This document shows, piece after piece, positions 1-64,000 of a stretch of DNA of 64,000 nucleotides. Below the pieces are notes generated by a model, which did no database searches, had not been told where the DNA came from, and was given only the letters and a program-made list of their open reading frames with translations. The translations under genes and the position numbers were made by a program. The stretch is from an uncultured Gammaproteobacteria bacterium (GTDB taxonomy: Bacteria > Pseudomonadota > Gammaproteobacteria > JACCXJ01): assembly GCA_963764725.1 (NCBI GenBank), contig CAVXTM010000018.1, positions 416,001 to 480,000 of the forward strand, in the 5' to 3' direction. The first letter of the stretch is position 1. Every line of letters starts with the position of its first letter.

Positions 1-7
1 TATTCAT
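1..7 (-). CDS. hupB: Start of a gene running off the left edge, probably DNA-binding protein HU (M-N-...)
   Basis: Minus strand reads GGGAGG-caagcgt-ATG AAT A: strong SD and an MN(K)-type start. It lies directly downstream of lon, the conserved clpP-clpX-lon-hupB order. Only 2 codons are visible. Confidence 0.55.
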
Positions 8-116
8 ACGCTTGCCTCCCTTGTCGAAGCAGTTTTGGAGTCTTTGTAGTCAGTCGCGCTATACCCAGGATCTCGATAACGTTGCGGCAGAACGGCGTTG
101 GATGGCGCGGCGATGT

Positions 117-145
117 GTTATACCAACTCGCCTAAAACGCGTCAA
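117..145 (-). promoter_or_regulatory. Sigma70 promoter for the gene at the left edge
   Basis: Minus strand TTGACG (145-140), 17 bp spacer, then TG-g-TATAAC (122-117), an extended -10. Confidence 0.6.
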
Positions 146-212
146 GCAAGCAATTAGCGGCCCCGGCGTCCCGCTTGCCCGCTCGCTCGTCTGAGTTTGC
201 GGCAGCCGTACC

Positions 213-2618
213 TTAATGCGGTCTGATGGCATCCTTGCCCGGCTCGACGCCTGATGACTCCGGGGTGATGGCGTCGAGCGGCTCGCTCGCCGAGGCTACG
301 GGTTCCGGCATATGTTGCAAGGCCAAGGTCAGGACTTCGTCGATCCAGGTCACGGGTTTGATATCGAGGTTCTGCTTTATGTTCTTCGGCACATCTTCCA
401 GTTCCCGTTGATTCTCGGCGGGAATGAGAACCACCTTGATCCCGCCGCGCAACGCGGCGAGGAGCTTTTCTTTCAACCCGCCTATCGGCAGAACTTCACC
501 GCGTAAGGTTATCTCCCCGGTCATGGCGACACTCGAGCGTACGCGGATCCCGGTCAACGCCGAGACCAGCGCCGCGCACATAGCGACGCCGGCGCTCGGT
601 CCGTCCTTTGGCGTTGCGCCTTCCGGCACATGGAAGTGAACGTCATGCTGGCGATAAAAGGCTGGATCGATACCCAGATTCGCCGCGCGGCTGCGCACCA
701 CGGTCATGGCGGCTTTAATGGATTCCTGCATCACCTCGCCTAGCTGCCCAGTATAGGTCTCCTTGCCCTTGCCTGGAACGACCGCGGCTTCGATTGTCAA
801 TAAATCCCCTCCGACCTCGGTCCACGCCAGCCCCGTGACTTGGCCGACGCGGTCCTCTTCTTCGGCCAAACCATAGCGGAAGCGCTTTACACCAAGATAT
901 TTATGCAAGCTTTTCGGCGTGACGGCGACCATTTTTTCGGTGGGCTTCAAAAGCACGCGCTTCACGACTTTGCGGCAGATATTGGCGATCTCGCGTTCCA
1001 AATTCCGCACGCCCGCCTCGCGCGTGTAATAGCGGATCATCTCCCGGACGGCCGGCTCGGTAATCAAAATTTCGTTATCACGCAGCCCGTTGTTTTTCTC
1101 TTGCTTGGGAATGAGGTATTTATCGGCGATATTGACTTTTTCGTCTTCGGTGTAACCCGGGATGCGGATGACCTCCATACGATCGAGCAAGGGCGGCGAA
1201 ATGTTGAGAGTGTTCGCCGTTGTGACGAACATCACCTCCGATAAATCGTAATCGACCTCGAGATAATGGTCGTTGAACGTATGGTTCTGCTCCGGATCGA
1301 GGACCTCCAACAACGCGGAGGCCGGGTCGCCGCGAAAGTCCGCGGAGATCTTGTCGATCTCATCCAATAACAAGAGCGGATTCTTGGCCCCCCCTTTGGC
1401 CATGACCTGCAGGATCTTACCCGGCATCGAACCGACATAGGTGCGCCGGTGGCCGCGTATCTCCGCCTCGTCGCGCACACCGCCCAGCGACATGCGCACG
1501 AAGGTGCGGTTGGTCGCGCGCGCGATCGATCGCCCTAGCGAGGTCTTGCCCACGCCCGGCGGACCCACCAAGCATAGGATGGGGCCCTTGGATTTCTTGA
1601 CCCGCTGCTGCACGGCAAGGTATTCCAGGATCCGTTCCTTCACCTTTTCCAGCCCGTAGTGGTCCTCCTCGAGAATGGATCCCGCTTGGGACAGATCGCG
1701 GCTGATTTTCGTGCGCTTTTTCCATGGCACGCTCACCATCCAATCGACGTAATTCCGAACCACGGTCGCTTCCGCGGACATGGGCGACATCATCTTGAGC
1801 TTTTTCAACTCCGCCAGCGCCCGATCCTTGGCTTCCTTGGGCATTCCGGCCTTCTCGATCGTTCTGGCCAGCTCATCGAGCTCGCTGCCGCCTTCTTCGA
1901 GATCCCCAAGCTCCTTTTGTATGGCCTTCATTTGTTCGTTCAAATAATATTCACGTTGACTCTTCTCCATCTGCCGTTTCACGCGCCCTCGCAGGCGCTT
2001 TTCCACTTGGAGGAGATCGAGCTCGCTCTCAAGGACCCCGACCAACTGTTCCAGACGATTGGAAAGATTGGTGACCTCAAGGAGCTTTTGTTTTTGCTCG
2101 AGCTTAATCGACAGGTGGGCGGCGATGGTGTCGCCCAACCGCTCCGGATCGTCGATGGACGATAAGCTCGCAATGATTTCCGCCGGGATTCTCTTGTTAA
2201 GCTTGACGTATTGGTCGAACTGCTCGAGCAGCGTCCTGCACAACACCTCCGCCTCTCGCGGGTCGATCTCGTCGGAACTCGGAAACTCCACCTTCGCGTT
2301 GAACAAACGCTCGGTCTCTGTAAATGCGAGGATCCGCGCGCGGCGCACCCCTTCCACCAGCACCTTGATCGTGCCGTCGGGTAACTTCAACAGTTGCAGG
2401 ATGTTCGATAAGGTTCCTACCCAATGGAGATCGTCGGCATCCGGGTTATCGTCCGCCGCGCTCTTTTGGGCGACGAGCACGATTTGCTTGCCCCCGTCCA
2501 TCGCTTGTTCAAGTGCCTTGACCGACTTCTGCCTGCCCACGAACAGTGGGATCACCATATGCGGATAGACCACCACATCGCGCAGCGGCAATACGGGCAC
2601 TATCGTCTGTTCAGTCAT
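213..2618 (-). CDS. lon: ATP-dependent Lon protease
   Basis: LPLRDVVVYP N-domain, Walker A GPPGVGKTS, catalytic PKDGPSAG. Start set at MTEQ (2618) behind a GAAGGAAGG purine run. Confidence 0.98.
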   Translation of the reverse strand: MTEQTIVPVLPLRDVVVYPHMVIPLFVGRQKSVKALEQAMDGGKQIVLVAQKSAADDNPDADDLHWVGTLSNILQLLKLPDGTIKVLVEGVRRARILAFTETERLFNAKVEFPSSDEIDPREAEVLCRTLLEQFDQYVKLNKRIPAEIIASLSSIDDPERLGDTIAAHLSIKLEQKQKLLEVTNLSNRLEQLVGVLESELDLLQVEKRLRGRVKRQMEKSQREYYLNEQMKAIQKELGDLEEGGSELDELARTIEKAGMPKEAKDRALAELKKLKMMSPMSAEATVVRNYVDWMVSVPWKKRTKISRDLSQAGSILEEDHYGLEKVKERILEYLAVQQRVKKSKGPILCLVGPPGVGKTSLGRSIARATNRTFVRMSLGGVRDEAEIRGHRRTYVGSMPGKILQVMAKGGAKNPLLLLDEIDKISADFRGDPASALLEVLDPEQNHTFNDHYLEVDYDLSEVMFVTTANTLNISPPLLDRMEVIRIPGYTEDEKVNIADKYLIPKQEKNNGLRDNEILITEPAVREMIRYYTREAGVRNLEREIANICRKVVKRVLLKPTEKMVAVTPKSLHKYLGVKRFRYGLAEEEDRVGQVTGLAWTEVGGDLLTIEAAVVPGKGKETYTGQLGEVMQESIKAAMTVVRSRAANLGIDPAFYRQHDVHFHVPEGATPKDGPSAGVAMCAALVSALTGIRVRSSVAMTGEITLRGEVLPIGGLKEKLLAALRGGIKVVLIPAENQRELEDVPKNIKQNLDIKPVTWIDEVLTLALQHMPEPVASASEPLDAITPESSGVEPGKDAIRPH

Positions 2619-2733
2619 CTTGTCATGCCTTCCTTCGCCGGGTAACGAGTTAGATCGAACCACTCATACGTAACGCACGCGCGCTCAGCGCTTGAGAATT
2701 AATCTACTGCACATCGCTGCGTCGGGTGCTCGC

Positions 2734-4014
2734 TCAATCCGATGCCGCTTTGGAGATTTCAGCACTCTCGTAAATATACAGAGGTTTCGATTCTCCCTTG
2801 ATGACCGCGTCGTTGACCACCACCTTGACCACGTTCTCGAGCGAAGGCAACTCGAACATGGTGTCGAGTAAATTGTGCTCGAGGATCGAACGCAGTCCGC
2901 GCGCCCCGGTTTTCCGCTCAACCGCTTTACGGGCGACGGCACGCAAGGACTCGTCCCGGAACTCCAAGGCGCACCCTTCCATCTCAAAGAGCCTTGCATA
3001 CTGTTTGGTGATCGCGTTCTTCGGTTCGGTAAGGATTTGGATCAGCTGTGTTTCGTCCAATTCGTCCAGCACGGCAATCACCGGGAGCCGTCCGACGAAC
3101 TCGGGGATCAGCCCATACTTCATGAGATCCTCCGGTTCGACTTGGTGCAAAAGCTCGCTCATGCTTTTCTTGTCGTCCTTACTCTTGACCTCCGCAGAGA
3201 AACCGATCCCACCCCTTTCGGAACGCGCGCGAACGATCTTTTCCAGGCCCGAGAAAGCTCCGCCGCAAATAAACAGGATATTGCTCGTATTGACCTGCAG
3301 GAATTCCTGCTGCGGGTGCTTGCGGCCCCCCTGCGGAGGTACCGAGGCGATCGTACCCTCAATGAGTTTCAGCAGCGCTTGCTGTACGCCTTCTCCCGAT
3401 ACGTCCCGCGTAATCGAGGGATTATCGGACTTGCGGGAAATCTTATCGATTTCGTCGATGTAGACGATCCCGGTTTGCGCCTTCTCGACATCGTAGTCGC
3501 ATTTTTGCAGGAGCTTTTGGATGATATTCTCGACATCTTCGCCTACGTAACCCGCTTCGGTTAAGGTCGTCGCGTCGGCAATCGTAAAAGGGACGTTGAG
3601 AAGCCGCGCCAAGGTCTCGGCCAAGAGTGTTTTTCCGCTGCCGGTTGGACCGACCAACAGCACATTGCTCTTGGCGAGCTCTACATCGTTTTGCTTGATG
3701 CGTGAGGTCAATCGCTTGTAATGATTGTACACGGCAACCGACAGGATTTTCTTGGCCCGGTCCTGACCGATGACGTATTCGTTTAGTATGTGCCGGATCT
3801 GCTGCGGCGCCGGCAGCTTTTTGTTTCCTCCCGCAGCGGATTTGCCGTGCATCTCCTCGCGGATGATATCGTTGCAAAGCTCCACGCACTCATCACAGAT
3901 GAACACCGACGGACCGGCGATAAGCTTGCGCACCTCATGCTGACTCTTACCGCAGAATGAACAATACAAGAGCCGTTCTCCGTCACCGCCTCTAGACTGT
4001 TTGCCGTCGTTCAT
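2734..4014 (-). CDS. clpX: ClpX ATPase subunit
   Basis: CSFC...CDEC zinc finger, [11 protein letters not shown] loop. Confidence 0.99.
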
Positions 4015-4081
4015 TGGCCACCTCTAGGCATTAGGGATTTAACCTTTCAGGGGTGATCTTTAGCCCCTGATCCATAGCAAT

Positions 4082-4720
4082 CTACAAGCCACCCACCGGA
4101 CGTTGCGCGCGTTGATAGAGCACATCATCTATCAACCCATACTCCTTGGCTTCCTCGGCCCCCATGAAATTATCCCGCTCCGTGTCCGCTTCGATTTTCT
4201 TCAGTGCTTGCCCGGTATGCCGCGCGAGTATCTGATTCAAGCGTTCCCGCGCTTTTAATATCTCGCGCGCGTGGATGTCGATATCGGATGCCTGGCCCTG
4301 AAAGCCACCGAGCGGTTGATGAATCATGAGGCGCGAGTGCGGTAGGCAGTGGCGCTTGCCTTTCGTTCCGCCGGCGAGCAGCAGCGCTCCCATGCTCGCG
4401 GCCTGCCCGACACACATGGTACTGACGCTGGGCTTGATAAACTGTATGGTGTCATAGACTGCCAGGCCCGCGCTCACGGAACCCCCAGGCGAATTAATAT
4501 ACAGATGCACATCCTTGTCCGGGTTCTCCGACTCCAAAAACAACAACTGGGCCACGATCAGGTTGGCCACTTCATCCGTCACCGGCCCGACGAGAAACAC
4601 CACCCGCTCCTTGAGAAGCCGGGAGTAAATGTCGTAGGCGCGCTCACCCCGCGCCGACTGTTCAACAACAATCGGCACCAGGTTGAGCCCTCTTAGCGTG
4701 GATTTCTCAGTCTCGTACAC
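4082..4720 (-). CDS. clpP: ClpP proteolytic subunit
   Basis: [28 protein letters not shown]. Confidence 0.99.
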
Positions 4721-4722
4721 GG

Positions 4723-6066
4723 TTAATCCCTTTTATCCCTTGCCTTTGCTTCTTGGTCAGTCTGCCGTGGATTCATCAGCGCGTCAAACGTCAACGCTTG
4801 TTCCTTGACCTTAGCTCGACTAAGCACCCAGTTTACCACCTCGTTTTCAAGGATCAGGGCTTCGACGCCCGCGAGACGCTTGCGATCCTCGTAATACCAT
4901 TTAACCACGGCCGCGGCGTCCTCGAAACCCACCGCCATGCTTTCGACGGCGGATCTCAGCATCGATGAGCTCACTACCAACCCAATAGTTCTTACCAACT
5001 CGCCTATGATGAGGCCGACCGCAACCCGCCACCGGGCGCGCTCCTCGAACAGTTCGACAGGGGGCATCTCAATCCGTTCTTGCTTGCCGCCTCGCAGCAC
5101 CAGAGTACGATAGGCTTCATCCCGGAGACTCTGGGCTTCGGCGTGGACCAACGCCTTTGGCAATTCCATCGGGTTGGCTTCGAACAGCGCCTCCATGACA
5201 CCGGTTTTTGTCCGCATTTGCAGGCGCTCATTGCGCTCACTTTCGAGGCTCGCGCGCACCCTTGCGCGCACCTCGTCCGCTCCACCCGGCTCGATTCCTA
5301 GGCGCTTGGGCAACCCCTCATCCAACGAGGGCAACACGGGTTCTGCGACACTCAAGCACTGGATCAGGAACCGGGCCGGCTTCCCGGCGAGATCGGAGTT
5401 CTGGGAATCCGCCGGAAAAGTGAGATCCGCGCTGCGTTCCGCGCCGGGCTCAAGCCCTACCAGTACTTCCTCGAATCCAGGCAACAGATTGGATGCGCCT
5501 AGTTCCAATGTGAAACCGGACGCGTGGCTGCCTGCGAAAGGTAGGCCTGCGACGCTACCCTGAAAATCAATCTCCAAACGGTCTCCGCGTTGCGCCGGCC
5601 GCTCTACTTTTTCCCAACCGCGATACCGCTGTTGCAGCGCATGGATCGCTTTATCCACATCCTCATCGGTAACGTCGCAAACCGGTCTTATGACCTGCAG
5701 ATCTTCGACCGGAAGCAGCTTGACTTCGGGGTAGATTTCGAATGTCGCCTTGTAGATCAATCCCTGGCCAGGCGCGGCCGCGAGGGGCTCGATGGCGGGA
5801 TCTCCCACCGGCCGAATGTTCTCCTTGCGAATCGCCTCCGCATAACTGGAGCGCAGGATATCGTCCAGCACCTCTTGACGCAGTTGTTCGCCGAAACGAC
5901 GCTGCACCAGGTTCATGGGCACCTTGCCGACGCGAAAGCCGTCAATCCTGGCGGTTCGTGTTAACTTCACGAGCCGCTGCTTTAGCTCCGAAGCGATGTT
6001 TTCCTCGGGGATCTCGATGGTGATGCGGCGCTCGAGCGCTCCGATCGTTTCCAATGAAGCCTGCAT
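4723..6066 (-). CDS. tig: Trigger factor
   Basis: GFRxGKVP ribosome-binding motif, FKBP-like middle domain, upstream of clpP. Confidence 0.96.
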
Positions 6067-6108
6067 TGATCCCTACCTGTCACAAAGCGGCGGCATGATT
6101 TACGCGGC

Positions 6109-6195
<87 letters not shown>

Positions 6196-6340
6196 ACATA
6201 AGAAGTCCACGCATCCAGTTTGAATCTCGCCAGCCAGGATAGCATCTAACGGTTTAATGAAAAACCACCTACCGGACATCAAGTACGTCATCACCGCGCC
6301 CACGGTCAACGATTCTCACCAGTGCAACGAAACTCGCTGG

Positions 6341-9103
6341 TCAGCGCAACGATTCGACGCGCTTGCGTTGCTCCCGCAGCCGAGTGAGGGCGCGCGTCAA
6401 CTCTTCGCAGCGTTGTTGCTCCTTGGCTACGACCGCACTCGGCGCGCGTTCGAGAAACTCTTGATTCTCCAGTTTTTGCGTTGCCCGCGTGCAATCGTGT
6501 TCCAGCTTTTCGACCTCGGCATTGAGCCGCCGCAGCTCCGCCTCGCAATCGATGAGGCCCGCTAAGGGAATGAACAGGCTCAGCCCTCCCGCTAAAGCCG
6601 CAGCCATATCCGCGGAAGGCGTGCCCGTGAGGGTTTGCAGCGATGAGATGTGGCCAAGGTGCATGATAAACAGACGATTGTTTTCCAGCCATTGATGCTC
6701 GGCGCCGGATCCATGCTCTGTCAGCACCGCCAAAGGCTTGCCCGGCGCAATATCCATCTCCGCGCGTACGCGCCGCACAGCGAGAACAAAACTCCTCACC
6801 CAATTGAATTCCTCCACCGCGGCGGTGTCGATTTCGAATGCCCCGGGCGCAGGATAAGCTTGCAATAGGATCGAATCGCCGCTGACGCCCGCGAGCGGCG
6901 CGACCCGTTGCCAGATCTCCTCGGTGACAAATGGAATGATCGGATGCGCCAGCCTCAGCAAGGTCTCAAGCACCTCAACCAGAGTCCGTAAACATCCGCG
7001 CCGCACCCGCTCGTCAGTAGCGTGGTTCAGCGCAGCCTTGGACCATTCGAGGTACCAGTCACAATATTCGTCCCAGGTGAACTCGTAGATCGCCTGGGCC
7101 GCGAGGTCGAAGCGGTAAGTCCTGAAGGCCTCGATGGCAGCTTGTTGCGCGTGGAGCAAACGCGATCGGATCCAGCGCTCCCCCAAGTCGTTATCATACG
7201 CTCCTTCGGTGCTGACGGCCGCTTTGCCCCCGGTGGCGAGCAGCACGTAGCGTGCGGCGTTCCAGAGCTTATTGCAAAAGTTCCGGTAGCCTTCGATACG
7301 GCCGAGATCAAAGCGGATATCCCGACCCTGAGTGGCCAGCGCCGCGAAAGTAAAGCGGAGGGCATCGGCGCCGTACGCCCCGATACCCCGCGGAAATTGC
7401 TTGCGCGTGGCACGCTCGATGTTAGCGGCGTCTGCGGGCTGCATGAGACCCGTTGTACGTTTCGCGACCAACGCATCAAGCTCGATGCCGTCGATGAGAT
7501 CGAGCGGATCGAGGATGTTGCCTTTGGATTTCGACATCTTGTCGCCGTCGGCGTCGCGCACCAGTCCATGGATATAAACCTCCTTGAACGGGACCTGCTG
7601 CGTAAACTTGAGCCCCATCATGATCATCCTGGCCACCCAGAAGAAGATGATGTCAAACCCGGTCACCAAGGCATCGGTCGGGTAAAAGCGCCGCAACTCA
7701 TCGGTCTCCTCCGGCCAGCCCAAGGTCGAGAACGGCCAGAGCGCCGATGAAAACCAGGTATCGAGCACGTCGGGATCCTGGGCCAGAGCTTGTCCGTCGG
7801 GGATCCCATGGCGGGCGCGTGCCTCGGCCTCGGTGCGGCCGACATAGGCGTGGCCTTGATCGTCATACCAGGCGGGGATCCGGTGTCCCCACCAAAGTTG
7901 CCGTGAAATGCACCAATCCTTGATGTTGCGCATCCATTCGAAGTAGGTCTTCGCCCAAACGTCCGGGACGAACCGGACGGCACCCTCCTCGACTGCGCGA
8001 ATTGCGGGCTCGGCGAGCGGCGCTACGCGCACGAACCACTGGTCGGTAAGATAGGGTTCAAGGACCGCGTTCGAGCGATCCCCGCGCGGCACCGCATGCT
8101 TGTAGTCCTCGACCCGTTCGAGCAGCCCTTGTTGCTCCAAATCGTGCACGATGCGCGTGCGCGCCTCGAAGCGATCAAGACCGCGATAGGCCGGAGGCGC
8201 TTCGGCATTGAGCAGCGCGCGCTTGGTGAAGATACTAATCAACGGCAACTTGTGTCTGACCCCGACTTCATAGTCGTTGAAATCATGCGCCGGCGTGATC
8301 TTCAAGCACCCCGACCCGAACTCCTTATCGACATAGGGATCGCCGATCACTGGAATGTTCCGGCCGGTGAGCGGCAATTGCACCTCTTGACCGATATAAG
8401 ACTGGAAGCGCACATCCTCGGGATGGACCGCCACCGCGACATCGCCCAACATGGTCTCAGGTCGGGTGGTGGCCACGACCAGATGCCCTTCCGCACGTGC
8501 CAGTGGGTAACGGATGTGCCAGAGATGACCTTGCTCCTCGGTGGCTATCACCTCGAGATCTGAAAGGGCCGTTAGCAAAACCGGGTCCCAGTTCACGAGC
8601 CGCTGCCCGCGGTAAATAAGTCCGTCCTCGTAGAGGCGCACGAATACCTCCGTCACCGTCGCGGATAAACCGGGATCCAAGGTGAAGCGCTCCCGCGACC
8701 AGTCCATCGCGGCGCCCAAACGCCGAAGCTGACGGGTAATCGTGTCGCCCGACCGCTCTTTCCAGCTCCATACCGCCTGCGTGAACGCTTCTCGCCCCAT
8801 CTCCTGGCGAGTGCGCCCTTGCTTGGCCATCTGGCGCTCGACCACCATCTGGGTCGCGATCCCGGCGTGGTCGGTGCCGCATTGCCAGAGTGTGCTGCGA
8901 CCCCGCATGCGGTGATAGCGGATTAAGCAGTCCATAAGCGTGTCTTGGAATGCATGCCCCATGTGCAGGCTGCCGGTGATATTGGGCGGCGGAAGCATGA
9001 TGCAGTATGCGGACCCGCAACCCTGCGGCACGAAATAGCCGCGGCTTTCCCAGGTGTCGTACCAATGCTGTTCGATGTCCTTGGGATCGTAGGTCTTGTC
9101 CAT
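6341..9103 (-). CDS. valS: Valine--tRNA ligase; canonical portion begins MDKTYDP at 9103, and the frame stays open upstream to 9448/9478
   Basis: [32 protein letters not shown]-terminal coiled coil. Confidence 0.98.
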
Positions 9104-9448
9104 GGTGATTGCTTCGGGCGGATTTCGTGCTATCGATCCGGTATGTGCGGATGCGCTGGCCGGCGCGGCGGCGGGCAGGCCACGCAAGGCTCTGATCTCG
9201 GTCAGAATGCGATGGGTGGCGTGCGCGATCTGAACTGAAATAATACGCTGCATGTGGCCGGTGATGCGCACCGCGAGCGCCTCGAGCTGCGGCGGGTCCA
9301 ACGGCGGCATCGCTGGCAAAGTCGAAACGCGATCTTGAACCACCACATCCTTAAGCACCGGGATCTCGGCCTCACCGTCGGCTCGCGCTGACTCCAAAGC
9401 TACGCGGTCGGGTGGCGGGTAGTTATCCTCGGCCGGCGACGCCGGCAT
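9104..9448 (-). CDS. Pro/acidic-rich small domain with IPVLKDVV motif, in frame with valS and with no stop between them (possible N-terminal fusion)
   Basis: ATG at 9448 lies 7 nt after the holC stop. It resembles small proteins encoded after holC in other proteobacteria (DUF2486-like, from recall). Confidence 0.55.
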
Positions 9449-9455
9449 GGAAGCA

Positions 9456-9902
9456 TCAGGACGCACCGGATCGCTCATGTGCCGCGTGAAGCCGATGCGT
9501 TTTCAGCGTATAACCGGCCTGCCGATAGGTTCGATAACGCCCTCGCGCTTCCTCACGTTGCGCGGGATCGCAATCGACCACCTCGATGAGGCGCTCGAAT
9601 GGCCCACTAGGGGCGGCAACGCTCATGTTGACCAAGATCTCGGCGTGCGGGCGCTCGCCTTGCCATCCAATCAAGATGAGGGTTTCGGGATCGGGATGTT
9701 CATCCCAGCGCTGATGCGGCAGAAAACTGATGTCTTTATGGATCCAAAGCAAGTCATCGATCTGCTCCGCTTGCTCCGCGGACCCAGCAAGAATGCACAC
9801 GCGCTGACCACCCGCGAAGGCCTTGCCGACGAGCGTGCACACGACTTGGCCGCGCGTCCGACCATCGCCCTCCTCCAGGAGGTAGAAATCAACCCGGGGC
9901 AT
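9456..9902 (-). CDS. holC: DNA polymerase III chi subunit
   Basis: [14 protein letters not shown]...SFLPH, R.RYR.YR..GY; pepA-holC-valS synteny. Confidence 0.95.
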
Positions 9903-11403
9903 GGTCCTCGGGCTTGCGTACCCGATCAAGAAGGTATTGAACGAGCAGCGGCACCGGACGGCCCGTCGCGCCTTTCTTGTTTCCCGCACGCCACGCGGTT
10001 CCGGCAATGTCCAAGTGCGCCCATTTCAAATCCTTAGCAAAGCGCGCGAGAAAGCACGCAGCGGTAATACTACCGGCCTCGCGGCCGCCGACATTGGCGA
10101 AGTCCGCGAAGGGACTGTCGAGCTGTTTCTGATAGTCCTCCCAAAGGGGCAGTTGCCAAGCCCGATCGCCGCTCTGCCCGCCCGCGGCGAGCAAGGCCTC
10201 GGCCAAGGGCTTGTGATTGCTCATCAGCCCCGAGGCGTGCTGACCCAACGCGACCACGCAGGCGCCCGTCAGAGTTGCGATATCGATGACCACCGCGGGC
10301 TTGAAGCGTCGAGCATAGGTCAAGGTATCACAAAGGACGAGCCGCCCTTCCGCGTCAGTGTTAAGGATTTCGATCGTCTGGCCCGAGAGGCTAGTCACAA
10401 TATCGCCAGGCTTCACCGCGTTACCGCCGGGCATGTTTTCCGTCGCCGGAATGAGGCCGATTAGGTTGAGCGGCAACTGCAGCTCGGCAATGGCCCGCAG
10501 TGTCCCAAGGACGCTGGCCGCGCCGCACATGTCGTATTTCATCTCATCCATGGCGGCGGCCGGCTTGATCGAAATGCCCCCCGAATCGAAGGTGATCCCC
10601 TTGCCTACCAAGGCTACCGGGGCTTGCGCCGCGCGCCCTCCCCGATACTGCACGATGATCAGCGCCGGTGGCTCGCGGCTGCCGCGAGCCACCGCCAGGA
10701 ACGCTCCCATCCTGAGCCTCTTGATCTGCGCTAGCCCCAAGACCTCAACCTTTAACGCCGCGTAGCGTTTCTGCAGCCGCCGCGCCTCATCCGCGAGATA
10801 GGCCGGGGTGCAATGGTTGCTCGGCAGATTGGCGAGATCTTTCGCCAAACGCACCCCCTCGGCGATGGCTCGGCCATCTCTTAATGCCTCTTCGGCGGCC
10901 GCCGCAGCGCTAGGGTTCGCGATCGCGACCCGCAGCGAGCGCAGAGCCGCCGCGGACGCGTCAGGCTTGCTTTTCAGCCGATCGAAGCGGTAGAGCGTGC
11001 TCTCGGCGGTTTCTACCAGTTGCCTCACCTTCCAGTCGAGGCCGCGATCCGGGATCGGGATCTCCGCGAGGTAGCTTGCAGCTTCCTTCACCCCCGCGTC
11101 GCTTAACGCCGTGACCGCCTTGGCGACGATCTCGCGATACTTGTTGTCGGACAACTCGTTCTCCGGCCCGCATCCGATCAGTAATATGCGCTCGGCCGCC
11201 GTACCGGGTATCTGATGCAGCATCAAGGTTTGGCCGCATCGCCCTTCGAGATCACCGCGCTTGATAATGCGGCTGATATAATGGTGACTGGCTTGGTCCA
11301 GTTGCGCCGCCGTCTCCGTAAGATTGCGCTTATTGAACACCCCGGCTACCACGCAAGGAACCCGCTGCGTATCTGGCGCACCGCTTATGATGGCGAACTC
11401 CAT
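9889..11403 (-). CDS. pepA: Leucyl aminopeptidase (M17)
   Basis: GKGITFDSGG, MKYDMCG, NTDAEGRL. Confidence 0.98.
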   Translation of the reverse strand: MEFAIISGAPDTQRVPCVVAGVFNKRNLTETAAQLDQASHHYISRIIKRGDLEGRCGQTLMLHQIPGTAAERILLIGCGPENELSDNKYREIVAKAVTALSDAGVKEAASYLAEIPIPDRGLDWKVRQLVETAESTLYRFDRLKSKPDASAAALRSLRVAIANPSAAAAAEEALRDGRAIAEGVRLAKDLANLPSNHCTPAYLADEARRLQKRYAALKVEVLGLAQIKRLRMGAFLAVARGSREPPALIIVQYRGGRAAQAPVALVGKGITFDSGGISIKPAAAMDEMKYDMCGAASVLGTLRAIAELQLPLNLIGLIPATENMPGGNAVKPGDIVTSLSGQTIEILNTDAEGRLVLCDTLTYARRFKPAVVIDIATLTGACVVALGQHASGLMSNHKPLAEALLAAGGQSGDRAWQLPLWEDYQKQLDSPFADFANVGGREAGSITAACFLARFAKDLKWAHLDIAGTAWRAGNKKGATGRPVPLLVQYLLDRVRKPEDHAPG

Positions 11404-11544
11404 AGCCCTCTTATGTTGTTATAGTTAACGCTTGAACCGAAATCGGCATTTCAATCGTAACGCGCGTATTATCAGGGTGAATCGCGTCTTAGCGAGCAAG
11501 TGTATTGTTATCGATACCGCAAAGCAAAGCGCACTAGCATCCTC

Positions 11545-12651
11545 ATGTTGTTAAACCGCTACCTCATCCGGGAGATCTTATTGTGGTTCGGGGCCGTGCA
11601 GCTCCTGCTATTACTCACCTACGCCAGCAGCCGCTTCGTGCAGTACCTGGCGACGGCTGCCGCCGGAAAAATCGACAGCGGACTGATCTTCGAGCTGCTG
11701 GCCTTAAAGATAGCGACCTCCTTGGTGCTGATGCTGCCCTTATGCCACTACATTAGCGTCTATGTCGCCTTGAACCGGCTGTCGCGCGACAACGAGCTTA
11801 TAGCCATCGCAAGTTTGGGCCTGGGCTCGCGGTTTCTTTTCGATACGGCGGCCAGGCTTGCCTTCACTGTGGCGTTCGTCGTCGCAATCCTCGCGCTCGC
11901 GGTCGCGCCGTGGGCAGAAGCGCGCTTGATTGAGGTGGAAAACCGGGCCAAATCGGAATCCGATCTGACCGGGATCACGCCGGGCCAATTCAAGAATTTC
12001 AATGAGGGTAACCGCATCCTTTATGTGGAGCGACTGTCTCCCGACAAGCGCAGCATGTCCAATGTGTTCCTGCAAGGGCGGCAAGACGGCCACCTCGGGG
12101 TGCTGTCCGCTGACCGAGCGGAAATCGAACTCGACCAGAAAACCGGATCTCGCTATGTGAACTTTTACGCCGGGCGCCGCTATATGGGCTCCCCGGGACG
12201 GCTCGATTATTCCATCGTCGAGTACGAGAAATACGGCGTGCGTATCGACCGCAGTGAGGCGGCGGATCGGAGCGCGAGCGTGAGCGCGGCGAGCACCGCA
12301 AGCTTGTGGTCGGCCAACCGGCCTGAGGCGGCCGCTGAGTTACAGTGGCGGATCGCAATGCCGATCAGCACCGTGCTGTTGACGCTCCTCGCGGTGGCGC
12401 TGGTGCGAGCGGCATCCGACCAGAACCGGATCCTCGGGCTCTTGACCGCGGTCTTGATTTATTTCACTTACAGCAATCTCTTGGGGATTGCGAAGTCCTT
12501 GGCCAAGCAGGGCGCCGTGCCTGTGTATCTGGGTTTATGGTGGGTGCATGCGCTCTTAGGTCTTGTGATCCTCGCGCTCCTTGGTTATCCGCTCCTGCGC
12601 AAGTGGTGGGCGCGGCGGCAACGAGCACCAACGCTAGTGCGGCTGAGCTGA
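11545..12651 (+). CDS. lptF: LPS export ABC permease LptF
   Basis: Start MLLNRYLIREI, 3 TM + periplasmic domain + 3 TM, AELQWRI motif, divergent from pepA. Confidence 0.92.
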   Translation: MLLNRYLIREILLWFGAVQLLLLLTYASSRFVQYLATAAAGKIDSGLIFELLALKIATSLVLMLPLCHYISVYVALNRLSRDNELIAIASLGLGSRFLFDTAARLAFTVAFVVAILALAVAPWAEARLIEVENRAKSESDLTGITPGQFKNFNEGNRILYVERLSPDKRSMSNVFLQGRQDGHLGVLSADRAEIELDQKTGSRYVNFYAGRRYMGSPGRLDYSIVEYEKYGVRIDRSEAADRSASVSAASTASLWSANRPEAAAELQWRIAMPISTVLLTLLAVALVRAASDQNRILGLLTAVLIYFTYSNLLGIAKSLAKQGAVPVYLGLWWVHALLGLVILALLGYPLLRKWWARRQRAPTLVRLS

Positions 12652-12690
12652 GGACCGGGTTGGCGTCCCATATCGGCGCGAGGCGTTGGC

Positions 12691-13599
12691 TTAGCTCACG
12701 CCGGCAAGGGTCCCGATGGATTGCCCCATCGTCACGGGCGTACCGGGTTGCAGGGTCTTCGACCAGCGGATCGCGCCTGGCCCAAGCAGCAAGATCACCG
12801 TAGACCCCATGTTAAAGCGGCCCATCTCCTCGCCCTTATTTAGTATCACCGGGCAGGATTCGGGTTGTTCGTAGACGCAGACACGATGCGCCGCCGTATG
12901 CATCGCGCCGGGTTCGCACCACACCAGGTCCATCGCGCCCACGAACATGGCACCTATCATGACCAGCGCAAGCGGGCCCGCATGGGTTTGGAACAGGCAA
13001 ACGATGCGCTCATTGCGGCTAAAGAGATCGTTTATCCCTCTGACCGTGCTGGGTTTCACCGGAAACAAGCGCCCCGGCACATGAACCGATCGGACCAGGC
13101 GCCCGGTGATTGGCATGTGTACTCGATGGTAGTCTTTCGGAGCTAAATACAAGGTGATGAAATGACCCCCCAAGAACGCTCCCGCCTCGCGGCTTGCCAG
13201 TAGTCCGGACACACTGTAGTGCTGGCCTTTGGCTTGGAGCAACCACTCGTCTCGGAGGTCGCCGAGTTGGGACACGCTACCGTCGACGGGGCACGCCAAG
13301 GAGCAAGGGCCGGGCGCGATCGGGCGCGCATCGGCTCGGAGCGCGCGGGTAAAGAAGCTATTGAATTCCGGATAGACGCGCGGATCGGATTCGGCCACGC
13401 TGTCCATATCGACCCCGTAACGGCGGATAAACCACCGAATTTGCCAATCTTTCCACGGGCGAAAACGTAGGCGCGTCGCAACCAGCATCAATCGCGACAA
13501 GGCGTGGTGAGGCAGCAGGTACAGCGGCCAGCAGTTAAGCCAGTTACGGGCCCATGACCCTGTTTCGATTGCCGTAACCGCCGCGCGTTCAACTTGCAT
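12691..13599 (-). CDS. psd: Phosphatidylserine decarboxylase proenzyme
   Basis: FNSFFTR, YLAPKDYHRVHMP, RNER, GRFNMGST self-cleavage motif. Confidence 0.96.
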   Translation of the reverse strand: MQVERAAVTAIETGSWARNWLNCWPLYLLPHHALSRLMLVATRLRFRPWKDWQIRWFIRRYGVDMDSVAESDPRVYPEFNSFFTRALRADARPIAPGPCSLACPVDGSVSQLGDLRDEWLLQAKGQHYSVSGLLASREAGAFLGGHFITLYLAPKDYHRVHMPITGRLVRSVHVPGRLFPVKPSTVRGINDLFSRNERIVCLFQTHAGPLALVMIGAMFVGAMDLVWCEPGAMHTAAHRVCVYEQPESCPVILNKGEEMGRFNMGSTVILLLGPGAIRWSKTLQPGTPVTMGQSIGTLAGVS

Positions 13600-13754
13600 G
13601 AGCGTGGTCCGTCTTTAACGTTAGATTTTCTGGCATTATAACCGTGCATCGCGCGAGCGAGACAGCGCGCGCCTACCGCGACGGGCATGGTTCAGCCACG
13701 GGGATTGACATGCGAAGCGCGAGCGTTTATCCGGTAACGTTGCGCCGTCCATGG

Positions 13755-13763
13755 TGCGGTGCA
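13755..13763. promoter_or_regulatory. Putative PhaR operator (TGC-N3-GCA) upstream of phaE
   Basis: TGCGGTGCA(ATAAT), downstream of a TTGACA at 13705-13710. Confidence 0.5.
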
Positions 13764-13822
13764 ATAATAGTGTGGCGAGGAATCGGAGAGTCTTTTTAAA
13801 CAAGATAAGGGTTGAGTGAACC

Positions 13823-15115
13823 ATGACTGACAGTAACCCCGTCTGGAACGACGATTGGATGACATCGCAGAAAAATTTTTGGGACGCCTGGTCACACATT
13901 CTAAGCCAATCCATGGAGCCATCGCTTAGCTCCCAAGCATTCGCTGTTCCGTGGACGGCAGCTTTGGATCTGTGGGCCAAGACCGCAGCGCCTTCCGCTC
14001 CGGCGGCTCGAGAGGATTTTTTTCAAAGTATTGTGCGGCAAGGAAGAACCTTTCTGCGACTCGGAGAGGAGCTCAGCAAACTGACACGCAACCTGGCCGA
14101 GGGCGCGCGAGCCGGAGCGAACTGGAAGGATGTGCTCGCGGCGAAGTTCAACGAACTGAAAGCGGGTTTCACTCACGGCAGTGCGTCCGACGTGACCAGC
14201 ACGCTGCGCGGTCTGCTACCTTTTTTCGAAATGCCGATGGACACCTGGGCGCGCATGTTCTCGAGCAACTCGTTGCTGCCCGGTGATTTCCTGCGGTCGA
14301 AATCCGAGGGTTTGGCCGGCGTCCCGGGCCAGATCCACGAACGCATGGATCAGTTCTTGTCGATCCCTGCGGTCGGTTATATGCGTGAATGGCAAGAGCA
14401 GACGCAGGGTGGCGTGCGTCTCACCATGGATTACCAACAGGCGCTGCAGGAATACGTGCATGCGCACGGACGGCTCGGCGTCGATGCACTCGAACGGCTG
14501 GCCGCCAAGATCATCGAACGCGCGGAGCAAGGCCGGGAAATCAATACCCTGCGAGAGGTCTATGATCTGTGGGTCGATTGTGGCGAAGAGGCGTACAACG
14601 CTCTTGTGTTCACGGAAGAATACGCGGACATTTACGCGCGGCTGGTCAACGCGCTAATGGCGTTGAAGCATCATAACCAGATCACCGTTGATGAAGTCGC
14701 AGGATCATTGAACTTGCCGACTCATCAAGAGATCACGACGCTGCAGCGGCGGCAGCAGGAGTTCCGGCGCGAGCTCGCGGGGTTCCGATCGCTGCTCGAT
14801 CCGAGCATGATGGAAGGAATGCAAGCGCCGTTAAGAGCGCAGGCAGAGGCGCTGAGCAGCCTCACGCAGTTGCGTACCCAAGGCGAAAGCATTGAGGACA
14901 TGAGAGAGAAGGTCACGGTGCTGGAACGCGACGTCGTCCGGTTGCTCAAGGAGCTGGCGTTGCTCCGCAACGGTACGGTACGCGAAGGCCGCGGCAAGCG
15001 AATCCCAGCGAAGAAGACGCCGTCCGCCGTGAGCGTGGTTGCCGCGGCCGGGCGGCCTAGGCCCACGCAGGCGGCGCGCGCCAGCGCTGCACAAAAGCGC
15101 GCCAAAGGAGACTAG
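13823..15115 (+). CDS. phaE: Class III PHA synthase subunit PhaE
   Basis: P.DTWARM, PAVGYMREWQ, LREVYDLWVDCGEEAY, LNLPT; directly upstream of phaC. Confidence 0.93.
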   Translation: MTDSNPVWNDDWMTSQKNFWDAWSHILSQSMEPSLSSQAFAVPWTAALDLWAKTAAPSAPAAREDFFQSIVRQGRTFLRLGEELSKLTRNLAEGARAGANWKDVLAAKFNELKAGFTHGSASDVTSTLRGLLPFFEMPMDTWARMFSSNSLLPGDFLRSKSEGLAGVPGQIHERMDQFLSIPAVGYMREWQEQTQGGVRLTMDYQQALQEYVHAHGRLGVDALERLAAKIIERAEQGREINTLREVYDLWVDCGEEAYNALVFTEEYADIYARLVNALMALKHHNQITVDEVAGSLNLPTHQEITTLQRRQQEFRRELAGFRSLLDPSMMEGMQAPLRAQAEALSSLTQLRTQGESIEDMREKVTVLERDVVRLLKELALLRNGTVREGRGKRIPAKKTPSAVSVVAAAGRPRPTQAARASAAQKRAKGD

Positions 15116-15118
15116 CTC

Positions 15119-16180
15119 ATGTTTCCATTTCAAATACGTCCCGATCAAGCTTTATCCGAAATCCAAGAGTTCGGGACTAAGCTCAGCCGAGGTTTACAAA
15201 CGCTGAACGAAATCGGTGATATCGACGTCGGGTGTACGGAAAAAGAGGCTATTTACACCGAAGACAAGCTCACGCTCTACCGGTTCAAGCCGCTCGTGGA
15301 GAAGCTGAACCCGGTGCCGGTGCTGATCGTATACGCACTTGTTAACCGCCCTTACATGGCGGATCTACAGAAGAACCGCTCGCTCGTGCGCGGACTTCTG
15401 GCGGGCGGCCTCGATGTCTATTTGATCGACTGGGGTTATCCCGATAGCGCCGATCGGTTTTTATCATTAAACGATTACATCAACGGTTATACCGATCGCT
15501 GTGTGGAGGTGCTCAGGAAACGGCATAGCCTGAACAAGATTAATCTCTTAGGGATCTGCCAGGGAGGAACGTTTAGCCTTTGCTATAGCGCGATGCATGC
15601 CGACAAAGTGAGGAATCTCATTACCACCGTGACACCGGTCGATTTCCACACGCCCCAGGATTTGCTCAGCCATTGGGTGCGGAAGGTAAACATCGATCTG
15701 CTGGCGGACACCATGGGTAATATCCCGGGCGAGATGCTGAACTGGACTTTTCTTTCGCTCAAACCGTTTCGGCTTTCGGGGCAAAAATACCTCGATATGG
15801 TCAACACCCTGGACGATCCGGTCCTGTGCAAGAATTTCATCCGCATGGAGAAGTGGATCTTCGATAGCCCCGACCAAGCGGGGGAAGCATTCCGGGAGTT
15901 TATCAAGCATTTTTATCAGAATAACGAGCTGATTAAAGGCGAGGTGATGATCGGTGAAAAGAACGTCGATCTCGAAAACATCACCATGCCGGTGCTCAAC
16001 ATCTTCGCCACCGACGACCACCTGGTCCCACCCGCCGCTTCGAAGGCGTTAAGGAAATACGTGGGAAGCGCGGATTATTCGGAGATCGAATTTCCCGGCG
16101 GACACATCGGGATCTACGTGAGCGGAAAAGCGCAGCAGATGATTCCCCCCTCGGTCGCGTCCTGGCTCGCCGCCCGGTAA
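15119..16180 (+). CDS. phaC: Class III PHA synthase subunit PhaC
   Basis: 353 aa; VYALVNRPY, lipase box GICQGG, DHLVPP, GGHIG. Confidence 0.97.
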   Translation: MFPFQIRPDQALSEIQEFGTKLSRGLQTLNEIGDIDVGCTEKEAIYTEDKLTLYRFKPLVEKLNPVPVLIVYALVNRPYMADLQKNRSLVRGLLAGGLDVYLIDWGYPDSADRFLSLNDYINGYTDRCVEVLRKRHSLNKINLLGICQGGTFSLCYSAMHADKVRNLITTVTPVDFHTPQDLLSHWVRKVNIDLLADTMGNIPGEMLNWTFLSLKPFRLSGQKYLDMVNTLDDPVLCKNFIRMEKWIFDSPDQAGEAFREFIKHFYQNNELIKGEVMIGEKNVDLENITMPVLNIFATDDHLVPPAASKALRKYVGSADYSEIEFPGGHIGIYVSGKAQQMIPPSVASWLAAR

Positions 16181-16211
16181 AAAACCCGATCCACCTTGCA
16201 GGGTGGATCGG
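16179..16211 (-). terminator. Intrinsic terminator between convergent phaC and phasin
   Basis: CCGATCCACC...GGTGGATCGG stem, followed by a T-run on the minus strand. Confidence 0.65.
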
Positions 16212-16250
16212 AGTCCGTGGAGGAAGGGTGATCTGGAAGGGCTAAGCGGT

Positions 16251-16619
16251 TTATTTCTTTACCGCGAGCGCGGCTTTCTTTACCGGCGCGGTTCCGTTCT
16301 CCTGGGTCTTCTCGAACCAAGCCGCCACCTCATCCTTGGAATCCGTCATGATCTCGGTGGTTTTACGCAGAGCGTCAAGCATCTTCTCATTGTATTCGGT
16401 TATGAGCTTGGTTTGGCCCGCCAAGAGATCCTTATAACCCTTCGATTCGGTCATCAAGGTGACGGCCTTGATACCGGTATCGACATAGGTGTTTACCAAG
16501 CCGAGTTGCTGTTCACCTATCTTCTCAAACGTCTTGGTGCTGATCTCGCCTAGCTCCTTTAGAGAAGCAAAGCAGGTGCTGCCAAACTGAGCCCAAGGCT
16601 CCACAGTTTCAAATTGCAT
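16251..16619 (-). CDS. phaP: Phasin (PHA granule protein)
   Basis: 122 aa amphipathic helical protein, S-L-K-E-L...E-K...QQ pattern, in PHA cluster, paralogous to its neighbour. Confidence 0.85.
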   Translation of the reverse strand: MQFETVEPWAQFGSTCFASLKELGEISTKTFEKIGEQQLGLVNTYVDTGIKAVTLMTESKGYKDLLAGQTKLITEYNEKMLDALRKTTEIMTDSKDEVAAWFEKTQENGTAPVKKAALAVKK

Positions 16620-16649
16620 AACGTTACCTCACGAAGTTTACCGACATTG

Positions 16650-16706
16650 TGCATCGCACATCGCAATGCTGCGTTGCATCATAGTGCGGCTAAACCTCAC
16701 TGTCAA
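16650..16706 (-). promoter_or_regulatory. Sigma70 promoter of the phasin with two adjacent PhaR-like boxes
   Basis: Minus strand TTGACA (16706-16701), 17 bp, TATGAT (16683-16678); TGCGTTGCA at 16670-16678 and TGCATCGCA at 16650-16658. Confidence 0.7.
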
Positions 16707-16791
16707 GTCGGAACAAGACACAAAAATTCAAACCTCGCTCACGACCGTGAGCACGACATTGCGTAACGCAATGCCAGATTTTTTTACGGGT

Positions 16792-17157
16792 CTATTTGCC
16801 CTTCACGGGTTTGCCGGCAAACGGCGCCACGGTTTTCTCCATGCCTCGTTCCGCCCACGCGCTCAGCTCATTCTTGCACTCGCTGAGTAGATCGTTGGTC
16901 CCGCGGACGATCTCGACGAACTTGGCACCGTATTCGGAGGCCAGAGCGGCTTGATGCTCCAGTAAGTCCTTCGGGTCCTTAGAGATGCTAAGCAAATTCA
17001 CTTCCTTGGCGCTTGCCTCGAGACAAGTGCTGAGGATTGCTTCCTGCTGCGCCGTCATTTTCTCCACTAGCTTGGCATTGATTGCACCAAGCTCTTTCAT
17101 GGACTCGAGGGCGCTTCTGCTCAGGGCGGCCCATTGGTCGATCATTTCTTGCTGCAT
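16792..17157 (-). CDS. phaP: Phasin paralog
   Basis: Starts MQQEMIDQW behind a GGAG SD; aligns without gaps to the other phasin (W9, S19, KELG, QQ, KDLL..Q). Confidence 0.85.
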   Translation of the reverse strand: MQQEMIDQWAALSRSALESMKELGAINAKLVEKMTAQQEAILSTCLEASAKEVNLLSISKDPKDLLEHQAALASEYGAKFVEIVRGTNDLLSECKNELSAWAERGMEKTVAPFAGKPVKGK

Positions 17158-17376
17158 ACACTTATCTCCTGGTATCAATCGTCATTGACGGTGGATAAGG
17201 CCGAAAGCCGGGGGGATTAAAAGCAGCTTACTGTGACGTGGCGTACCGGTCAACACGAGAAGACGAGGAAGCGCATGACATAGGCGAGACAGGCGCGGGA
17301 TGGTAGAATGCAAAAAACACGGCTTTTGCGGTGACAAAATGATCTTTATATCTACCGAAGAGTTAGAGGTTGGTTT

Positions 17377-19227
17377 ATGACGATAACACACGACGGAGCA
17401 AAGAGGACAAAAAACAAACGGCTTTTGCAATGGGTGGACGAGATTGCCGGCCTTTGCAATCCCGATCGCATCTATTGGTGTGATGGTTCCCAGAAGGAAT
17501 ACGATCGCTTATGCGAAGAGATGGTGCAAAAAGGAACCTTTATCCGCTTAAACCCGAAGAAGAGACCGAATAGCTTTCTCGCGCGTTCTCACCCGACCGA
17601 TGTTGCGCGCGTCGAGGACCGAACCTACATCTGCAGCGAAAAGCAGGAAAACGCCGGCCCCACGAATAACTGGATGGAGCCGCAAAAGATGCGGGGCATA
17701 CTCCGCGAATTATTCGAGGGCTGTATGCGCGGCCGCACGATGTATGTGATTCCCTTCAGCATGGGACCCATAGGTTCGCACATCTCCCATATCGGGGTTG
17801 AGATCAGCGATTCCGCCTATGTCGCGGTGAATCAGCGCATCATGACTCGCATGGGACAGACCGCTCTCGATGTGTTGGGGCCAGACGGCCACTTCGTGCC
17901 GTGCGTGCATTCGATCGGCGCACCCTTGCAGCCGCATCAGGAAGACACAGTGTGGCCGTGCAACGACACCAAATACATCACGCACTTTCCCGAAACGCGC
18001 GAAATCTGGTCATTCGGGAGCGGCTACGGCGGAAATGCCTTACTCGGTAAGAAGTGTTTCGCGCTGCGAATCGCATCGGTGATGGCGCGCGACCAAGGCT
18101 GGCTGGCCGAGCACATGCTGATCCTCGGCGTCGAATCCCCGGCCGGCGAGAAGACCTACGTGTCGGCAGCCTTTCCGAGCGCCTGTGGTAAGACAAACTT
18201 TGCGATGCTGATCCCGCCTAAGGCTTTGGATGGATGGAAAGTGACGACCATCGGGGATGATATCGCGTGGATCAAACCCGGGGCGGACGGCCGCTTTTAT
18301 GCCATTAATCCCGAAGCGGGGTATTTCGGCGTGGCGCCCGGCACGAACATGGATTCGAATCCCAATGCCATGTTAACCCTGAAAGAGAACTGCATTTACA
18401 GTAACGTCGCGCTGACCGACAACGGCGACGTTTGGTGGGAAGGGATGACGAAGGAGCCGCCCGCGCATCTCATCGATTGGAAAGGAAACGACTGGACACC
18501 CGGTAGCGGCACGCCGGCGGCGCATCCGAACGCGCGCTTCACGGCACCGGCCCATCAGTGCCCGTCGATCGATCCGAGTTGGGAGGACCCGAACGGCGTA
18601 CCCATCAGCGCCTTCATCTTCGGCGGGCGTATTAGTAAGAACTTCCCTCTGGTTCTGCAAGCATACGACTGGGAACATGGGGTCTATCTCGCGGCGACCA
18701 TGGGGTCGGAAGCGACCGCCGCCGCGGTAGGCCAGGCCGGGATGCGGCGCGATCCGATGGCGATGCTCCCGTTCTGCGGTTACAACATGGCGGATTACTG
18801 GAAGCATTGGCTGCGTATTGGCCGTCAGCGCGTCGCCACCCCGCCCTTGGTGTTCCGTGTCAACTGGTTCCGTAAAGATGACAAGGGCAAGTTCATCTGG
18901 CCGGGCTACGGTGAAAACATGCGCGCGCTGAAATGGGTGGTCGACCGCTGCCACGGGCGGGCGCGGGGCGTCGAGAGCCCCCTCGGGTGGGTGCCGCCGT
19001 TCGAGGAATTGGTCTTGGACGGTATCGAGTTTTCAAAGGATCGGTTCTACGAGATCATGAACATCGACCGGGAACGGGCGCGGCAGGAAGCGAACGATCA
19101 AGAGGAGCTGTTCACGCGTTTCGGAGATCATCTCCCGCGCGAAATGGAAATCGAGAGAGAGTTACTGCTATCGCGCCTCTATCACTCACCTACCGTTTGG
19201 GATTTGAGCTTCGCTAGCGCTACATAA
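17377..19227 (+). CDS. pckG: Phosphoenolpyruvate carboxykinase (GTP)
   Basis: [41 protein letters not shown]. Confidence 0.97.
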
Positions 19228-19283
19228 TAGGACGGACATCAGCAAGGCGCCCCAGAGGCCGCGCCTTTGGCTTCGGCGGGGCT

Positions 19284-20231
19284 TTACGCGGTTAACCGCC
19301 GGCCGTTGACCGCGATGTCGGTTCCAGTGATATACCCGCTCGTGTCCGCCGCGAGAAAGTCGACCACGGCGGCGATCTCATCAGGCTCACCCCATCGCCC
19401 CTTGGCTAGCTTCGCCTTAATCGCTTTGCGGATTTCATCCGGGATTTCCGCCACCATGCCGGTCGCGCCATGTCCGGGTGATACGGCATTAACGGTGATC
19501 CCCTGATCCCCTAGCTCCCGAGCCAGAGATTTGGTAAAACCCAGCATACCCGCCTTGGCGGCCGCAATGTCGGTTTGCCCAAATTGCCCTGGAGGCCCGT
19601 TAACCGAGGAGATATTGATTATCCGGCCGAAGTGCCGTTCCTCCATCGCCGCGATCACAGTACGCGTAACATTGAATACGCTGTCGAGATAGGTATCCAG
19701 AACTGTCTGCCAGTTCTCGTGTTTACTGTCGTTGCGGGTGATGCCGACGCAGTTGACCAAGATATCGACGTGACCGTAGCGACCTTCGATCCAGCTCGCC
19801 ATACTGGCGCAATCATCGCATCGCGCGACATCACACGCGACGATACCAAGTTCATAGCCGCCCCTACGTCTCGCCGCTTGCCATTGGCGCGCGGCAGCCG
19901 ATTCGTGACGAGGATACGTGGCGATGACTAAGAAACCCGCATCCGCGAGCCGCAGACAAATCGCCGTTCCGATGTTTCCAGTTCCGCCGGTGACTAAAGC
20001 TACTCGCCCGCCGTGCTGCAACCGGTGGTACGGGCGCAACTGCGTCCAGGCGTGGCGCAGCCCCGCGGCAGCCGCGGAAACGCTCCGATTCCACTCGTCC
20101 CGCTGACGTGTTGCTAAAGCATCGAGGGATTGCCCGAACGCCGTGGCGACCTGGACGCTCGAGGTGAACGCCCTGGTCCAGGCACGGCTCCATACTTCCA
20201 GAACTTTGAGTGACATCGTGTCGAGAAACAT
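19284..20231 (-). CDS. Degenerate acetoacetyl-CoA-reductase-like SDR with phasin-like N-terminal extension (alternative start 20216)
   Basis: Clear PhaB paralog ([36 protein letters not shown]), but YxxxK is replaced by IAAAK. Confidence 0.8.
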   Translation of the reverse strand: MFLDTMSLKVLEVWSRAWTRAFTSSVQVATAFGQSLDALATRQRDEWNRSVSAAAAGLRHAWTQLRPYHRLQHGGRVALVTGGTGNIGTAICLRLADAGFLVIATYPRHESAAARQWQAARRRGGYELGIVACDVARCDDCASMASWIEGRYGHVDILVNCVGITRNDSKHENWQTVLDTYLDSVFNVTRTVIAAMEERHFGRIINISSVNGPPGQFGQTDIAAAKAGMLGFTKSLARELGDQGITVNAVSPGHGATGMVAEIPDEIRKAIKAKLAKGRWGEPDEIAAVVDFLAADTSGYITGTDIAVNGRRLTA

Positions 20232-20292
20232 AGTGGTAACGCCTCCCGATTTTTCGTTAGTTTTCTGCGTCGATGGTTGAGCTTGAGGTTGA

Positions 20293-20826
20293 TTATTCTT
20301 GCTTCTTACCCGCCTCGCCTTCGCTCTCAGTGGGATTAGTCATGCCGGCGGCCCGGAACAAGCTGTCTTGCATTTTCTTGAAGACGTCCAGGTTTCGTTG
20401 GGTGATCTCTGTCAAGGCCGTGAGGGGATTGTTTTTAACAGCGTCGCTAATCTGCGTGTGGAATAGCTTCTGCTGTTCGGTAAACATCCCTAAGCTGCGT
20501 TCGATAAAATTGCCCGCTAAGCCTTGGACCGCGTCGCCGTAGAAACGGATAATTCGGAGGAGAGCATGGGTGGTGAACAACGGTTCCCCGTGGCCCTCTT
20601 CTTCGGTGATGATCTGCAGCAAGATGCTCCGGGTAATGTCTTCGCCGGTTTTTTGGTCGGTGACATAGAATTCAATTCCGGCCAACACTAGGGTCCGCAC
20701 ATCCGCGAGGGTGATGTACTTACTCTCGAAGGTGTCGTACAGGCGGCGATTCGGGTACTTTTTGATGACACGCTTGTCACCCGTCGCGGCACCCGTATCG
20801 CCGATGGAATTTGGATGCGTCGCCAT
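20293..20826 (-). CDS. phaR: PHA synthesis repressor PhaR
   Basis: IKKYPNRRLYDT...YITL...TGEDITRSILLQII; ATG at 20826 overlaps the phaB stop. Confidence 0.95.
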   Translation of the reverse strand: MATHPNSIGDTGAATGDKRVIKKYPNRRLYDTFESKYITLADVRTLVLAGIEFYVTDQKTGEDITRSILLQIITEEEGHGEPLFTTHALLRIIRFYGDAVQGLAGNFIERSLGMFTEQQKLFHTQISDAVKNNPLTALTEITQRNLDVFKKMQDSLFRAAGMTNPTESEGEAGKKQE

Positions 20827-21575
20827 CACATCATGTGCTGCCCGCCGTTGATGGAGAGATCGGCGCCGGTAATAAAACCGGCGCGGTCGGACACCAGAAA
20901 ATCGACTAAGTAAGCCACTTCTTCGGAAGTTCCTAAACGTCCCACGGGGATCTGGGCGATTATTTGATTGCGAATATTTTCCGGGACGGCCATCACCATC
21001 TCGGTGGCGATATATCCAGGTGAGACCGTGTTCACCGTGATCGCCTTGCGCGCGACTTCTTGCGCCAAGGACATGGTGAAACCGTGCATGCCGGCCTTGG
21101 ACGCCGTGTAGTTGCTTTGCCCGATCTGACCTTTCTGGCCGTTGATGGACGAGATATTGATGATCCGCCCGTGGCCACGGTCGATCATCCCCGAAATGAC
21201 GTGCCGCGTGACATTGAAGACACTGTCGAGGTTGGTCCGCAGGACCGTGTCCCATTGCTCTTTGCTCATCTTGCGTAGCGTCACATCCAGCGTGATGCCC
21301 GCGTTATTGACGAGGATATCGATGGGGCCCGGGTCTTTTTCGATCTCGCCGATCATCCAACCGCAGGCGTCGAAGTCCGTCACATCGACACGGTAGGCCT
21401 TAAAATCGTAGCCTTCGGCGCGCATCTCCGTCAACCACTTTTGGGCCTTTTGTTCATTGCGGTAATTGGTCGCGACCTTGGCGCCGGACACCGCAAGTTG
21501 TTTGCATATGGCCGCGCCGATCCCGCTCGTTCCCCCCGTGATCAGCGCTACGCGTCCGCTGAGATCTTTCGTCAT
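20826..21575 (-). CDS. phaB: Acetoacetyl-CoA reductase
   Basis: [30 protein letters not shown] with intact YxxxK. Confidence 0.96.
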
Positions 21576-21588
21576 TGGTCTTTCTCTT

Positions 21589-22770
21589 TCAACGCTCCAC
21601 CGCTAGAGCAACGCCTTGGCCACCGCCGATGCATAAGGTCGCAAGGCCCTTGCGCACATCGCGTCGGATCATCTCGTACACCAAAGAAACCAAGACACGC
21701 GCCCCGGAGGCACCGATGGGGTGGCCGAGCGCAATCGCGCCGCCGTTGACGTTCACTTTGGCGACATCCCAACCGATATCCCGGTTCACCGAAAGCGCCT
21801 GGGCCGCAAAGGCCTCGTTCGCCTCGATAAGATCGAGATCCTGAACCTTCCATCCGGCTTTCCGCAAGCACCGTTGCGTCGCGGGCGTCGGACCTGTCCC
21901 CATTATGGCAGGATCGACGCCGGCCGTGGCATAAGCAACAATTCGCGCCAGCGGTGACAGACCCAGGGCCTTGGCCTTGCTTTCGGTGGTGATAATCACG
22001 CCGGCCGCGCCGTCATTGATTCCGGAAGCATTGCCTGCCGTGACCGAGCCCTCCCGGTCGAAGGCGGGTTTCAGTTTGCCCAGGGCTTCGGCAGTCGTGC
22101 CGTGACGGGGAAACTCATCGGTATCGAAGATGATCGGGTTGCCTTTCTTTTGCGGAATTTCGACGGGGATGATTTCCTTCGCGAAACGCCCCGCCTTCTG
22201 AGCGGCCTCCGCCTTTTGCTGCGAGAGCGCCGCGAACGCGTCCTGTTCCTCGCGCGAGATACCGTACTTCTTAACGATGTTTTCGGCGGTCATGCCCATG
22301 TGATAATCATTAAAAACATCCCATAAGCCGTCGTTGATCATCGTATCGACTAACGTCCATTCGCCCATCTTCTTGCCGGTGCGTGAGGCGGGGAGCACGT
22401 GCGGCGTTAGACTCATATTTTCTTGACCCCCGGCCACCACTAGCTCGGCATCACCGGCGCGAATCGATTGCGCGGCCAAAGCCACCGCTTTGAGCCCGCT
22501 GCCGCATACCTTGTTGATGGTCATACACGGCACCGAGTGCGGCAGACCCGCGCCCAGTGCCGCCTGCCGCGCCGGGTTCATGCCGACGCCCGCGGTCAGG
22601 ACCTGGCCTAAGATCACTTCCTCAATGTCCTCGGGCTTAATCCCGGTCTTGGACAAGAGCGCAGAGATGACCTTCGCGCCCAAGGTTGCCGCCGGAATAG
22701 TCGCGAGCGTTCCCCCAAAGGTTCCTATAGCCGTCCGACCGGCGGCCACGATAACTACGTTTTCAGCCAT
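21589..22770 (-). CDS. phaA: Acetyl-CoA acetyltransferase (beta-ketothiolase)
   Basis: [28 protein letters not shown]. Confidence 0.97.
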
Positions 22771-22925
22771 TTAGTTCTCCGCACTGACACCGCGTTCGCG
22801 GTACTGACCCAACGATATTACTAGAACGCTTCAAGCAGCGGCGAGGCTCGAACGAGGCGCATGCGTACAGCTAATTTACACCTTACCTTAGAGCCTGCTG
22901 TCTATCCGGTAAACACGAGGATCGC

Positions 22926-22934
22926 TGCGATGCA
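22926..22934. promoter_or_regulatory. Putative PhaR operator upstream of phaA
   Basis: cTGCGATGCAATAA, same core and A/T-rich flank as the phaE box. Confidence 0.5.
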
Positions 22935-23006
22935 ATAAGAAGCGTAACAAAGTACGCTCGCAGAATCTAGAGGGTGGGCCACTTGCAACACGCGGACGCG
23001 TATCGA

Positions 23007-24425
23007 TTATAGATTGATCGTGCGGTTATCCACTGCGAGCGCGGCTTCGTGCATGGCTTCCGCGAGCGTCGGATGGGCGTGGATCGCACGCGCCAGATCT
23101 TCGGTGCTGGCACCGAATTCCATCGCGATCACCGCCTCACTGATTAGTTCCGAGGCGTTCGGGCCGAAGATATGCACCCCAAGCAAAGCATCGCTTTCGG
23201 CATCGCCCAGGATTTTGACGAGTCCCGCAGTCTCGCCCATGGCACGAGCCCGTCCGCTCGCTAGGAACGGAAATACTCCGCGCCGAAACGGTGTGCCATT
23301 CAACTTTAACGACTGCTCTGTTTGACCCACCCAGGCTACCTCCGGCCAGGTATAAATGATCGATGGGATACAAGCGTAATTCACCTCGGTAGCGTGACCC
23401 GCTATGGTTTCCACCACCGCCATACCCTCCTCGGAGGCTTTATGGGCCAGCATCGGGCCGCCAATGACATCGCCGATGGCAAACACGTCGCTCAGGGTTG
23501 TACGGCACCCATCATCGACCTCGACGAAGCCACGCTCATCGAGATTAATCCCGCATTCTGCGAGACCGAGCCCGTCGGTATTCGGGCGCCGTCCGACCGC
23601 GACGATCAGTCTGTCCACGGCCAGATCGTGTTGCACTTGGTCCCTCTGGTACGCAACGCGAAGGTCAGTCCCGTTCACGGTCACACCGGTCACGGCACAG
23701 CCTAACCGGATCGCCAAATCTTGCCGCGCCAGTTCTTTCGCGGTGGCCTGCGCGATCTCGAAATCCGCACCCGGCAGAAACTCGCTCAATGCCTCCAATA
23801 TAATGACCTCTGAGCCAAGACGCCGCCACACGCTTCCAAGCTCAAGCCCGATCGCGCCGGCGCCGATGATGCCCAAGCGTTTCGGGACTTCCGAAAATGC
23901 TAGCGCCGCCGTCGAATCGCAAATCAACCCGTTATCGATCTCGATGCCGGGCAGCGCGACGGGTACCGAACCGGTAGCGATGATGATATGCGAGGCCGTA
24001 ATCATGGACGCTTCGGCGCGCGTGCGACCGGTCACTGCCACGCGCATGTCGCCCATCAGGCGCGCCCGTCCCGCAAGCCACGTCACGTTATTTTTCTTAA
24101 AGAGCCCGGCGATGCCCTGGGTCAAGGTGCGTACGACTTTATCCTTGCGGAGCATCATCGACGGGAGGTCGAGGCTGAGCCCGCTCACGGCGATCCCGTG
24201 ATCCTTGGTGTGGCGGGCAATCGTCTCGTAGAGGTGGGAGGAATCCAAAAGCGCCTTGGAAGGAATACAGCCGACATTCAGGCACACACCGCCCAAGGCC
24301 GGTTTACCGGCAGCATCGACCCAAGAGTCGACGCAAGCGGTTGTAAAACCGAGTTGGGCGGCGCGGATAGCCGCGACATAACCGCCGGGCCCCCCACCTA
24401 CCACCACGACGTCGTAGCGGTCCAC
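23007..24425 (-). CDS. lpdA: Dihydrolipoamide dehydrogenase (E3)
   Basis: GGGPGGY, CLNVGCIPSK, HAHPTLAE. Confidence 0.97.
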   Translation of the reverse strand: MDRYDVVVVGGGPGGYVAAIRAAQLGFTTACVDSWVDAAGKPALGGVCLNVGCIPSKALLDSSHLYETIARHTKDHGIAVSGLSLDLPSMMLRKDKVVRTLTQGIAGLFKKNNVTWLAGRARLMGDMRVAVTGRTRAEASMITASHIIIATGSVPVALPGIEIDNGLICDSTAALAFSEVPKRLGIIGAGAIGLELGSVWRRLGSEVIILEALSEFLPGADFEIAQATAKELARQDLAIRLGCAVTGVTVNGTDLRVAYQRDQVQHDLAVDRLIVAVGRRPNTDGLGLAECGINLDERGFVEVDDGCRTTLSDVFAIGDVIGGPMLAHKASEEGMAVVETIAGHATEVNYACIPSIIYTWPEVAWVGQTEQSLKLNGTPFRRGVFPFLASGRARAMGETAGLVKILGDAESDALLGVHIFGPNASELISEAVIAMEFGASTEDLARAIHAHPTLAEAMHEAALAVDNRTINL

Positions 24426-24428
24426 GTC

Positions 24429-25652
24429 CTAGACCTCGATCAGGATGCGCGCCGGATCTTCGATGTGCTGTTTGATCGTGACCAGAAACTGCACGGCCTC
24501 GCGTCCGTCGATGATACGGTGATCGTAGGACAATGCGACGTACATCATCGGCCGAATCACCACCTGCCCCTCTTCCGCCACGGGCCGGTCTTGGATCCGG
24601 TGCATGCCGAGGATCGCGCTCTGGGGCGGGTTAATAATGGGCGTCGATAAGAGGGAACCGAACACACCTCCGTTGGTGATGGTGAAGGTGCCGCCGGTAA
24701 GCTCGTCGATGCCGAGCTTCGCATCCCGCGCCTTGTCGCCGAATTCCTTCACCGCGATTTCTACTTGCGCGAAGCCCAGACGGTCAACGTCGCGAAGCAC
24801 GGGGACCACGAGTCCACGCTCCGAGCTGACCGCGATCCCGAGGTCGTAGTAGTCATGGTACACGACATCGGAACCGTCGATGGAAGCATTGACAATCGGA
24901 AACTTTTTCAACGCCGACACCGCGGCCTTGCAGAAAAAGCCCATGAACCCCAGGCGCGCACCATGGCGCGACTCGAACGCCGAGCGATAACGCTCCCGCA
25001 GCACCATGACCGGCTGCATGTTGATTTCATTGAACGTGGTCAGGATCGCGTTCTCGCGTTGCGCTGCCAAGAGGCGCTCGGCAACGCGCAAACGCAAGCG
25101 ACTCATGGCGACGCGCTTCGTGGGACGCTGACCCGTGTCGGGGTCCGCCGATGCATCTTTCTGCTGCGCCGGCACTGTAACCAGACCGGTATCTTTGGCC
25201 TCAATATAAGTCAGCACGTCTTGCTTGGTGATCCGGCCGCTTTTCCCGCGCGCCGGAATGGTTTTAGGATCGAGGGCGTGCTCCGTGACCAACCTGCGGA
25301 CGGCCGGGCTGAGCGACGTCACGTCCTCGGAAGGCGCCTCCTCGCTCACGCGCCTAGGCACGGCAGCCGGTTTGGGCGTGCTGAGCTCGTTATCCGCGGG
25401 CTGCTCGACCTGGGGAGAGGTATCGATGACCGCCAACACTTCTTGACTCAATGCCGTCTCACCTGCTTTTTTGTGGATCTCCTTGAGCATTCCCGCTTCC
25501 GGGGCGGTGATCTCCAATGTCACCTTGTCCGTCTCAAGATCGGTTAGGTGCTCGCCCCGGCCGATCCGATCGCCCGGTTGCTTATGCCACTCGATCACAC
25601 GCGCATCGGCAATCGATTCGGCCAGTACTGGAACCTTGACCTCTAGGAGCAT
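24429..25652 (-). CDS. sucB: 2-oxoglutarate dehydrogenase E2
   Basis: Lipoyl ETDKV, DHRIIDG. Confidence 0.97.
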
Positions 25653-25664
25653 GGGGTTGATGCT

Positions 25665-28478
25665 TTACGCGGTCTTCTGCTGCGCCGCGACACCCTGATT
25701 CAACTTCAAGGCTTCGCTGACCAAGGCCTGCTGCTGCTCGATGTGTTTCGAGCTATAACCCACCGCCGGCGACGCGGAGTACGGGCGCGCCACGAGCCTC
25801 AGTTGCTGCGGTTCGTGCAAGCGGCCGAAGAGATGCAGGCGTGACAGCAGATAGAACCAGGCTCCTTGGTTGCGCGGCTCTTCCTGCACCCAAATGATTT
25901 CGAGCGCGTTCGGATAACGTGCCAGCACGGCGTCCATTCCTTGGGTTGGAAACGGATACAATTGCTCTAGTCGGACGATCGCAATGTCTTTGATTTTGTT
26001 CGCGCGCCGGGCTTCCAAGAGATCAAAATAAATCTTTCCGCCACAGATCAGCACACGATCTACCGCCCGCCCATCGATGGGATCGATCTCGTCGATAACA
26101 ACCTGAAAGCCACCTTCGGTGATATCCGACAGGGTCGAAGTCGAGAGCTTATGCCTGAGCAGGCTTTTTGGGCTCATGACGACCAAGGGCTTCTTGTAGG
26201 GGCGGCGCGCCTGCCTTCTTAACATATGAAACATCTGCGCGGGCGTGCTCGGAACGCATACCTGTATATTTTCCTCGGCGCAGAGCTGTAAGTACCGTTC
26301 GAGGCGTGCCGAGGAATGCTCGGGGCCCTGTCCATCATATCCATGGGGCAACAACATGACTAGGCCGCTGTAACGGCTCCATTTGGACTCGCAGGAAGTG
26401 ATAAATTGATCGATGACGACTTGAGCCCCATTGGCGAAATCGCCGAATTGCGCCTCCCAGATCACCAAGGCATCGGGTTCCGAACTGCTGTACCCGTATT
26501 CGAAGCCCAAAACCGCCTCTTCGGACAAGATCGAATTGATCACCATGAATCGCGCCTGATCCCCTTTGACATGGTGCAGGGGGACGTAGCCTTCACCGCT
26601 GCTTTGATCGTGCAAGACCGCATGCCGGTGAAAAAACGTCCCGCGCTCGCTGTCCTGCCCCGCGAGCCGGATGGGATAACCTTCATCGACTAAACTGGCA
26701 TAAGCGAGGGTTTCCGCGTATCCCCAGTCGATCGGCGCATGCCCCTGCCCCATCTGGCGGCGTTGCTCGATGATGCGCTCTACACTGCGGTGCAACTGGA
26801 TATCCTTGGGGATGCTCGTGAAGCGTTGGCTCAACGCCTGAACGCGTTCCAGCGCAAGCGCGGTTTCACAAGGCATATCCCAATGGGTGCCGTGGTATGC
26901 TGTGAAACTGACTCTAAGTTCGTTCCTGATGTCGTACACGACCGGTCCCGCAACGATCTGATCGCCTTCAAGCGAATCGATGTAAGACCGGGCCATCGAC
27001 TCCGCTTCGTTTTCTTGGATGAGACCTTCCTGTTGCAGCTTTTCCGAATAGATCCTGACGACGCTAGGATGCTGCCGGATCTTTTGGTACATGATGGGCT
27101 GAGTCGCCATGGGCTCGTCGGCTTCGCTATGGCCATGCCTGCGGTAGCAGACCAAATCGATGACAATGTCTTTGTTGAATTCCATTCGGTAATCAAGCGC
27201 CAGCCGCGCGAGCATTACGACGGCTTCGGGATCATCGCCGTTAACATGTAAGATCGGCGCTTGGACCATCTTCGCCACGTCGGTGCAATACAAGGTTGAG
27301 CGCGCATCCAGCGGATCGCTGGTAGTGAAGCCGATTTGGTTATTGATGATGATGTGAATGGTGCCGCCCGTGGCATATCCGCGCGTCTGCGACAGGTTGA
27401 GCGTCTCCATCACCACCCCTTGCCCGGCAAACGCCGCATCCCCGTGCATCAGGATAGGCAATACCGTGTCCCGGTTTCTATCGCGGCGCCGGTCTTGGCG
27501 TGCTCGTACCGATCCTTGAACGACCGGGTTGATGATTTCCAAATGCGAGGGATTAAACGCGAGCGTCAGGTGAACCGGCCCCCCCGGAGTGGCGATATCG
27601 GAGGAGTAGCCCAGATGGTATTTAACATCACCCGAACCGGCGGCGTTCCCGCCCTTGCCTTCGAACTCCTCGAAGAGTTCCGCCGGATGTTTGCCGACAA
27701 TGTTGACCAGCACGTTTATTCGGCCACGATGCGCCATCCCGATGACGACTTCCTTGATCCCGCCCTCGCCGCCGCTCCGTACCAATTCGTCGAGTAAGGG
27801 GATCGCACTTTCGCCGCCCTCCAGGGAGAAGCGTTTCTGTCCTACGTATTTTCGGTGCAGATATTCTTCCAGCGTGGTGGCAGCCACCAGCCGTTCCAGG
27901 ATCCGCCGCTTTTTTGGCGGGTCGAAACCGGGCGTGGCACAGTCCAGTTCCAAGCGTTGCTGAAGCCAGCGTTTTTGATTGGTGGCGTTAATATGCATGT
28001 ATTCGGCGCCGATCGTGCGGCAGTACGTTGTCCGGACCCGACGTAGGATTTCGCCTAAGGCGGCATACTCGGCGCCAAAAAACGATCCCGTGCTATAGCT
28101 AACGCCGAAGTCGCGTTCGCTCAGCCCATGAAAGGCGGGATCGAGCTCGGCGACGATCGGACGCTCGATTTGGCGCAAGGGATCGAGATCGGCTTGCCGG
28201 TGGCCTCGAAACCGGTAAGCGTTAATGAGTTGTAAGACCGCGATTTGTTTTTGGATCCGGGCTTCGAGACCGGCGTCGGATAAGGATTCGGTCCGCTCCG
28301 GCGCCAGCGCAGACCCATCGCCTCCCGGCGCTGCTTGCTCGGCGCCAGGCGCTAGGTCTTCGAATACCGACCGCCAATGCGCATCGACCGTTTGCGGACT
28401 GCGTACGAATTGCTCATACAACGAGTCAATAAACTCGGCGTTTCCGCTATGTAATGCCGTAGCTCTGCGCAGCTTCAT
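25665..28478 (-). CDS. sucA: 2-oxoglutarate dehydrogenase E1
   Basis: KRFSLEGGE, HGDAAF.GQG, WEAQFGDFANGAQ, GPEHSSAR. Confidence 0.98.
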   Translation of the reverse strand: MKLRRATALHSGNAEFIDSLYEQFVRSPQTVDAHWRSVFEDLAPGAEQAAPGGDGSALAPERTESLSDAGLEARIQKQIAVLQLINAYRFRGHRQADLDPLRQIERPIVAELDPAFHGLSERDFGVSYSTGSFFGAEYAALGEILRRVRTTYCRTIGAEYMHINATNQKRWLQQRLELDCATPGFDPPKKRRILERLVAATTLEEYLHRKYVGQKRFSLEGGESAIPLLDELVRSGGEGGIKEVVIGMAHRGRINVLVNIVGKHPAELFEEFEGKGGNAAGSGDVKYHLGYSSDIATPGGPVHLTLAFNPSHLEIINPVVQGSVRARQDRRRDRNRDTVLPILMHGDAAFAGQGVVMETLNLSQTRGYATGGTIHIIINNQIGFTTSDPLDARSTLYCTDVAKMVQAPILHVNGDDPEAVVMLARLALDYRMEFNKDIVIDLVCYRRHGHSEADEPMATQPIMYQKIRQHPSVVRIYSEKLQQEGLIQENEAESMARSYIDSLEGDQIVAGPVVYDIRNELRVSFTAYHGTHWDMPCETALALERVQALSQRFTSIPKDIQLHRSVERIIEQRRQMGQGHAPIDWGYAETLAYASLVDEGYPIRLAGQDSERGTFFHRHAVLHDQSSGEGYVPLHHVKGDQARFMVINSILSEEAVLGFEYGYSSSEPDALVIWEAQFGDFANGAQVVIDQFITSCESKWSRYSGLVMLLPHGYDGQGPEHSSARLERYLQLCAEENIQVCVPSTPAQMFHMLRRQARRPYKKPLVVMSPKSLLRHKLSTSTLSDITEGGFQVVIDEIDPIDGRAVDRVLICGGKIYFDLLEARRANKIKDIAIVRLEQLYPFPTQGMDAVLARYPNALEIIWVQEEPRNQGAWFYLLSRLHLFGRLHEPQQLRLVARPYSASPAVGYSSKHIEQQQALVSEALKLNQGVAAQQKTA

Positions 28479-28832
28479 GCCTTCTCAAGATTAAACGCAA
28501 TCCGTAACGAGTCGCGGCGGTTCCCTCATGTACGGGAATCGCCGTGCGCCGACGCGACACGATGATGACGGTAACGAAGCGGTCATGATATCGGGTCTCT
28601 TAATCACGGCAGCCTAATGTGCGCCGCAATAATACCCAATAGCTAAGGATGGGCCAAGAGTTTTAGCCTATGCCATGATCCGGTCCGGCCGCGGCGGCGC
28701 AAAGATGCTACTTGCTGCGCCGCGAAAAATAACGTTATGCTTACCCCTCCCAGAGGGAGGTACTGAGGTATAAGGCTTATGGTGAAACCCGGAAACGCCG
28801 CGAATACACGACCGCCGCCCAAGGATAATTCG

Positions 28833-30134
28833 ATGACATCCGACACGGTAACGATAACGGACAATACTACCGGCAAAACGATCGAATGTCCGGTTTATCG
28901 CGGCACTTACGGGCCTGCCGTCATCGATACCAAGCGCCTTTACAGCGAGCTTGGGATGTTTACCTTGGACCCCGGGTTCGTCACGACCGCAAGCTGCCGT
29001 AGCGCGATTACCTACCTTGACGGCGACAAGGGGATCTTGTTGTACCGCGGCTACCCGATTGAGCAATTGGCCGAGCACAGCCACTTCCTAGAAGTAGCGT
29101 ACCTACTGATTTATGGCGAACTGCCGACGGCTCGGCAAATGGCGGAATTCGATTCGTCCGTTAAAAAGCACAGCATGGTGCATGAGCACCTGATCAAGTT
29201 CTACGGCGGTTACCGCTACGACGCCCATCCGATGTCCATCATGGTCGGCGTGATCGGCGCGATGGCTTCTTATTACCACGATTCGATTGACATTTACGAC
29301 CAGGGTGACCGCGATGCGACCGCTCGCCGCATCCTGGCGAAGATGCCGAACATCGCTTCCAAGTGTTACAAGTATGGCGTCGGCCAGCCTTTTGTGTATC
29401 CCAACAACTCCCTGGGGTACATAGAAAACTTCATGCACATGATGTTCGCGCAGCCCTCGGAACCTCTTATCACCAATCCGGTCGCGGTATACGCTTTGGA
29501 TCTACTCTTCATCCTACACGCCGACCATGAGCAAAACGCCAGCACCTCCGCGGTTCGGCTTGCGGGGAGCACCGAGAGCAACCCCTATACCTGCATCGCG
29601 GCCGGCATCGCGACCTTGTGGGGGCGTGCACATGGCGGTGCAAACGAGGCGGTCGTGCATATGCTCGAAGAGATCCAGGATATTAAGAACGTACGAAAGT
29701 ACGTCGATCGGGCCAAGGACAAGGACGGATCGTATCGATTGATGGGATTCGGGCATCGCGTCTATAAGAATTACGACCCGCGCGCGGCGATTATCCGCAA
29801 GGCGTGTCACGCCGTCCTCGACGCAATGGGCGCGGGCGCGCATCGGCCTATGCTCGAGATCGCCGTGGAGCTGGAGCGCATCGCGCTTGAAGATGACTAT
29901 TTTATCGAGAGGAAGCTCTACCCGAACGTGGACTTTTACTCCGGGATCATTCTCAAGGCGCTCGAAATACCGACGCGTATGTTCACGGTGTTGTTCGCCA
30001 TAGCGCGGACCGCCGGATGGCTAGCTCAATGGATGGAGATGATCATGGATGCGGATTTCCGCATCGGACGGCCCCGTCAGATCTATATCGGTTCTGAAAC
30101 CAGGGACTATGTGCCGGTCGCAAAAAGAAACTAG
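28833..30134 (+). CDS. gltA: Citrate synthase (type II)
   Basis: [32 protein letters not shown]; start MTSD behind AAGGA. Confidence 0.97.
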
Positions 30135-30145
30135 TCAGAATATTC

Positions 30146-30250
30146 TCGCCTGCGGGGTATGTACCCCGCAGGCGACCAAAAAGGGAGAGTTACACTACTC
30201 CCCTTTGGAAACCCCATTGCTAAGGTGCCCGCCGTAAATGGCGGGGTATT
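30146..30250 (+). repeat. Dispersed three-hairpin intergenic element, copy 1
   Basis: Shares GGCGACCAAA...CTCCCCTTTGGAAACCCCAT and hairpin layout with 56948-57049. Confidence 0.75.
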
Positions 30251-30272
30251 CCTGAATTAAGCGGGAGAACCA

Positions 30273-31256
30273 ATGACGCAGCCTTTGCAGATTACGGTCA
30301 CTGGGGCCGCCGGCCAGATAGGTTACGCATTGCTGTTTCGCATAGCCGCCGGAGAGATGCTGGGACGGGACCAGCGGGTATGCTTACGGCTACTGGACAT
30401 CACGCCCGCCTTGAAGGTGTTGGAAGGGGTGGTGATGGAGCTGATGGACTGCGCGTTTCCGCTCCTCGAAGACGTCGTCATTACCGATGATCCCAAGGTC
30501 GCGTTTCAAGCCACCTCCTATGCCTTGCTCGTGGGCGCCAGACCCCGTGGTCCCGGCATGGAGCGCAGCGATCTGCTCGCCGCGAACGGTGGGATATTTC
30601 AGATCCAAGGGCGAGCCCTCAATGAGCAAGCGCGGCGAGAGGTCAAGGTTCTGGTGGTCGGTAATCCAGCGAACACCAACGCGTTAACGGCAATGCAGAG
30701 CGCTCCGGACATCGATGCAAAGAACTTCTCCGCGCTGACGCGCTTGGATCACAATCGAGCCATCGCTCAGTTAGCGCAAAAGGCCGGCTGCAAGCTCACG
30801 GATATCAAGAAACTGGCCATTTGGGGGAATCACTCGACCACCCAGTATCCCGACATCAGTCACACCTTGATTCGCGGCCGGCCGGCTAAGGACTCGATAG
30901 AGCAGCGCTGGTTAACGGATGAATTCATTCCCCGGGTCGCGAAACGGGGAGCGGAGATTATCGCCGCACGCGGCGCCTCGAGCGCGGCATCAGCCGCGAA
31001 TGCGGCCATCGAGCACATGCGCGATTGGGTGATGGGAACCCCGGCGAATGATTGGACCAGCATGGCAGTTGCGAGTGACGGGAGCTATGGCATTGCGCCC
31101 GGTTTGATCTATTCGTTCCCGGTGACCACGCAGGACGGCGGCTACAGCATTGTCCAGGGTCTCAGCATCGATGAGTTTAGCCGCGCGCGCATGGAGATCA
31201 CCCGCAAGGAACTGGAAGAAGAACGGGACGCGGTCGAGAAGCTTTTGGCCGGTTGA
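30273..31256 (+). CDS. mdh: Malate dehydrogenase (type 2)
   Basis: [40 protein letters not shown]. Confidence 0.97.
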
Positions 31257-31262
31257 TGCAAG

Positions 31263-31916
31263 CTAACGCAAGCTAATCACCGGCCAGCGATTGATGCTTG
31301 CCGCCTGCGCCAAGGTCGCGTCCGGATCCACCGCGACGGGATGTGTGACCGCATGCAGCAGCGGCAGGTCATTATGGGAATCGCTGTAGAACCAGGTCTC
31401 GGCATAGCTTTTCCCCTGCTTAACCAGCCAGTCGGATAAACGCGCCACCTTGCCGGCGCCAAAGGCCGGCGTTCCGCACACACGGCCGGAGTAGCGTCCG
31501 TCGATGATCTCCGGCTCGGTTGCGATGAGATGCTCGACGTCCAGTAATGCGGCGATGGGCTCGGTGAGAAATCGATTGGTGGCGGTGACGATGAGTAGCG
31601 TGTCACCCTTGGCGCGGTGAGTATGCAATAACGCTCGCGCTTTCGGAAGCATGATCGGCTTGATTTTTTGTTTGACATAGTTTGCCCGCCATGCGCGCAG
31701 CGTATCGGCATCATGCTGGGCCAAAATTTCCAACTGAAAACCCAGAAACGCGAAGATATCCAGCGCGCCGTTCAAGTAATCTCGGTAATACTGCTCATGG
31801 CGACGCTCATAATCGTCTTTTTGAACGATTCCTTCCTCGATCAAGAATTGGCCCCAGAGTGTGTCGCTGTCGCCGCCGATGAGCGTGTTATCAAGATCGA
31901 AAATTGCTAAAGTCAT
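31263..31916 (-). CDS. HAD-IB phosphatase, probable histidinol-phosphatase-type
   Basis: FDLDNTL, TAT, YSDSHND; divergent from rppH as in Pseudomonas. Confidence 0.85.
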
Positions 31917-32011
31917 TCCCTGCGACTAAGGAAATAAGTGTGTTAGAATTTCAAGCAACGTGTAAGCTTGCGAATTTACGGACGAATTCAATCGGATGCT
32001 GGCGGTTAGTC

Positions 32012-32494
32012 ATGATAGACGCTCACGGTTTTAGGTTAAATGTCGGAATTATTCTAAGCAATCGCGACGCTCAGGTCTTTTGGGCTCGGCGCGTGGGCAT
32101 GGACGCCTGGCAGTTTCCCCAAGGTGGCATTAAGCGCCACGAAACCGCCCAGATGGCTATGTTTCGAGAGCTCAAGGAAGAGGTCGGTCTGGAGCCCGAG
32201 CACGTGGAGCTCGTCGGATGTACCCGCGCGTGGTTGCGCTACCGGCTCCCTAAACGCTATGTCCGCTACGATAAGCGGCCTGTGTGCATCGGCCAAAAAC
32301 AGATCTGGTTCATGTTACGGCTCATCGGCACGGAGACGGACGTGCGCCTGGATGCGGCTCCACGGCCGGAATTCGATCGCTGGCAATGGGTGCATTATTG
32401 GCATCCTCTACAAGAGGTCGTATTTTTTAAACGCTCCGTCTACGAAAAAGCATTAACGGAGCTGGCGCCTTTGGTCTTCGACGCTAACGATTAA
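32012..32494 (+). CDS. rppH: RNA pyrophosphohydrolase
   Basis: MID..GFR.NVGI, WQFPQGG...RELKEEVG Nudix box, IGQKQ.WF. Confidence 0.96.
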
Positions 32495-32662
32495 TAAGGT
32501 GGCACGCAACCGTCGTGCGCTACCGCGCCGCGGCGCGTGGGCGCAAATCGAGCTATTTAATATTTGTTCTAAAAACATTACACTAACTTTATGCTTATAA
32601 AAAAGATTCCCGTTTATTAAACCTGCCAGCGAGAACTCGTAAGCGCGTTCGAGGGGAACATT

Positions 32663-34312
32663 ATGAGTATTCGGGGAATAGTCGCCCTCACCGGCCTCGC
32701 GAGCCTCATGGCTTGCAGCGCCCTCGTCCCGCCGCCTCCGGTCCCGTCGGCCGGGCACCTGCGCCCGGAGAACAACCGCCAAACGCAAGACATACCGCCG
32801 GTCGTGGACAAAGTCCCGTTGCTGCCCCGGCCCGAGCCCGCGCCCGATCTCGAGAAATACACGGTCGTCGTGAATGAGGTGCCGGTCAAGGAGTTGCTGT
32901 TCGCACTGGCGCGGGACGCGCAAGTGAATGTCGATATCGACCCCGGGATCGAGGGGTTCGTAACCCTGAATGCGATCGACCAGACCTTGCCGCAGATCCT
33001 CGACCGTATCGCCCGCCAGGCCGACGTGCGGTTTGAGATCCAGGGCAAGAACATCATCGTGAGCCCGGATCGGCCTTATATTCGCACCTACCGGGTGGAT
33101 TACGTCAATCTCACCCGCGAAAGCAAGGGCACCATCGACGTCGCTACTCAGATCGAGACCACTGGGATGAGTGACACCGGGGGCGGGGGCGGCGGAGGCA
33201 GTAATAATTCCACGAGCTCGATCACCAATACCGCCAACAACCGGTTTTGGCTGACCCTGACGCGCAATATCCAAGCCCTGGTCGGCGAAACCGCCGCCGG
33301 GAGCAGCGCCGGCCAGGCCGATCTCCCGGTGACCGGAGCGGTCATCCCCAACCCGGAGAGCGGGATCATCAGCGTGCGCGCAACATCGAAGCAGCACACC
33401 GCCGTCCAGTCGTTTCTAGACAAGGTGCTCGCCAATGCCCAGCGCCAAGTCCTTATTGAGGCCACGGTCGTCGAGGTAACATTGAACGATCAGTATCAAC
33501 AAGGGATCGATTGGACGGTATTACAGAGGAACGGCGGCTCCGGTTTTGTGTCCAACCCAAACCTCCAAGCCCTGTCCAGCAATGTTCCACAGGCTGTGGC
33601 AGCCTCGTTGATATTGGGCTATTTGGATCCGGATGCCAGCGGGAAAAACGTCAGTATCGCGGTGCAACTCTTGCGGACCTTCGGCGACATCAAGGTGCTT
33701 TCGAGCCCCAAGATCATGACGCTCAACAACCAGACAGCCGTGCTCAAGGTGGTTCAGAACTTTGTCTATTTCGAGGTGGATGTCGAGCCTCCAGTTGTAT
33801 CCGGATCGGGGGCCGCGACCGCGGCCGCCGTGGAAACCACGGCGAAAACGGTGCCAGTGGGTCTGGTGATGACCGTGACGCCGCAGATCAATGAAAACGA
33901 CGCGGTGACACTCAATGTGCGGCCGACCATTTCCAGCGTGATCGACACGGTACAAGATCCCAATCCCGAGCTGTTCACCGGCGGTTTATTAAATCGGCAA
34001 TTGCAGAACTTGGTTCCTGTGATCCAAGTGCGTGAGATGGAATCGGTGCTGCAGATCAACAACGGCCAGATCGGCGTGCTCGGGGGTTTGATGCAGGACG
34101 CGGTGGAGCAGGTTACCAACAGCATCCCGCTGCTTTCGGACATCCCGCTGCTCGGAGATAGCTTGTTCAGAAGCCACAGCAACCAGTACGATAAGTCCGA
34201 ACTGGTGATCTTCCTGCGGCCGTTGGTGATTCGGAATCCGAGCCTGGAGGGGGATCTCGCGGGGTATCGACCGTACCTCGAGGAACGTGTCGAATCGAAT
34301 ATCATTTATTAA
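32663..34312 (+). CDS. Secretin, MshL-like lipoprotein
   Basis: Lipobox LMAC, STN-like domain, Y.VDY, QVLIEATVVEV, GGLMQD, IPLLSDIPLLG, KSELVIFLRP. Confidence 0.9.
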   Translation: MSIRGIVALTGLASLMACSALVPPPPVPSAGHLRPENNRQTQDIPPVVDKVPLLPRPEPAPDLEKYTVVVNEVPVKELLFALARDAQVNVDIDPGIEGFVTLNAIDQTLPQILDRIARQADVRFEIQGKNIIVSPDRPYIRTYRVDYVNLTRESKGTIDVATQIETTGMSDTGGGGGGGSNNSTSSITNTANNRFWLTLTRNIQALVGETAAGSSAGQADLPVTGAVIPNPESGIISVRATSKQHTAVQSFLDKVLANAQRQVLIEATVVEVTLNDQYQQGIDWTVLQRNGGSGFVSNPNLQALSSNVPQAVAASLILGYLDPDASGKNVSIAVQLLRTFGDIKVLSSPKIMTLNNQTAVLKVVQNFVYFEVDVEPPVVSGSGAATAAAVETTAKTVPVGLVMTVTPQINENDAVTLNVRPTISSVIDTVQDPNPELFTGGLLNRQLQNLVPVIQVREMESVLQINNGQIGVLGGLMQDAVEQVTNSIPLLSDIPLLGDSLFRSHSNQYDKSELVIFLRPLVIRNPSLEGDLAGYRPYLEERVESNIIY

Positions 34313-34400
34313 GCCGTTTAACCTGACGCGAAATGGTCTTAATATTGCGGTCGTTCATAGGATTGTTACCGTGGGCCGGTATGAAGCAAGGGGCTAGCCT

Positions 34401-35990
34401 ATGAGCCTATTGATGGATGCCTTGAAAAAGGCCGAACAAGACAAGAAGAAAGCGGCGGAGGATCTACAAGCGAACCGGGCTGCAGGGGGGGAAGCCGAGC
34501 CGACCGCGGAACAGCACCCCTCGGAGGCCGCGGGCGCCGATAGGGTAACAGCGGCCGGAGCCGGCACGCACGATGAGCCAAGCCTCGACCCCGTTGCCGG
34601 AGCGGGTGCCGAGCCGGCCGGCGACACGAGTCAGGGTGAGCGGATACCGGCAGGCGAGGCCTCCGATTTAACGCTAGCGGGCGACCTGATAGACCTTTCG
34701 CTAGATGGTAGCTTGCCTCTTTCGGGATCATCGCCAAGCATCTCCGGGAGCGTCCCCCCGCCCGATAAAGAAACCACCCTGCCGTCGAAACGGGCTATCA
34801 ATGCATCGCTCAAGGATTATTTTGACTCCTCGCAGAGTCTCGACCGTTCGCGTTCGGAGCCGGGCTTATCCACGAGCGGCTCGTTCGGTACGGGTGACAC
34901 GATTGCCCGGGTTTCCGCGGATACCGTATTCACAGCGACCCAGCGTACGCGGATCACGAGCAGGGTCGGGCTAGGCCTTGTGGTGATTTTAGTGCTGAGC
35001 GCGTCATTAGGCGCGCTGTGGTTCTGGGGTCAGATCGAGCAAGGCAGCGCGGGTACTGACGACAACACGTTTAACCCGTCCCAAACCGCAATGAGCGCGT
35101 CTGGACCCGAGCGGCAGGCTCCCCCCGCAGCGGTGGTGTCTACCCCAACCGGCGTGAGCGACAGTTCCACTCCCCCGATCTCAGCTACTCCGACTGCGGA
35201 GGCCAGCAGCGGGTTAGCCGAGCCGGGGCAAGAACGAGACCTGCGGCCGGAAGCAACCCCGGCAGGCTCAAAGGCACCACTGGCTCCTTCCCCAACGGCG
35301 CTGCAGCAGCCTGCGCCGCCACCAATACGAGCAGGCTTACCGGCCAGTGTGGTGGGAATGGTTGCCGAACCGAGTGCGATCAAGATCACCAAGAGCCGCC
35401 GCGGTGATCTGGTCGATCCCGATATAACCGATGCCTATCGGGCTTACCAGCGCGGAGACTACCGCCGCGCCGAACACATCTATCGGACCGTCCTGAGCCG
35501 CCACCCGGAACAACGCGATGCGTTGTTGGGAATGGCCGCAGTCGCCGCGCGCCATGGCCAAACCGAGCGAGCCCAGCGCTATTACGGACGGCTACTTCAG
35601 ATCAACCCGCGCGATAGCGTGGCGCATGCCGCGCTTTCCGGCCTGCAAGGCGCGGCCGCCAACGAGCTTAGCGAGTCAAAGCTCAAACTCTTGCTCGACG
35701 AGACCCCCCAGGCGGGACAAATCCATTTCAGCCTCGGCAATCTGTATGCGCGGCAGGGACGCTGGGCCGAAGCCCAGGAAGCCTACTTCAAGGCCTTTGG
35801 CACCGAATCCCGGAATCCCGATTACGTATTCAATCTCGCGGTCAGCCTGGACCGGATGGGTCAGGCCAAGACGGCCGTGGGTTATTACCGCCAGGCGCTG
35901 GTTCTGGCCGACAGACGATCGGTTAACTTCAATACTTCCCAACTCCTCTCTAGAATACGAACTCTGTCTCATTCGCCAAGCAGTGAGTGA
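34401..35990 (+). CDS. Membrane-anchored TPR protein (MshN/GspB-like)
   Basis: MSLLMDALKKAE N-terminus, low-complexity linker, one TM, C-terminal TPRs. Confidence 0.8.
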   Translation: MSLLMDALKKAEQDKKKAAEDLQANRAAGGEAEPTAEQHPSEAAGADRVTAAGAGTHDEPSLDPVAGAGAEPAGDTSQGERIPAGEASDLTLAGDLIDLSLDGSLPLSGSSPSISGSVPPPDKETTLPSKRAINASLKDYFDSSQSLDRSRSEPGLSTSGSFGTGDTIARVSADTVFTATQRTRITSRVGLGLVVILVLSASLGALWFWGQIEQGSAGTDDNTFNPSQTAMSASGPERQAPPAAVVSTPTGVSDSSTPPISATPTAEASSGLAEPGQERDLRPEATPAGSKAPLAPSPTALQQPAPPPIRAGLPASVVGMVAEPSAIKITKSRRGDLVDPDITDAYRAYQRGDYRRAEHIYRTVLSRHPEQRDALLGMAAVAARHGQTERAQRYYGRLLQINPRDSVAHAALSGLQGAAANELSESKLKLLLDETPQAGQIHFSLGNLYARQGRWAEAQEAYFKAFGTESRNPDYVFNLAVSLDRMGQAKTAVGYYRQALVLADRRSVNFNTSQLLSRIRTLSHSPSSE

Positions 35991-37694
35991 ATGTGAATCT
36001 CATCAAGGAGCCGCCACGCCGCATCGGGGAACTGCTGGTACTTAAGGGAGTTGTCAGCGCGGATCAAGTACGGATTGCGTTAACGGAGCAGAAAAAGCGC
36101 AAGGAGCACCTCGGCAAAATTCTAGTCCGCCTCGGTTTTGCCACCGAGGCCGTCATTCGCGATGTCGTAGGCGGCGCGCTCGGTCAGCAGAGCGCGGATC
36201 TCTCCAATGTCGTCGTGGACGGTGAAGCCATCAAGCTCCTTCCCAAGGAAATGGCGAGGCGTTACCGCGTCCTTCCCCTCACCTACGATATACCCCGGAA
36301 CCGTTTGACGGTGGCGATGGCCGATACCTTTAACGTCGTCGCCCTGGACCAATTGAACGCACTGCTCGGCGGGGACGTCGAGATCGTCCCGCTATTGGCG
36401 GGCGAAAACGAAGTCGAGAAGGCCATCGATCAGTTCTATGGTTTCGAGCTATCCGTTCGACGGCATCTTGCAGGAGATCGAAACCGGGGAAATCGACTAC
36501 GATAGCCTCGACCCGGAAAGCGAGGCTTACAGTCAACCCATCGTGCGCTTGGTCAACGCGCTGCTTTCGGATGCGGTCAAGCGGGGCGCTTCCGACATCC
36601 ACTTCGAGCCCGAGCAGGGGTTTCTACGCTTTCGTTACCGTATCGACGGGGTATTACGCCAGGTGAGGAGTCTGCATAAAAACTATTGGTCCGCCATCGC
36701 GGTGCGCCTCAAGGTGATGGCGGACCTCGATATCGCGGAAACGCGCGCCCCCCAAGACGGCCGCATCTCCTTGACCTTATCCGGCCGGCCCATCGACTTT
36801 CGGGTCTCCTCGATGCCCACGGTTCACGGCGAGAACATCGTGTTGCGAGTCCTCGACCGTCAGAAGGGCCTCGTTCCCTTGGAGGAGCTCGGATTGGAGC
36901 CCGGCTTGTTGAACGTCCTGCGTATGATGGTGGCGCGACCTGAAGGAATTATACTCATCACGGGACCGACCGGGAGCGGGAAAACCACCACGCTGTATTC
37001 CTTGTTGAATCACCTCAATACCGAATCCTCCAATATCATGACCTTGGAGGACCCGGTGGAATACCCCATGGTTTTGATTCGCCAAACCTCGGTGAATGAA
37101 TCGGTGCGGCTCGATTTTGCGACCGGGGTACGGTCGATGCTGCGGCAAGACCCGGACATTATTCTGGTCGGCGAGATCCGCGACGAGGATACGGCCTCCA
37201 TGACCTTTCGCGCGGCAATGACCGGCCACCAAGTGTATTCGACCTTGCACACAAACTCATCAATCGGGGCCGTACCGAGGCTCCTCGACCTTGGGATCCG
37301 GCCCGATATCATGGCCGGTAATATCATCGGTATCATAGCGCAGCGCCTGGTGCGCAAACTTTGCGCCAAATGTAAGCAGCCCTACGCCCCCACCGATGTC
37401 GAGCGCCGCTTGCTCGGATTGCAAGCCGCGGGGCCTTTACTCTACCGCGCGAGTGGTTGCGGCTACTGCGAGCAGCAGGGGTATAAAGGCAGAACAGCCA
37501 TCATGGAGATCCTGAAATTCGATTCGGACCTGGACGAGCTGGTGGCCCGGGGAGCGACCATGCGCGACATCGCCCGGTGCGCATTGGACCGCGGCTTCAA
37601 GCCGCTGGCCGAGGCGGGGATCGCCCGCATCGTCGATGGTACGACGAGCCTGGACGAGGTGTCGCGCGTGGTTGACCTGACCGAACGCGTTTAA
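35987..37694 (+). pseudogene. GspE/PilB/MshE-type assembly ATPase split by one extra base near 36456-36458 (real lesion or sequencing error)
   Basis: N part RIGELLV..G....Q...AL..Q (MshEN-like); C part [22 protein letters not shown], CxxC..CxxC. Removing 1 nt from TCCGTTCGAC gives FYGFELSVDGILQEIE. Confidence 0.85.
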
Positions 37695-37696
37695 TC

Positions 37697-38899
37697 ATGG
37701 ATCTGTTCCACTATAAAGCCATCGACACCGGCGGCCGCATCATCAAGGGGCAGCTCGATGCGCTCAACCCGGTCGACCTGGAAGTGCGCCTTGGCCGCCT
37801 CGGATTGGAGCTGGTTAATTGCAAGGAAGTTCAAGCAACTCGTTTGTCGGCGGGCGCGGGTATCAAGCGCAAAGACTTGATTACGTTTTGCCTCCACCTC
37901 GAACAGCTCCTGGAGGCGGGGGTGCCGATGCTCGATGCATTGACGGATTTGCGCGATACGCTCGATCACCGCCGGTTTCAGGAAATAATCTCGGCCATGA
38001 TCGAGTCCATACAGGGAGGCAAGACTCTCTCGGAAGCCATGCGGGATTTTCCTTATGTGTTTAGCGCGGTGTTCGTCAATCTCATCAAGGCCGGCGAGAC
38101 CACGGGCCAGATCACCCGGGTGCTAAGAAACGTCATCGAAAACCTGAAGTGGCAGGACGAACAAGCGGCCTATACCAAGCGCCTTTTCATGTACCCGGCG
38201 TTTGTCGCCGTGGTCACGCTGGCGGCTTTGGTATTCTTGATGATTATGGTCGTCCCCGAGCTGCTAAAATTCGTTCAGACAATGGGACAGGAGCTACCGC
38301 TGCACACGCGGGTGCTGATCTTTACCTCCAATGCCGTAGTCGAGTTTTGGTATTTATTCGTCTCAGTACCTGTACTTATCATCAGCTTTATCCTGATCGC
38401 CATTAAGCGTAGCCCGAAGTTTCATGTCGCCTTCGATGCCGCCGTGCTGCGCATCCCGTTATTCGGGCAGATCATCAAGAAACTTATACTGACGCGTATA
38501 GCCAGCTACTTTGCCCTCATGTATGCTGCTGGGATCACGGTGTTGGAGTGTTTGAAAGTGGCCGAAGAGATCGCCGGCAACAAAGCTATCGAAGAGGCGC
38601 TTCGGAGCGCCGCCCGTCACATCAGCGACGGCGCCGGCCTAAGCAACAGTTTTGCGGCCACCGGCTTGTTTCCGGCCCTGGTATTGCGGATGCTCCGTGT
38701 GGGCGAGAGCACCGGGGGACTCGAGACTGCGTTGCAAAACGTAAGCTATTTTTATACCCGCGACGCACGGGAGTCGATCGAACGCTTGCAGACCATCATA
38801 CAACCGGCGATGACCCTGGTGCTCGGAGTGCTTCTAGGCTGGGTAGCCTTATCGGTGCTGGGCCCGATCTATGATCTCATCACTAAGATCAAGTTTTAG
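37697..38899 (+). CDS. GspF/PilC/MshG platform protein
   Basis: L..LL.AGV, AGE.TG, YPAFV, VGESTG.L; two T2SSF domains. Confidence 0.92.
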   Translation: MDLFHYKAIDTGGRIIKGQLDALNPVDLEVRLGRLGLELVNCKEVQATRLSAGAGIKRKDLITFCLHLEQLLEAGVPMLDALTDLRDTLDHRRFQEIISAMIESIQGGKTLSEAMRDFPYVFSAVFVNLIKAGETTGQITRVLRNVIENLKWQDEQAAYTKRLFMYPAFVAVVTLAALVFLMIMVVPELLKFVQTMGQELPLHTRVLIFTSNAVVEFWYLFVSVPVLIISFILIAIKRSPKFHVAFDAAVLRIPLFGQIIKKLILTRIASYFALMYAAGITVLECLKVAEEIAGNKAIEEALRSAARHISDGAGLSNSFAATGLFPALVLRMLRVGESTGGLETALQNVSYFYTRDARESIERLQTIIQPAMTLVLGVLLGWVALSVLGPIYDLITKIKF

Positions 38900-40463
38900 C
38901 TCCGCGCGGCGGCGCGCCCTCTGCATCGCCTCCGATGGCGTGTCGGTGTTTCAGTGGAAAAAGGGCGGTATCAGCGACCCCTTGGTGTTCGACGTCGATG
39001 ATGTCGGCCTAGCTAATTTTGAACGGTATCTGAGGGAAACGCCGAAGGTTCCCATCTATCTGATGGTCGACGTTGTCGAAGAAGAATACCGTCACGAAAG
39101 CATACCTCATCTCTACGGCTCCGACCGACAAGCGGTCATCGAGCGCAAGCAGGCCTGGTTCTTCCGCGGCACCCCTTATTGCCACGTCATGATGCAAGGG
39201 CGCGAAGCGGAGGGCCGCCGCGACGACCAGCTGATGTTCACCGCCATAATCAATCCGGACACCGTGACCCCCTGGGTCCGGCTTTGCACCCAAAACAAGG
39301 TTGCGTTGGCGGGCATCTACTCCTTGCCCATTCTAAGCGCTTCCCTTCTCGCCAAGATGAAGGTCCCTTCCCGCGATGTGCTGCTCGTAACCATGCAGGG
39401 ATCGAGCGGGCTGCGGCAGTCCTTTTTCAACGATCGGATACTCAAGATGAGCCGACTCGCCAAGCTGCCCAGGCTCGGCACGGTGCCCTTCGCCCAGTAT
39501 ATCCTCGGGGAGCTGGGGAAGTTCGAGCGCTACCTCACCAGCGTGCAACTCCTAAAAGCCGAGCTGCTCGATATCTATATTCTCGCCCATGGCGAATCAT
39601 TGGACCAGTTGGAGCAAGCGTGCCGCAACACGGAATCGGTACGTTATCACTTGCTGGACGTCGGCGATGTCGCAAGGCGTCTGGGGATCCGCGGAGTGCT
39701 CGCCACTCCGTTTAGCGATCATATCTTCGCGCACCTCTTGCTGCGCACCCAACCGAAGAACCATTTCGCCTCGAATGAAGAACGCCGTTACCATACGCTC
39801 TACCAAACCCGCGCTGGTCTGTATGCGGCGAGCGTTATCGCCTTGCTCGGCAGCGCTCTGTGGAGCTGGTTCAACCTGATAGATGGCGTGTCGGACAGGC
39901 AACTAGCTCGGGATAAGGCACACCAAGCCATGTACTTCCAAGCCCGCTACGATAGGGAAAAGGGACGGCTGCCCCCCACCGCGGTGAGCCCCGCCGATAT
40001 CAAGACCGCCGTGGACATCGTCGATACGCTGACTCAGCACAAAGCGGCGCCGCTCAGCCGGATGGGGGTCCTCGGACAGGCGCTCGCTGGTTTCCCCACC
40101 CTGCGACTGGAAGAAATCCAGTGGACCGTGAGCACCGATCCGCAAGCGGGTGCGGGCGCCGCCGCTCCGCAGGCGCCACCCGTTCCAGACACGGGTCAAG
40201 CGTCCAGTTACTATGAAATCGCGGAGATCACCGCCAGTGTCTATCCCTTCGACGGGAATTACCGGGCCGCTTTAGATCAGATCACTCGCTTCGGCGAGGT
40301 GTTGCGAGCGAAGTACCACGCCCATTCGGTCACGGCTGTGAACCTCCCGCTCGATACCCGCTCCAGCGCCCAAATTCGCGGTGATACGAAGGACGTGAAT
40401 ATACCCGAGAAAGCGGTATTCTCGTTGCGGGTCGTTTTCGGAGCGGAAGATGCGAACGCTTGA
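38871..40463 (+). CDS. PilM/PilN-like (GspL-like) alignment protein, apparently fused
   Basis: Large cytoplasmic domain, single TM, periplasmic domain; position in cluster. Confidence 0.55.
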   Translation: MISSLRSSFSSARRRALCIASDGVSVFQWKKGGISDPLVFDVDDVGLANFERYLRETPKVPIYLMVDVVEEEYRHESIPHLYGSDRQAVIERKQAWFFRGTPYCHVMMQGREAEGRRDDQLMFTAIINPDTVTPWVRLCTQNKVALAGIYSLPILSASLLAKMKVPSRDVLLVTMQGSSGLRQSFFNDRILKMSRLAKLPRLGTVPFAQYILGELGKFERYLTSVQLLKAELLDIYILAHGESLDQLEQACRNTESVRYHLLDVGDVARRLGIRGVLATPFSDHIFAHLLLRTQPKNHFASNEERRYHTLYQTRAGLYAASVIALLGSALWSWFNLIDGVSDRQLARDKAHQAMYFQARYDREKGRLPPTAVSPADIKTAVDIVDTLTQHKAAPLSRMGVLGQALAGFPTLRLEEIQWTVSTDPQAGAGAAAPQAPPVPDTGQASSYYEIAEITASVYPFDGNYRAALDQITRFGEVLRAKYHAHSVTAVNLPLDTRSSAQIRGDTKDVNIPEKAVFSLRVVFGAEDANA

Positions 40464-41070
40464 CATCGAATGGCCGCTGTTGAGCGCGCCGCTCGCGGCG
40501 CTGGTGGTAGCGTTCATCATCAGCGCCTTGCTTATCATTGCCAGCGGTTATTTTCGCGACCGGATGGCGGAGGATTATCGGCTCAACAACCAGAAGTTTC
40601 TGGAGGTAAGCCGCAAGTACCTATCCGTGGATCAGGACGAGCTTATCATCACAGAGTTGTATCCACGGTTCGTCAATCTTTACCGGCGCGGAATCGTCGG
40701 AGAAGAAAAGCGCTTGGATTGGGTGGAGATCCTAAAAAACGCAGTGGCGACACTTAAACTTCCCGGCCTGCGTTATGAGATCACCTCGCGCGAAGCTTAC
40801 ATCCCCGCATTCCCGCTCGTCCCCGGGCCTTATCAAATCAATACCAGCACAATGAAGCTGGAGCTCGGGTTGTTACACGAGAACGATCTCGCATCCTTGC
40901 TACAAGATCTCGACGAGAAGGCCCCGGGGATTTACACCGTCAAGAAATGTACGCTCAAGCGGGCACAAAATGTAGTCGCCGACAACCCCGATGCGGAAAA
41001 CGTCAAGGCGGAATGTGACTTGCTTTGGTTTACCTTGAGCCTCGCAAGCGGCGAGAAGATAAGTCTCTAG
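40450..41070 (+). CDS. PilO/GspM-like membrane protein
   Basis: N-terminal TM, coiled coil, short beta-rich C-domain (M.L.L.LLHE.DL..LL.DL). Confidence 0.55.
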   Translation: MRTLDIEWPLLSAPLAALVVAFIISALLIIASGYFRDRMAEDYRLNNQKFLEVSRKYLSVDQDELIITELYPRFVNLYRRGIVGEEKRLDWVEILKNAVATLKLPGLRYEITSREAYIPAFPLVPGPYQINTSTMKLELGLLHENDLASLLQDLDEKAPGIYTVKKCTLKRAQNVVADNPDAENVKAECDLLWFTLSLASGEKISL

Positions 41071-41079
41071 GGTCATCGC

Positions 41080-41703
41080 GTGAACCGATTAATCATATTA
41101 CCAACCTGGCAACAAAATAGTCCCCTCTCCCGTCGGGACAGGGTTGGGGTGAGGGGAATAAAATCGTGGGCGTACCCCCTCACCCCCGCCCTCTCCTTTA
41201 AAGGAGCGAGGGGGTTTTTAATCGCCGGATTAATTGTCGGACTCGGGCTCCTGAGCGTCGGCAGTTGCGCGGATGATCTCGGCCGGTTGTTCACGACACC
41301 GGAAGAGCGGGAGATGCTCGAAGCCTTGCGGAATCAGCCCCGGCGCGCCGAGGCGCCACCCGAGCCGCTGGAGCCTAAAGCCCTGGCACCTGAGCCGCCT
41401 CCGGTTCAAAGTGTCAGAGTAGACGGCTTCGTGTCCCGGTCGCGCGGGAACAATACCGTTTGGATCAACGGCACCAATTCGCTAACGGGCGACCTTCGAT
41501 CGCACCAGGTCGGTGTTAATGTCCGAGGTATCCGCGGCCAAACCGTGCCGGTTCGCGTCCAGAACTCGCCCGTGGGAGTTGGTTTGAAACCCGGCCAATC
41601 GTACGACCCGTCGGCTTCGCGCGTGGTTGATTTGTATCAAGAGGCAAACGATGCCGAGATGGCATCGGATAATGCATCGCCGCCATCGCGGTCGCCCCGG
41701 TAG
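41080..41703 (+). CDS. PilP/MshK-like exported protein
   Basis: Hydrophobic leader then LGRLFTTPEER..L, VDGFV.RS.G..TVWING; start uncertain because of an inserted repeat. Confidence 0.6.
   Translation: MNRLIILPTWQQNSPLSRRDRVGVRGIKSWAYPLTPALSFKGARGFLIAGLIVGLGLLSVGSCADDLGRLFTTPEEREMLEALRNQPRRAEAPPEPLEPKALAPEPPPVQSVRVDGFVSRSRGNNTVWINGTNSLTGDLRSHQVGVNVRGIRGQTVPVRVQNSPVGVGLKPGQSYDPSASRVVDLYQEANDAEMASDNASPPSRSPR
41121..41214. repeat. Palindromic REP/MITE-like element (two inverted CCCCTC-TCC...GGGGTGAGGGG units) inside the CDS
   Basis: CCCCTCTCCCGTCGGGACAGGGTTGGGGTGAGGGG and its inverted partner CCCCTCACCCCCGCCCTCTCCTTTAAAGGAGCGAGGGG. Confidence 0.8.
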
Positions 41704-41858
41704 GTAGAGCAGGCTTTCCGCGGGCCACCGCCGGCCTACCATAAACCGGTGGGCTTCCAAGACGTTAGCGAGATCGGTTAACGCGCGCGTCTGGTCTTGT
41801 GATAACCGGTGCCCGGTTTCCATTGAATGATGATGTTGAAGCTCGGCTATCGCTATTT

Positions 41859-41976
41859 GTCATTCCAGCGCGAAAGCTGGAATCCTAGGGGTTCTTGATT
41901 ACGACTGGATGCCAGCTTTCCATCCTCGGGGCGCCAAGCAGGGCCGGTCCCTGGCCCTGGCTTTCGCTGGCATGAC
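41859..41976. repeat. GTCATTCC...CATGAC palindromic repeat with a nested insertion
   Basis: GTCATTCCAGCGCGAAAGCTGGAATC ... CTGGATGCCAGCTTTC[insert]GCTGGCATGAC. Confidence 0.7.
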
Positions 41977-41988
41977 GGGACCGGTTTT

Positions 41989-43359
41989 GTGAACGTTCTA
42001 GCAAAACGCACTACTAGAAAGCAGTCCGGCTTTGCCCTTATCGCAGTCCTCCTCGTTCTTGTAACCGGGGCTTCATTTGTTTTGCTTAGAGGACTAAACG
42101 CGGTGGCGACTCAATCATACCGCGACGAGCAGACGACGCGCGCGCTGGCGGAAGCGAAAGCGGCGTTGATCGGGTATGCCCTGACGTATTCGGAACAACA
42201 TCCAGGGCAGCCCCAAGGGTTTCTGCCGTGCCCAGACACAGACGGTAACGGCATGCCCAACCCCCCGTGCGGAACAAGCTCACAAAGTTTTATAGGCCGT
42301 CTGCCATGGCAGATCTTGGGAATACCCCCTTTACGCGACGGCACTGGGGACTGTCTTTGGTACGCTGTATCCGGAAACTATAAGAATAATCCCAAAATAT
42401 CCCTCACTAGCGATACCGATGGACAGTTTATCGTGCGAGACGGCAGTGGCAATGTAATAGTCGGAGCGGTGCCCGAGACTCAAGCAATCGCGATCATATT
42501 TGCGCCTGGCGCGGTATTAGGCGTCCAAGACCGCAGTACAAGCGCCCCAAACGAATGCGGGAGCGCGAATTTAGGCGCGTCCGTCAACAAACCAGAAAAT
42601 TATCTAGATTCTCTCGGCGGCATCAATAATGCTGCAGGCAATCCAGCCCTCCCAACTGCCGCACCTTCGGCGTTCGTCTCACCGCCTGGCATGATTGCCG
42701 ACTTCAACGACAAGATGCTTGCAATTACCCCGCAGGATTTCGATCTGGTCTACGCACGCATGGACCGCTGGGTGGCAGATCGAGCGCAGCAGTGCCTTGC
42801 CGCATACGGGATCACTCATTCCTGGGCAGCGGCCTTAGACCAACCGGCAACAAGCCCGCCCGATTTGACTGCGGATAACAACGAACGGTTTGGCCGGATA
42901 CCCAACGCACCCAGCCCCAGTCCGCCTCTGCCAGGATGGAACAGTGATCCAGACATCAATGTTGGTGGAATTTGCTTTGCGGATGTGGGTGGCTTTACAG
43001 GACCGGGTTGGTGGTGGTGGGACACTTGGCGCGAGATGGTGTTCTACTCCGTCAACGCGGCTTCGTCTCCAGGTGGCGGCACACCCGCGTTGCAGCTAAC
43101 GGGCGCTACTCCACCCAACTCCCAGTTTGTTATTGCTGTCGGCGGCCGAAAACTAGCGGGCCAACAACGAAGCAACGCAGCTCAGAAAGCAGATATTGCG
43201 AATTATCTAGAAGACCACGACGATCCAAACTTCGCCACGGGTACGCCCCCAGGTCCTGCTGGCAATATCCCAACAGGCGACGAACAATTTGTGACCACAC
43301 CCACTGTCGTAGGCACGGCATTCAACGACGTCGTATGCAATAACACGGGTTGTCCTTAA
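41989..43359 (+). CDS. Large pilin-like protein without Glu5 (PilX/GspK-type)
   Basis: QSG|FALIAVLLVLV prepilin site, AL..AK.ALIGYA, LPCPDTDG; Cys-rich. Confidence 0.75.
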   Translation: MNVLAKRTTRKQSGFALIAVLLVLVTGASFVLLRGLNAVATQSYRDEQTTRALAEAKAALIGYALTYSEQHPGQPQGFLPCPDTDGNGMPNPPCGTSSQSFIGRLPWQILGIPPLRDGTGDCLWYAVSGNYKNNPKISLTSDTDGQFIVRDGSGNVIVGAVPETQAIAIIFAPGAVLGVQDRSTSAPNECGSANLGASVNKPENYLDSLGGINNAAGNPALPTAAPSAFVSPPGMIADFNDKMLAITPQDFDLVYARMDRWVADRAQQCLAAYGITHSWAAALDQPATSPPDLTADNNERFGRIPNAPSPSPPLPGWNSDPDINVGGICFADVGGFTGPGWWWWDTWREMVFYSVNAASSPGGGTPALQLTGATPPNSQFVIAVGGRKLAGQQRSNAAQKADIANYLEDHDDPNFATGTPPGPAGNIPTGDEQFVTTPTVVGTAFNDVVCNNTGCP

Positions 43360-43445
43360 ATGACGTTCAAAAGACTAAATAGCGTGCGAAACAACTTAGG
43401 GTTTTCGCTATTACTTGCCGCACAGGGACAAAGAGAACCTCTTGA

Positions 43446-44213
43446 ATGAAACGCCTTACGGAGGGCGGATTCACTCTAATTGAAATTGCAATCGCGGTAG
43501 TCGTGATCGCACTGTTACTGGGCAGTTTACTCGGGCCGTTGTCGGTGCGGGTAGAACAACAGGAGCGTCAAAAGACACAAGCGTTACTAGAAGAGATCAA
43601 AGAAGCTCTGTACGGCTACGCGGCGACTACTGGTACATTACCTTGTCCCGATACGGATGGAGCCGGACTGCCAAACGGCTCACCGCCGACGACATCGTGT
43701 ACGGGATACGAAGGTGGTCTTCCCTGGCAGACCTTAGGCGTCGAGCGCGGGGATGCTTGGGGATATCGTTTTAGGTACCGAGTGACACCCGAATTTACCG
43801 CTCCTAATATCGCTACATGCGATGATGATGGTGACGGTAATCCAAACAATCCCGATTTTAATTTCGATCTCTGCGACGACGGAGATATCACGGTAAGAAC
43901 GCGCGATAACGACAAAGACCCCGTGGACCTTGTGACGAAAGCGCCAGCAGTCATACTCTCACACGGGAAAAACGGTCTAGGAGCAACCCGGATCGATGGT
44001 GTGGCTATGCCCCCTACGGCAGGAGGTACCGACGAGGAGGTGAACGCTGATCCTACAGATCCTAATTTTATCACTCGGACGTACTCCTTTCCGGGTACCA
44101 ATTGTAGTGACACGGATCCGGCGCTCGCTTATTGCGAATTCGATGATCTCGTCGTCTGGATATCACCGAATGTTTTAAAGAACAGAATGATAGCAGCGGG
44201 TCGTCTACCGTAG
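43446..44213 (+). CDS. Type IV pilin / pseudopilin with N-methylation motif
   Basis: GG|FTLIEIAIAVVVIALL, ALYGYA, LPCPDTDG, DAWG, FDD.V.W. Confidence 0.88.
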   Translation: MKRLTEGGFTLIEIAIAVVVIALLLGSLLGPLSVRVEQQERQKTQALLEEIKEALYGYAATTGTLPCPDTDGAGLPNGSPPTTSCTGYEGGLPWQTLGVERGDAWGYRFRYRVTPEFTAPNIATCDDDGDGNPNNPDFNFDLCDDGDITVRTRDNDKDPVDLVTKAPAVILSHGKNGLGATRIDGVAMPPTAGGTDEEVNADPTDPNFITRTYSFPGTNCSDTDPALAYCEFDDLVVWISPNVLKNRMIAAGRLP

Positions 44214-44963
44214 GTTGTTATTTCTCTGTTTGACCCACATCCACAATCCCGTGATCACCAGCGCCAAGAACAGCAACGCCGCGCCGTTGACCACGTAGAC
44301 GCCCCATTGGCCCACGATACGCCCACTATGCAGGTCGAGGATCACGCGTTCCAGCGGCAGACCGCTGCCGCGATAGGCCTGCATTAGCTTTTCCTCGAGC
44401 TCGGGTGGCAGTGGGAGCGACGTTGCCCAATCCACGTCTGCTGTCGTGGATTTCCGCCAATCGAGCTTTTCCAAGTCGGCCAGGTAATCGCCGTGAGCCG
44501 CACGAATAACCAGTTGCCCCGAAGGTGTGAGGCCGATCCGTTTCATGCCCGCGGGGACGCCGTCGGCACTGCCGATGCGCTCGATCAATTCCCCCGTTGG
44601 GCTGACAATCAAGAGCTTTCCGGGGATGGCGATGAGCAAGGTATCGCCGATTTTCAGTCCCCCAATCAGCCGTTCCGCGCGTTCGGCCAATTCTTTCGTA
44701 TCGAGGTAGAGGCGATCACCTAGGCTACTGACAAAATGGTCACCGGCGGAAAAGGCGACTGGCGGTTCCGGTGCGGAGATGCGGTAGAGATCAAGCAGCC
44801 ATGGCGTCTCGACAAACCGCTTGCCGAGCCCCAGCGCGCCGGTGTGGTTTAGCAGCAGGCCGGTCGTGATGAGGAAGACGAAAAAGACGGCCCCGGTCAT
44901 ACCCACGCGCCGATGCCATTGCTGTAAGGACGCTCGCGATGAGTTATTCCCCTTCCATTTCAT
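44205..44963 (-). CDS. PepSY-associated TM protein (candidate heme b membrane redox protein)
   Basis: WHRRVG...TGLLLNH N-terminal helix; LDLHSGR...TGLWMW C-terminal helix. Confidence 0.85.
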   Translation of the reverse strand: MKWKGNNSSRASLQQWHRRVGMTGAVFFVFLITTGLLLNHTGALGLGKRFVETPWLLDLYRISAPEPPVAFSAGDHFVSSLGDRLYLDTKELAERAERLIGGLKIGDTLLIAIPGKLLIVSPTGELIERIGSADGVPAGMKRIGLTPSGQLVIRAAHGDYLADLEKLDWRKSTTADVDWATSLPLPPELEEKLMQAYRGSGLPLERVILDLHSGRIVGQWGVYVVNGAALLFLALVITGLWMWVKQRNNNLR

Positions 44964-45532
44964 TGCGTCCTCGGCGCGCCAGGCAGGGCCGGAATTATTT
45001 TTTTGCCATCGGCGAAATCGCTGTGGGCGTGCAGAAACAAGGCGAGGCGCGCGAGCTTGGTCAACGCACGTACCGAAAGCGTGGCGCCCGAGATCCCGTC
45101 GATATCGCGATCCAGTTGCTGTCCTGTTGCCAAGGTCGCGCCGGTGAATTGGTCGGTGAAGAACGGATAGCGCACTTCCCAGCCCCGGCTTTCCCGAAAC
45201 ACTAAGACCTTGATCCGCTCGATCGTGCCGCGATCGACCACGATGCCGGTCGTGATCGGCCGTTCCTTACCGATTTCGTCGAGGATCCAGGCGGTCCTCC
45301 CGTCCTTGCCCCAATAGCGAAGGCGCAAGACATCAAGATCATGTTCCAGAATCGCGCGGATACTTGGCTTGAGTTTCTCATCGATCCAGAGCTTGGAGGG
45401 CTCGGGTGGAGCGCCGGCAAAGGCCTCGCGCAGGAAATCCTCCGACGTTTGATAGATACCCTCCGCAGCGGAGTGGGCCGAGAGTGCGATCGTCGCGAGC
45501 GCTAGGAAGGTTAACGGGCGTGGGAACGGCAT
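44960..45532 (-). CDS. Exported FMN-binding domain protein
   Basis: Signal peptide, FRESRGWEV, F..QF.G, DGISGATLS flavinylation motif. Confidence 0.88.
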   Translation of the reverse strand: MPFPRPLTFLALATIALSAHSAAEGIYQTSEDFLREAFAGAPPEPSKLWIDEKLKPSIRAILEHDLDVLRLRYWGKDGRTAWILDEIGKERPITTGIVVDRGTIERIKVLVFRESRGWEVRYPFFTDQFTGATLATGQQLDRDIDGISGATLSVRALTKLARLALFLHAHSDFADGKKIIPALPGAPRTQ

Positions 45533-45593
45533 GTCCTGTTACGACACCGATGCGATAATAAACAAACGAAGACATTCGGAATATCGCTTGCGG

Positions 45594-46889
45594 TTAAAAT
45601 TGATAGCCCACGCCCAAGTTAAAGCCGTCGTTGTCGTTCGCATCGTCCTCACCAAATTGCTCTTGAACGTCGAACTTGAAGACGATGTCGGGATGCGGCC
45701 AGTAGTTGAATCCGGCATTGACTTGCTCTTTTTCCGTGTCGAGATCCGCGCCCGCGTTATTATTCCATTGGTTATAGCGCGCGAATATGCCAAGCTCGCC
45801 CGGAAGCCACCCTGGCAGATCAAATCGATACGAGGGTTCGATGTACCAACCCCATTGTTCGTCGCGCCCGGGGGAAGGCCCGCTTGCCGGTCCCAGGCCC
45901 GTGGGGCCGTCGTCGAGGTTCCAGCCCGCCGCAAGCGCGCGCAAGCCCCAACCGCCTTTACGAAAATCGACGTGTCCCTCGAAGAGCGTGGCATCGATGC
46001 CCAACGCACCTTGCGTGAGGTCGGACTGATATTGTCCCGTAAACCCAAGCTCAAGGCCAGGATAACCGGTATAGCGAATGCGGCCGGTCACGGCCCCGTC
46101 ATCCGCGGGGGCCTCCGAGACCTTCTGACGGCCCGCACGGATGAGAAATGCGTCAGATCCGGTCGTGGGTGTATCGAGACCCGAGCTCAACATCAGATCA
46201 TAATTCCATCCCGGCGCGATCTCACCCATCGCCTCCAGGCCCGCCTCCCACCAGGTCGTCGGAATGATATTGGTTTCGACGGGATTGCGCTCTACGCCAA
46301 AAAAAGTCGGAGGCTCATGGGTGAGGTTTAATATACCCACTGGAATAAGGTCCAACCCCGCGCGCACCCGCTGGGAGTCGAACACGTCGAATTCAAGCCA
46401 AGCCTGTTCTAACTCGACTTCGCCGTTCTGGCCCTCGCCGCTGACCGCGTGCTCCAGTTCCACTTCAGAGAAAAATCGGAAGCGGTCCGTGAAATCATGG
46501 CCGAAGTAGAGCACGAACCGATGAAAATCGACTTCATCTGTCTCCGTCCCGGTGAAATCATTGTCGAGATTGTTGTAATGCAATTCACCGTAGCCCCCGA
46601 CTCTGGTTCTATCCGCCCATGACGCAGCGGCTGGGTTGGTTTCGATCGCGTCCGCCGTGGCCTCGACTTTTTGCTCGGCACTCTTGACCTTTTTTTGCGT
46701 TACCCGCACGCTTTCCTGAGTCAATTCAAGCTTCGTCTTCAACTCTTCAATGGTCTTCTGTTGTTGCTGGATGATTTTCCACATCTCCTCCGGGCTTGGG
46801 GCGGCGTGAACGTAACCCGACGCAAGCCCCAATACGGTTCCTAAAACCTGCGCCGATCGAGTAAAGCTTAGCCAAGAGGAACGTTTCAT
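45594..46889 (-). CDS. Outer-membrane porin with N-terminal coiled coil
   Basis: Signal peptide, coiled coil, GGYGELHY, DFHRFVLYFG, EVELEH, C-terminal GVGYQF. Confidence 0.85.
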   Translation of the reverse strand: MKRSSWLSFTRSAQVLGTVLGLASGYVHAAPSPEEMWKIIQQQQKTIEELKTKLELTQESVRVTQKKVKSAEQKVEATADAIETNPAAASWADRTRVGGYGELHYNNLDNDFTGTETDEVDFHRFVLYFGHDFTDRFRFFSEVELEHAVSGEGQNGEVELEQAWLEFDVFDSQRVRAGLDLIPVGILNLTHEPPTFFGVERNPVETNIIPTTWWEAGLEAMGEIAPGWNYDLMLSSGLDTPTTGSDAFLIRAGRQKVSEAPADDGAVTGRIRYTGYPGLELGFTGQYQSDLTQGALGIDATLFEGHVDFRKGGWGLRALAAGWNLDDGPTGLGPASGPSPGRDEQWGWYIEPSYRFDLPGWLPGELGIFARYNQWNNNAGADLDTEKEQVNAGFNYWPHPDIVFKFDVQEQFGEDDANDNDGFNLGVGYQF

Positions 46890-46912
46890 TTCGCTTCTCC
46901 ATTAACCTAAAT

Positions 46913-46934
46913 CATAATGATAATACGACGCATT
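46913..46934. promoter_or_regulatory. Putative Fur box upstream of the porin
   Basis: CATAATGATAATACGACGCATT, partial match to GATAATGATAATCATTATC. Confidence 0.55.
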
Positions 46935-46960
46935 CAACATCAAAAAACATAAAACCTAAC

Positions 46961-47245
46961 CTACTGCATCAGCTCTCGCATTCTAGCCAGATCCATCGCC
47001 ACCGGCAGTAACCTCGTCCCCCCTGGACCCTGCACGGTCCCCTGATTGACAGCTATCAAGCTACCTTCTTGGAGAGACGAACCAAGCTCCCGACTCTTGA
47101 GGTACTCTTCCGCGTAATCCACGCAGCAGCCGCAACTCGTACCAAGATGCAGCTTATCACTAAGCTGCCTCACCGAATTCACGCCATTTTGGATGGCGCG
47201 CTCAATGTCTTGATCCTTGACCCCGTGACAAATACAAACAAGCAT
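46961..47245 (-). CDS. bfd: Bacterioferritin-associated [2Fe-2S] ferredoxin
   Basis: M.VCIC.GV....I...I..G...LGTSCGCC; next to bfr. Confidence 0.88.
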   Translation of the reverse strand: MLVCICHGVKDQDIERAIQNGVNSVRQLSDKLHLGTSCGCCVDYAEEYLKSRELGSSLQEGSLIAVNQGTVQGPGGTRLLPVAMDLARMRELMQ

Positions 47246-47288
47246 TCTCGCTTCCTCTTCAATTCAAGGCTGATGCTAATGCTATTAT

Positions 47289-47307
47289 AAATGAGAAGCA
47301 TTCGCAA
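47289..47307. promoter_or_regulatory. Putative Fur box upstream of bfd
   Basis: AAATGAGAAGCATTCGCAA, 7-1-7 TGAGAAG-C-ATTCGCA. Confidence 0.65.
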
Positions 47308-47351
47308 CCACTTTGCGACAGCAGTTTAAACGACCTTCTCTACTACCTACC

Positions 47352-47816
47352 CTAGCGCATCGATAATAGATAGTTTTCGATCCCCAGTTTCTCAATCAAT
47401 TCGAGCTGGGTTTCCAACCAATCTACGTGCTCTTCTTCTCCACGCAGTATCTCTTCCAAAAGCGATCTGGACACGAAATCCCGGCTTGATTCACACCACG
47501 CAATCGCCTCCCGCAGCAGGGTCATCGCGTTGTTCTCGAGTTTAAGGTCACAGGTCAGCATTTCTGTCACGTTCTCCCCGAGCATAAGTTTTCCTAGGTC
47601 CTGGAGGTTCGGCAGTCCGTCCAACAACAGGATCCGTTCGATCAAATGATCCGCATGTTTCATCTCGTCCAGGGATTCACGAAACTCGTACTCGTTGAGC
47701 TTGTGCAATCCCCAATTCTTGAACATGCGTGCATGCACAAAATACTGGTTGATCGAAGTAAGCTCGTTCTGCAAGACCTTATTGAGATAATCGATCAGTT
47801 TGCCGTCGCCTTTCAT
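47352..47816 (-). CDS. bfr: Bacterioferritin
   Basis: MKGD..., [17 protein letters not shown] (heme-ligand Met), [11 protein letters not shown]. Confidence 0.97.
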
Positions 47817-48040
47817 CGGTGTCCTCACTTCGCAGGAACGGTTGCTACCGTCATTCATACACTATACTGAGCCCATCTCTCTGCATGTCAATGCCGCTCG
47901 GCCCTTGAGCCCATCGCAGGGGCGTGTCACTTTTTGAACCTATGATAGAGTTGCCATCAAAAAACGTCGGGCCGTTGCATCGGCGCCCGACATGCGATTA
48001 ATAACATTCAGCCGCAAGATCGCGAACGACTCGGAAACGA

Positions 48041-50080
48041 ATGGAAAATCCCTTACTGACCGAGGCGGGTTTACCGCCGTTCCAACACATCGAGGTCGGT
48101 CACGTGGAACCGGCCATCGATACCGTGCTCGCCGAAAATCGGACGGCCTTGGCATCGCTGCTAGAAAACGCGGCAACACCGAGCTGGGAACTAACGCTGC
48201 GGCCGGTAGAAGACTTACAGGACCGGTTAAGCCGTGCCTGGGCGCCGGTGCGGCATCTGCATGCGGTGGCCGACAACGATGAACTGCGTGCAGCTTTCAG
48301 CAATTGTCTGCCCAAGCTCAGCGACTACGCCACCGAGCTCGGCCAGAACGAAGGGCTTTATAACGCCTATAGAAGCGTGCGGATCAGCCGGGACTTTCCG
48401 CGGTTGCCTCGGGCCGAGCGCAAGATTATTGAGAATGCCTTACGCGATTTTAAGCTCTCGGGCGTGGAACTGAATGGCAAAAAGAAGGAGCGTTTCAAGG
48501 TCATCAAACAACGGCTAGCCGAGCTCGATGCGCGTTTTGAAGAGCATTTACTCGATGCGACCCACGGCTGGAAGAAACACCTCATCGATTCTGCCGCGCT
48601 CCAAGGGCTGCCGCCATCGGCGCGTGATCTTGCCCAGCAACGAGCGGCGCGCGAGGGTCTTTCGGGATGGCTGCTGACGCTCGAACTCCCGCTTTACCTG
48701 CCCATATTGACTTTCGCGGACGATTGCGACTTACGCCGCGAAGTCTACTTAGCTTACGTGACGCGCGCATCCGACCAGGGGCCCTTTGCCGGGCGCTGGG
48801 ACAACTCGGAAATTATGGTAGAGATCCTGAACCTGCGCGCGGAGCTGGCGCGGCTGCTCGGCTATCAACATTATGCGGAGCTGGCGCTGGTTCCGAGAAT
48901 GGCCAAAAGCGCCGGCGAGGTGCTGGGCTTTCTAGAGGATCTCGGCGCGCGCGCACGGCCCGTGGCCGAGCGCGAGTTGGCGGAGCTTCAAGACTTCGCC
49001 AAGACGCACTATGGCCGCGATGATTTGCATGCCTGGGACGTCGCCTACTATTCCGAAAAACTGAAGCAGCAGCGCTTTTCGCTTTCGCAAGAAGATCTTA
49101 GGCCCTATTTCCCAGCGCCGCAGGTAGTGAACGGGTTGTTCGCGATAGTCCGGGGCATTTACGGTCTAAACATCCGGGCGCGCGCCGATGTCGAGACTTG
49201 GCATTCCGACGTAAGTTTCTTCGAGGTCTACGACCGCGGCGGCTCGTTGCGCGGGGGGTTTTACCTCGACCTCTATGCGCGCCCGCACAAACGCGGTGGG
49301 GCCTGGATGGACGAATGCATCGTACGCAAGCGCTCGCCGGCGGGCGTACAGATCCCGGTAGCATTCCTGACGTGTAACTTCGCTCCGCCGATCGGCGAGC
49401 ACCCGGCTTTGCTAACCCATGACGACGTGAATACCCTGTTCCACGAGTTCGGGCATGGACTGCACCACCTGCTGACCTTGGTCGATTATCCAAGTGTCGC
49501 CGGGGTCAACGGCGTACCGTGGGACGCCGTCGAGTTGCCGAGTCAACTCATGGAAAACTGGTGTTGGGAACCGCAAGCACTGGATCTCATCAGCGGCCAC
49601 TATGAGACGGGTGCGCCCATCGATGCAGCGCTCTACAAGCGTATGCACGCGGCGAAAACCTTCCAAGCGGGTATGCAAATGGTGCGTCAGCTCGAATTCG
49701 CCTTGTTCGATTTCCGCCTGCACCTGACGCCGGGCCCTTACAGCGCATCCCTGATCCAAGCAGTCTTGGACCGCGTGCGCGCGGAAATTGCCGTCGTTAA
49801 GCCGCCGCTTTTTAACCGTTTTCAGCACGGATTCTCTCATATCTTCTCCGGCGGCTATGCGGCAGGTTATTACAGCTACAAATGGGCGGAGGTGCTAGCC
49901 GCGGACGCTTTCTCGAAATTTCAGGAAAGCGGTGTCTTCGATGCCGGGACCGGGGAAGGATTCATGCAGACATTCCTAGAGCAAGGCGGAATCCGCGAGC
50001 CCATGGAAATGTTCGTCCAGTTTCGCGGGCGCGAACCTCAGATCGCTCCGCTCCTACGCCGCTGGGGCCTGGCGGCGTAA
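48041..50080 (+). CDS. prlC: Oligopeptidase A (M3)
   Basis: M.NPLL, KRGGAWM, FHEFGHGLH, VELPSQ, GYAAGYYSYKWAEVL. Confidence 0.97.
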   Translation: MENPLLTEAGLPPFQHIEVGHVEPAIDTVLAENRTALASLLENAATPSWELTLRPVEDLQDRLSRAWAPVRHLHAVADNDELRAAFSNCLPKLSDYATELGQNEGLYNAYRSVRISRDFPRLPRAERKIIENALRDFKLSGVELNGKKKERFKVIKQRLAELDARFEEHLLDATHGWKKHLIDSAALQGLPPSARDLAQQRAAREGLSGWLLTLELPLYLPILTFADDCDLRREVYLAYVTRASDQGPFAGRWDNSEIMVEILNLRAELARLLGYQHYAELALVPRMAKSAGEVLGFLEDLGARARPVAERELAELQDFAKTHYGRDDLHAWDVAYYSEKLKQQRFSLSQEDLRPYFPAPQVVNGLFAIVRGIYGLNIRARADVETWHSDVSFFEVYDRGGSLRGGFYLDLYARPHKRGGAWMDECIVRKRSPAGVQIPVAFLTCNFAPPIGEHPALLTHDDVNTLFHEFGHGLHHLLTLVDYPSVAGVNGVPWDAVELPSQLMENWCWEPQALDLISGHYETGAPIDAALYKRMHAAKTFQAGMQMVRQLEFALFDFRLHLTPGPYSASLIQAVLDRVRAEIAVVKPPLFNRFQHGFSHIFSGGYAAGYYSYKWAEVLAADAFSKFQESGVFDAGTGEGFMQTFLEQGGIREPMEMFVQFRGREPQIAPLLRRWGLAA

Positions 50081-50095
50081 CCTGATTGAGTAGCT

Positions 50096-50794
50096 ATGCG
50101 ACGCCTGCGCGCAACATCCCTAGCGATCGTGCTTACCCTGGAATCCCCATATCTAATTGCCGAGGAGGCCTATGTTATCGATCGGCTGCTCATCGGTATC
50201 CACAAAGACAAGGATCTCGAAAGCGAGATCATCAAGGTGTTGCCCACCGGGACCAGACTGGAAGTGCTGAAGCGAGAAGCCGGCTTGGCGCAAATAAAGG
50301 GACCCGAAGGGATCACCGGATGGGTCGATGCCGTATATCTGATGCCGGAGCGTCCTGCCCGCGTGGTGGCGGACGCACTGGACAAACAAAACAAGCAATT
50401 GGACGCGGAGGTCAAGAAATTAAAAGAGCGTCTGAAGCGTCTGCGGACTGCAAGCGCGAGTCCGGGTCCGACCGCCCCGAACGCCTCGCCCGCGGAGGAG
50501 TCTGAACCGCAGGCGTCCGAAATCAAAAAATTGCAGGAACAGAATGCGGCTCTCACCCGGTCGCTTGAGGAACAACGCCTGCGGGCCGAGGAATTGCGAA
50601 CGCGATTGGCGACACTCACCGTTCCGAGCAGCGGCGCCCCTCCCCCAAGCACCGTCCCCGCAAACGAACCCTTTATCGCAAAGTTTAAGTTGCACTTGAT
50701 CTTCGCGGCCTTGGCCTTGGCCCTCGGCGCCGGATGGGGGTTTTATCTCGCGGACTACCTACAACGGCGGCGCCACGGGGGTTTCCGCATGTAG
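50096..50794 (+). CDS. SH3 domain membrane protein (YgiM/TIGR04211-like)
   Basis: Leader, SH3b-like (L..GT.LEVL...GWV...YL), coiled coil, C-terminal TM, RRRHGGF. Confidence 0.75.
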   Translation: MRRLRATSLAIVLTLESPYLIAEEAYVIDRLLIGIHKDKDLESEIIKVLPTGTRLEVLKREAGLAQIKGPEGITGWVDAVYLMPERPARVVADALDKQNKQLDAEVKKLKERLKRLRTASASPGPTAPNASPAEESEPQASEIKKLQEQNAALTRSLEEQRLRAEELRTRLATLTVPSSGAPPPSTVPANEPFIAKFKLHLIFAALALALGAGWGFYLADYLQRRRHGGFRM

Positions 50795-50811
50795 CGCGCG
50801 GGGGCTGGGCC

Positions 50812-51579
50812 GTGCTAAAGGTAGCTACCTGGAACGTCAATTCCGTCCGTATGCGCACCGAGCAAATCGTGCCATGGCTGGCCCAGGAACGCCCCGATCT
50901 GCTGGCATTACAGGAAACCAAAGTGCCGGACACCGAGTTTCCGGCCGATGTTTTTCTGACAGCTGGTTATCACGCGCTTTACGCGGGCCAGAAGAGTTAC
51001 AACGGCGTAGCGATTCTGAGCCGCGGCAGGGGTACAGAAATCGTGACGGAAGTGCCGGGACTGAACGATCCGCAACGCCGGATCCTGGCGGGTGTGTTCG
51101 ATAAAATAACGCTCGTGAACGTTTACGTTCCCAACGGCTTCGAGGTGGGATCGGAAAAATACGCTTACAAACTCGAGTGGTTGCGGCATTTCACCCTCTA
51201 CGCGGCGTCGCTGGTCCAGAGTGGGAACGACGTTATCATTCTCGGGGATTTTAATATCGCACCCGAGGACCGGGACGTCTATGATCCCGTGGCCTGGGAG
51301 GGGAATGTTCTCGTGAGCCCCCCGGAACGAGAACGCTTGCAGCGATTGTCGGCGCTCGGGCTTACGGATGTGTTTCGACTTTTTCGGCAGGATGCGGGAT
51401 TTTATTCCTGGTGGGACTATCGCGCCGGAAACTATCGGCGCAATCACGGCCTCCGCATCGACCTCATCCTGGCGAGTGAGTCACTGGCCTCGCGCTGTAT
51501 CGATTGCCGCATTGACAAAAAACTGCGCGGCCAGTCCAAGCCTTCCGACCATGCGCCGGTCATTGCCGAGTTTCGGTAG
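50812..51579 (+). CDS. xthA: Exodeoxyribonuclease III
   Basis: [31 protein letters not shown]. Confidence 0.96.
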
Positions 51580-51688
51580 TTCGCCAGCGATCCGCGCGAC
51601 TGAGGGGCCGCGCCAACCGCAAGAACCCATTGTGCTGATCACGCCTCAGTCGCTAAGATCGCGTAGTTCTTTTGATATTGATACTTTC

Positions 51689-51895
51689 ATGAAACCCGAC
51701 ATTCATCCGGCATACAGCGAGATAACCGTCACCTGCAGTTGTGGCAATAGCTTCGCCACGCGCTCGACGGTCGGTAAAGACATCCATATCGACGTGTGCT
51801 CCGCCTGTCACCCGTTCTATACCGGCAAGCAGAGGCTCGTGGATACCGCGGGGCGTGTGGATCGATTCCGGCGCAAGTATAAGTTGCACTCCTAG
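51689..51895 (+). CDS. rpmE: 50S ribosomal protein L31 (Zn-binding type)
   Basis: [31 protein letters not shown]. Confidence 0.97.
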
Positions 51896-51906
51896 TCTGA
51901 GGTGCG

Positions 51907-52698
51907 GTGTCTGCCGTATGCGCCCAGGGCATCTGGCTCCTGGCGTTCGTCGCATCCTGGGGGATCGCTTGCCCGGCCCTGCAGGCCGCGCCGCTCCAGT
52001 GCGCGCCGACTGGGATCGATGAGTATGCCGCAGTCCGTTACGTTATCGACGGCGACACCGTGGTGCTCGCGGATCGGCGCAAGATCCGTCTCATCGGCAT
52101 CAATGCACCGGAGATCGGGCGCGAGGGCCGCCGCTCTCAAGCGCTTGCGGAGCTTGCCCGAGGAGCACTAAAACGGCTGCTCACGGGCCAATCCCGCGTT
52201 GGCCTACAGCACGATCGGCAGCAGCGCGATAGGTTCGGGCGGCAACTAAGCCACTTGTTGCTGCGCGATGGCACCAATGTCCAGGCATGGTTACTCGAGC
52301 GGGGCCTCGTAACGGCGTTGATTTTTCCGCCCAACCTCGACTATGTGGAATGTTACCGCGACGCCGAAAGGGCGGCGCGGAGATCGAATCTCGGCCTGTG
52401 GAGGCTCGCGCGCTATAAACCCGTAGATGCAGGGCGCCTCGCGGGTTTGTCCCGGGGCTATCGAGTCGTCACGGGCCGTATCACCGGAGTCCACGCCACG
52501 CGCGCCTCCCAGTGGTTAAACTTCGGCCCGGCCTTCGCGGTTCGAATCCAGCGTACCGATCTCCGGTATTTTAAGCAGTTAGATTTTCAGCATTGGGTGG
52601 GTAAGCTCGTCAGCGTGCGCGGCTGGCTTTCGCGCCGCGACGGTAATACCTACATGCGTTTAAGACACCCCGCGCAACTGGATGCGACACCGGGTTGA
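51907..52698 (+). CDS. Secreted thermonuclease (SNase) family protein with extra C-terminal domain
   Basis: Signal peptide, VIDGDT, RLIGINAPE, DRFGR.L, A......GLW. Confidence 0.88.
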   Translation: MSAVCAQGIWLLAFVASWGIACPALQAAPLQCAPTGIDEYAAVRYVIDGDTVVLADRRKIRLIGINAPEIGREGRRSQALAELARGALKRLLTGQSRVGLQHDRQQRDRFGRQLSHLLLRDGTNVQAWLLERGLVTALIFPPNLDYVECYRDAERAARRSNLGLWRLARYKPVDAGRLAGLSRGYRVVTGRITGVHATRASQWLNFGPAFAVRIQRTDLRYFKQLDFQHWVGKLVSVRGWLSRRDGNTYMRLRHPAQLDATPG

Positions 52699-52725
52699 AG
52701 CGGACGGTCCATGGACATCGCCGAT

Positions 52726-54183
52726 TTAGCGGAAGAACTTGGCCAGCGTCTCGGCCAAGCCCCCGTGCGGGCGTTGCGCCAGCGATTTAAGCGCCAGCAG
52801 CGTGTCGTTATCTGGCGCGAATTGCAATCCAATCGCAACGTATCCTTTGGCCCGGTCGTAGTTGTTGTTGGCCAGTTCGCGCTCGGCGAGAAACGCGAAG
52901 CGTTCTCCAATCGCCATTAATCCCTTGCGCGCCGGTACGTTGCCGGGCTCGATCTCGAGCAAGCGCGAGTAGTAGTAATAAGCGTTGTCCTGGGGAGGGT
53001 GGGTAAGGCGGTAATCGTCCAGACTTTTTTTCGCGAGCCATGCGAGCGCCTTTACCACTTCCTCGCCGCTGGGATCGACGCTGGCGCTCGTTGCTACGGG
53101 GCTCGCGGCGCTTGTGTCTCCCAGAAGCTTCCGATCGACATCGACCGCGAGGCTCTGGAGCTCGGGATCGCGGCGCGGACTCATATCGCGGTCGATACGG
53201 GCCTGAGCGTAAAAAAGACCCGCGTACCCTGCAAGAGCGGCGGCCAGCAGCCCCCCCAGCGCGTGGATCGAACCCCGGGAGGAGGCCCGCACCGGTAGCT
53301 CGATGGCTCGGGCCTTGTCGAGGGGCAGCGTATACTCGCCGGAGACATCGACATCGGGAGTGAGCTTCGCCTGGGCCGATGTCTTGATAATCCCGCTCTG
53401 CATCATGTGCCGCACATGATGCAGCAGACTGTCGGCGTCCCGAAACCGATCTTTGCGGTTCTTCGCCAGCATGAGGTTGATGAGGGGCTGAAATTGATCT
53501 AGGCCGGAAGGCAAAAGCGGAATCGGAGCCCGCTTATGTTGCATGATCACATCAAGGACGGAGTCGGATTGGTAGGGTTTCACGCCTGTCAGCATTTCAT
53601 ACAGGATCACGCCCAGCGCATAGATGTCGGCGCGGCCGTCGATCGAGTTAGGCTCCGCTTGTTCTGGAGCCATGTAGTTCGGGCTTCCGAGGAAGATACC
53701 GGTTTGCGTCAGGTCGAGGTCGGTCGTAAGTTGTTTCGCAATGCCAAAATCACTCAGCAAAGGCGTCCCGTCCTTTCGGAATAGAATATTCGCCGGCTTG
53801 ACATCGCGATGGACTATACCTTTTTTATGCGCAACGCTGAGCCCGCTACCAACCGCAATCAAAATGTCGAGGGCGTCAAAGGGGGTTATGACCGCGCGCA
53901 TGCGTTTGCGCAGGTCGCCACCCTCGACGTACTCCATCGACATATAAGCGGCATCATCGCAGGCGCCGATGTCGTAAATAGTAATGACATGCGGGTGATT
54001 GAGCGAGGCGACGATGCGCGCTTCGTTCATAAAGCGCTCGAAATCCAGCGGGTTCTTGCGCCTATCGGTATTCAGCACCTTCAAGACGACCAATCGGCCC
54101 AACGAATCCTGACGCGCCAAATAGGCGGTCGCCATGCCGCCCGCGCCTATTTTCTGCTGGACCGTGTACCCCGTGATCTCCAT
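52726..54183 (-). CDS. Membrane Hanks-type Ser/Thr protein kinase
   Basis: IGAGGMA, VLK, HRDVKPAN, DFG, GSPNYMAPE, DIYALG; TM then TPR-like tail. Confidence 0.93.
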   Translation of the reverse strand: MEITGYTVQQKIGAGGMATAYLARQDSLGRLVVLKVLNTDRRKNPLDFERFMNEARIVASLNHPHVITIYDIGACDDAAYMSMEYVEGGDLRKRMRAVITPFDALDILIAVGSGLSVAHKKGIVHRDVKPANILFRKDGTPLLSDFGIAKQLTTDLDLTQTGIFLGSPNYMAPEQAEPNSIDGRADIYALGVILYEMLTGVKPYQSDSVLDVIMQHKRAPIPLLPSGLDQFQPLINLMLAKNRKDRFRDADSLLHHVRHMMQSGIIKTSAQAKLTPDVDVSGEYTLPLDKARAIELPVRASSRGSIHALGGLLAAALAGYAGLFYAQARIDRDMSPRRDPELQSLAVDVDRKLLGDTSAASPVATSASVDPSGEEVVKALAWLAKKSLDDYRLTHPPQDNAYYYYSRLLEIEPGNVPARKGLMAIGERFAFLAERELANNNYDRAKGYVAIGLQFAPDNDTLLALKSLAQRPHGGLAETLAKFFR

Positions 54184-54340
54184 ATGCTCTAATTATATCA
54201 ATGCTACGTGCGGCAACGTTGCTTCCGCTCCGCTATCGCAATTTAAGAGAAGCAGGTTTGGAACACTTTTCGCCTTAATTTACGATGTTGATTTAGGAAC
54301 AATCACTACTTTCGTAAAAAAACGGCTCCAGGGATCCCCT

Positions 54341-54817
54341 ATGCTAGCTCAGGCCAAGAAACATGCCATTGCCCGTCCCCAGACGCGCTCGCTTATTACT
54401 AAGATTCTAGAGGAACGCAAGGACGTGTTGGTCTTACTCTGCAAGGTCTCGGGCTTAGCGCCATTTCCAGCGAATAAACCGCTGGTGGCCTTAATGACCG
54501 AGTTTTGTGAGCTTCTGGTCGATTACATCGCAGCGGCGCATTTCGGTCTGTATCAGCGTCTTTCCGAAGGCCAGGAACGGCGGCGTGCGGTGGTTGATCT
54601 GGCGATGGAGATCTATCCGGGCATTGACCGCACCACCCAGATTGCACTTGCGTTTAATGACAAGTACGGGGGGGTGACGCTTTCCGGCGATCTCACCGTC
54701 CTGCACCGGGATCTCTCGCATCTCGGTGAAATTCTCGCCAGCCGAATCGATCTCGAGGACCGCTTGATCACGGCGATGCTGGGCGAGTCCATCGGGCCCG
54801 CCCGATCGGTCGCCTGA
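54341..54817 (+). CDS. rsd: Anti-sigma70 factor Rsd/AlgQ
   Basis: L.ER..., FCELLVDY.AA.HF.LY, FNDKY, LS.LGE.L..R..LEDRLI. Confidence 0.9.
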   Translation: MLAQAKKHAIARPQTRSLITKILEERKDVLVLLCKVSGLAPFPANKPLVALMTEFCELLVDYIAAAHFGLYQRLSEGQERRRAVVDLAMEIYPGIDRTTQIALAFNDKYGGVTLSGDLTVLHRDLSHLGEILASRIDLEDRLITAMLGESIGPARSVA

Positions 54818-54843
54818 GATCACTCGAAATCCCCTGGCTCGCC

Positions 54844-56199
54844 ATGGGTGAGGGCAACACGGATCTCGAGCAGAGGGATCTCTCCGTCTTATGGCACCCC
54901 TGCACCCAAATGAAGGATCACGAACGCCTCCCCGTGATCCCGATTCGACGCGGGCGCGGCGTCTGGCTCGAGGACTTCGACGGCCGGCGCTATCTCGACG
55001 CCATCAGCTCGTGGTGGGTCAATCTCTTCGGCCACAGCCATCCGCGGATCAATGCCGCGGTGAAAGCGCAAGTAGAGGAGCTCGAGCAGGTGTTGCTGGC
55101 CGGGTTTACGCACGAAGCGGCCGTCAGCTTGGCCGAACGACTGGTCGCGATCACACCCGCGGGCCTGACGAAATGTTTTTTCGCCGATAACGGCTCGTGC
55201 GCCGTCGAAGTGGCGCTCAAAATGAGCTTTCATTATTGGCGCAATCGCGGCGAGCTGCGCAAGACCCACTTCATCTGCCTTGAGAATGCGTACCACGGCG
55301 AGACGCTCGGGGCGCTCTCCGTGTCCCAGATCCCCCTCTACCGTGACACCTATGCACCCCTGCTGAAGGATGCGATCGTGGCGCCCTCCCCGGATTGCTA
55401 CCGGCGCGCGCCGGGCGAGACCTGGGCGGAATGTTCGCGGCGCGGATTTGTAGCGATGGCGGATCTCCTGGGGCGCCACGCCGATGAGGTATGCGCGGTC
55501 ATCCTCGAACCGCTGGTTCAATGCGCCGGCCAGATGCGCATGTATGATCCCGTATACTTAAGCTTAGTACGCGCGGCCTGCTCTCAGCATCGCGTGCATC
55601 TGATCGCCGATGAGATCGCGGTCGGTTTCGGTCGCACCGGGACCCTTTTCGCCTGCGAGCAAGCTGCGATCGCGCCCGACTTCCTGTGCCTGTCGAAAGG
55701 GCTGACGGGAGGCTACCTCCCCCTTGGCGCGGTGTTGACCACCGATGAGATTTACCGAGCGTTCTATGATGACTATGACACGCTTAGCGCCTTTCTCCAT
55801 TCGCACAGTTATACCGGCAATCCGCTTGCCTGCCGCGCCGCGCTCGCCACGCTGTCGCTGTTCGAAGAGCAACCGGTGCTGGCGGACAACCGTCAGCTCG
55901 CGCAAGCCATGGCCGCCGCGACGGCGCATTTCACGGACCATCCTCACGTCGCGGAAGTGCGCCAGACGGGCATGATCCTGGCCATCGAAATCGTCCAGGA
56001 CAAAGCGACTAAAACCCCCTACCCCTGGCAAGAACGGCGCGGTCTCCGGATCTACCGGCAAGCCCTCGCGCGCGGCGTGCTGCTGCGTCCCTTGGGAAAC
56101 GTCGTCTATTTTATGCCGCCCTACGTCATCACCGAAGACGAAATCCGTCTTTTAGCCGATGTGGCTATGGAGGGGGTTGACCTCGCGACCTCCGATTGA
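54844..56199 (+). CDS. bioA: Adenosylmethionine-8-amino-7-oxononanoate aminotransferase
   Basis: WHPCTQM, SSWWV, EVALKM, DEIAVGFGRTG, SKGLTGGY, HSYTGNPL. Confidence 0.96.
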   Translation: MGEGNTDLEQRDLSVLWHPCTQMKDHERLPVIPIRRGRGVWLEDFDGRRYLDAISSWWVNLFGHSHPRINAAVKAQVEELEQVLLAGFTHEAAVSLAERLVAITPAGLTKCFFADNGSCAVEVALKMSFHYWRNRGELRKTHFICLENAYHGETLGALSVSQIPLYRDTYAPLLKDAIVAPSPDCYRRAPGETWAECSRRGFVAMADLLGRHADEVCAVILEPLVQCAGQMRMYDPVYLSLVRAACSQHRVHLIADEIAVGFGRTGTLFACEQAAIAPDFLCLSKGLTGGYLPLGAVLTTDEIYRAFYDDYDTLSAFLHSHSYTGNPLACRAALATLSLFEEQPVLADNRQLAQAMAAATAHFTDHPHVAEVRQTGMILAIEIVQDKATKTPYPWQERRGLRIYRQALARGVLLRPLGNVVYFMPPYVITEDEIRLLADVAMEGVDLATSD

Positions 56200-56201
56200 G
56201 C

Positions 56202-56933
56202 ATGCGCATCCCCCGCGTCTACGTGGAGGCACCCCTTCGATGCGGCGCCACTCTCGCATTGCCACGGGCGTGCGCGGAGCATCTGGTGCGCGTATTGCGC
56301 CGACAGGCGGGGGATGCCATCGTGCTGTTTAACGGCCAAGGGGGGGAATGGGAGGCCACGATCGCGTCGATCGGGCGCGCGGAGGCGGCCGTGATCATCG
56401 GTCCCCACCACGCCATCGAACGGGAGTCGCCTTTGCGCGTAACGCTGGCGCAGGGCCTAGCACGGGGCGAGCGCATGGACTATACGATCCAGAAAGCCGT
56501 CGAGCTCGGGATCACGCACATCGTTCCCATCGCAGCGCGACGCTCGGTGGTACAACTGGCAGAGGCGCGCGCCGAACGCCGGCTGGATCACTGGCGCAAA
56601 GTGATCCGGCAAGCGTGCGAACAGTGTGGACGCAATCGCTTACCCGCGATCGAACCCGTGCTCGATTTACCCACCTGGCTGGCGCGCGCGACTTCGGGAG
56701 TCAATGTGCTGCTTGCGACCGCAGGCGAGACCATGCTGTCGGATCTCACGCTGACCGAACCGAGCCTCACGCTCTTGGCCGGACCCGAAGGGGGATGGAG
56801 CCAGGAGGAGGTGTACGCGGCGCGCCAGGCCGGGTTCTTAGGCTTGCGCCTGGGGCCGCGGATCTTGCGCACGGAGACGGCTGCGGTGGCCGCCCTCAGC
56901 GCGTTTAATAGCTTGTGGGGAGACTTGCGTTGA
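56202..56933 (+). CDS. rsmE: 16S rRNA m3U1498 methyltransferase
   Basis: HL.RVLR, QKAVELG, EQCGR, GPEGG, LGPRILRTETA. Confidence 0.96.
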   Translation: MRIPRVYVEAPLRCGATLALPRACAEHLVRVLRRQAGDAIVLFNGQGGEWEATIASIGRAEAAVIIGPHHAIERESPLRVTLAQGLARGERMDYTIQKAVELGITHIVPIAARRSVVQLAEARAERRLDHWRKVIRQACEQCGRNRLPAIEPVLDLPTWLARATSGVNVLLATAGETMLSDLTLTEPSLTLLAGPEGGWSQEEVYAARQAGFLGLRLGPRILRTETAAVAALSAFNSLWGDLR

Positions 56934-56947
56934 AGTCAATTTAGATT

Positions 56948-57049
56948 TCGCCACCAGTACAACCCCGTGGCGACCAAAGGGGCGAGCTGCGCCTCTCCCC
57001 TTTGGAAACCCCATCGCCAAGATCCCCGCGGCAAGAGCGTGGGGGAATA
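56948..57049 (+). repeat. Dispersed three-hairpin intergenic element, copy 2
   Basis: TCGCC..GGCGA CCAAAGGGGCGAG..CTCCCCTTTGG AAACCCCAT..CCCCGCG..CGTGGGG. Confidence 0.75.
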
Positions 57050-57162
57050 GATTTTTAACAGAACCACAACCGCAGCTCCAGTAGGCTATCCGTCCGCCAC
57101 CCTCCGGTGTGGTAGACTAGTGATTGCGTTGCCGCGCTATACCCGCGCGGCTAAGCCACCGC

Positions 57163-58572
57163 GTGAAACCCGACTCAATCAAAGACAGCCTCTGGAGCTC
57201 GCGGTTTTCCGAACCGACCGACGCCTTCGTCCAACGCTTCACGGCCTCCGTTCCTTTCGATAAACGCCTCTACTGGCACGATATCGAGGGGTCCAAAGCG
57301 CATGCCCGCATGCTGGCCCGGATCGGGGCGCTGAGCGCCGCCGAATGTGACGCCATCGTCACCGCTCTCGACGCGATCCGCGACGCTATCGAGCGCGGGG
57401 AGATCGAGTGGTCGATCGCGCTCGAAGACGTGCATATGAACATCGAAGCGCGGCTCACGGAACGCATCGGCGAAGTGGGAAAGAAACTCCATATGGGACG
57501 CTCGCGCAATGACCAAGTGGCCACCGATATCCGGCTCTATTTGCGCGCCGAGATCGACGCCATCATCGGCCAACTGCACCTGCTCATGGCTGCGCTCGTC
57601 GATGTCGCCGAACGTGAAGCCGCGACCATCCTACCGGGCTACACGCACCTGCAAACGGCGCAACCCGTGACCTTCGGCCACCACATGCTGGCGTGGTTCG
57701 AGATGTTTTGCCGTGATCGGGACCGGCTCTGCGACTGCCGCCAACGCGTCAATGTCCTGCCCTTGGGCGCGGCCGCGCTCGCCGGCACGAGCTTTCCCAT
57801 CGATCGCGAATTCACCGCCCGGGCGCTCGGATTTGAGGGCATCGCCGAGAATTCTCTCGATGCCGTAAGTGATCGCGACTTCGCGATCGAGTTCGCGGCC
57901 TGCGCCGCGCTCATTCTCATGCACCTCTCCCGCTGTTCCGAGGAACTCGTTCTATGGTCATCGCAAGCGTTCGACTTCATCGAGATCGGCGACGCCTTCT
58001 GCACCGGTTCCTCCATCATGCCGCAGAAGAAGAACCCGGACGTACCGGAGCTCGTGCGCGGGAAGAGTGGACGCGTCTACGGTCACCTGATGGGGCTCTT
58101 GACGCTGATGAAATCGCAGCCCTTGGCCTACAATAAAGACAACCAAGAAGATAAAGAGCCCTTGTTCGATATCATCGACACCGTCAAGGGCTGTCTACGC
58201 GTCTACACGGATCTCGTGCCCGCCATCGCAATCAAGCGCGAGAGGATGCGCGAGGCCGCACGCCGCGGGTACAGTACGGCCACCGATCTCGCGGACTACT
58301 TGGCTCGCAAAGGGATGCCGTTCCGCGATGCGCACGCCGCCGTAGGCCGCGTCGTCCGCTACGCCATCGCCGAGCGGAAAGACTTGGCCGAGCTGACACT
58401 CGCCGAATTGCGGCAATTTTCAAGCTGCGTCGAAAACGATGTATTCGAGGTATTGACCTTGGAAGGATCGGTGGCCGCGCGTAATCATTTCGGTGGCACG
58501 GCGCCCGAGCAGGTGCGCGCGGCCGTCCGACGGGCGCGCCAGCGTTTAGCGGTTAAGAAAGGAAAGGCATGA
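57163..58572 (+). CDS. argH: Argininosuccinate lyase (start uncertain)
   Basis: [31 protein letters not shown]. Confidence 0.97.
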
Positions 58573-61478
58573 CTAAGCTTCTGAAGATCATCGCCGCGGT
58601 GTTCGGGTTCGTCGTCCTATTGATGGTCGCGGCCGCGATCATAATTCCCATGGTCATAAACCCTAACGACTTCAAGGGCGAAATCATCGGGCAGGTAGAG
58701 AAAACGACGGGTAGAAAACTCGATCTGGCGGGCGACATCGGACTCACGGTGTTCCCTAGGCTGGGCCTAGAGCTCGGCGCGACCACGCTCGGCAATGCGC
58801 CCGGGTTCGGCGAGCAGCCCTTCCTTAGATCGGAGCGCGTGCAGGTGCGAGTCAAGCTGCTGCCGTTGTTACAGAAGCAGGTCGAGATGGACACCGTCGG
58901 GCTCGAGGGTCTGGAGCTGAATCTGGCGCGCGATAAATCGGGACGATCCAACTGGGACGATTTGCTCCAGAAGGGCGCGCAAGCAACGCCCCCCGCCGAT
59001 GCCCCCGCGGGCAAGCCGAACGCAGCGGCCGAGGCCGCACCACAACCGTTCGCCGCCTTGGCCCTTGGCGGTGTCGCTCTCAAAGGCGGCCGCATTACCT
59101 GGGATGACCGGCAACAGGGGGAGCGCTACACGATTGAAGATCTGAACCTGGAAACCGGAGCGATCGCTCCGGGCGAACCGGTGCCGCTCGATCTCTCCCT
59201 GGCTTTCGATGCGCCGCCGCAAGGCCTTACGGGCAATCTTGCCTTGGAGGGCACGGTCGACTATGACCTCGAAGGCCGACGTTACGGGGTTAAACCCTTG
59301 GATTTCACGGCCAAGCTCAAGGGCAAATCGGTGCCGGGCGGCGCGCTCGACCTCACGTTGACGGCTGATCACGTCAATGCCGATCTCGAGCAAAACGCGG
59401 CCACGGTGTCCGGCCTGGCGCTCGATGCCGGCGGGGCAAGCCTGAGCGGCGATATCCAGGTGCAGAACCTCACGTCAGGCAAACCGGCCGTCACCTATAC
59501 GCTGCGCGCCAAGGGCCAAGAGCTTTCGGGATTGATCAAGGCCGCGGGCGAGGCATTCAACATCGCGGGGATCCCCAAGTCACTCACGGCGCTCAGCATC
59601 GACATGGGGATGAGCGGCAGCGCGGCCAAGGTCGCCGTCGAGCCGTTCAAGCTCCAAGGCACCTTGCAAGCGGCCGGCGCGAAGGGGCCGCTGAATCTCG
59701 ATTTGCGGAGCGAGCGCATGGACCTCGATCTCACCAGCAAAGCGGTTGCGGTCAAGGCGGGAGCCCTCAAGATTAGCGGCGACGATGTCGTTCCGGTCTT
59801 AAAAGAGCTCGGTGTGAGCGGCCCCGGCTTGGAGACCTTGGCGATCGGGCTCAACGTGGATACGGAATTCTCGGGCACGGGCACGAAGCTCACGCTCGCG
59901 CCCTTCAATGTCAAGGCCGCTCTTGCGGGCGAGACCCTACCGAACAAAGCCGCCGAGGTGACGCTCGCGACGCGTGCCGAGGTCGATCTCGACAAGCAGA
60001 CCGCGGCGCTCCATGATCTCGCTCTGCAGGGTCTCGGCCTCGATCTCCGGGGTGCGGCGCAGGCCGAGAACATTCAGAAGGATCCGAAGTTTGCCGGAAC
60101 GCTTAAGCTCAAGCCTTTCGACGCGCGCAAGCTGCTCACACAATTGGGTCAGGCGGTGCCCGAGACCACCGATCCGAAAGCATTAACGAACGTTGGCTTC
60201 GAGACCGCGCTCGCGGGATCGAAAAATAGCATTAACTTGAGCAATCTCGCGCTGCGGCTCGACGACTCGCGGATCAAAGGCACGATAAGCGTCGCCGATT
60301 TTTCGCAGCCCGCCATCGGCTTCAAGCTCGATGTGGACGGAATCGACGCCGATCGTTATTTACCCCGTGAGAAAGTGGAGAAGGCCGGGGGAGATGCCCG
60401 GAAGAGCCAAAAATCCCCCGCTAAGAAGGATCGCGGCGCTCGTGACGCGGCGAGCGGCACGGATGATGACGGAGTCTCCGTCGGCAGCACCGCGGGCGGA
60501 TTAAATCTCAAGGGCGTGCTCACCGTGGGCAAGCTCGAGATCGCAAACGCCACGCTGACCCGGCTTAGCGTGGCCGTTAACGCGAAGGATGGCGACATCA
60601 ACCTGAACCCGATCGCGGCCGATCTCTACCAAGGCAAGATCGCGGGGAGTGTCGGCCTCAATACCCGGGCAGCGAAACCGAAGTTGAGCATGAATGAGTC
60701 TCTGACTGGCGTGCAGATGGAGCCGCTGCTCAAAGACCTCTCGGGTGAGGCTAAGATCGCCGGAACGGCGAATCTCAAGGCGCAGATCAATGGCGCCGGG
60801 GCGAGTGCCGATGCGATCAAGCGCACGCTCTCGGGCAAGGCGGCTTTCCAGTTTCTGGACGGCACCCTCATCGGCGTCAATCTCGGCCAATTGATGCGTA
60901 AGGCCCAAGCAGGCTTTGTCGGTAAAGTCGATGAAAACGCAAAAACGGATTTTAGCGAGATGGCGGGCACGTTGATTTTTGACCAAGGTGTCGTCCGCAA
61001 TCAGGACCTAGTGCTCAAGTCGCCGTTGCTTCGGATCGCCGGACAAGGCCAAGCAGATCTGGTGAGCGAACGCATCGACTATACGCTGAACACGACCCTA
61101 TCCGCGACCGCTGAGGGGCAGGGCGGCAAGCAGCTGACCGATCTCGGTGGGATCACGATCCCGATTAAGGTGAGTGGCACCTTCGACGATCCTAGCTATA
61201 CCCCAGACGTGGCCGGTCTCGCCAGGGCCAAAGCGGCAAAGGCGTTGGAGAAAAACAAGGAAAAGATCACCGAAAAGCTCAAGGAGAAGTTGGGCAAGGA
61301 TGCGGGTGGCGTGCTGGGTGAGACCTTGGGCGGTCTGCTTGGAGGCAAGAAGCCGCGGGCCGGCGATGCGCCCAAAGAGAACGGCGAGACCGCACCGGCG
61401 CCCACCGAGGCGGCCCCCGCGCGGGATCAGAGCAACAAGGACGTTCAAGAAAAGCTCAAGGATCTGCTCCGATTCTAA
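58569..61478 (+). CDS. asmA: AsmA family protein, elongated
   Basis: N-terminal TM, PNDFK..I...V...TGR, G..NWDDL, TDF.E..G, SPLLRI.G; asmA-mutY-yggX synteny. Confidence 0.9.
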
Positions 61479-61525
61479 ACAAAGCGGCGACACCGGTACG
61501 GCCTGCGGGCGAATGTGAACTAGCT

Positions 61526-62569
61526 GTGGATAATTTCAGCCAGCGGGTATTGCGTTGGTATCGCCTGCACGGCCGGAAGGATCTCCCGTGGCAGCGCCCG
61601 CCATCACCGTATCGCGTATGGCTTTCCGAAGTCATGCTGCAGCAGACTCAAGTCCCTACCGTCATCCCTTTTTTCGAGCGGTTTATCATGCGCTTCCCTA
61701 ACGTGAAGGGCCTTGCCGAGGCGCCGATCGATGAGGTCCTGCATTACTGGTCCGGGCTCGGCTACTACGCGCGGGCGCGGAACCTCCATCAGGCCGCGCG
61801 CATCGTGTTGGAACGCCATGCAGGCGAGTTACCGCGGGGTCTCGATGATCTCATGCATTTACCCGGCGTCGGCCGCTCGACAGCAGGCGCCATACTGTCG
61901 CTGGGTTTCGGCGAACGACAGCCGATACTCGACGGCAACGTCAAACGTGTCCTCGCGCGTTACCACGCCATCGGCGGATGGCCGGCTTCGCCTTCCGTCG
62001 AACGGGAGCTATGGGCCCGCTCGGAACAGCATACGCCGGCGGCGCAAGTGTCGGAATATACCCAGGCGATCATGGACCTCGGTGCGACCCTTTGCACGCG
62101 GAGCGTTCCGCGTTGCGGCGCGTGTCCCGTGCGCGCGGGGTGTCAAGCATACCGGCTCGGACTCACTTCAGATTATCCCGAAGCGAAGCCCCGAAAGGTG
62201 TTGCCAAAACGCACGACTTGCTTCGTGATCGTGCGAAATGCCAAGGCGGAAATCTTGCTGGAGCAACGGCCTCCGGCCGGGATCTGGGGTGGCCTATGGA
62301 GCTTCCCCGAATGCCCGCCGAGTACCGACCCAATCGACTGGTGTTGGCGCTACCTCGGTGTCGAGCCAACACAGCTCCATAGCGGGCGACCGTTCCGGCA
62401 CACTTTCAGCCATTTCGATCTCGAGATTCGTCCAGTGTATCTGCGGGTAGGGGAACTCCGGTCAGGGGTTAACGATCGTGGTGCGACGCTCTGGTACAGC
62501 AAAGCGTCCTCGCGACCCCTCGGCTTGGCGGCGCCTGCCATAAAACTTCTGAAAACACTCAGTCAATGA
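61526..62569 (+). CDS. mutY: A/G-specific adenine glycosylase
   Basis: SEVMLQQTQV, GLGYYARARN, DGNVKRV, 4Fe-4S C-x6-C-x2-C-x5-C. Confidence 0.97.
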   Translation: MDNFSQRVLRWYRLHGRKDLPWQRPPSPYRVWLSEVMLQQTQVPTVIPFFERFIMRFPNVKGLAEAPIDEVLHYWSGLGYYARARNLHQAARIVLERHAGELPRGLDDLMHLPGVGRSTAGAILSLGFGERQPILDGNVKRVLARYHAIGGWPASPSVERELWARSEQHTPAAQVSEYTQAIMDLGATLCTRSVPRCGACPVRAGCQAYRLGLTSDYPEAKPRKVLPKRTTCFVIVRNAKAEILLEQRPPAGIWGGLWSFPECPPSTDPIDWCWRYLGVEPTQLHSGRPFRHTFSHFDLEIRPVYLRVGELRSGVNDRGATLWYSKASSRPLGLAAPAIKLLKTLSQ

Positions 62570-62581
62570 TCAGGTGTGCCT

Positions 62582-62851
62582 ATGACACGTATCGTAACTT
62601 GCATTAAGCTCGGGAAGGACGCCGAGGGATTGACCGCCGCACCGTATCCGGGGGAGCTCGGCCGGCGCATCTATGAGAACGTCTCCAAGGAGGCCTGGCA
62701 GATGTGGCTCAAGCACCAAACCATGCTCATCAACGAATATCGCCTGACCCCGCTCGACCCCAAGGCGCGCTCGTTTCTGGAGCAAGAAATGGAAAGATTC
62801 TTCTTCGGCCAGGGCTCCGCAAAACCGGAGGGCTACGTGCCGCCTGCGTAA
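62582..62851 (+). CDS. yggX: Fe(II)-trafficking / oxidative damage protection protein
   Basis: MTR.V.C.KL..., PGELG.RI...[15 protein letters not shown]. Confidence 0.95.
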
Positions 62852-62881
62852 AAGCAGAGGGATCATCTCACCGTCCGTCCC

Positions 62882-62910
62882 TTGACGCGCGCCATCCTGC
62901 CCGTTCTAAT
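62882..62910 (+). promoter_or_regulatory. Sigma70 promoter of tRNA-Phe
   Basis: TTGACG, 17 bp, TCTAAT, then a GC-rich discriminator AGCGCGTCC. Confidence 0.6.
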
Positions 62911-62929
62911 AGCGCGTCCAAAAACACCG

Positions 62930-63001
62930 GGCCAGGTAGCTCAGTCGGTAGAGCAGGGGACTGAAAATCCCTGTGTCGGCGGTTCAATTCCGGCTTGGTC
63001 G
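62930..63001 (+). tRNA. tRNA-Phe (GAA) with degenerate 3' end, possibly non-functional
   Basis: GGCCAGGTAGCTCAGTCGGTAGAGCAGGGGACTGAAAATCCCTGTGTCGGCGGTTCAATTCCG is canonical; the following GCTTGGTCGGTCC lacks CCTGGCC-ACCA. Confidence 0.8.
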
Positions 63002-63020
63002 GTCCGATCGGTATCTATGT

Positions 63021-64000
63021 TCATGGCAACACCCCCGCCTTGCCTGTATTGGCCGACCTATGTATCTGTTTGATACCCACCTTGGCTGTCCTAGAAGATC
63101 TCGATTTGCTTGCCACCGATCTGCTCTTACTTTGCGCGGTCTTAGGCGGCGATTTCTGCTTTGGGATGGTATACCGCTCCTCGGTCTTGACGGCCGCTGA
63201 GGGTCTCGTCCTACGGACTGTCGGTTCCTTTCTTCTCGCTACCGCTTTCTTCATCGGTCGCGGCTCGGGCGTCGTGGTTTTCTTTTTCTCGGGTGCCCTA
63301 GCAGGTTGTCTGCGCGAAGGTGGGACGTCTTGCGTCGTAGCACCGCTCATCTCCAAACCAAAGAGTGCGGCGATGTCGCTACCCTCGAGGATTTTGTCGG
63401 AAGGGGTCGCTTCCTTGACGAGCGATATCTCCTGGCCCCCCGTGGCGAGCAGGTCACTTTCATCCACATTGCGCAGCCTAAAAAGCAAACCGGGCTGTGT
63501 ATCGAGGCGCGCACCGACGCCGTACAACACGGCGGCGACATGCTTGCACATGTCGGCCCAGTCTGGGCAACTGCATGAGAGCTCAATGTCTTTGGGGGAG
63601 GGGAACAAGCCCCTGCCTGGCCGGCAGACGCGCTCCATGACACCTTTAGAAAGCCGCCCCTGCAAGAGCTCCACCAGTGAATCGATTGTTCCGGCACAAT
63701 CGCGGCAGAGGGCGCTCCAATGCGCTGCGGGCACTCGTGCAACCCCTACCTTCACCTGGTAGATTTCTGAGCCGCTGACCATGGCCGTGACCACGCTCTC
63801 GGTTATCTTTAAATCGATCACCGATCCGTTGCGCACATAGGCGCGGCCGCGCGGCAATCGGTTTGCAAAATCGCTGTAGCGCTCCAAATTCTCGCACCAT
63901 GCTTTACCCCAGAAACTCTTGGTGATCGTGCGGCCTTCAATCGTAACCGGTTCGATGGGATGTCCCTGTTTCTTAAGCCTGGCGATTTTCTGCGCGGCAT
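63021..64000 (-). CDS. SWIM zinc-finger protein, 5' end outside the window
   Basis: Frame is open to the edge (AAQKIARLKKQGHPIEPVTIEGRTITKSFWGKAWCENLERY...), NRLPRGR.Y.RNG.V, CSCPDW..MCKH; Lys/Arg-rich tail. Confidence 0.88.
   Translation of the reverse strand, partial: AAQKIARLKKQGHPIEPVTIEGRTITKSFWGKAWCENLERYSDFANRLPRGRAYVRNGSVIDLKITESVVTAMVSGSEIYQVKVGVARVPAAHWSALCRDCAGTIDSLVELLQGRLSKGVMERVCRPGRGLFPSPKDIELSCSCPDWADMCKHVAAVLYGVGARLDTQPGLLFRLRNVDESDLLATGGQEISLVKEATPSDKILEGSDIAALFGLEMSGATTQDVPPSRRQPARAPEKKKTTTPEPRPMKKAVARRKEPTVRRTRPSAAVKTEERYTIPKQKSPPKTAQSKSRSVASKSRSSRTAKVGIKQIHRSANTGKAGVLP

Follow-up and report, generated by a model that had tools for sequence, protein, structure and literature searches.

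A long PhaB paralogue with a phasin-related N-terminal helix and no catalytic tyrosine in a gammaproteobacterial PHA gene cluster

The reverse strand of the window (the whole 64,000-nt stretch of DNA that was analysed) carries a real, conserved gene at 19284..20231 for a long paralogue of the acetoacetyl-CoA reductase PhaB. The open frame and its translation give a protein of 315 aa with an N-terminal helical head and an SDR body that lacks the catalytic Tyr. Judged from its sequence, the protein is best explained, with confidence somewhat above even, as a non-catalytic descendant of the long PhaBs that probably resides on PHB granules; loss of activity and granule binding are both predictions. 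The gene and its surroundings comprise the following features.

19284..20231, minus strand: target gene, long Tyr-less PhaB paralogue, 315 aa, stop codon included (ORF, relatives, synteny, omega)
20242..20247, minus strand: RBS-like motif GGGAGG, 10 nt 5' of the ATG at 20231 (read from sequence)
20293..20826, minus strand: phaR, with a 61-nt gap to the target downstream and an ATG that overlaps the phaB stop (PHB_acc_N 1.3e-28, PHB_acc 6e-13)
20826..21575, minus strand: canonical short phaB, 249 aa, with Ser, Tyr and Lys intact (NISS, YTASK; TIGR01829)
21589..22770, minus strand: phaA (named so in the first-pass annotation), 393 aa, first of the phaA-phaB-phaR-target row (ORF)
16251..16619, minus strand: phasin 1, 122 aa (Phasin_2 3.5e-17; TIGR01841)
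16792..17157, minus strand: phasin 2, 121 aa from a conserved MQ.E start (Phasin_2 5.7e-15)
13823..16180, plus strand: phaE-phaC, class III PHA synthase (TIGR01834 8.6e-66, TIGR01836 3.7e-161)

The frame is intact, as the first-pass annotation had stated, and full-length relatives of the protein are 79-90% identical to it. Translation had been counted from a Met at 20216, from which the phasin alignment discussed below indeed runs. However, the ATG at 20231 is the likely start, with MFLDTM conserved in relatives and the RBS-like motif upstream. Counted from this ATG, 75 residues precede the RVALVTGG start of the SDR part, against 7 in the neighbouring PhaB, in agreement with the roughly 70 extra residues first described. 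Re-reading bore out all the other sequence details of that annotation as well. Recent transfer of the gene is unsupported because its GC content (0.598) and GC3 (0.671) resemble those of its neighbours. A scan and fold of the downstream stretch gave no convincing terminator 3' of the gene (z -0.19).

The reported order phaA-phaB-phaR-ORF on one strand holds. The wider arrangement phaA-phaB-phaR-target / PEPCK / phasin 2-phasin 1 / phaC-phaE is conserved at three further genome loci (L001-L003), whose phaA orthologues occupy the same position and are 95-96% identical. Phasin 2, with homologues of 117-124 aa, is modelled by AF2 as a two-helix hairpin (pLDDT 88.9), and its best PDB fold match is PhaP 5ip0 (TM 0.66/0.73).

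The gene had been taken for an apparent fusion of a phasin and a PhaB, with no described counterpart. A one-off fusion of the local phasin and the local PhaB does not fit its relatives. Among 121 proteins, comprising the query and the 120 best matches to its SDR part, 102 carry a homologous extension of 63-101 residues. By this comparison, the long PhaBs are a widespread subfamily in which the architecture of extension plus PhaB is old and common. They form one clade (support 100 in FastTree; SH-aLRT 99 in IQ-TREE), and the Tyr-less clade of the target is nested inside it. The target's head matches the heads of the other long PhaBs (hhalign probability 94%, P 1.1e-7, 65 columns) and has the conserved W and S of the long-PhaB head signature W...S...AE...D, while its SDR part is 52-62% identical to theirs. 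YxxxK is kept in 91 of the 102 long PhaBs, and therefore the architecture itself is presumably that of an active reductase. All long PhaBs are annotated simply as acetoacetyl-CoA reductase. The literature search found no description of a long-PhaB subfamily, of a phasin-like PhaB head or of a PhaB pseudoenzyme, and the subfamily is apparently undescribed.

The SDR part of the target is of the PhaB type. It matches adh_short_C2 (1.1e-51) and adh_short (1.2e-45) over residues 76-310, its core is modelled by AF2 at pLDDT >90, and it is 51% identical to the neighbouring PhaB. The best PDB matches are acetoacetyl-CoA reductases (4k6c, E 1.2e-61). TIGR01829 is still its best-scoring family, yet the score of 281.7 bits falls below the curated cut-off of 302.1, whereas the neighbouring short PhaB exceeds it with 371.8 bits. 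The domain and its altered motifs are as follows.

19287..20009, minus strand: PhaB-type SDR domain, residues 75-315 (Pfam, TIGR01829, AF2, PDB matches)
19968..19991, minus strand: TGGTGNIG cofactor motif (residues 81-88), with Asn86 (codon 19974-19976) where TGxxxGxG has its second Gly
19716..19754, minus strand: NCVG at residues 160-163, and the post-GITR loop, shorter by 4 residues
19554..19571, minus strand: DIAAAK, residues 221-226; the catalytic Tyr is replaced by Ile222 (ATT, 19566-19568) and Lys226 is kept
19467..19478, minus strand: PGHG at residues 252-255, where the family has PGYV/I

The motif losses first described relative to the neighbouring PhaB were confirmed: NYTASK has become DIAAAK, with the Tyr-to-Ile codon as located above, TGGTSGIG has become TGGTGNIG, and a gap of 4-5 residues follows GITR. 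The change from NNAG to NCVG is also present. However, NCxG is the norm among long PhaBs, and this change is no sign of decay. The Tyr of YxxxK is the general acid of classical SDRs. In the target, this Tyr is absent from the catalytic Ser-Tyr-Lys set, the cofactor motif departs from TGxxxGxG, and Ser208, Lys226 and Asn187 are retained. The literature search gave no usable PhaB active-site numbering.

These changes are shared by a narrow clade in which Tyr is replaced by Ile or Val, Gly by Asp or Asn in TGxxxGxG and PGY by PGH, and a 4-residue loop segment is deleted. The clade consists of the window, L001-L003 and eight further protein clusters, with nine members aligned. Its closest named member comes from a USCgamma methanotroph MAG. 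Position 222 is Tyr in 100% of the 91 other long PhaBs, whereas the clade has Val in 8/9 and Ile in 1/9. Position 86, Gly in 97% of the same 91, is Asp in 7/9, Asn in 1/9 and Gly in 1/9 clade members. A162V and N221D each occur in 9/9. In the xxLRKM loop, 8-9 of 9 members lack the Leu and Met that the family conserves, and Y254 and V255 (99% and 90% conserved in the family) are replaced by His and Gly, each in 7/9. Homologues with the same architecture thus exist, and the Tyr loss is conserved in 9/9 aligned clade members and the three genome loci. However, this loss is confined to the clade, to its sister P0092 and to P0054, where it arose independently.

A protein with a retained fold could still be an enzyme, reducing acetoacetyl-CoA or some other substrate through an unconventional mechanism or an altered cofactor geometry. 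The window protein retains three of the tetrad residues (Ser, Lys and Asn), and TGGTGGIG is intact in one clade member (P0003); some residual or altered chemistry may therefore persist. Of 115 columns at least 90% conserved in the 91 other long PhaBs, 89 are kept in at least 8/9 clade members, and the SDR part is under purifying selection (see below). However, all 9 clade members have Val or Ile for the YxxxK Tyr, with no Tyr near position 222. The 14 changed columns (G86D/N, A162V, the loop deletion, K214P, N221D, Y222V/I, Y254H, V255G, I275L, P276A, L280W, G311R and L312R) cluster in cofactor and substrate motifs. In the sister P0092 (SH-aLRT 96), none of Ser, Tyr and Lys remains, while the MLLDTMSLK head and full length are kept. 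Together with the sub-cut-off TIGR01829 score, these features make continued catalysis very unlikely.

Selection was estimated with the GY94 codon model from four sequences, the window and L001-L003. The whole target gene has an omega of 0.336 (p 4e-12 against omega=1), the head 0.375 (p 0.0034) and the SDR part 0.338 (p 2e-9). The gene, and the head on its own, are under purifying selection. Comparison values are 0.134 for phaB, 0.105 for phaA, 0.32 for phasin 1 and 0.335 for phaE. The first-pass description of the SDR part as catalytically dead agrees with how the motif losses look, and these estimates indicate that selection nonetheless maintains it. An essential residue has been lost across species with dN/dS below 1, as is typical of a pseudoenzyme, and inactivity is predicted from the sequence.

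Another reading is that a redundant long phaB is turning into a functionless pseudogene after the short phaB took over. The target has roughly 2.5 times the omega of phaB, the stem branch of the clade is long (0.29 plus 0.34), and two database copies are disrupted, with P0011 frameshifted and P0144/P0145 split. These disruptions could reflect ongoing decay or MAG errors. Nevertheless, omega=1 is rejected both for the whole gene and for head and SDR part separately. The window, L001-L003 and 8/9 other clade clusters (P0002-7, P0012, P0013) all have an open frame, and the indels are in frame. Changes gather around the active site rather than being evenly spread, and the divergent sister is full length. 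We therefore give decay into a pseudogene little credence.

The head bears on where the protein may act. Its features are as follows.

20010..20231, minus strand: N-terminal extension, residues 1-74, with predicted helices 2-32 and 36-65 (AF2, hhalign, omega)
20049..20216, minus strand: residues 6-61, aligning with Phasin_2 helix 1 (residues 1-56; hhalign)

AF2 models the head helices at low pLDDT (46-60), and residues 5-26 are amphipathic (muH ~0.53). The first-pass annotation had aligned the head with phasin 1 without gaps from Met6 (20216). The identities it listed stand (8/56 with the start Met: M1, E7, W9, F17, S19, Q38, N43 and V46), and W9, S19 and Q38 also occur in phasin 2. In this fixed register, a BLOSUM62 score of 24 was reached by 0/20,000 shuffles for phasin 1 and 0.03% for phasin 2. 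When all registers were allowed, the best gapless placement on phasin 2 was the proposed one, reached by 0.2% of 2,000 shuffles, and the best placement on phasin 1 lay at a different offset.

Single-sequence searches gave no support for the phasin resemblance. BLASTP of the head against both phasins returned no alignment at E<=100. Residues 1-75 had no Phasin_2 match in Pfam at E<=1, where the only match was RskA_N at 0.089, and Phasin_2 was not among the 25 Pfam families most matched by the 102 long PhaBs at E<=10. When residues 1-74 were searched with phmmer against 1.84 billion representatives, four matches came back: the protein's own family and three repetitive proteins (1,037-2,898 aa) that were judged spurious on inspection.

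The resemblance does appear at the level of family profiles, in the proposed register and for helix 1. The profile of family heads matched the phasin profile, a shallow one of 21 sequences from one lineage (Neff ~2.3), with hhalign probability 96% and P 4.9e-9 over 57 columns. A full-length profile run gave probability 91.6% and P 8.2e-7, with target residues 6-61 against phasin residues 1-56. Reversed profiles gave P 0.34-0.35, and 100 column shuffles reached a maximum score of 16.8, against 48.6 for the real profile, with a minimum P of 0.017. Against PhaR, PhaE, PhaC, PhaA, PEPCK and PhaB profiles, the best P was 0.03, with 0.068 for PhaE. W9 is present in 79/93 other heads, 9/9 clade members and 21/21 phasins, and S19 in 77/93, 8/9 and 21/21, respectively. 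The hydrophobic patterns of head and phasin correlate in register (r 0.53) and drop to at most 0.23 at shifts of 1-4. On the phasin side, the match coincides exactly with predicted helix 1 (residues 2-58; helix 2 of phasin 2 spans 62-113). The head thus corresponds to half a phasin, helix 1, rather than to the complete two-helix Phasin_2 domain of ~100 residues. The clade's own profile of nine heads gave P 0.15 in the same register; therefore, the phasin link is transitive, through the wider long-PhaB family. On these profile data, the target's head is related to helix 1 of Phasin_2 phasins.

Relatedness and granule anchoring are separate matters. The head may be an amphipathic helix for oligomerisation or partner binding (for example of PhaC/PhaE or PhaR, or in tetramer bundling), and its phasin likeness may reflect ancestry or helical periodicity without shared function. 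The presence of helix 1 of the hairpin without helix 2 is in keeping with such a role, and the literature search gave no established polymer-binding part of Phasin_2 phasins. The head of the long PhaB P0028 also led to PhaR PHB_acc clusters, at a value of 0.76 that lies below noise level; the PhaR lead was dropped because hhalign of head against PhaR was not significant (P 0.036). A predicted complex of head residues 1-74 with phasin 2 scored 0.02 with a mark of 0.32, which speaks neither for nor against binding. However, of the PHA proteins compared, phasins alone give the profile match, which also survives shuffling, the helix is strongly amphipathic, and the genes sit in a PHA cluster with two phasins. 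A head with no anchoring role is accordingly the less expected case, and we consider it unlikely.

The favoured reading is a granule-located pseudoenzyme. The long PhaBs consist of an SDR body placed after a helical extension homologous to Phasin_2 helix 1. In Tyr-bearing members, the extension likely holds the reductase at the PHB granule surface beside the synthase. In the lineage of the window, the canonical short PhaB beside phaA is expected to do the chemistry. The long copy has no catalytic Tyr; most members have also lost the Gly that contacts the pyrophosphate, some of the loop after GITR and PGY. It may still go to the granule coat, where its oligomeric SDR body could have a structural or adaptor role. 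Perhaps the most attractive version is that mixed oligomers bring active PhaB, the putative partner, to the granule. The protein is read as a candidate granule-coat pseudoenzyme because its fold, most family-conserved residues and phasin-like helix are under purifying selection. Sensing of NAD(P)H, also suggested in the first-pass annotation, is weakened because 8/9 clade members have Asp or Asn at the second Gly position of TGxxxGxG. A fuller proposal would treat the long PhaBs as a natural enzyme-on-granule system and the tethered copy of the USCgamma-like lineage as a dead adaptor, whose SDR body forms mixed oligomers with short PhaB or binds acetoacetyl-CoA/3HB-CoA and so sets the level of reductase activity on the granule. 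This proposal is tentative, and we hold it as a whole to be rather unlikely.

PhaB is usually treated as soluble. In two sources, it figures simply as the reductase of the PHB pathway (PMC5658603; PMC13126070). If the present reading is true, a phasin-derived helix on widespread PhaBs would mean that monomers are supplied on the granule itself in many Gammaproteobacteria. This would be relevant to substrate channelling and to models of the granule proteome, and engineered phasin-tag display would be mirrored in nature. In the Tyr-less clade, a metabolic enzyme would have become a conserved, apparently non-catalytic protein of the granule. Relatives of the uncultured USCgamma methanotrophs carry this clade, and PMC13333085 notes genes of PHB metabolism for those methanotrophs. 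If the dead-adaptor reading is true, a pseudoenzyme would act as a control point of carbon storage in oxidisers of atmospheric methane. Database sources label P0003 'acetoacetyl-CoA reductase' and P0012 'SDR family oxidoreductase'. With such labels on Tyr-less proteins, pathway reconstructions would count a probably inactive enzyme.

Comparison with known systems places the target among PhaBs, phasins and atypical SDRs. It shares with canonical PhaBs (4k6c, 3gk3, 3vzp, 4n5l and the window's short PhaB) the SDR fold and TIGR01829 as best family, and PDB entries match it across residues 68-311 (E 1e-55 to 1e-62). Canonical PhaBs have ~245-270 aa, no helical head, TGGxGGIG (or TGGTSGIG) and YxxxK; unlike them, the target has Asn86, Ile222, a shorter post-GITR loop, PGH for PGY and a TIGR01829 score below the cut-off. 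Long PhaBs such as those of Methylohalomonas lacus (WP_310521976.1, P0028) and a Chromatiales MAG (MGQ0657350.1, P0017) have the target's two-part architecture, a homologous head and NCxG. However, 91/102 keep the Tyr, and 97% of those keep Gly86, whereas the target clade does not.

Phasin_2 (PF09361) phasins include the cluster's two, the PhaP of 5ip0 and the PhaP of Legionella pneumophila, which PMC11067923 describes as having two amphipathic helices. The target's head shares with them residues 1-56 (helix 1), W9, S19 and the hydrophobic periodicity. Unlike these phasins, the head lacks helix 2 and a Pfam-level match and is covalently joined to an SDR body, and its granule binding is predicted. 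PhaM and PhaF, as presented in PMC5658603, combine phasin-like modules with a second part that attaches granules to the nucleoid. By analogy, a granule-binding helical module may serve as an address label for another function. However, PhaM and PhaF belong to other phasin families and their cargo is DNA binding, not an SDR, so the likeness goes no further than analogy. NmrA and HSCARG are examples of non-catalytic or atypical SDRs that work as binding or sensor proteins, and they keep dinucleotide binding. The target resembles them in retaining a Rossmann-fold SDR body after loss of the catalytic Tyr. Unlike NmrA and HSCARG, the target clade also has a damaged Gly motif in 8/9 members, and the two are related at the superfamily level only.

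The gene analyzed here is a PhaB-like reading frame that lacks the catalytic Tyr (the target):
19284..20231, minus strand, 315 residues encoded

Residues 76-310 are a short-chain dehydrogenase (SDR) domain (adh_short, 1.2e-45; adh_short_C2, 1.1e-51), and the closest solved structures are all acetoacetyl-CoA reductases (top 4k6c, 1.2e-61). Among NCBIfam models, the acetoacetyl-CoA reductase family TIGR01829 scores best, with 281.7 bits, short of the cut-off of 302.1. The neighboring short PhaB (20826..21575, 249 residues) scores 371.8 bits with this model and is 51% identical to the target over 241 columns. The target is the final gene of the row named phaA-phaB-phaR in the first-pass annotation. 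Within this row, the phaB stop and phaR start overlap (TGATG, window 20824-20828, minus strand), which suggests translational coupling. The target follows phaR after a gap of 61 nt and has its own GGGAGG 10 nt 5' of its ATG (20231). Convergent with the target is a 616-aa reading frame (17377..19227), a putative PEPCK named from its sequence alone, past which lie two Phasin_2 phasins (phasin 1, 16251-16619, and phasin 2) and a class III phaE-phaC pair. The target resembles neighboring genes in base composition, and gene order is identical in three syntenic genome loci (L001-L003). In L001, one 602-aa reading frame (10222-12030, minus strand) fuses phaE residues 1-399 to phaC residues 188-353, reflecting either a deletion of ~220 codons across the junction or a MAG misassembly; both genes are intact in L002 and L003.

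Elsewhere, the window carries ordinary chromosomal genes (lon, clpXP, tig, valS, citrate synthase, malate dehydrogenase, and pilus genes). An MshEN-domain reading frame (35987-36505, plus strand, 172 aa) overlaps a T2SSE ATPase reading frame (36438-37694, plus strand, 418 aa) by 68 nt in another frame, and appears to be part of an MshE/PilB-type pilus ATPase split by a frameshift or sequencing error. Six reading frames of 206-530 aa adjoining the pilus ATPase and platform genes (38871-44213, plus strand, and 45597-46889, minus strand) match no Pfam family at E<=1e-8.

Sequence comparison with the short PhaB bears out all the differences described in the first-pass annotation. The target has 75 residues ahead of RVALVTGG versus 7, NYTASK is replaced by DIAAAK (Ile222 codon at 19566-19568), TGGTSGIG by TGGTGNIG, and NNAG by NCVG, and the loop following GITR is shortened. 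Reading NCVG as a lost motif is incorrect, since NISS, TGGxGGIG, and NCAG occur in nearly all related proteins with an N-terminal extension; NCxG is thus a trait of this family rather than decay.

These long PhaBs are numerous. A search with the head of the target (residues 1-74) alone retrieved only six close relatives (79-85% identity, 314-334 aa), one from a MAG named Chromatiales bacterium USCg_Taylor, and phmmer with the head against 1.84 billion representatives found only the same family and three repetitive giants. With the SDR part (residues 75-315), 102 of the 121 proteins examined (the query with its 120 top hits) have a 63-101-residue extension before a PhaB-like body. Most are from uncultured Gammaproteobacteria and Chromatiales, with one from the cultured Methylohalomonas lacus, and those named at all are annotated as acetoacetyl-CoA reductase. 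YxxxK is present in 91 of the 102. In trees built on SDR columns only, the long forms are one clade (support 100 with FastTree; SH-aLRT 99 with IQ-TREE), and a few short forms nested within it may be truncated gene calls. Cys92 and Cys141 occur in all 102 aligned sequences and Cys133 (ECDV) in 90% or more of them, and most also carry the NCAG Cys. The short PhaB has C92 and C141, but Val at position 133 and Asn in NNAG. A redox or metal role for these Cys residues is possible.

The first-pass annotation proposed that the extension is a phasin segment. Placed without gaps on phasin 1, target residues 6-61 are identical at 8 of 56 columns, the ones that the annotation names. BLASTP of the target against the phasins gave no alignment, and a Pfam scan of the target gave no phasin match. 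With the register fixed, none of 20,000 shuffles reached the score for phasin 1, and 0.03% did so for phasin 2. Among all registers, the proposed one is the best gapless placement on phasin 2 (matched by 0.2% of 2,000 shuffles), and the best placement on phasin 1 is at another offset. Profiles confirm the proposed register, pairing target 6-61 with phasin 1-56 when the full-length alignment is used (hhalign probability 91.6%, P 8.2e-7).

The extensions are alignable family-wide, with a W...S...AE...D...Q/H signature, and the head profile of the Tyr-less target clade (nine sequences) matches the other 93 heads (probability 94%, P 1.1e-7, 65 columns). The family head profile matches a shallow phasin alignment (21 sequences: the two window phasins, the orthologues from the three loci, and 13 database relatives) with a probability of 96% (P 4.9e-9, 57 columns). 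Reversed-profile controls gave P 0.34-0.35, the top score among 100 column-shuffled phasin alignments was 16.8 versus 48.6 for the real one, and the lowest P against PhaR, PhaE, PhaC, PhaA, PEPCK, and PhaB profiles was 0.03. The target-clade head profile alone is not significant against the phasins (P 0.15), in the same register, and the Pfam Phasin_2 model does not detect the long-PhaB family: it is not among the 25 Pfam models that the 102 members match most often at E<=10. The AlphaFold2 model of phasin 2 is a hairpin (helices 2-58 and 62-113, pLDDT 88.9) whose closest PDB fold is that of the phasin PhaP (5ip0, TM 0.66/0.73). Helix 2-58 spans the matched stretch; therefore, the head matches helix 1. 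At the level of sequence profiles, the head of long PhaBs is homologous to phasin helix 1. In the AlphaFold2 model of the target, the head forms helices 2-32 and 36-65, with pLDDT of only 46-60. The head is strongly amphipathic (muH about 0.53, residues 5-26). When the head of the M. lacus protein (residues 1-92) was compared with a protein atlas, the closest clusters with a name were PhaR PHB_acc domains, at 0.75-0.76, under the noise level. This candidate relative was rejected, as hhalign of the head profile against the window PhaR was not significant (P 0.036).

The target clade comprises the window protein, eight database clusters (P0002-7, P0012, and P0013; 79-90% identity), and L001-L003 (87-88% identity), the only set with the full architecture among the 76 loci that a search of 185,579 species genomes gave. 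The catalytic Tyr is Val or Ile in every member. The 91 other Tyr-bearing long PhaBs share 115 columns with conservation of 90% or more; 89 of these are kept in at least eight of nine clade members and 14 are replaced. The replacements (G86D/N, A162V, deletion of Leu and Met in the post-GITR loop, K214P, N221D, Y222V/I, Y254H, V255G, I275L, P276A, L280W, G311R, and L312R) would fall, by general SDR knowledge, in the cofactor motif, catalytic YxxxK, PG motif, and C-terminal tail. Within the long family, a long stem (0.29 plus 0.34) leads to the clade. The sister of the clade, P0092 (SH-aLRT 96), comes from a 2.3-kb contig and forms a long branch; it shares the MLLDTMSLK start and lacks Ser, Tyr, and Lys (NVAA, RAAAA). 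In a different subclade, P0054 has independently replaced Tyr by Cys and Lys by Leu. Within the long family, catalytic loss thus occurred two or more times.

Selection was estimated from four sequences (window and L001-L003) with the GY94 codon model, and Nei-Gojobori pairwise values agree.

Omega of the target and neighboring genes (p versus omega=1)
Target, whole gene: 0.336 (p 4e-12)
Target, residues 1-74: 0.375 (p 0.0034)
Target, SDR part: 0.338 (p 2e-9)
phaB: 0.134
phaA: 0.105
phaC: 0.105
phaR: 0.093
phasin 2: 0.186
phasin 1: 0.32
phaE: 0.335

By this pattern, the target evolves like structural granule proteins, not like enzymes, and clearly not neutrally. Two broken database copies tell against this. 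P0011 has a frameshift close to the Gly motif, with its first ~40 residues in an alternative frame, that of window reading frame 19864-20193. The other copy lies on one 16.5-kb contig in two parts, P0145 (225 aa) and P0144 (71 aa). Either disruption could be a MAG error.

The target is a conserved gene of the long-PhaB family, under purifying selection on head and SDR part, in a clade that has lost the catalytic Tyr throughout and has a damaged cofactor motif. The proposal of a dead reductase fused to a phasin segment therefore stands as to clade-wide Tyr loss and a phasin-related head by profile, but the extension is not confined to this locus. The protein is predicted to be inactive. Its head would take it to PHB granules, where the kept SDR body may form an oligomeric scaffold or adaptor, with the short PhaB as a possible partner. 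The suggested NAD(P)H sensor is less likely because eight of nine clade members have Asp or Asn at Gly86; CoA-ester binding is possible. A search of open full-text literature turned up neither a PhaB bearing a phasin-like head nor a PhaB pseudoenzyme. The combination of head and SDR is far commoner than this one locus. Its SDR and phasin parts are of known kinds, and their combination and its dead derivative look new.
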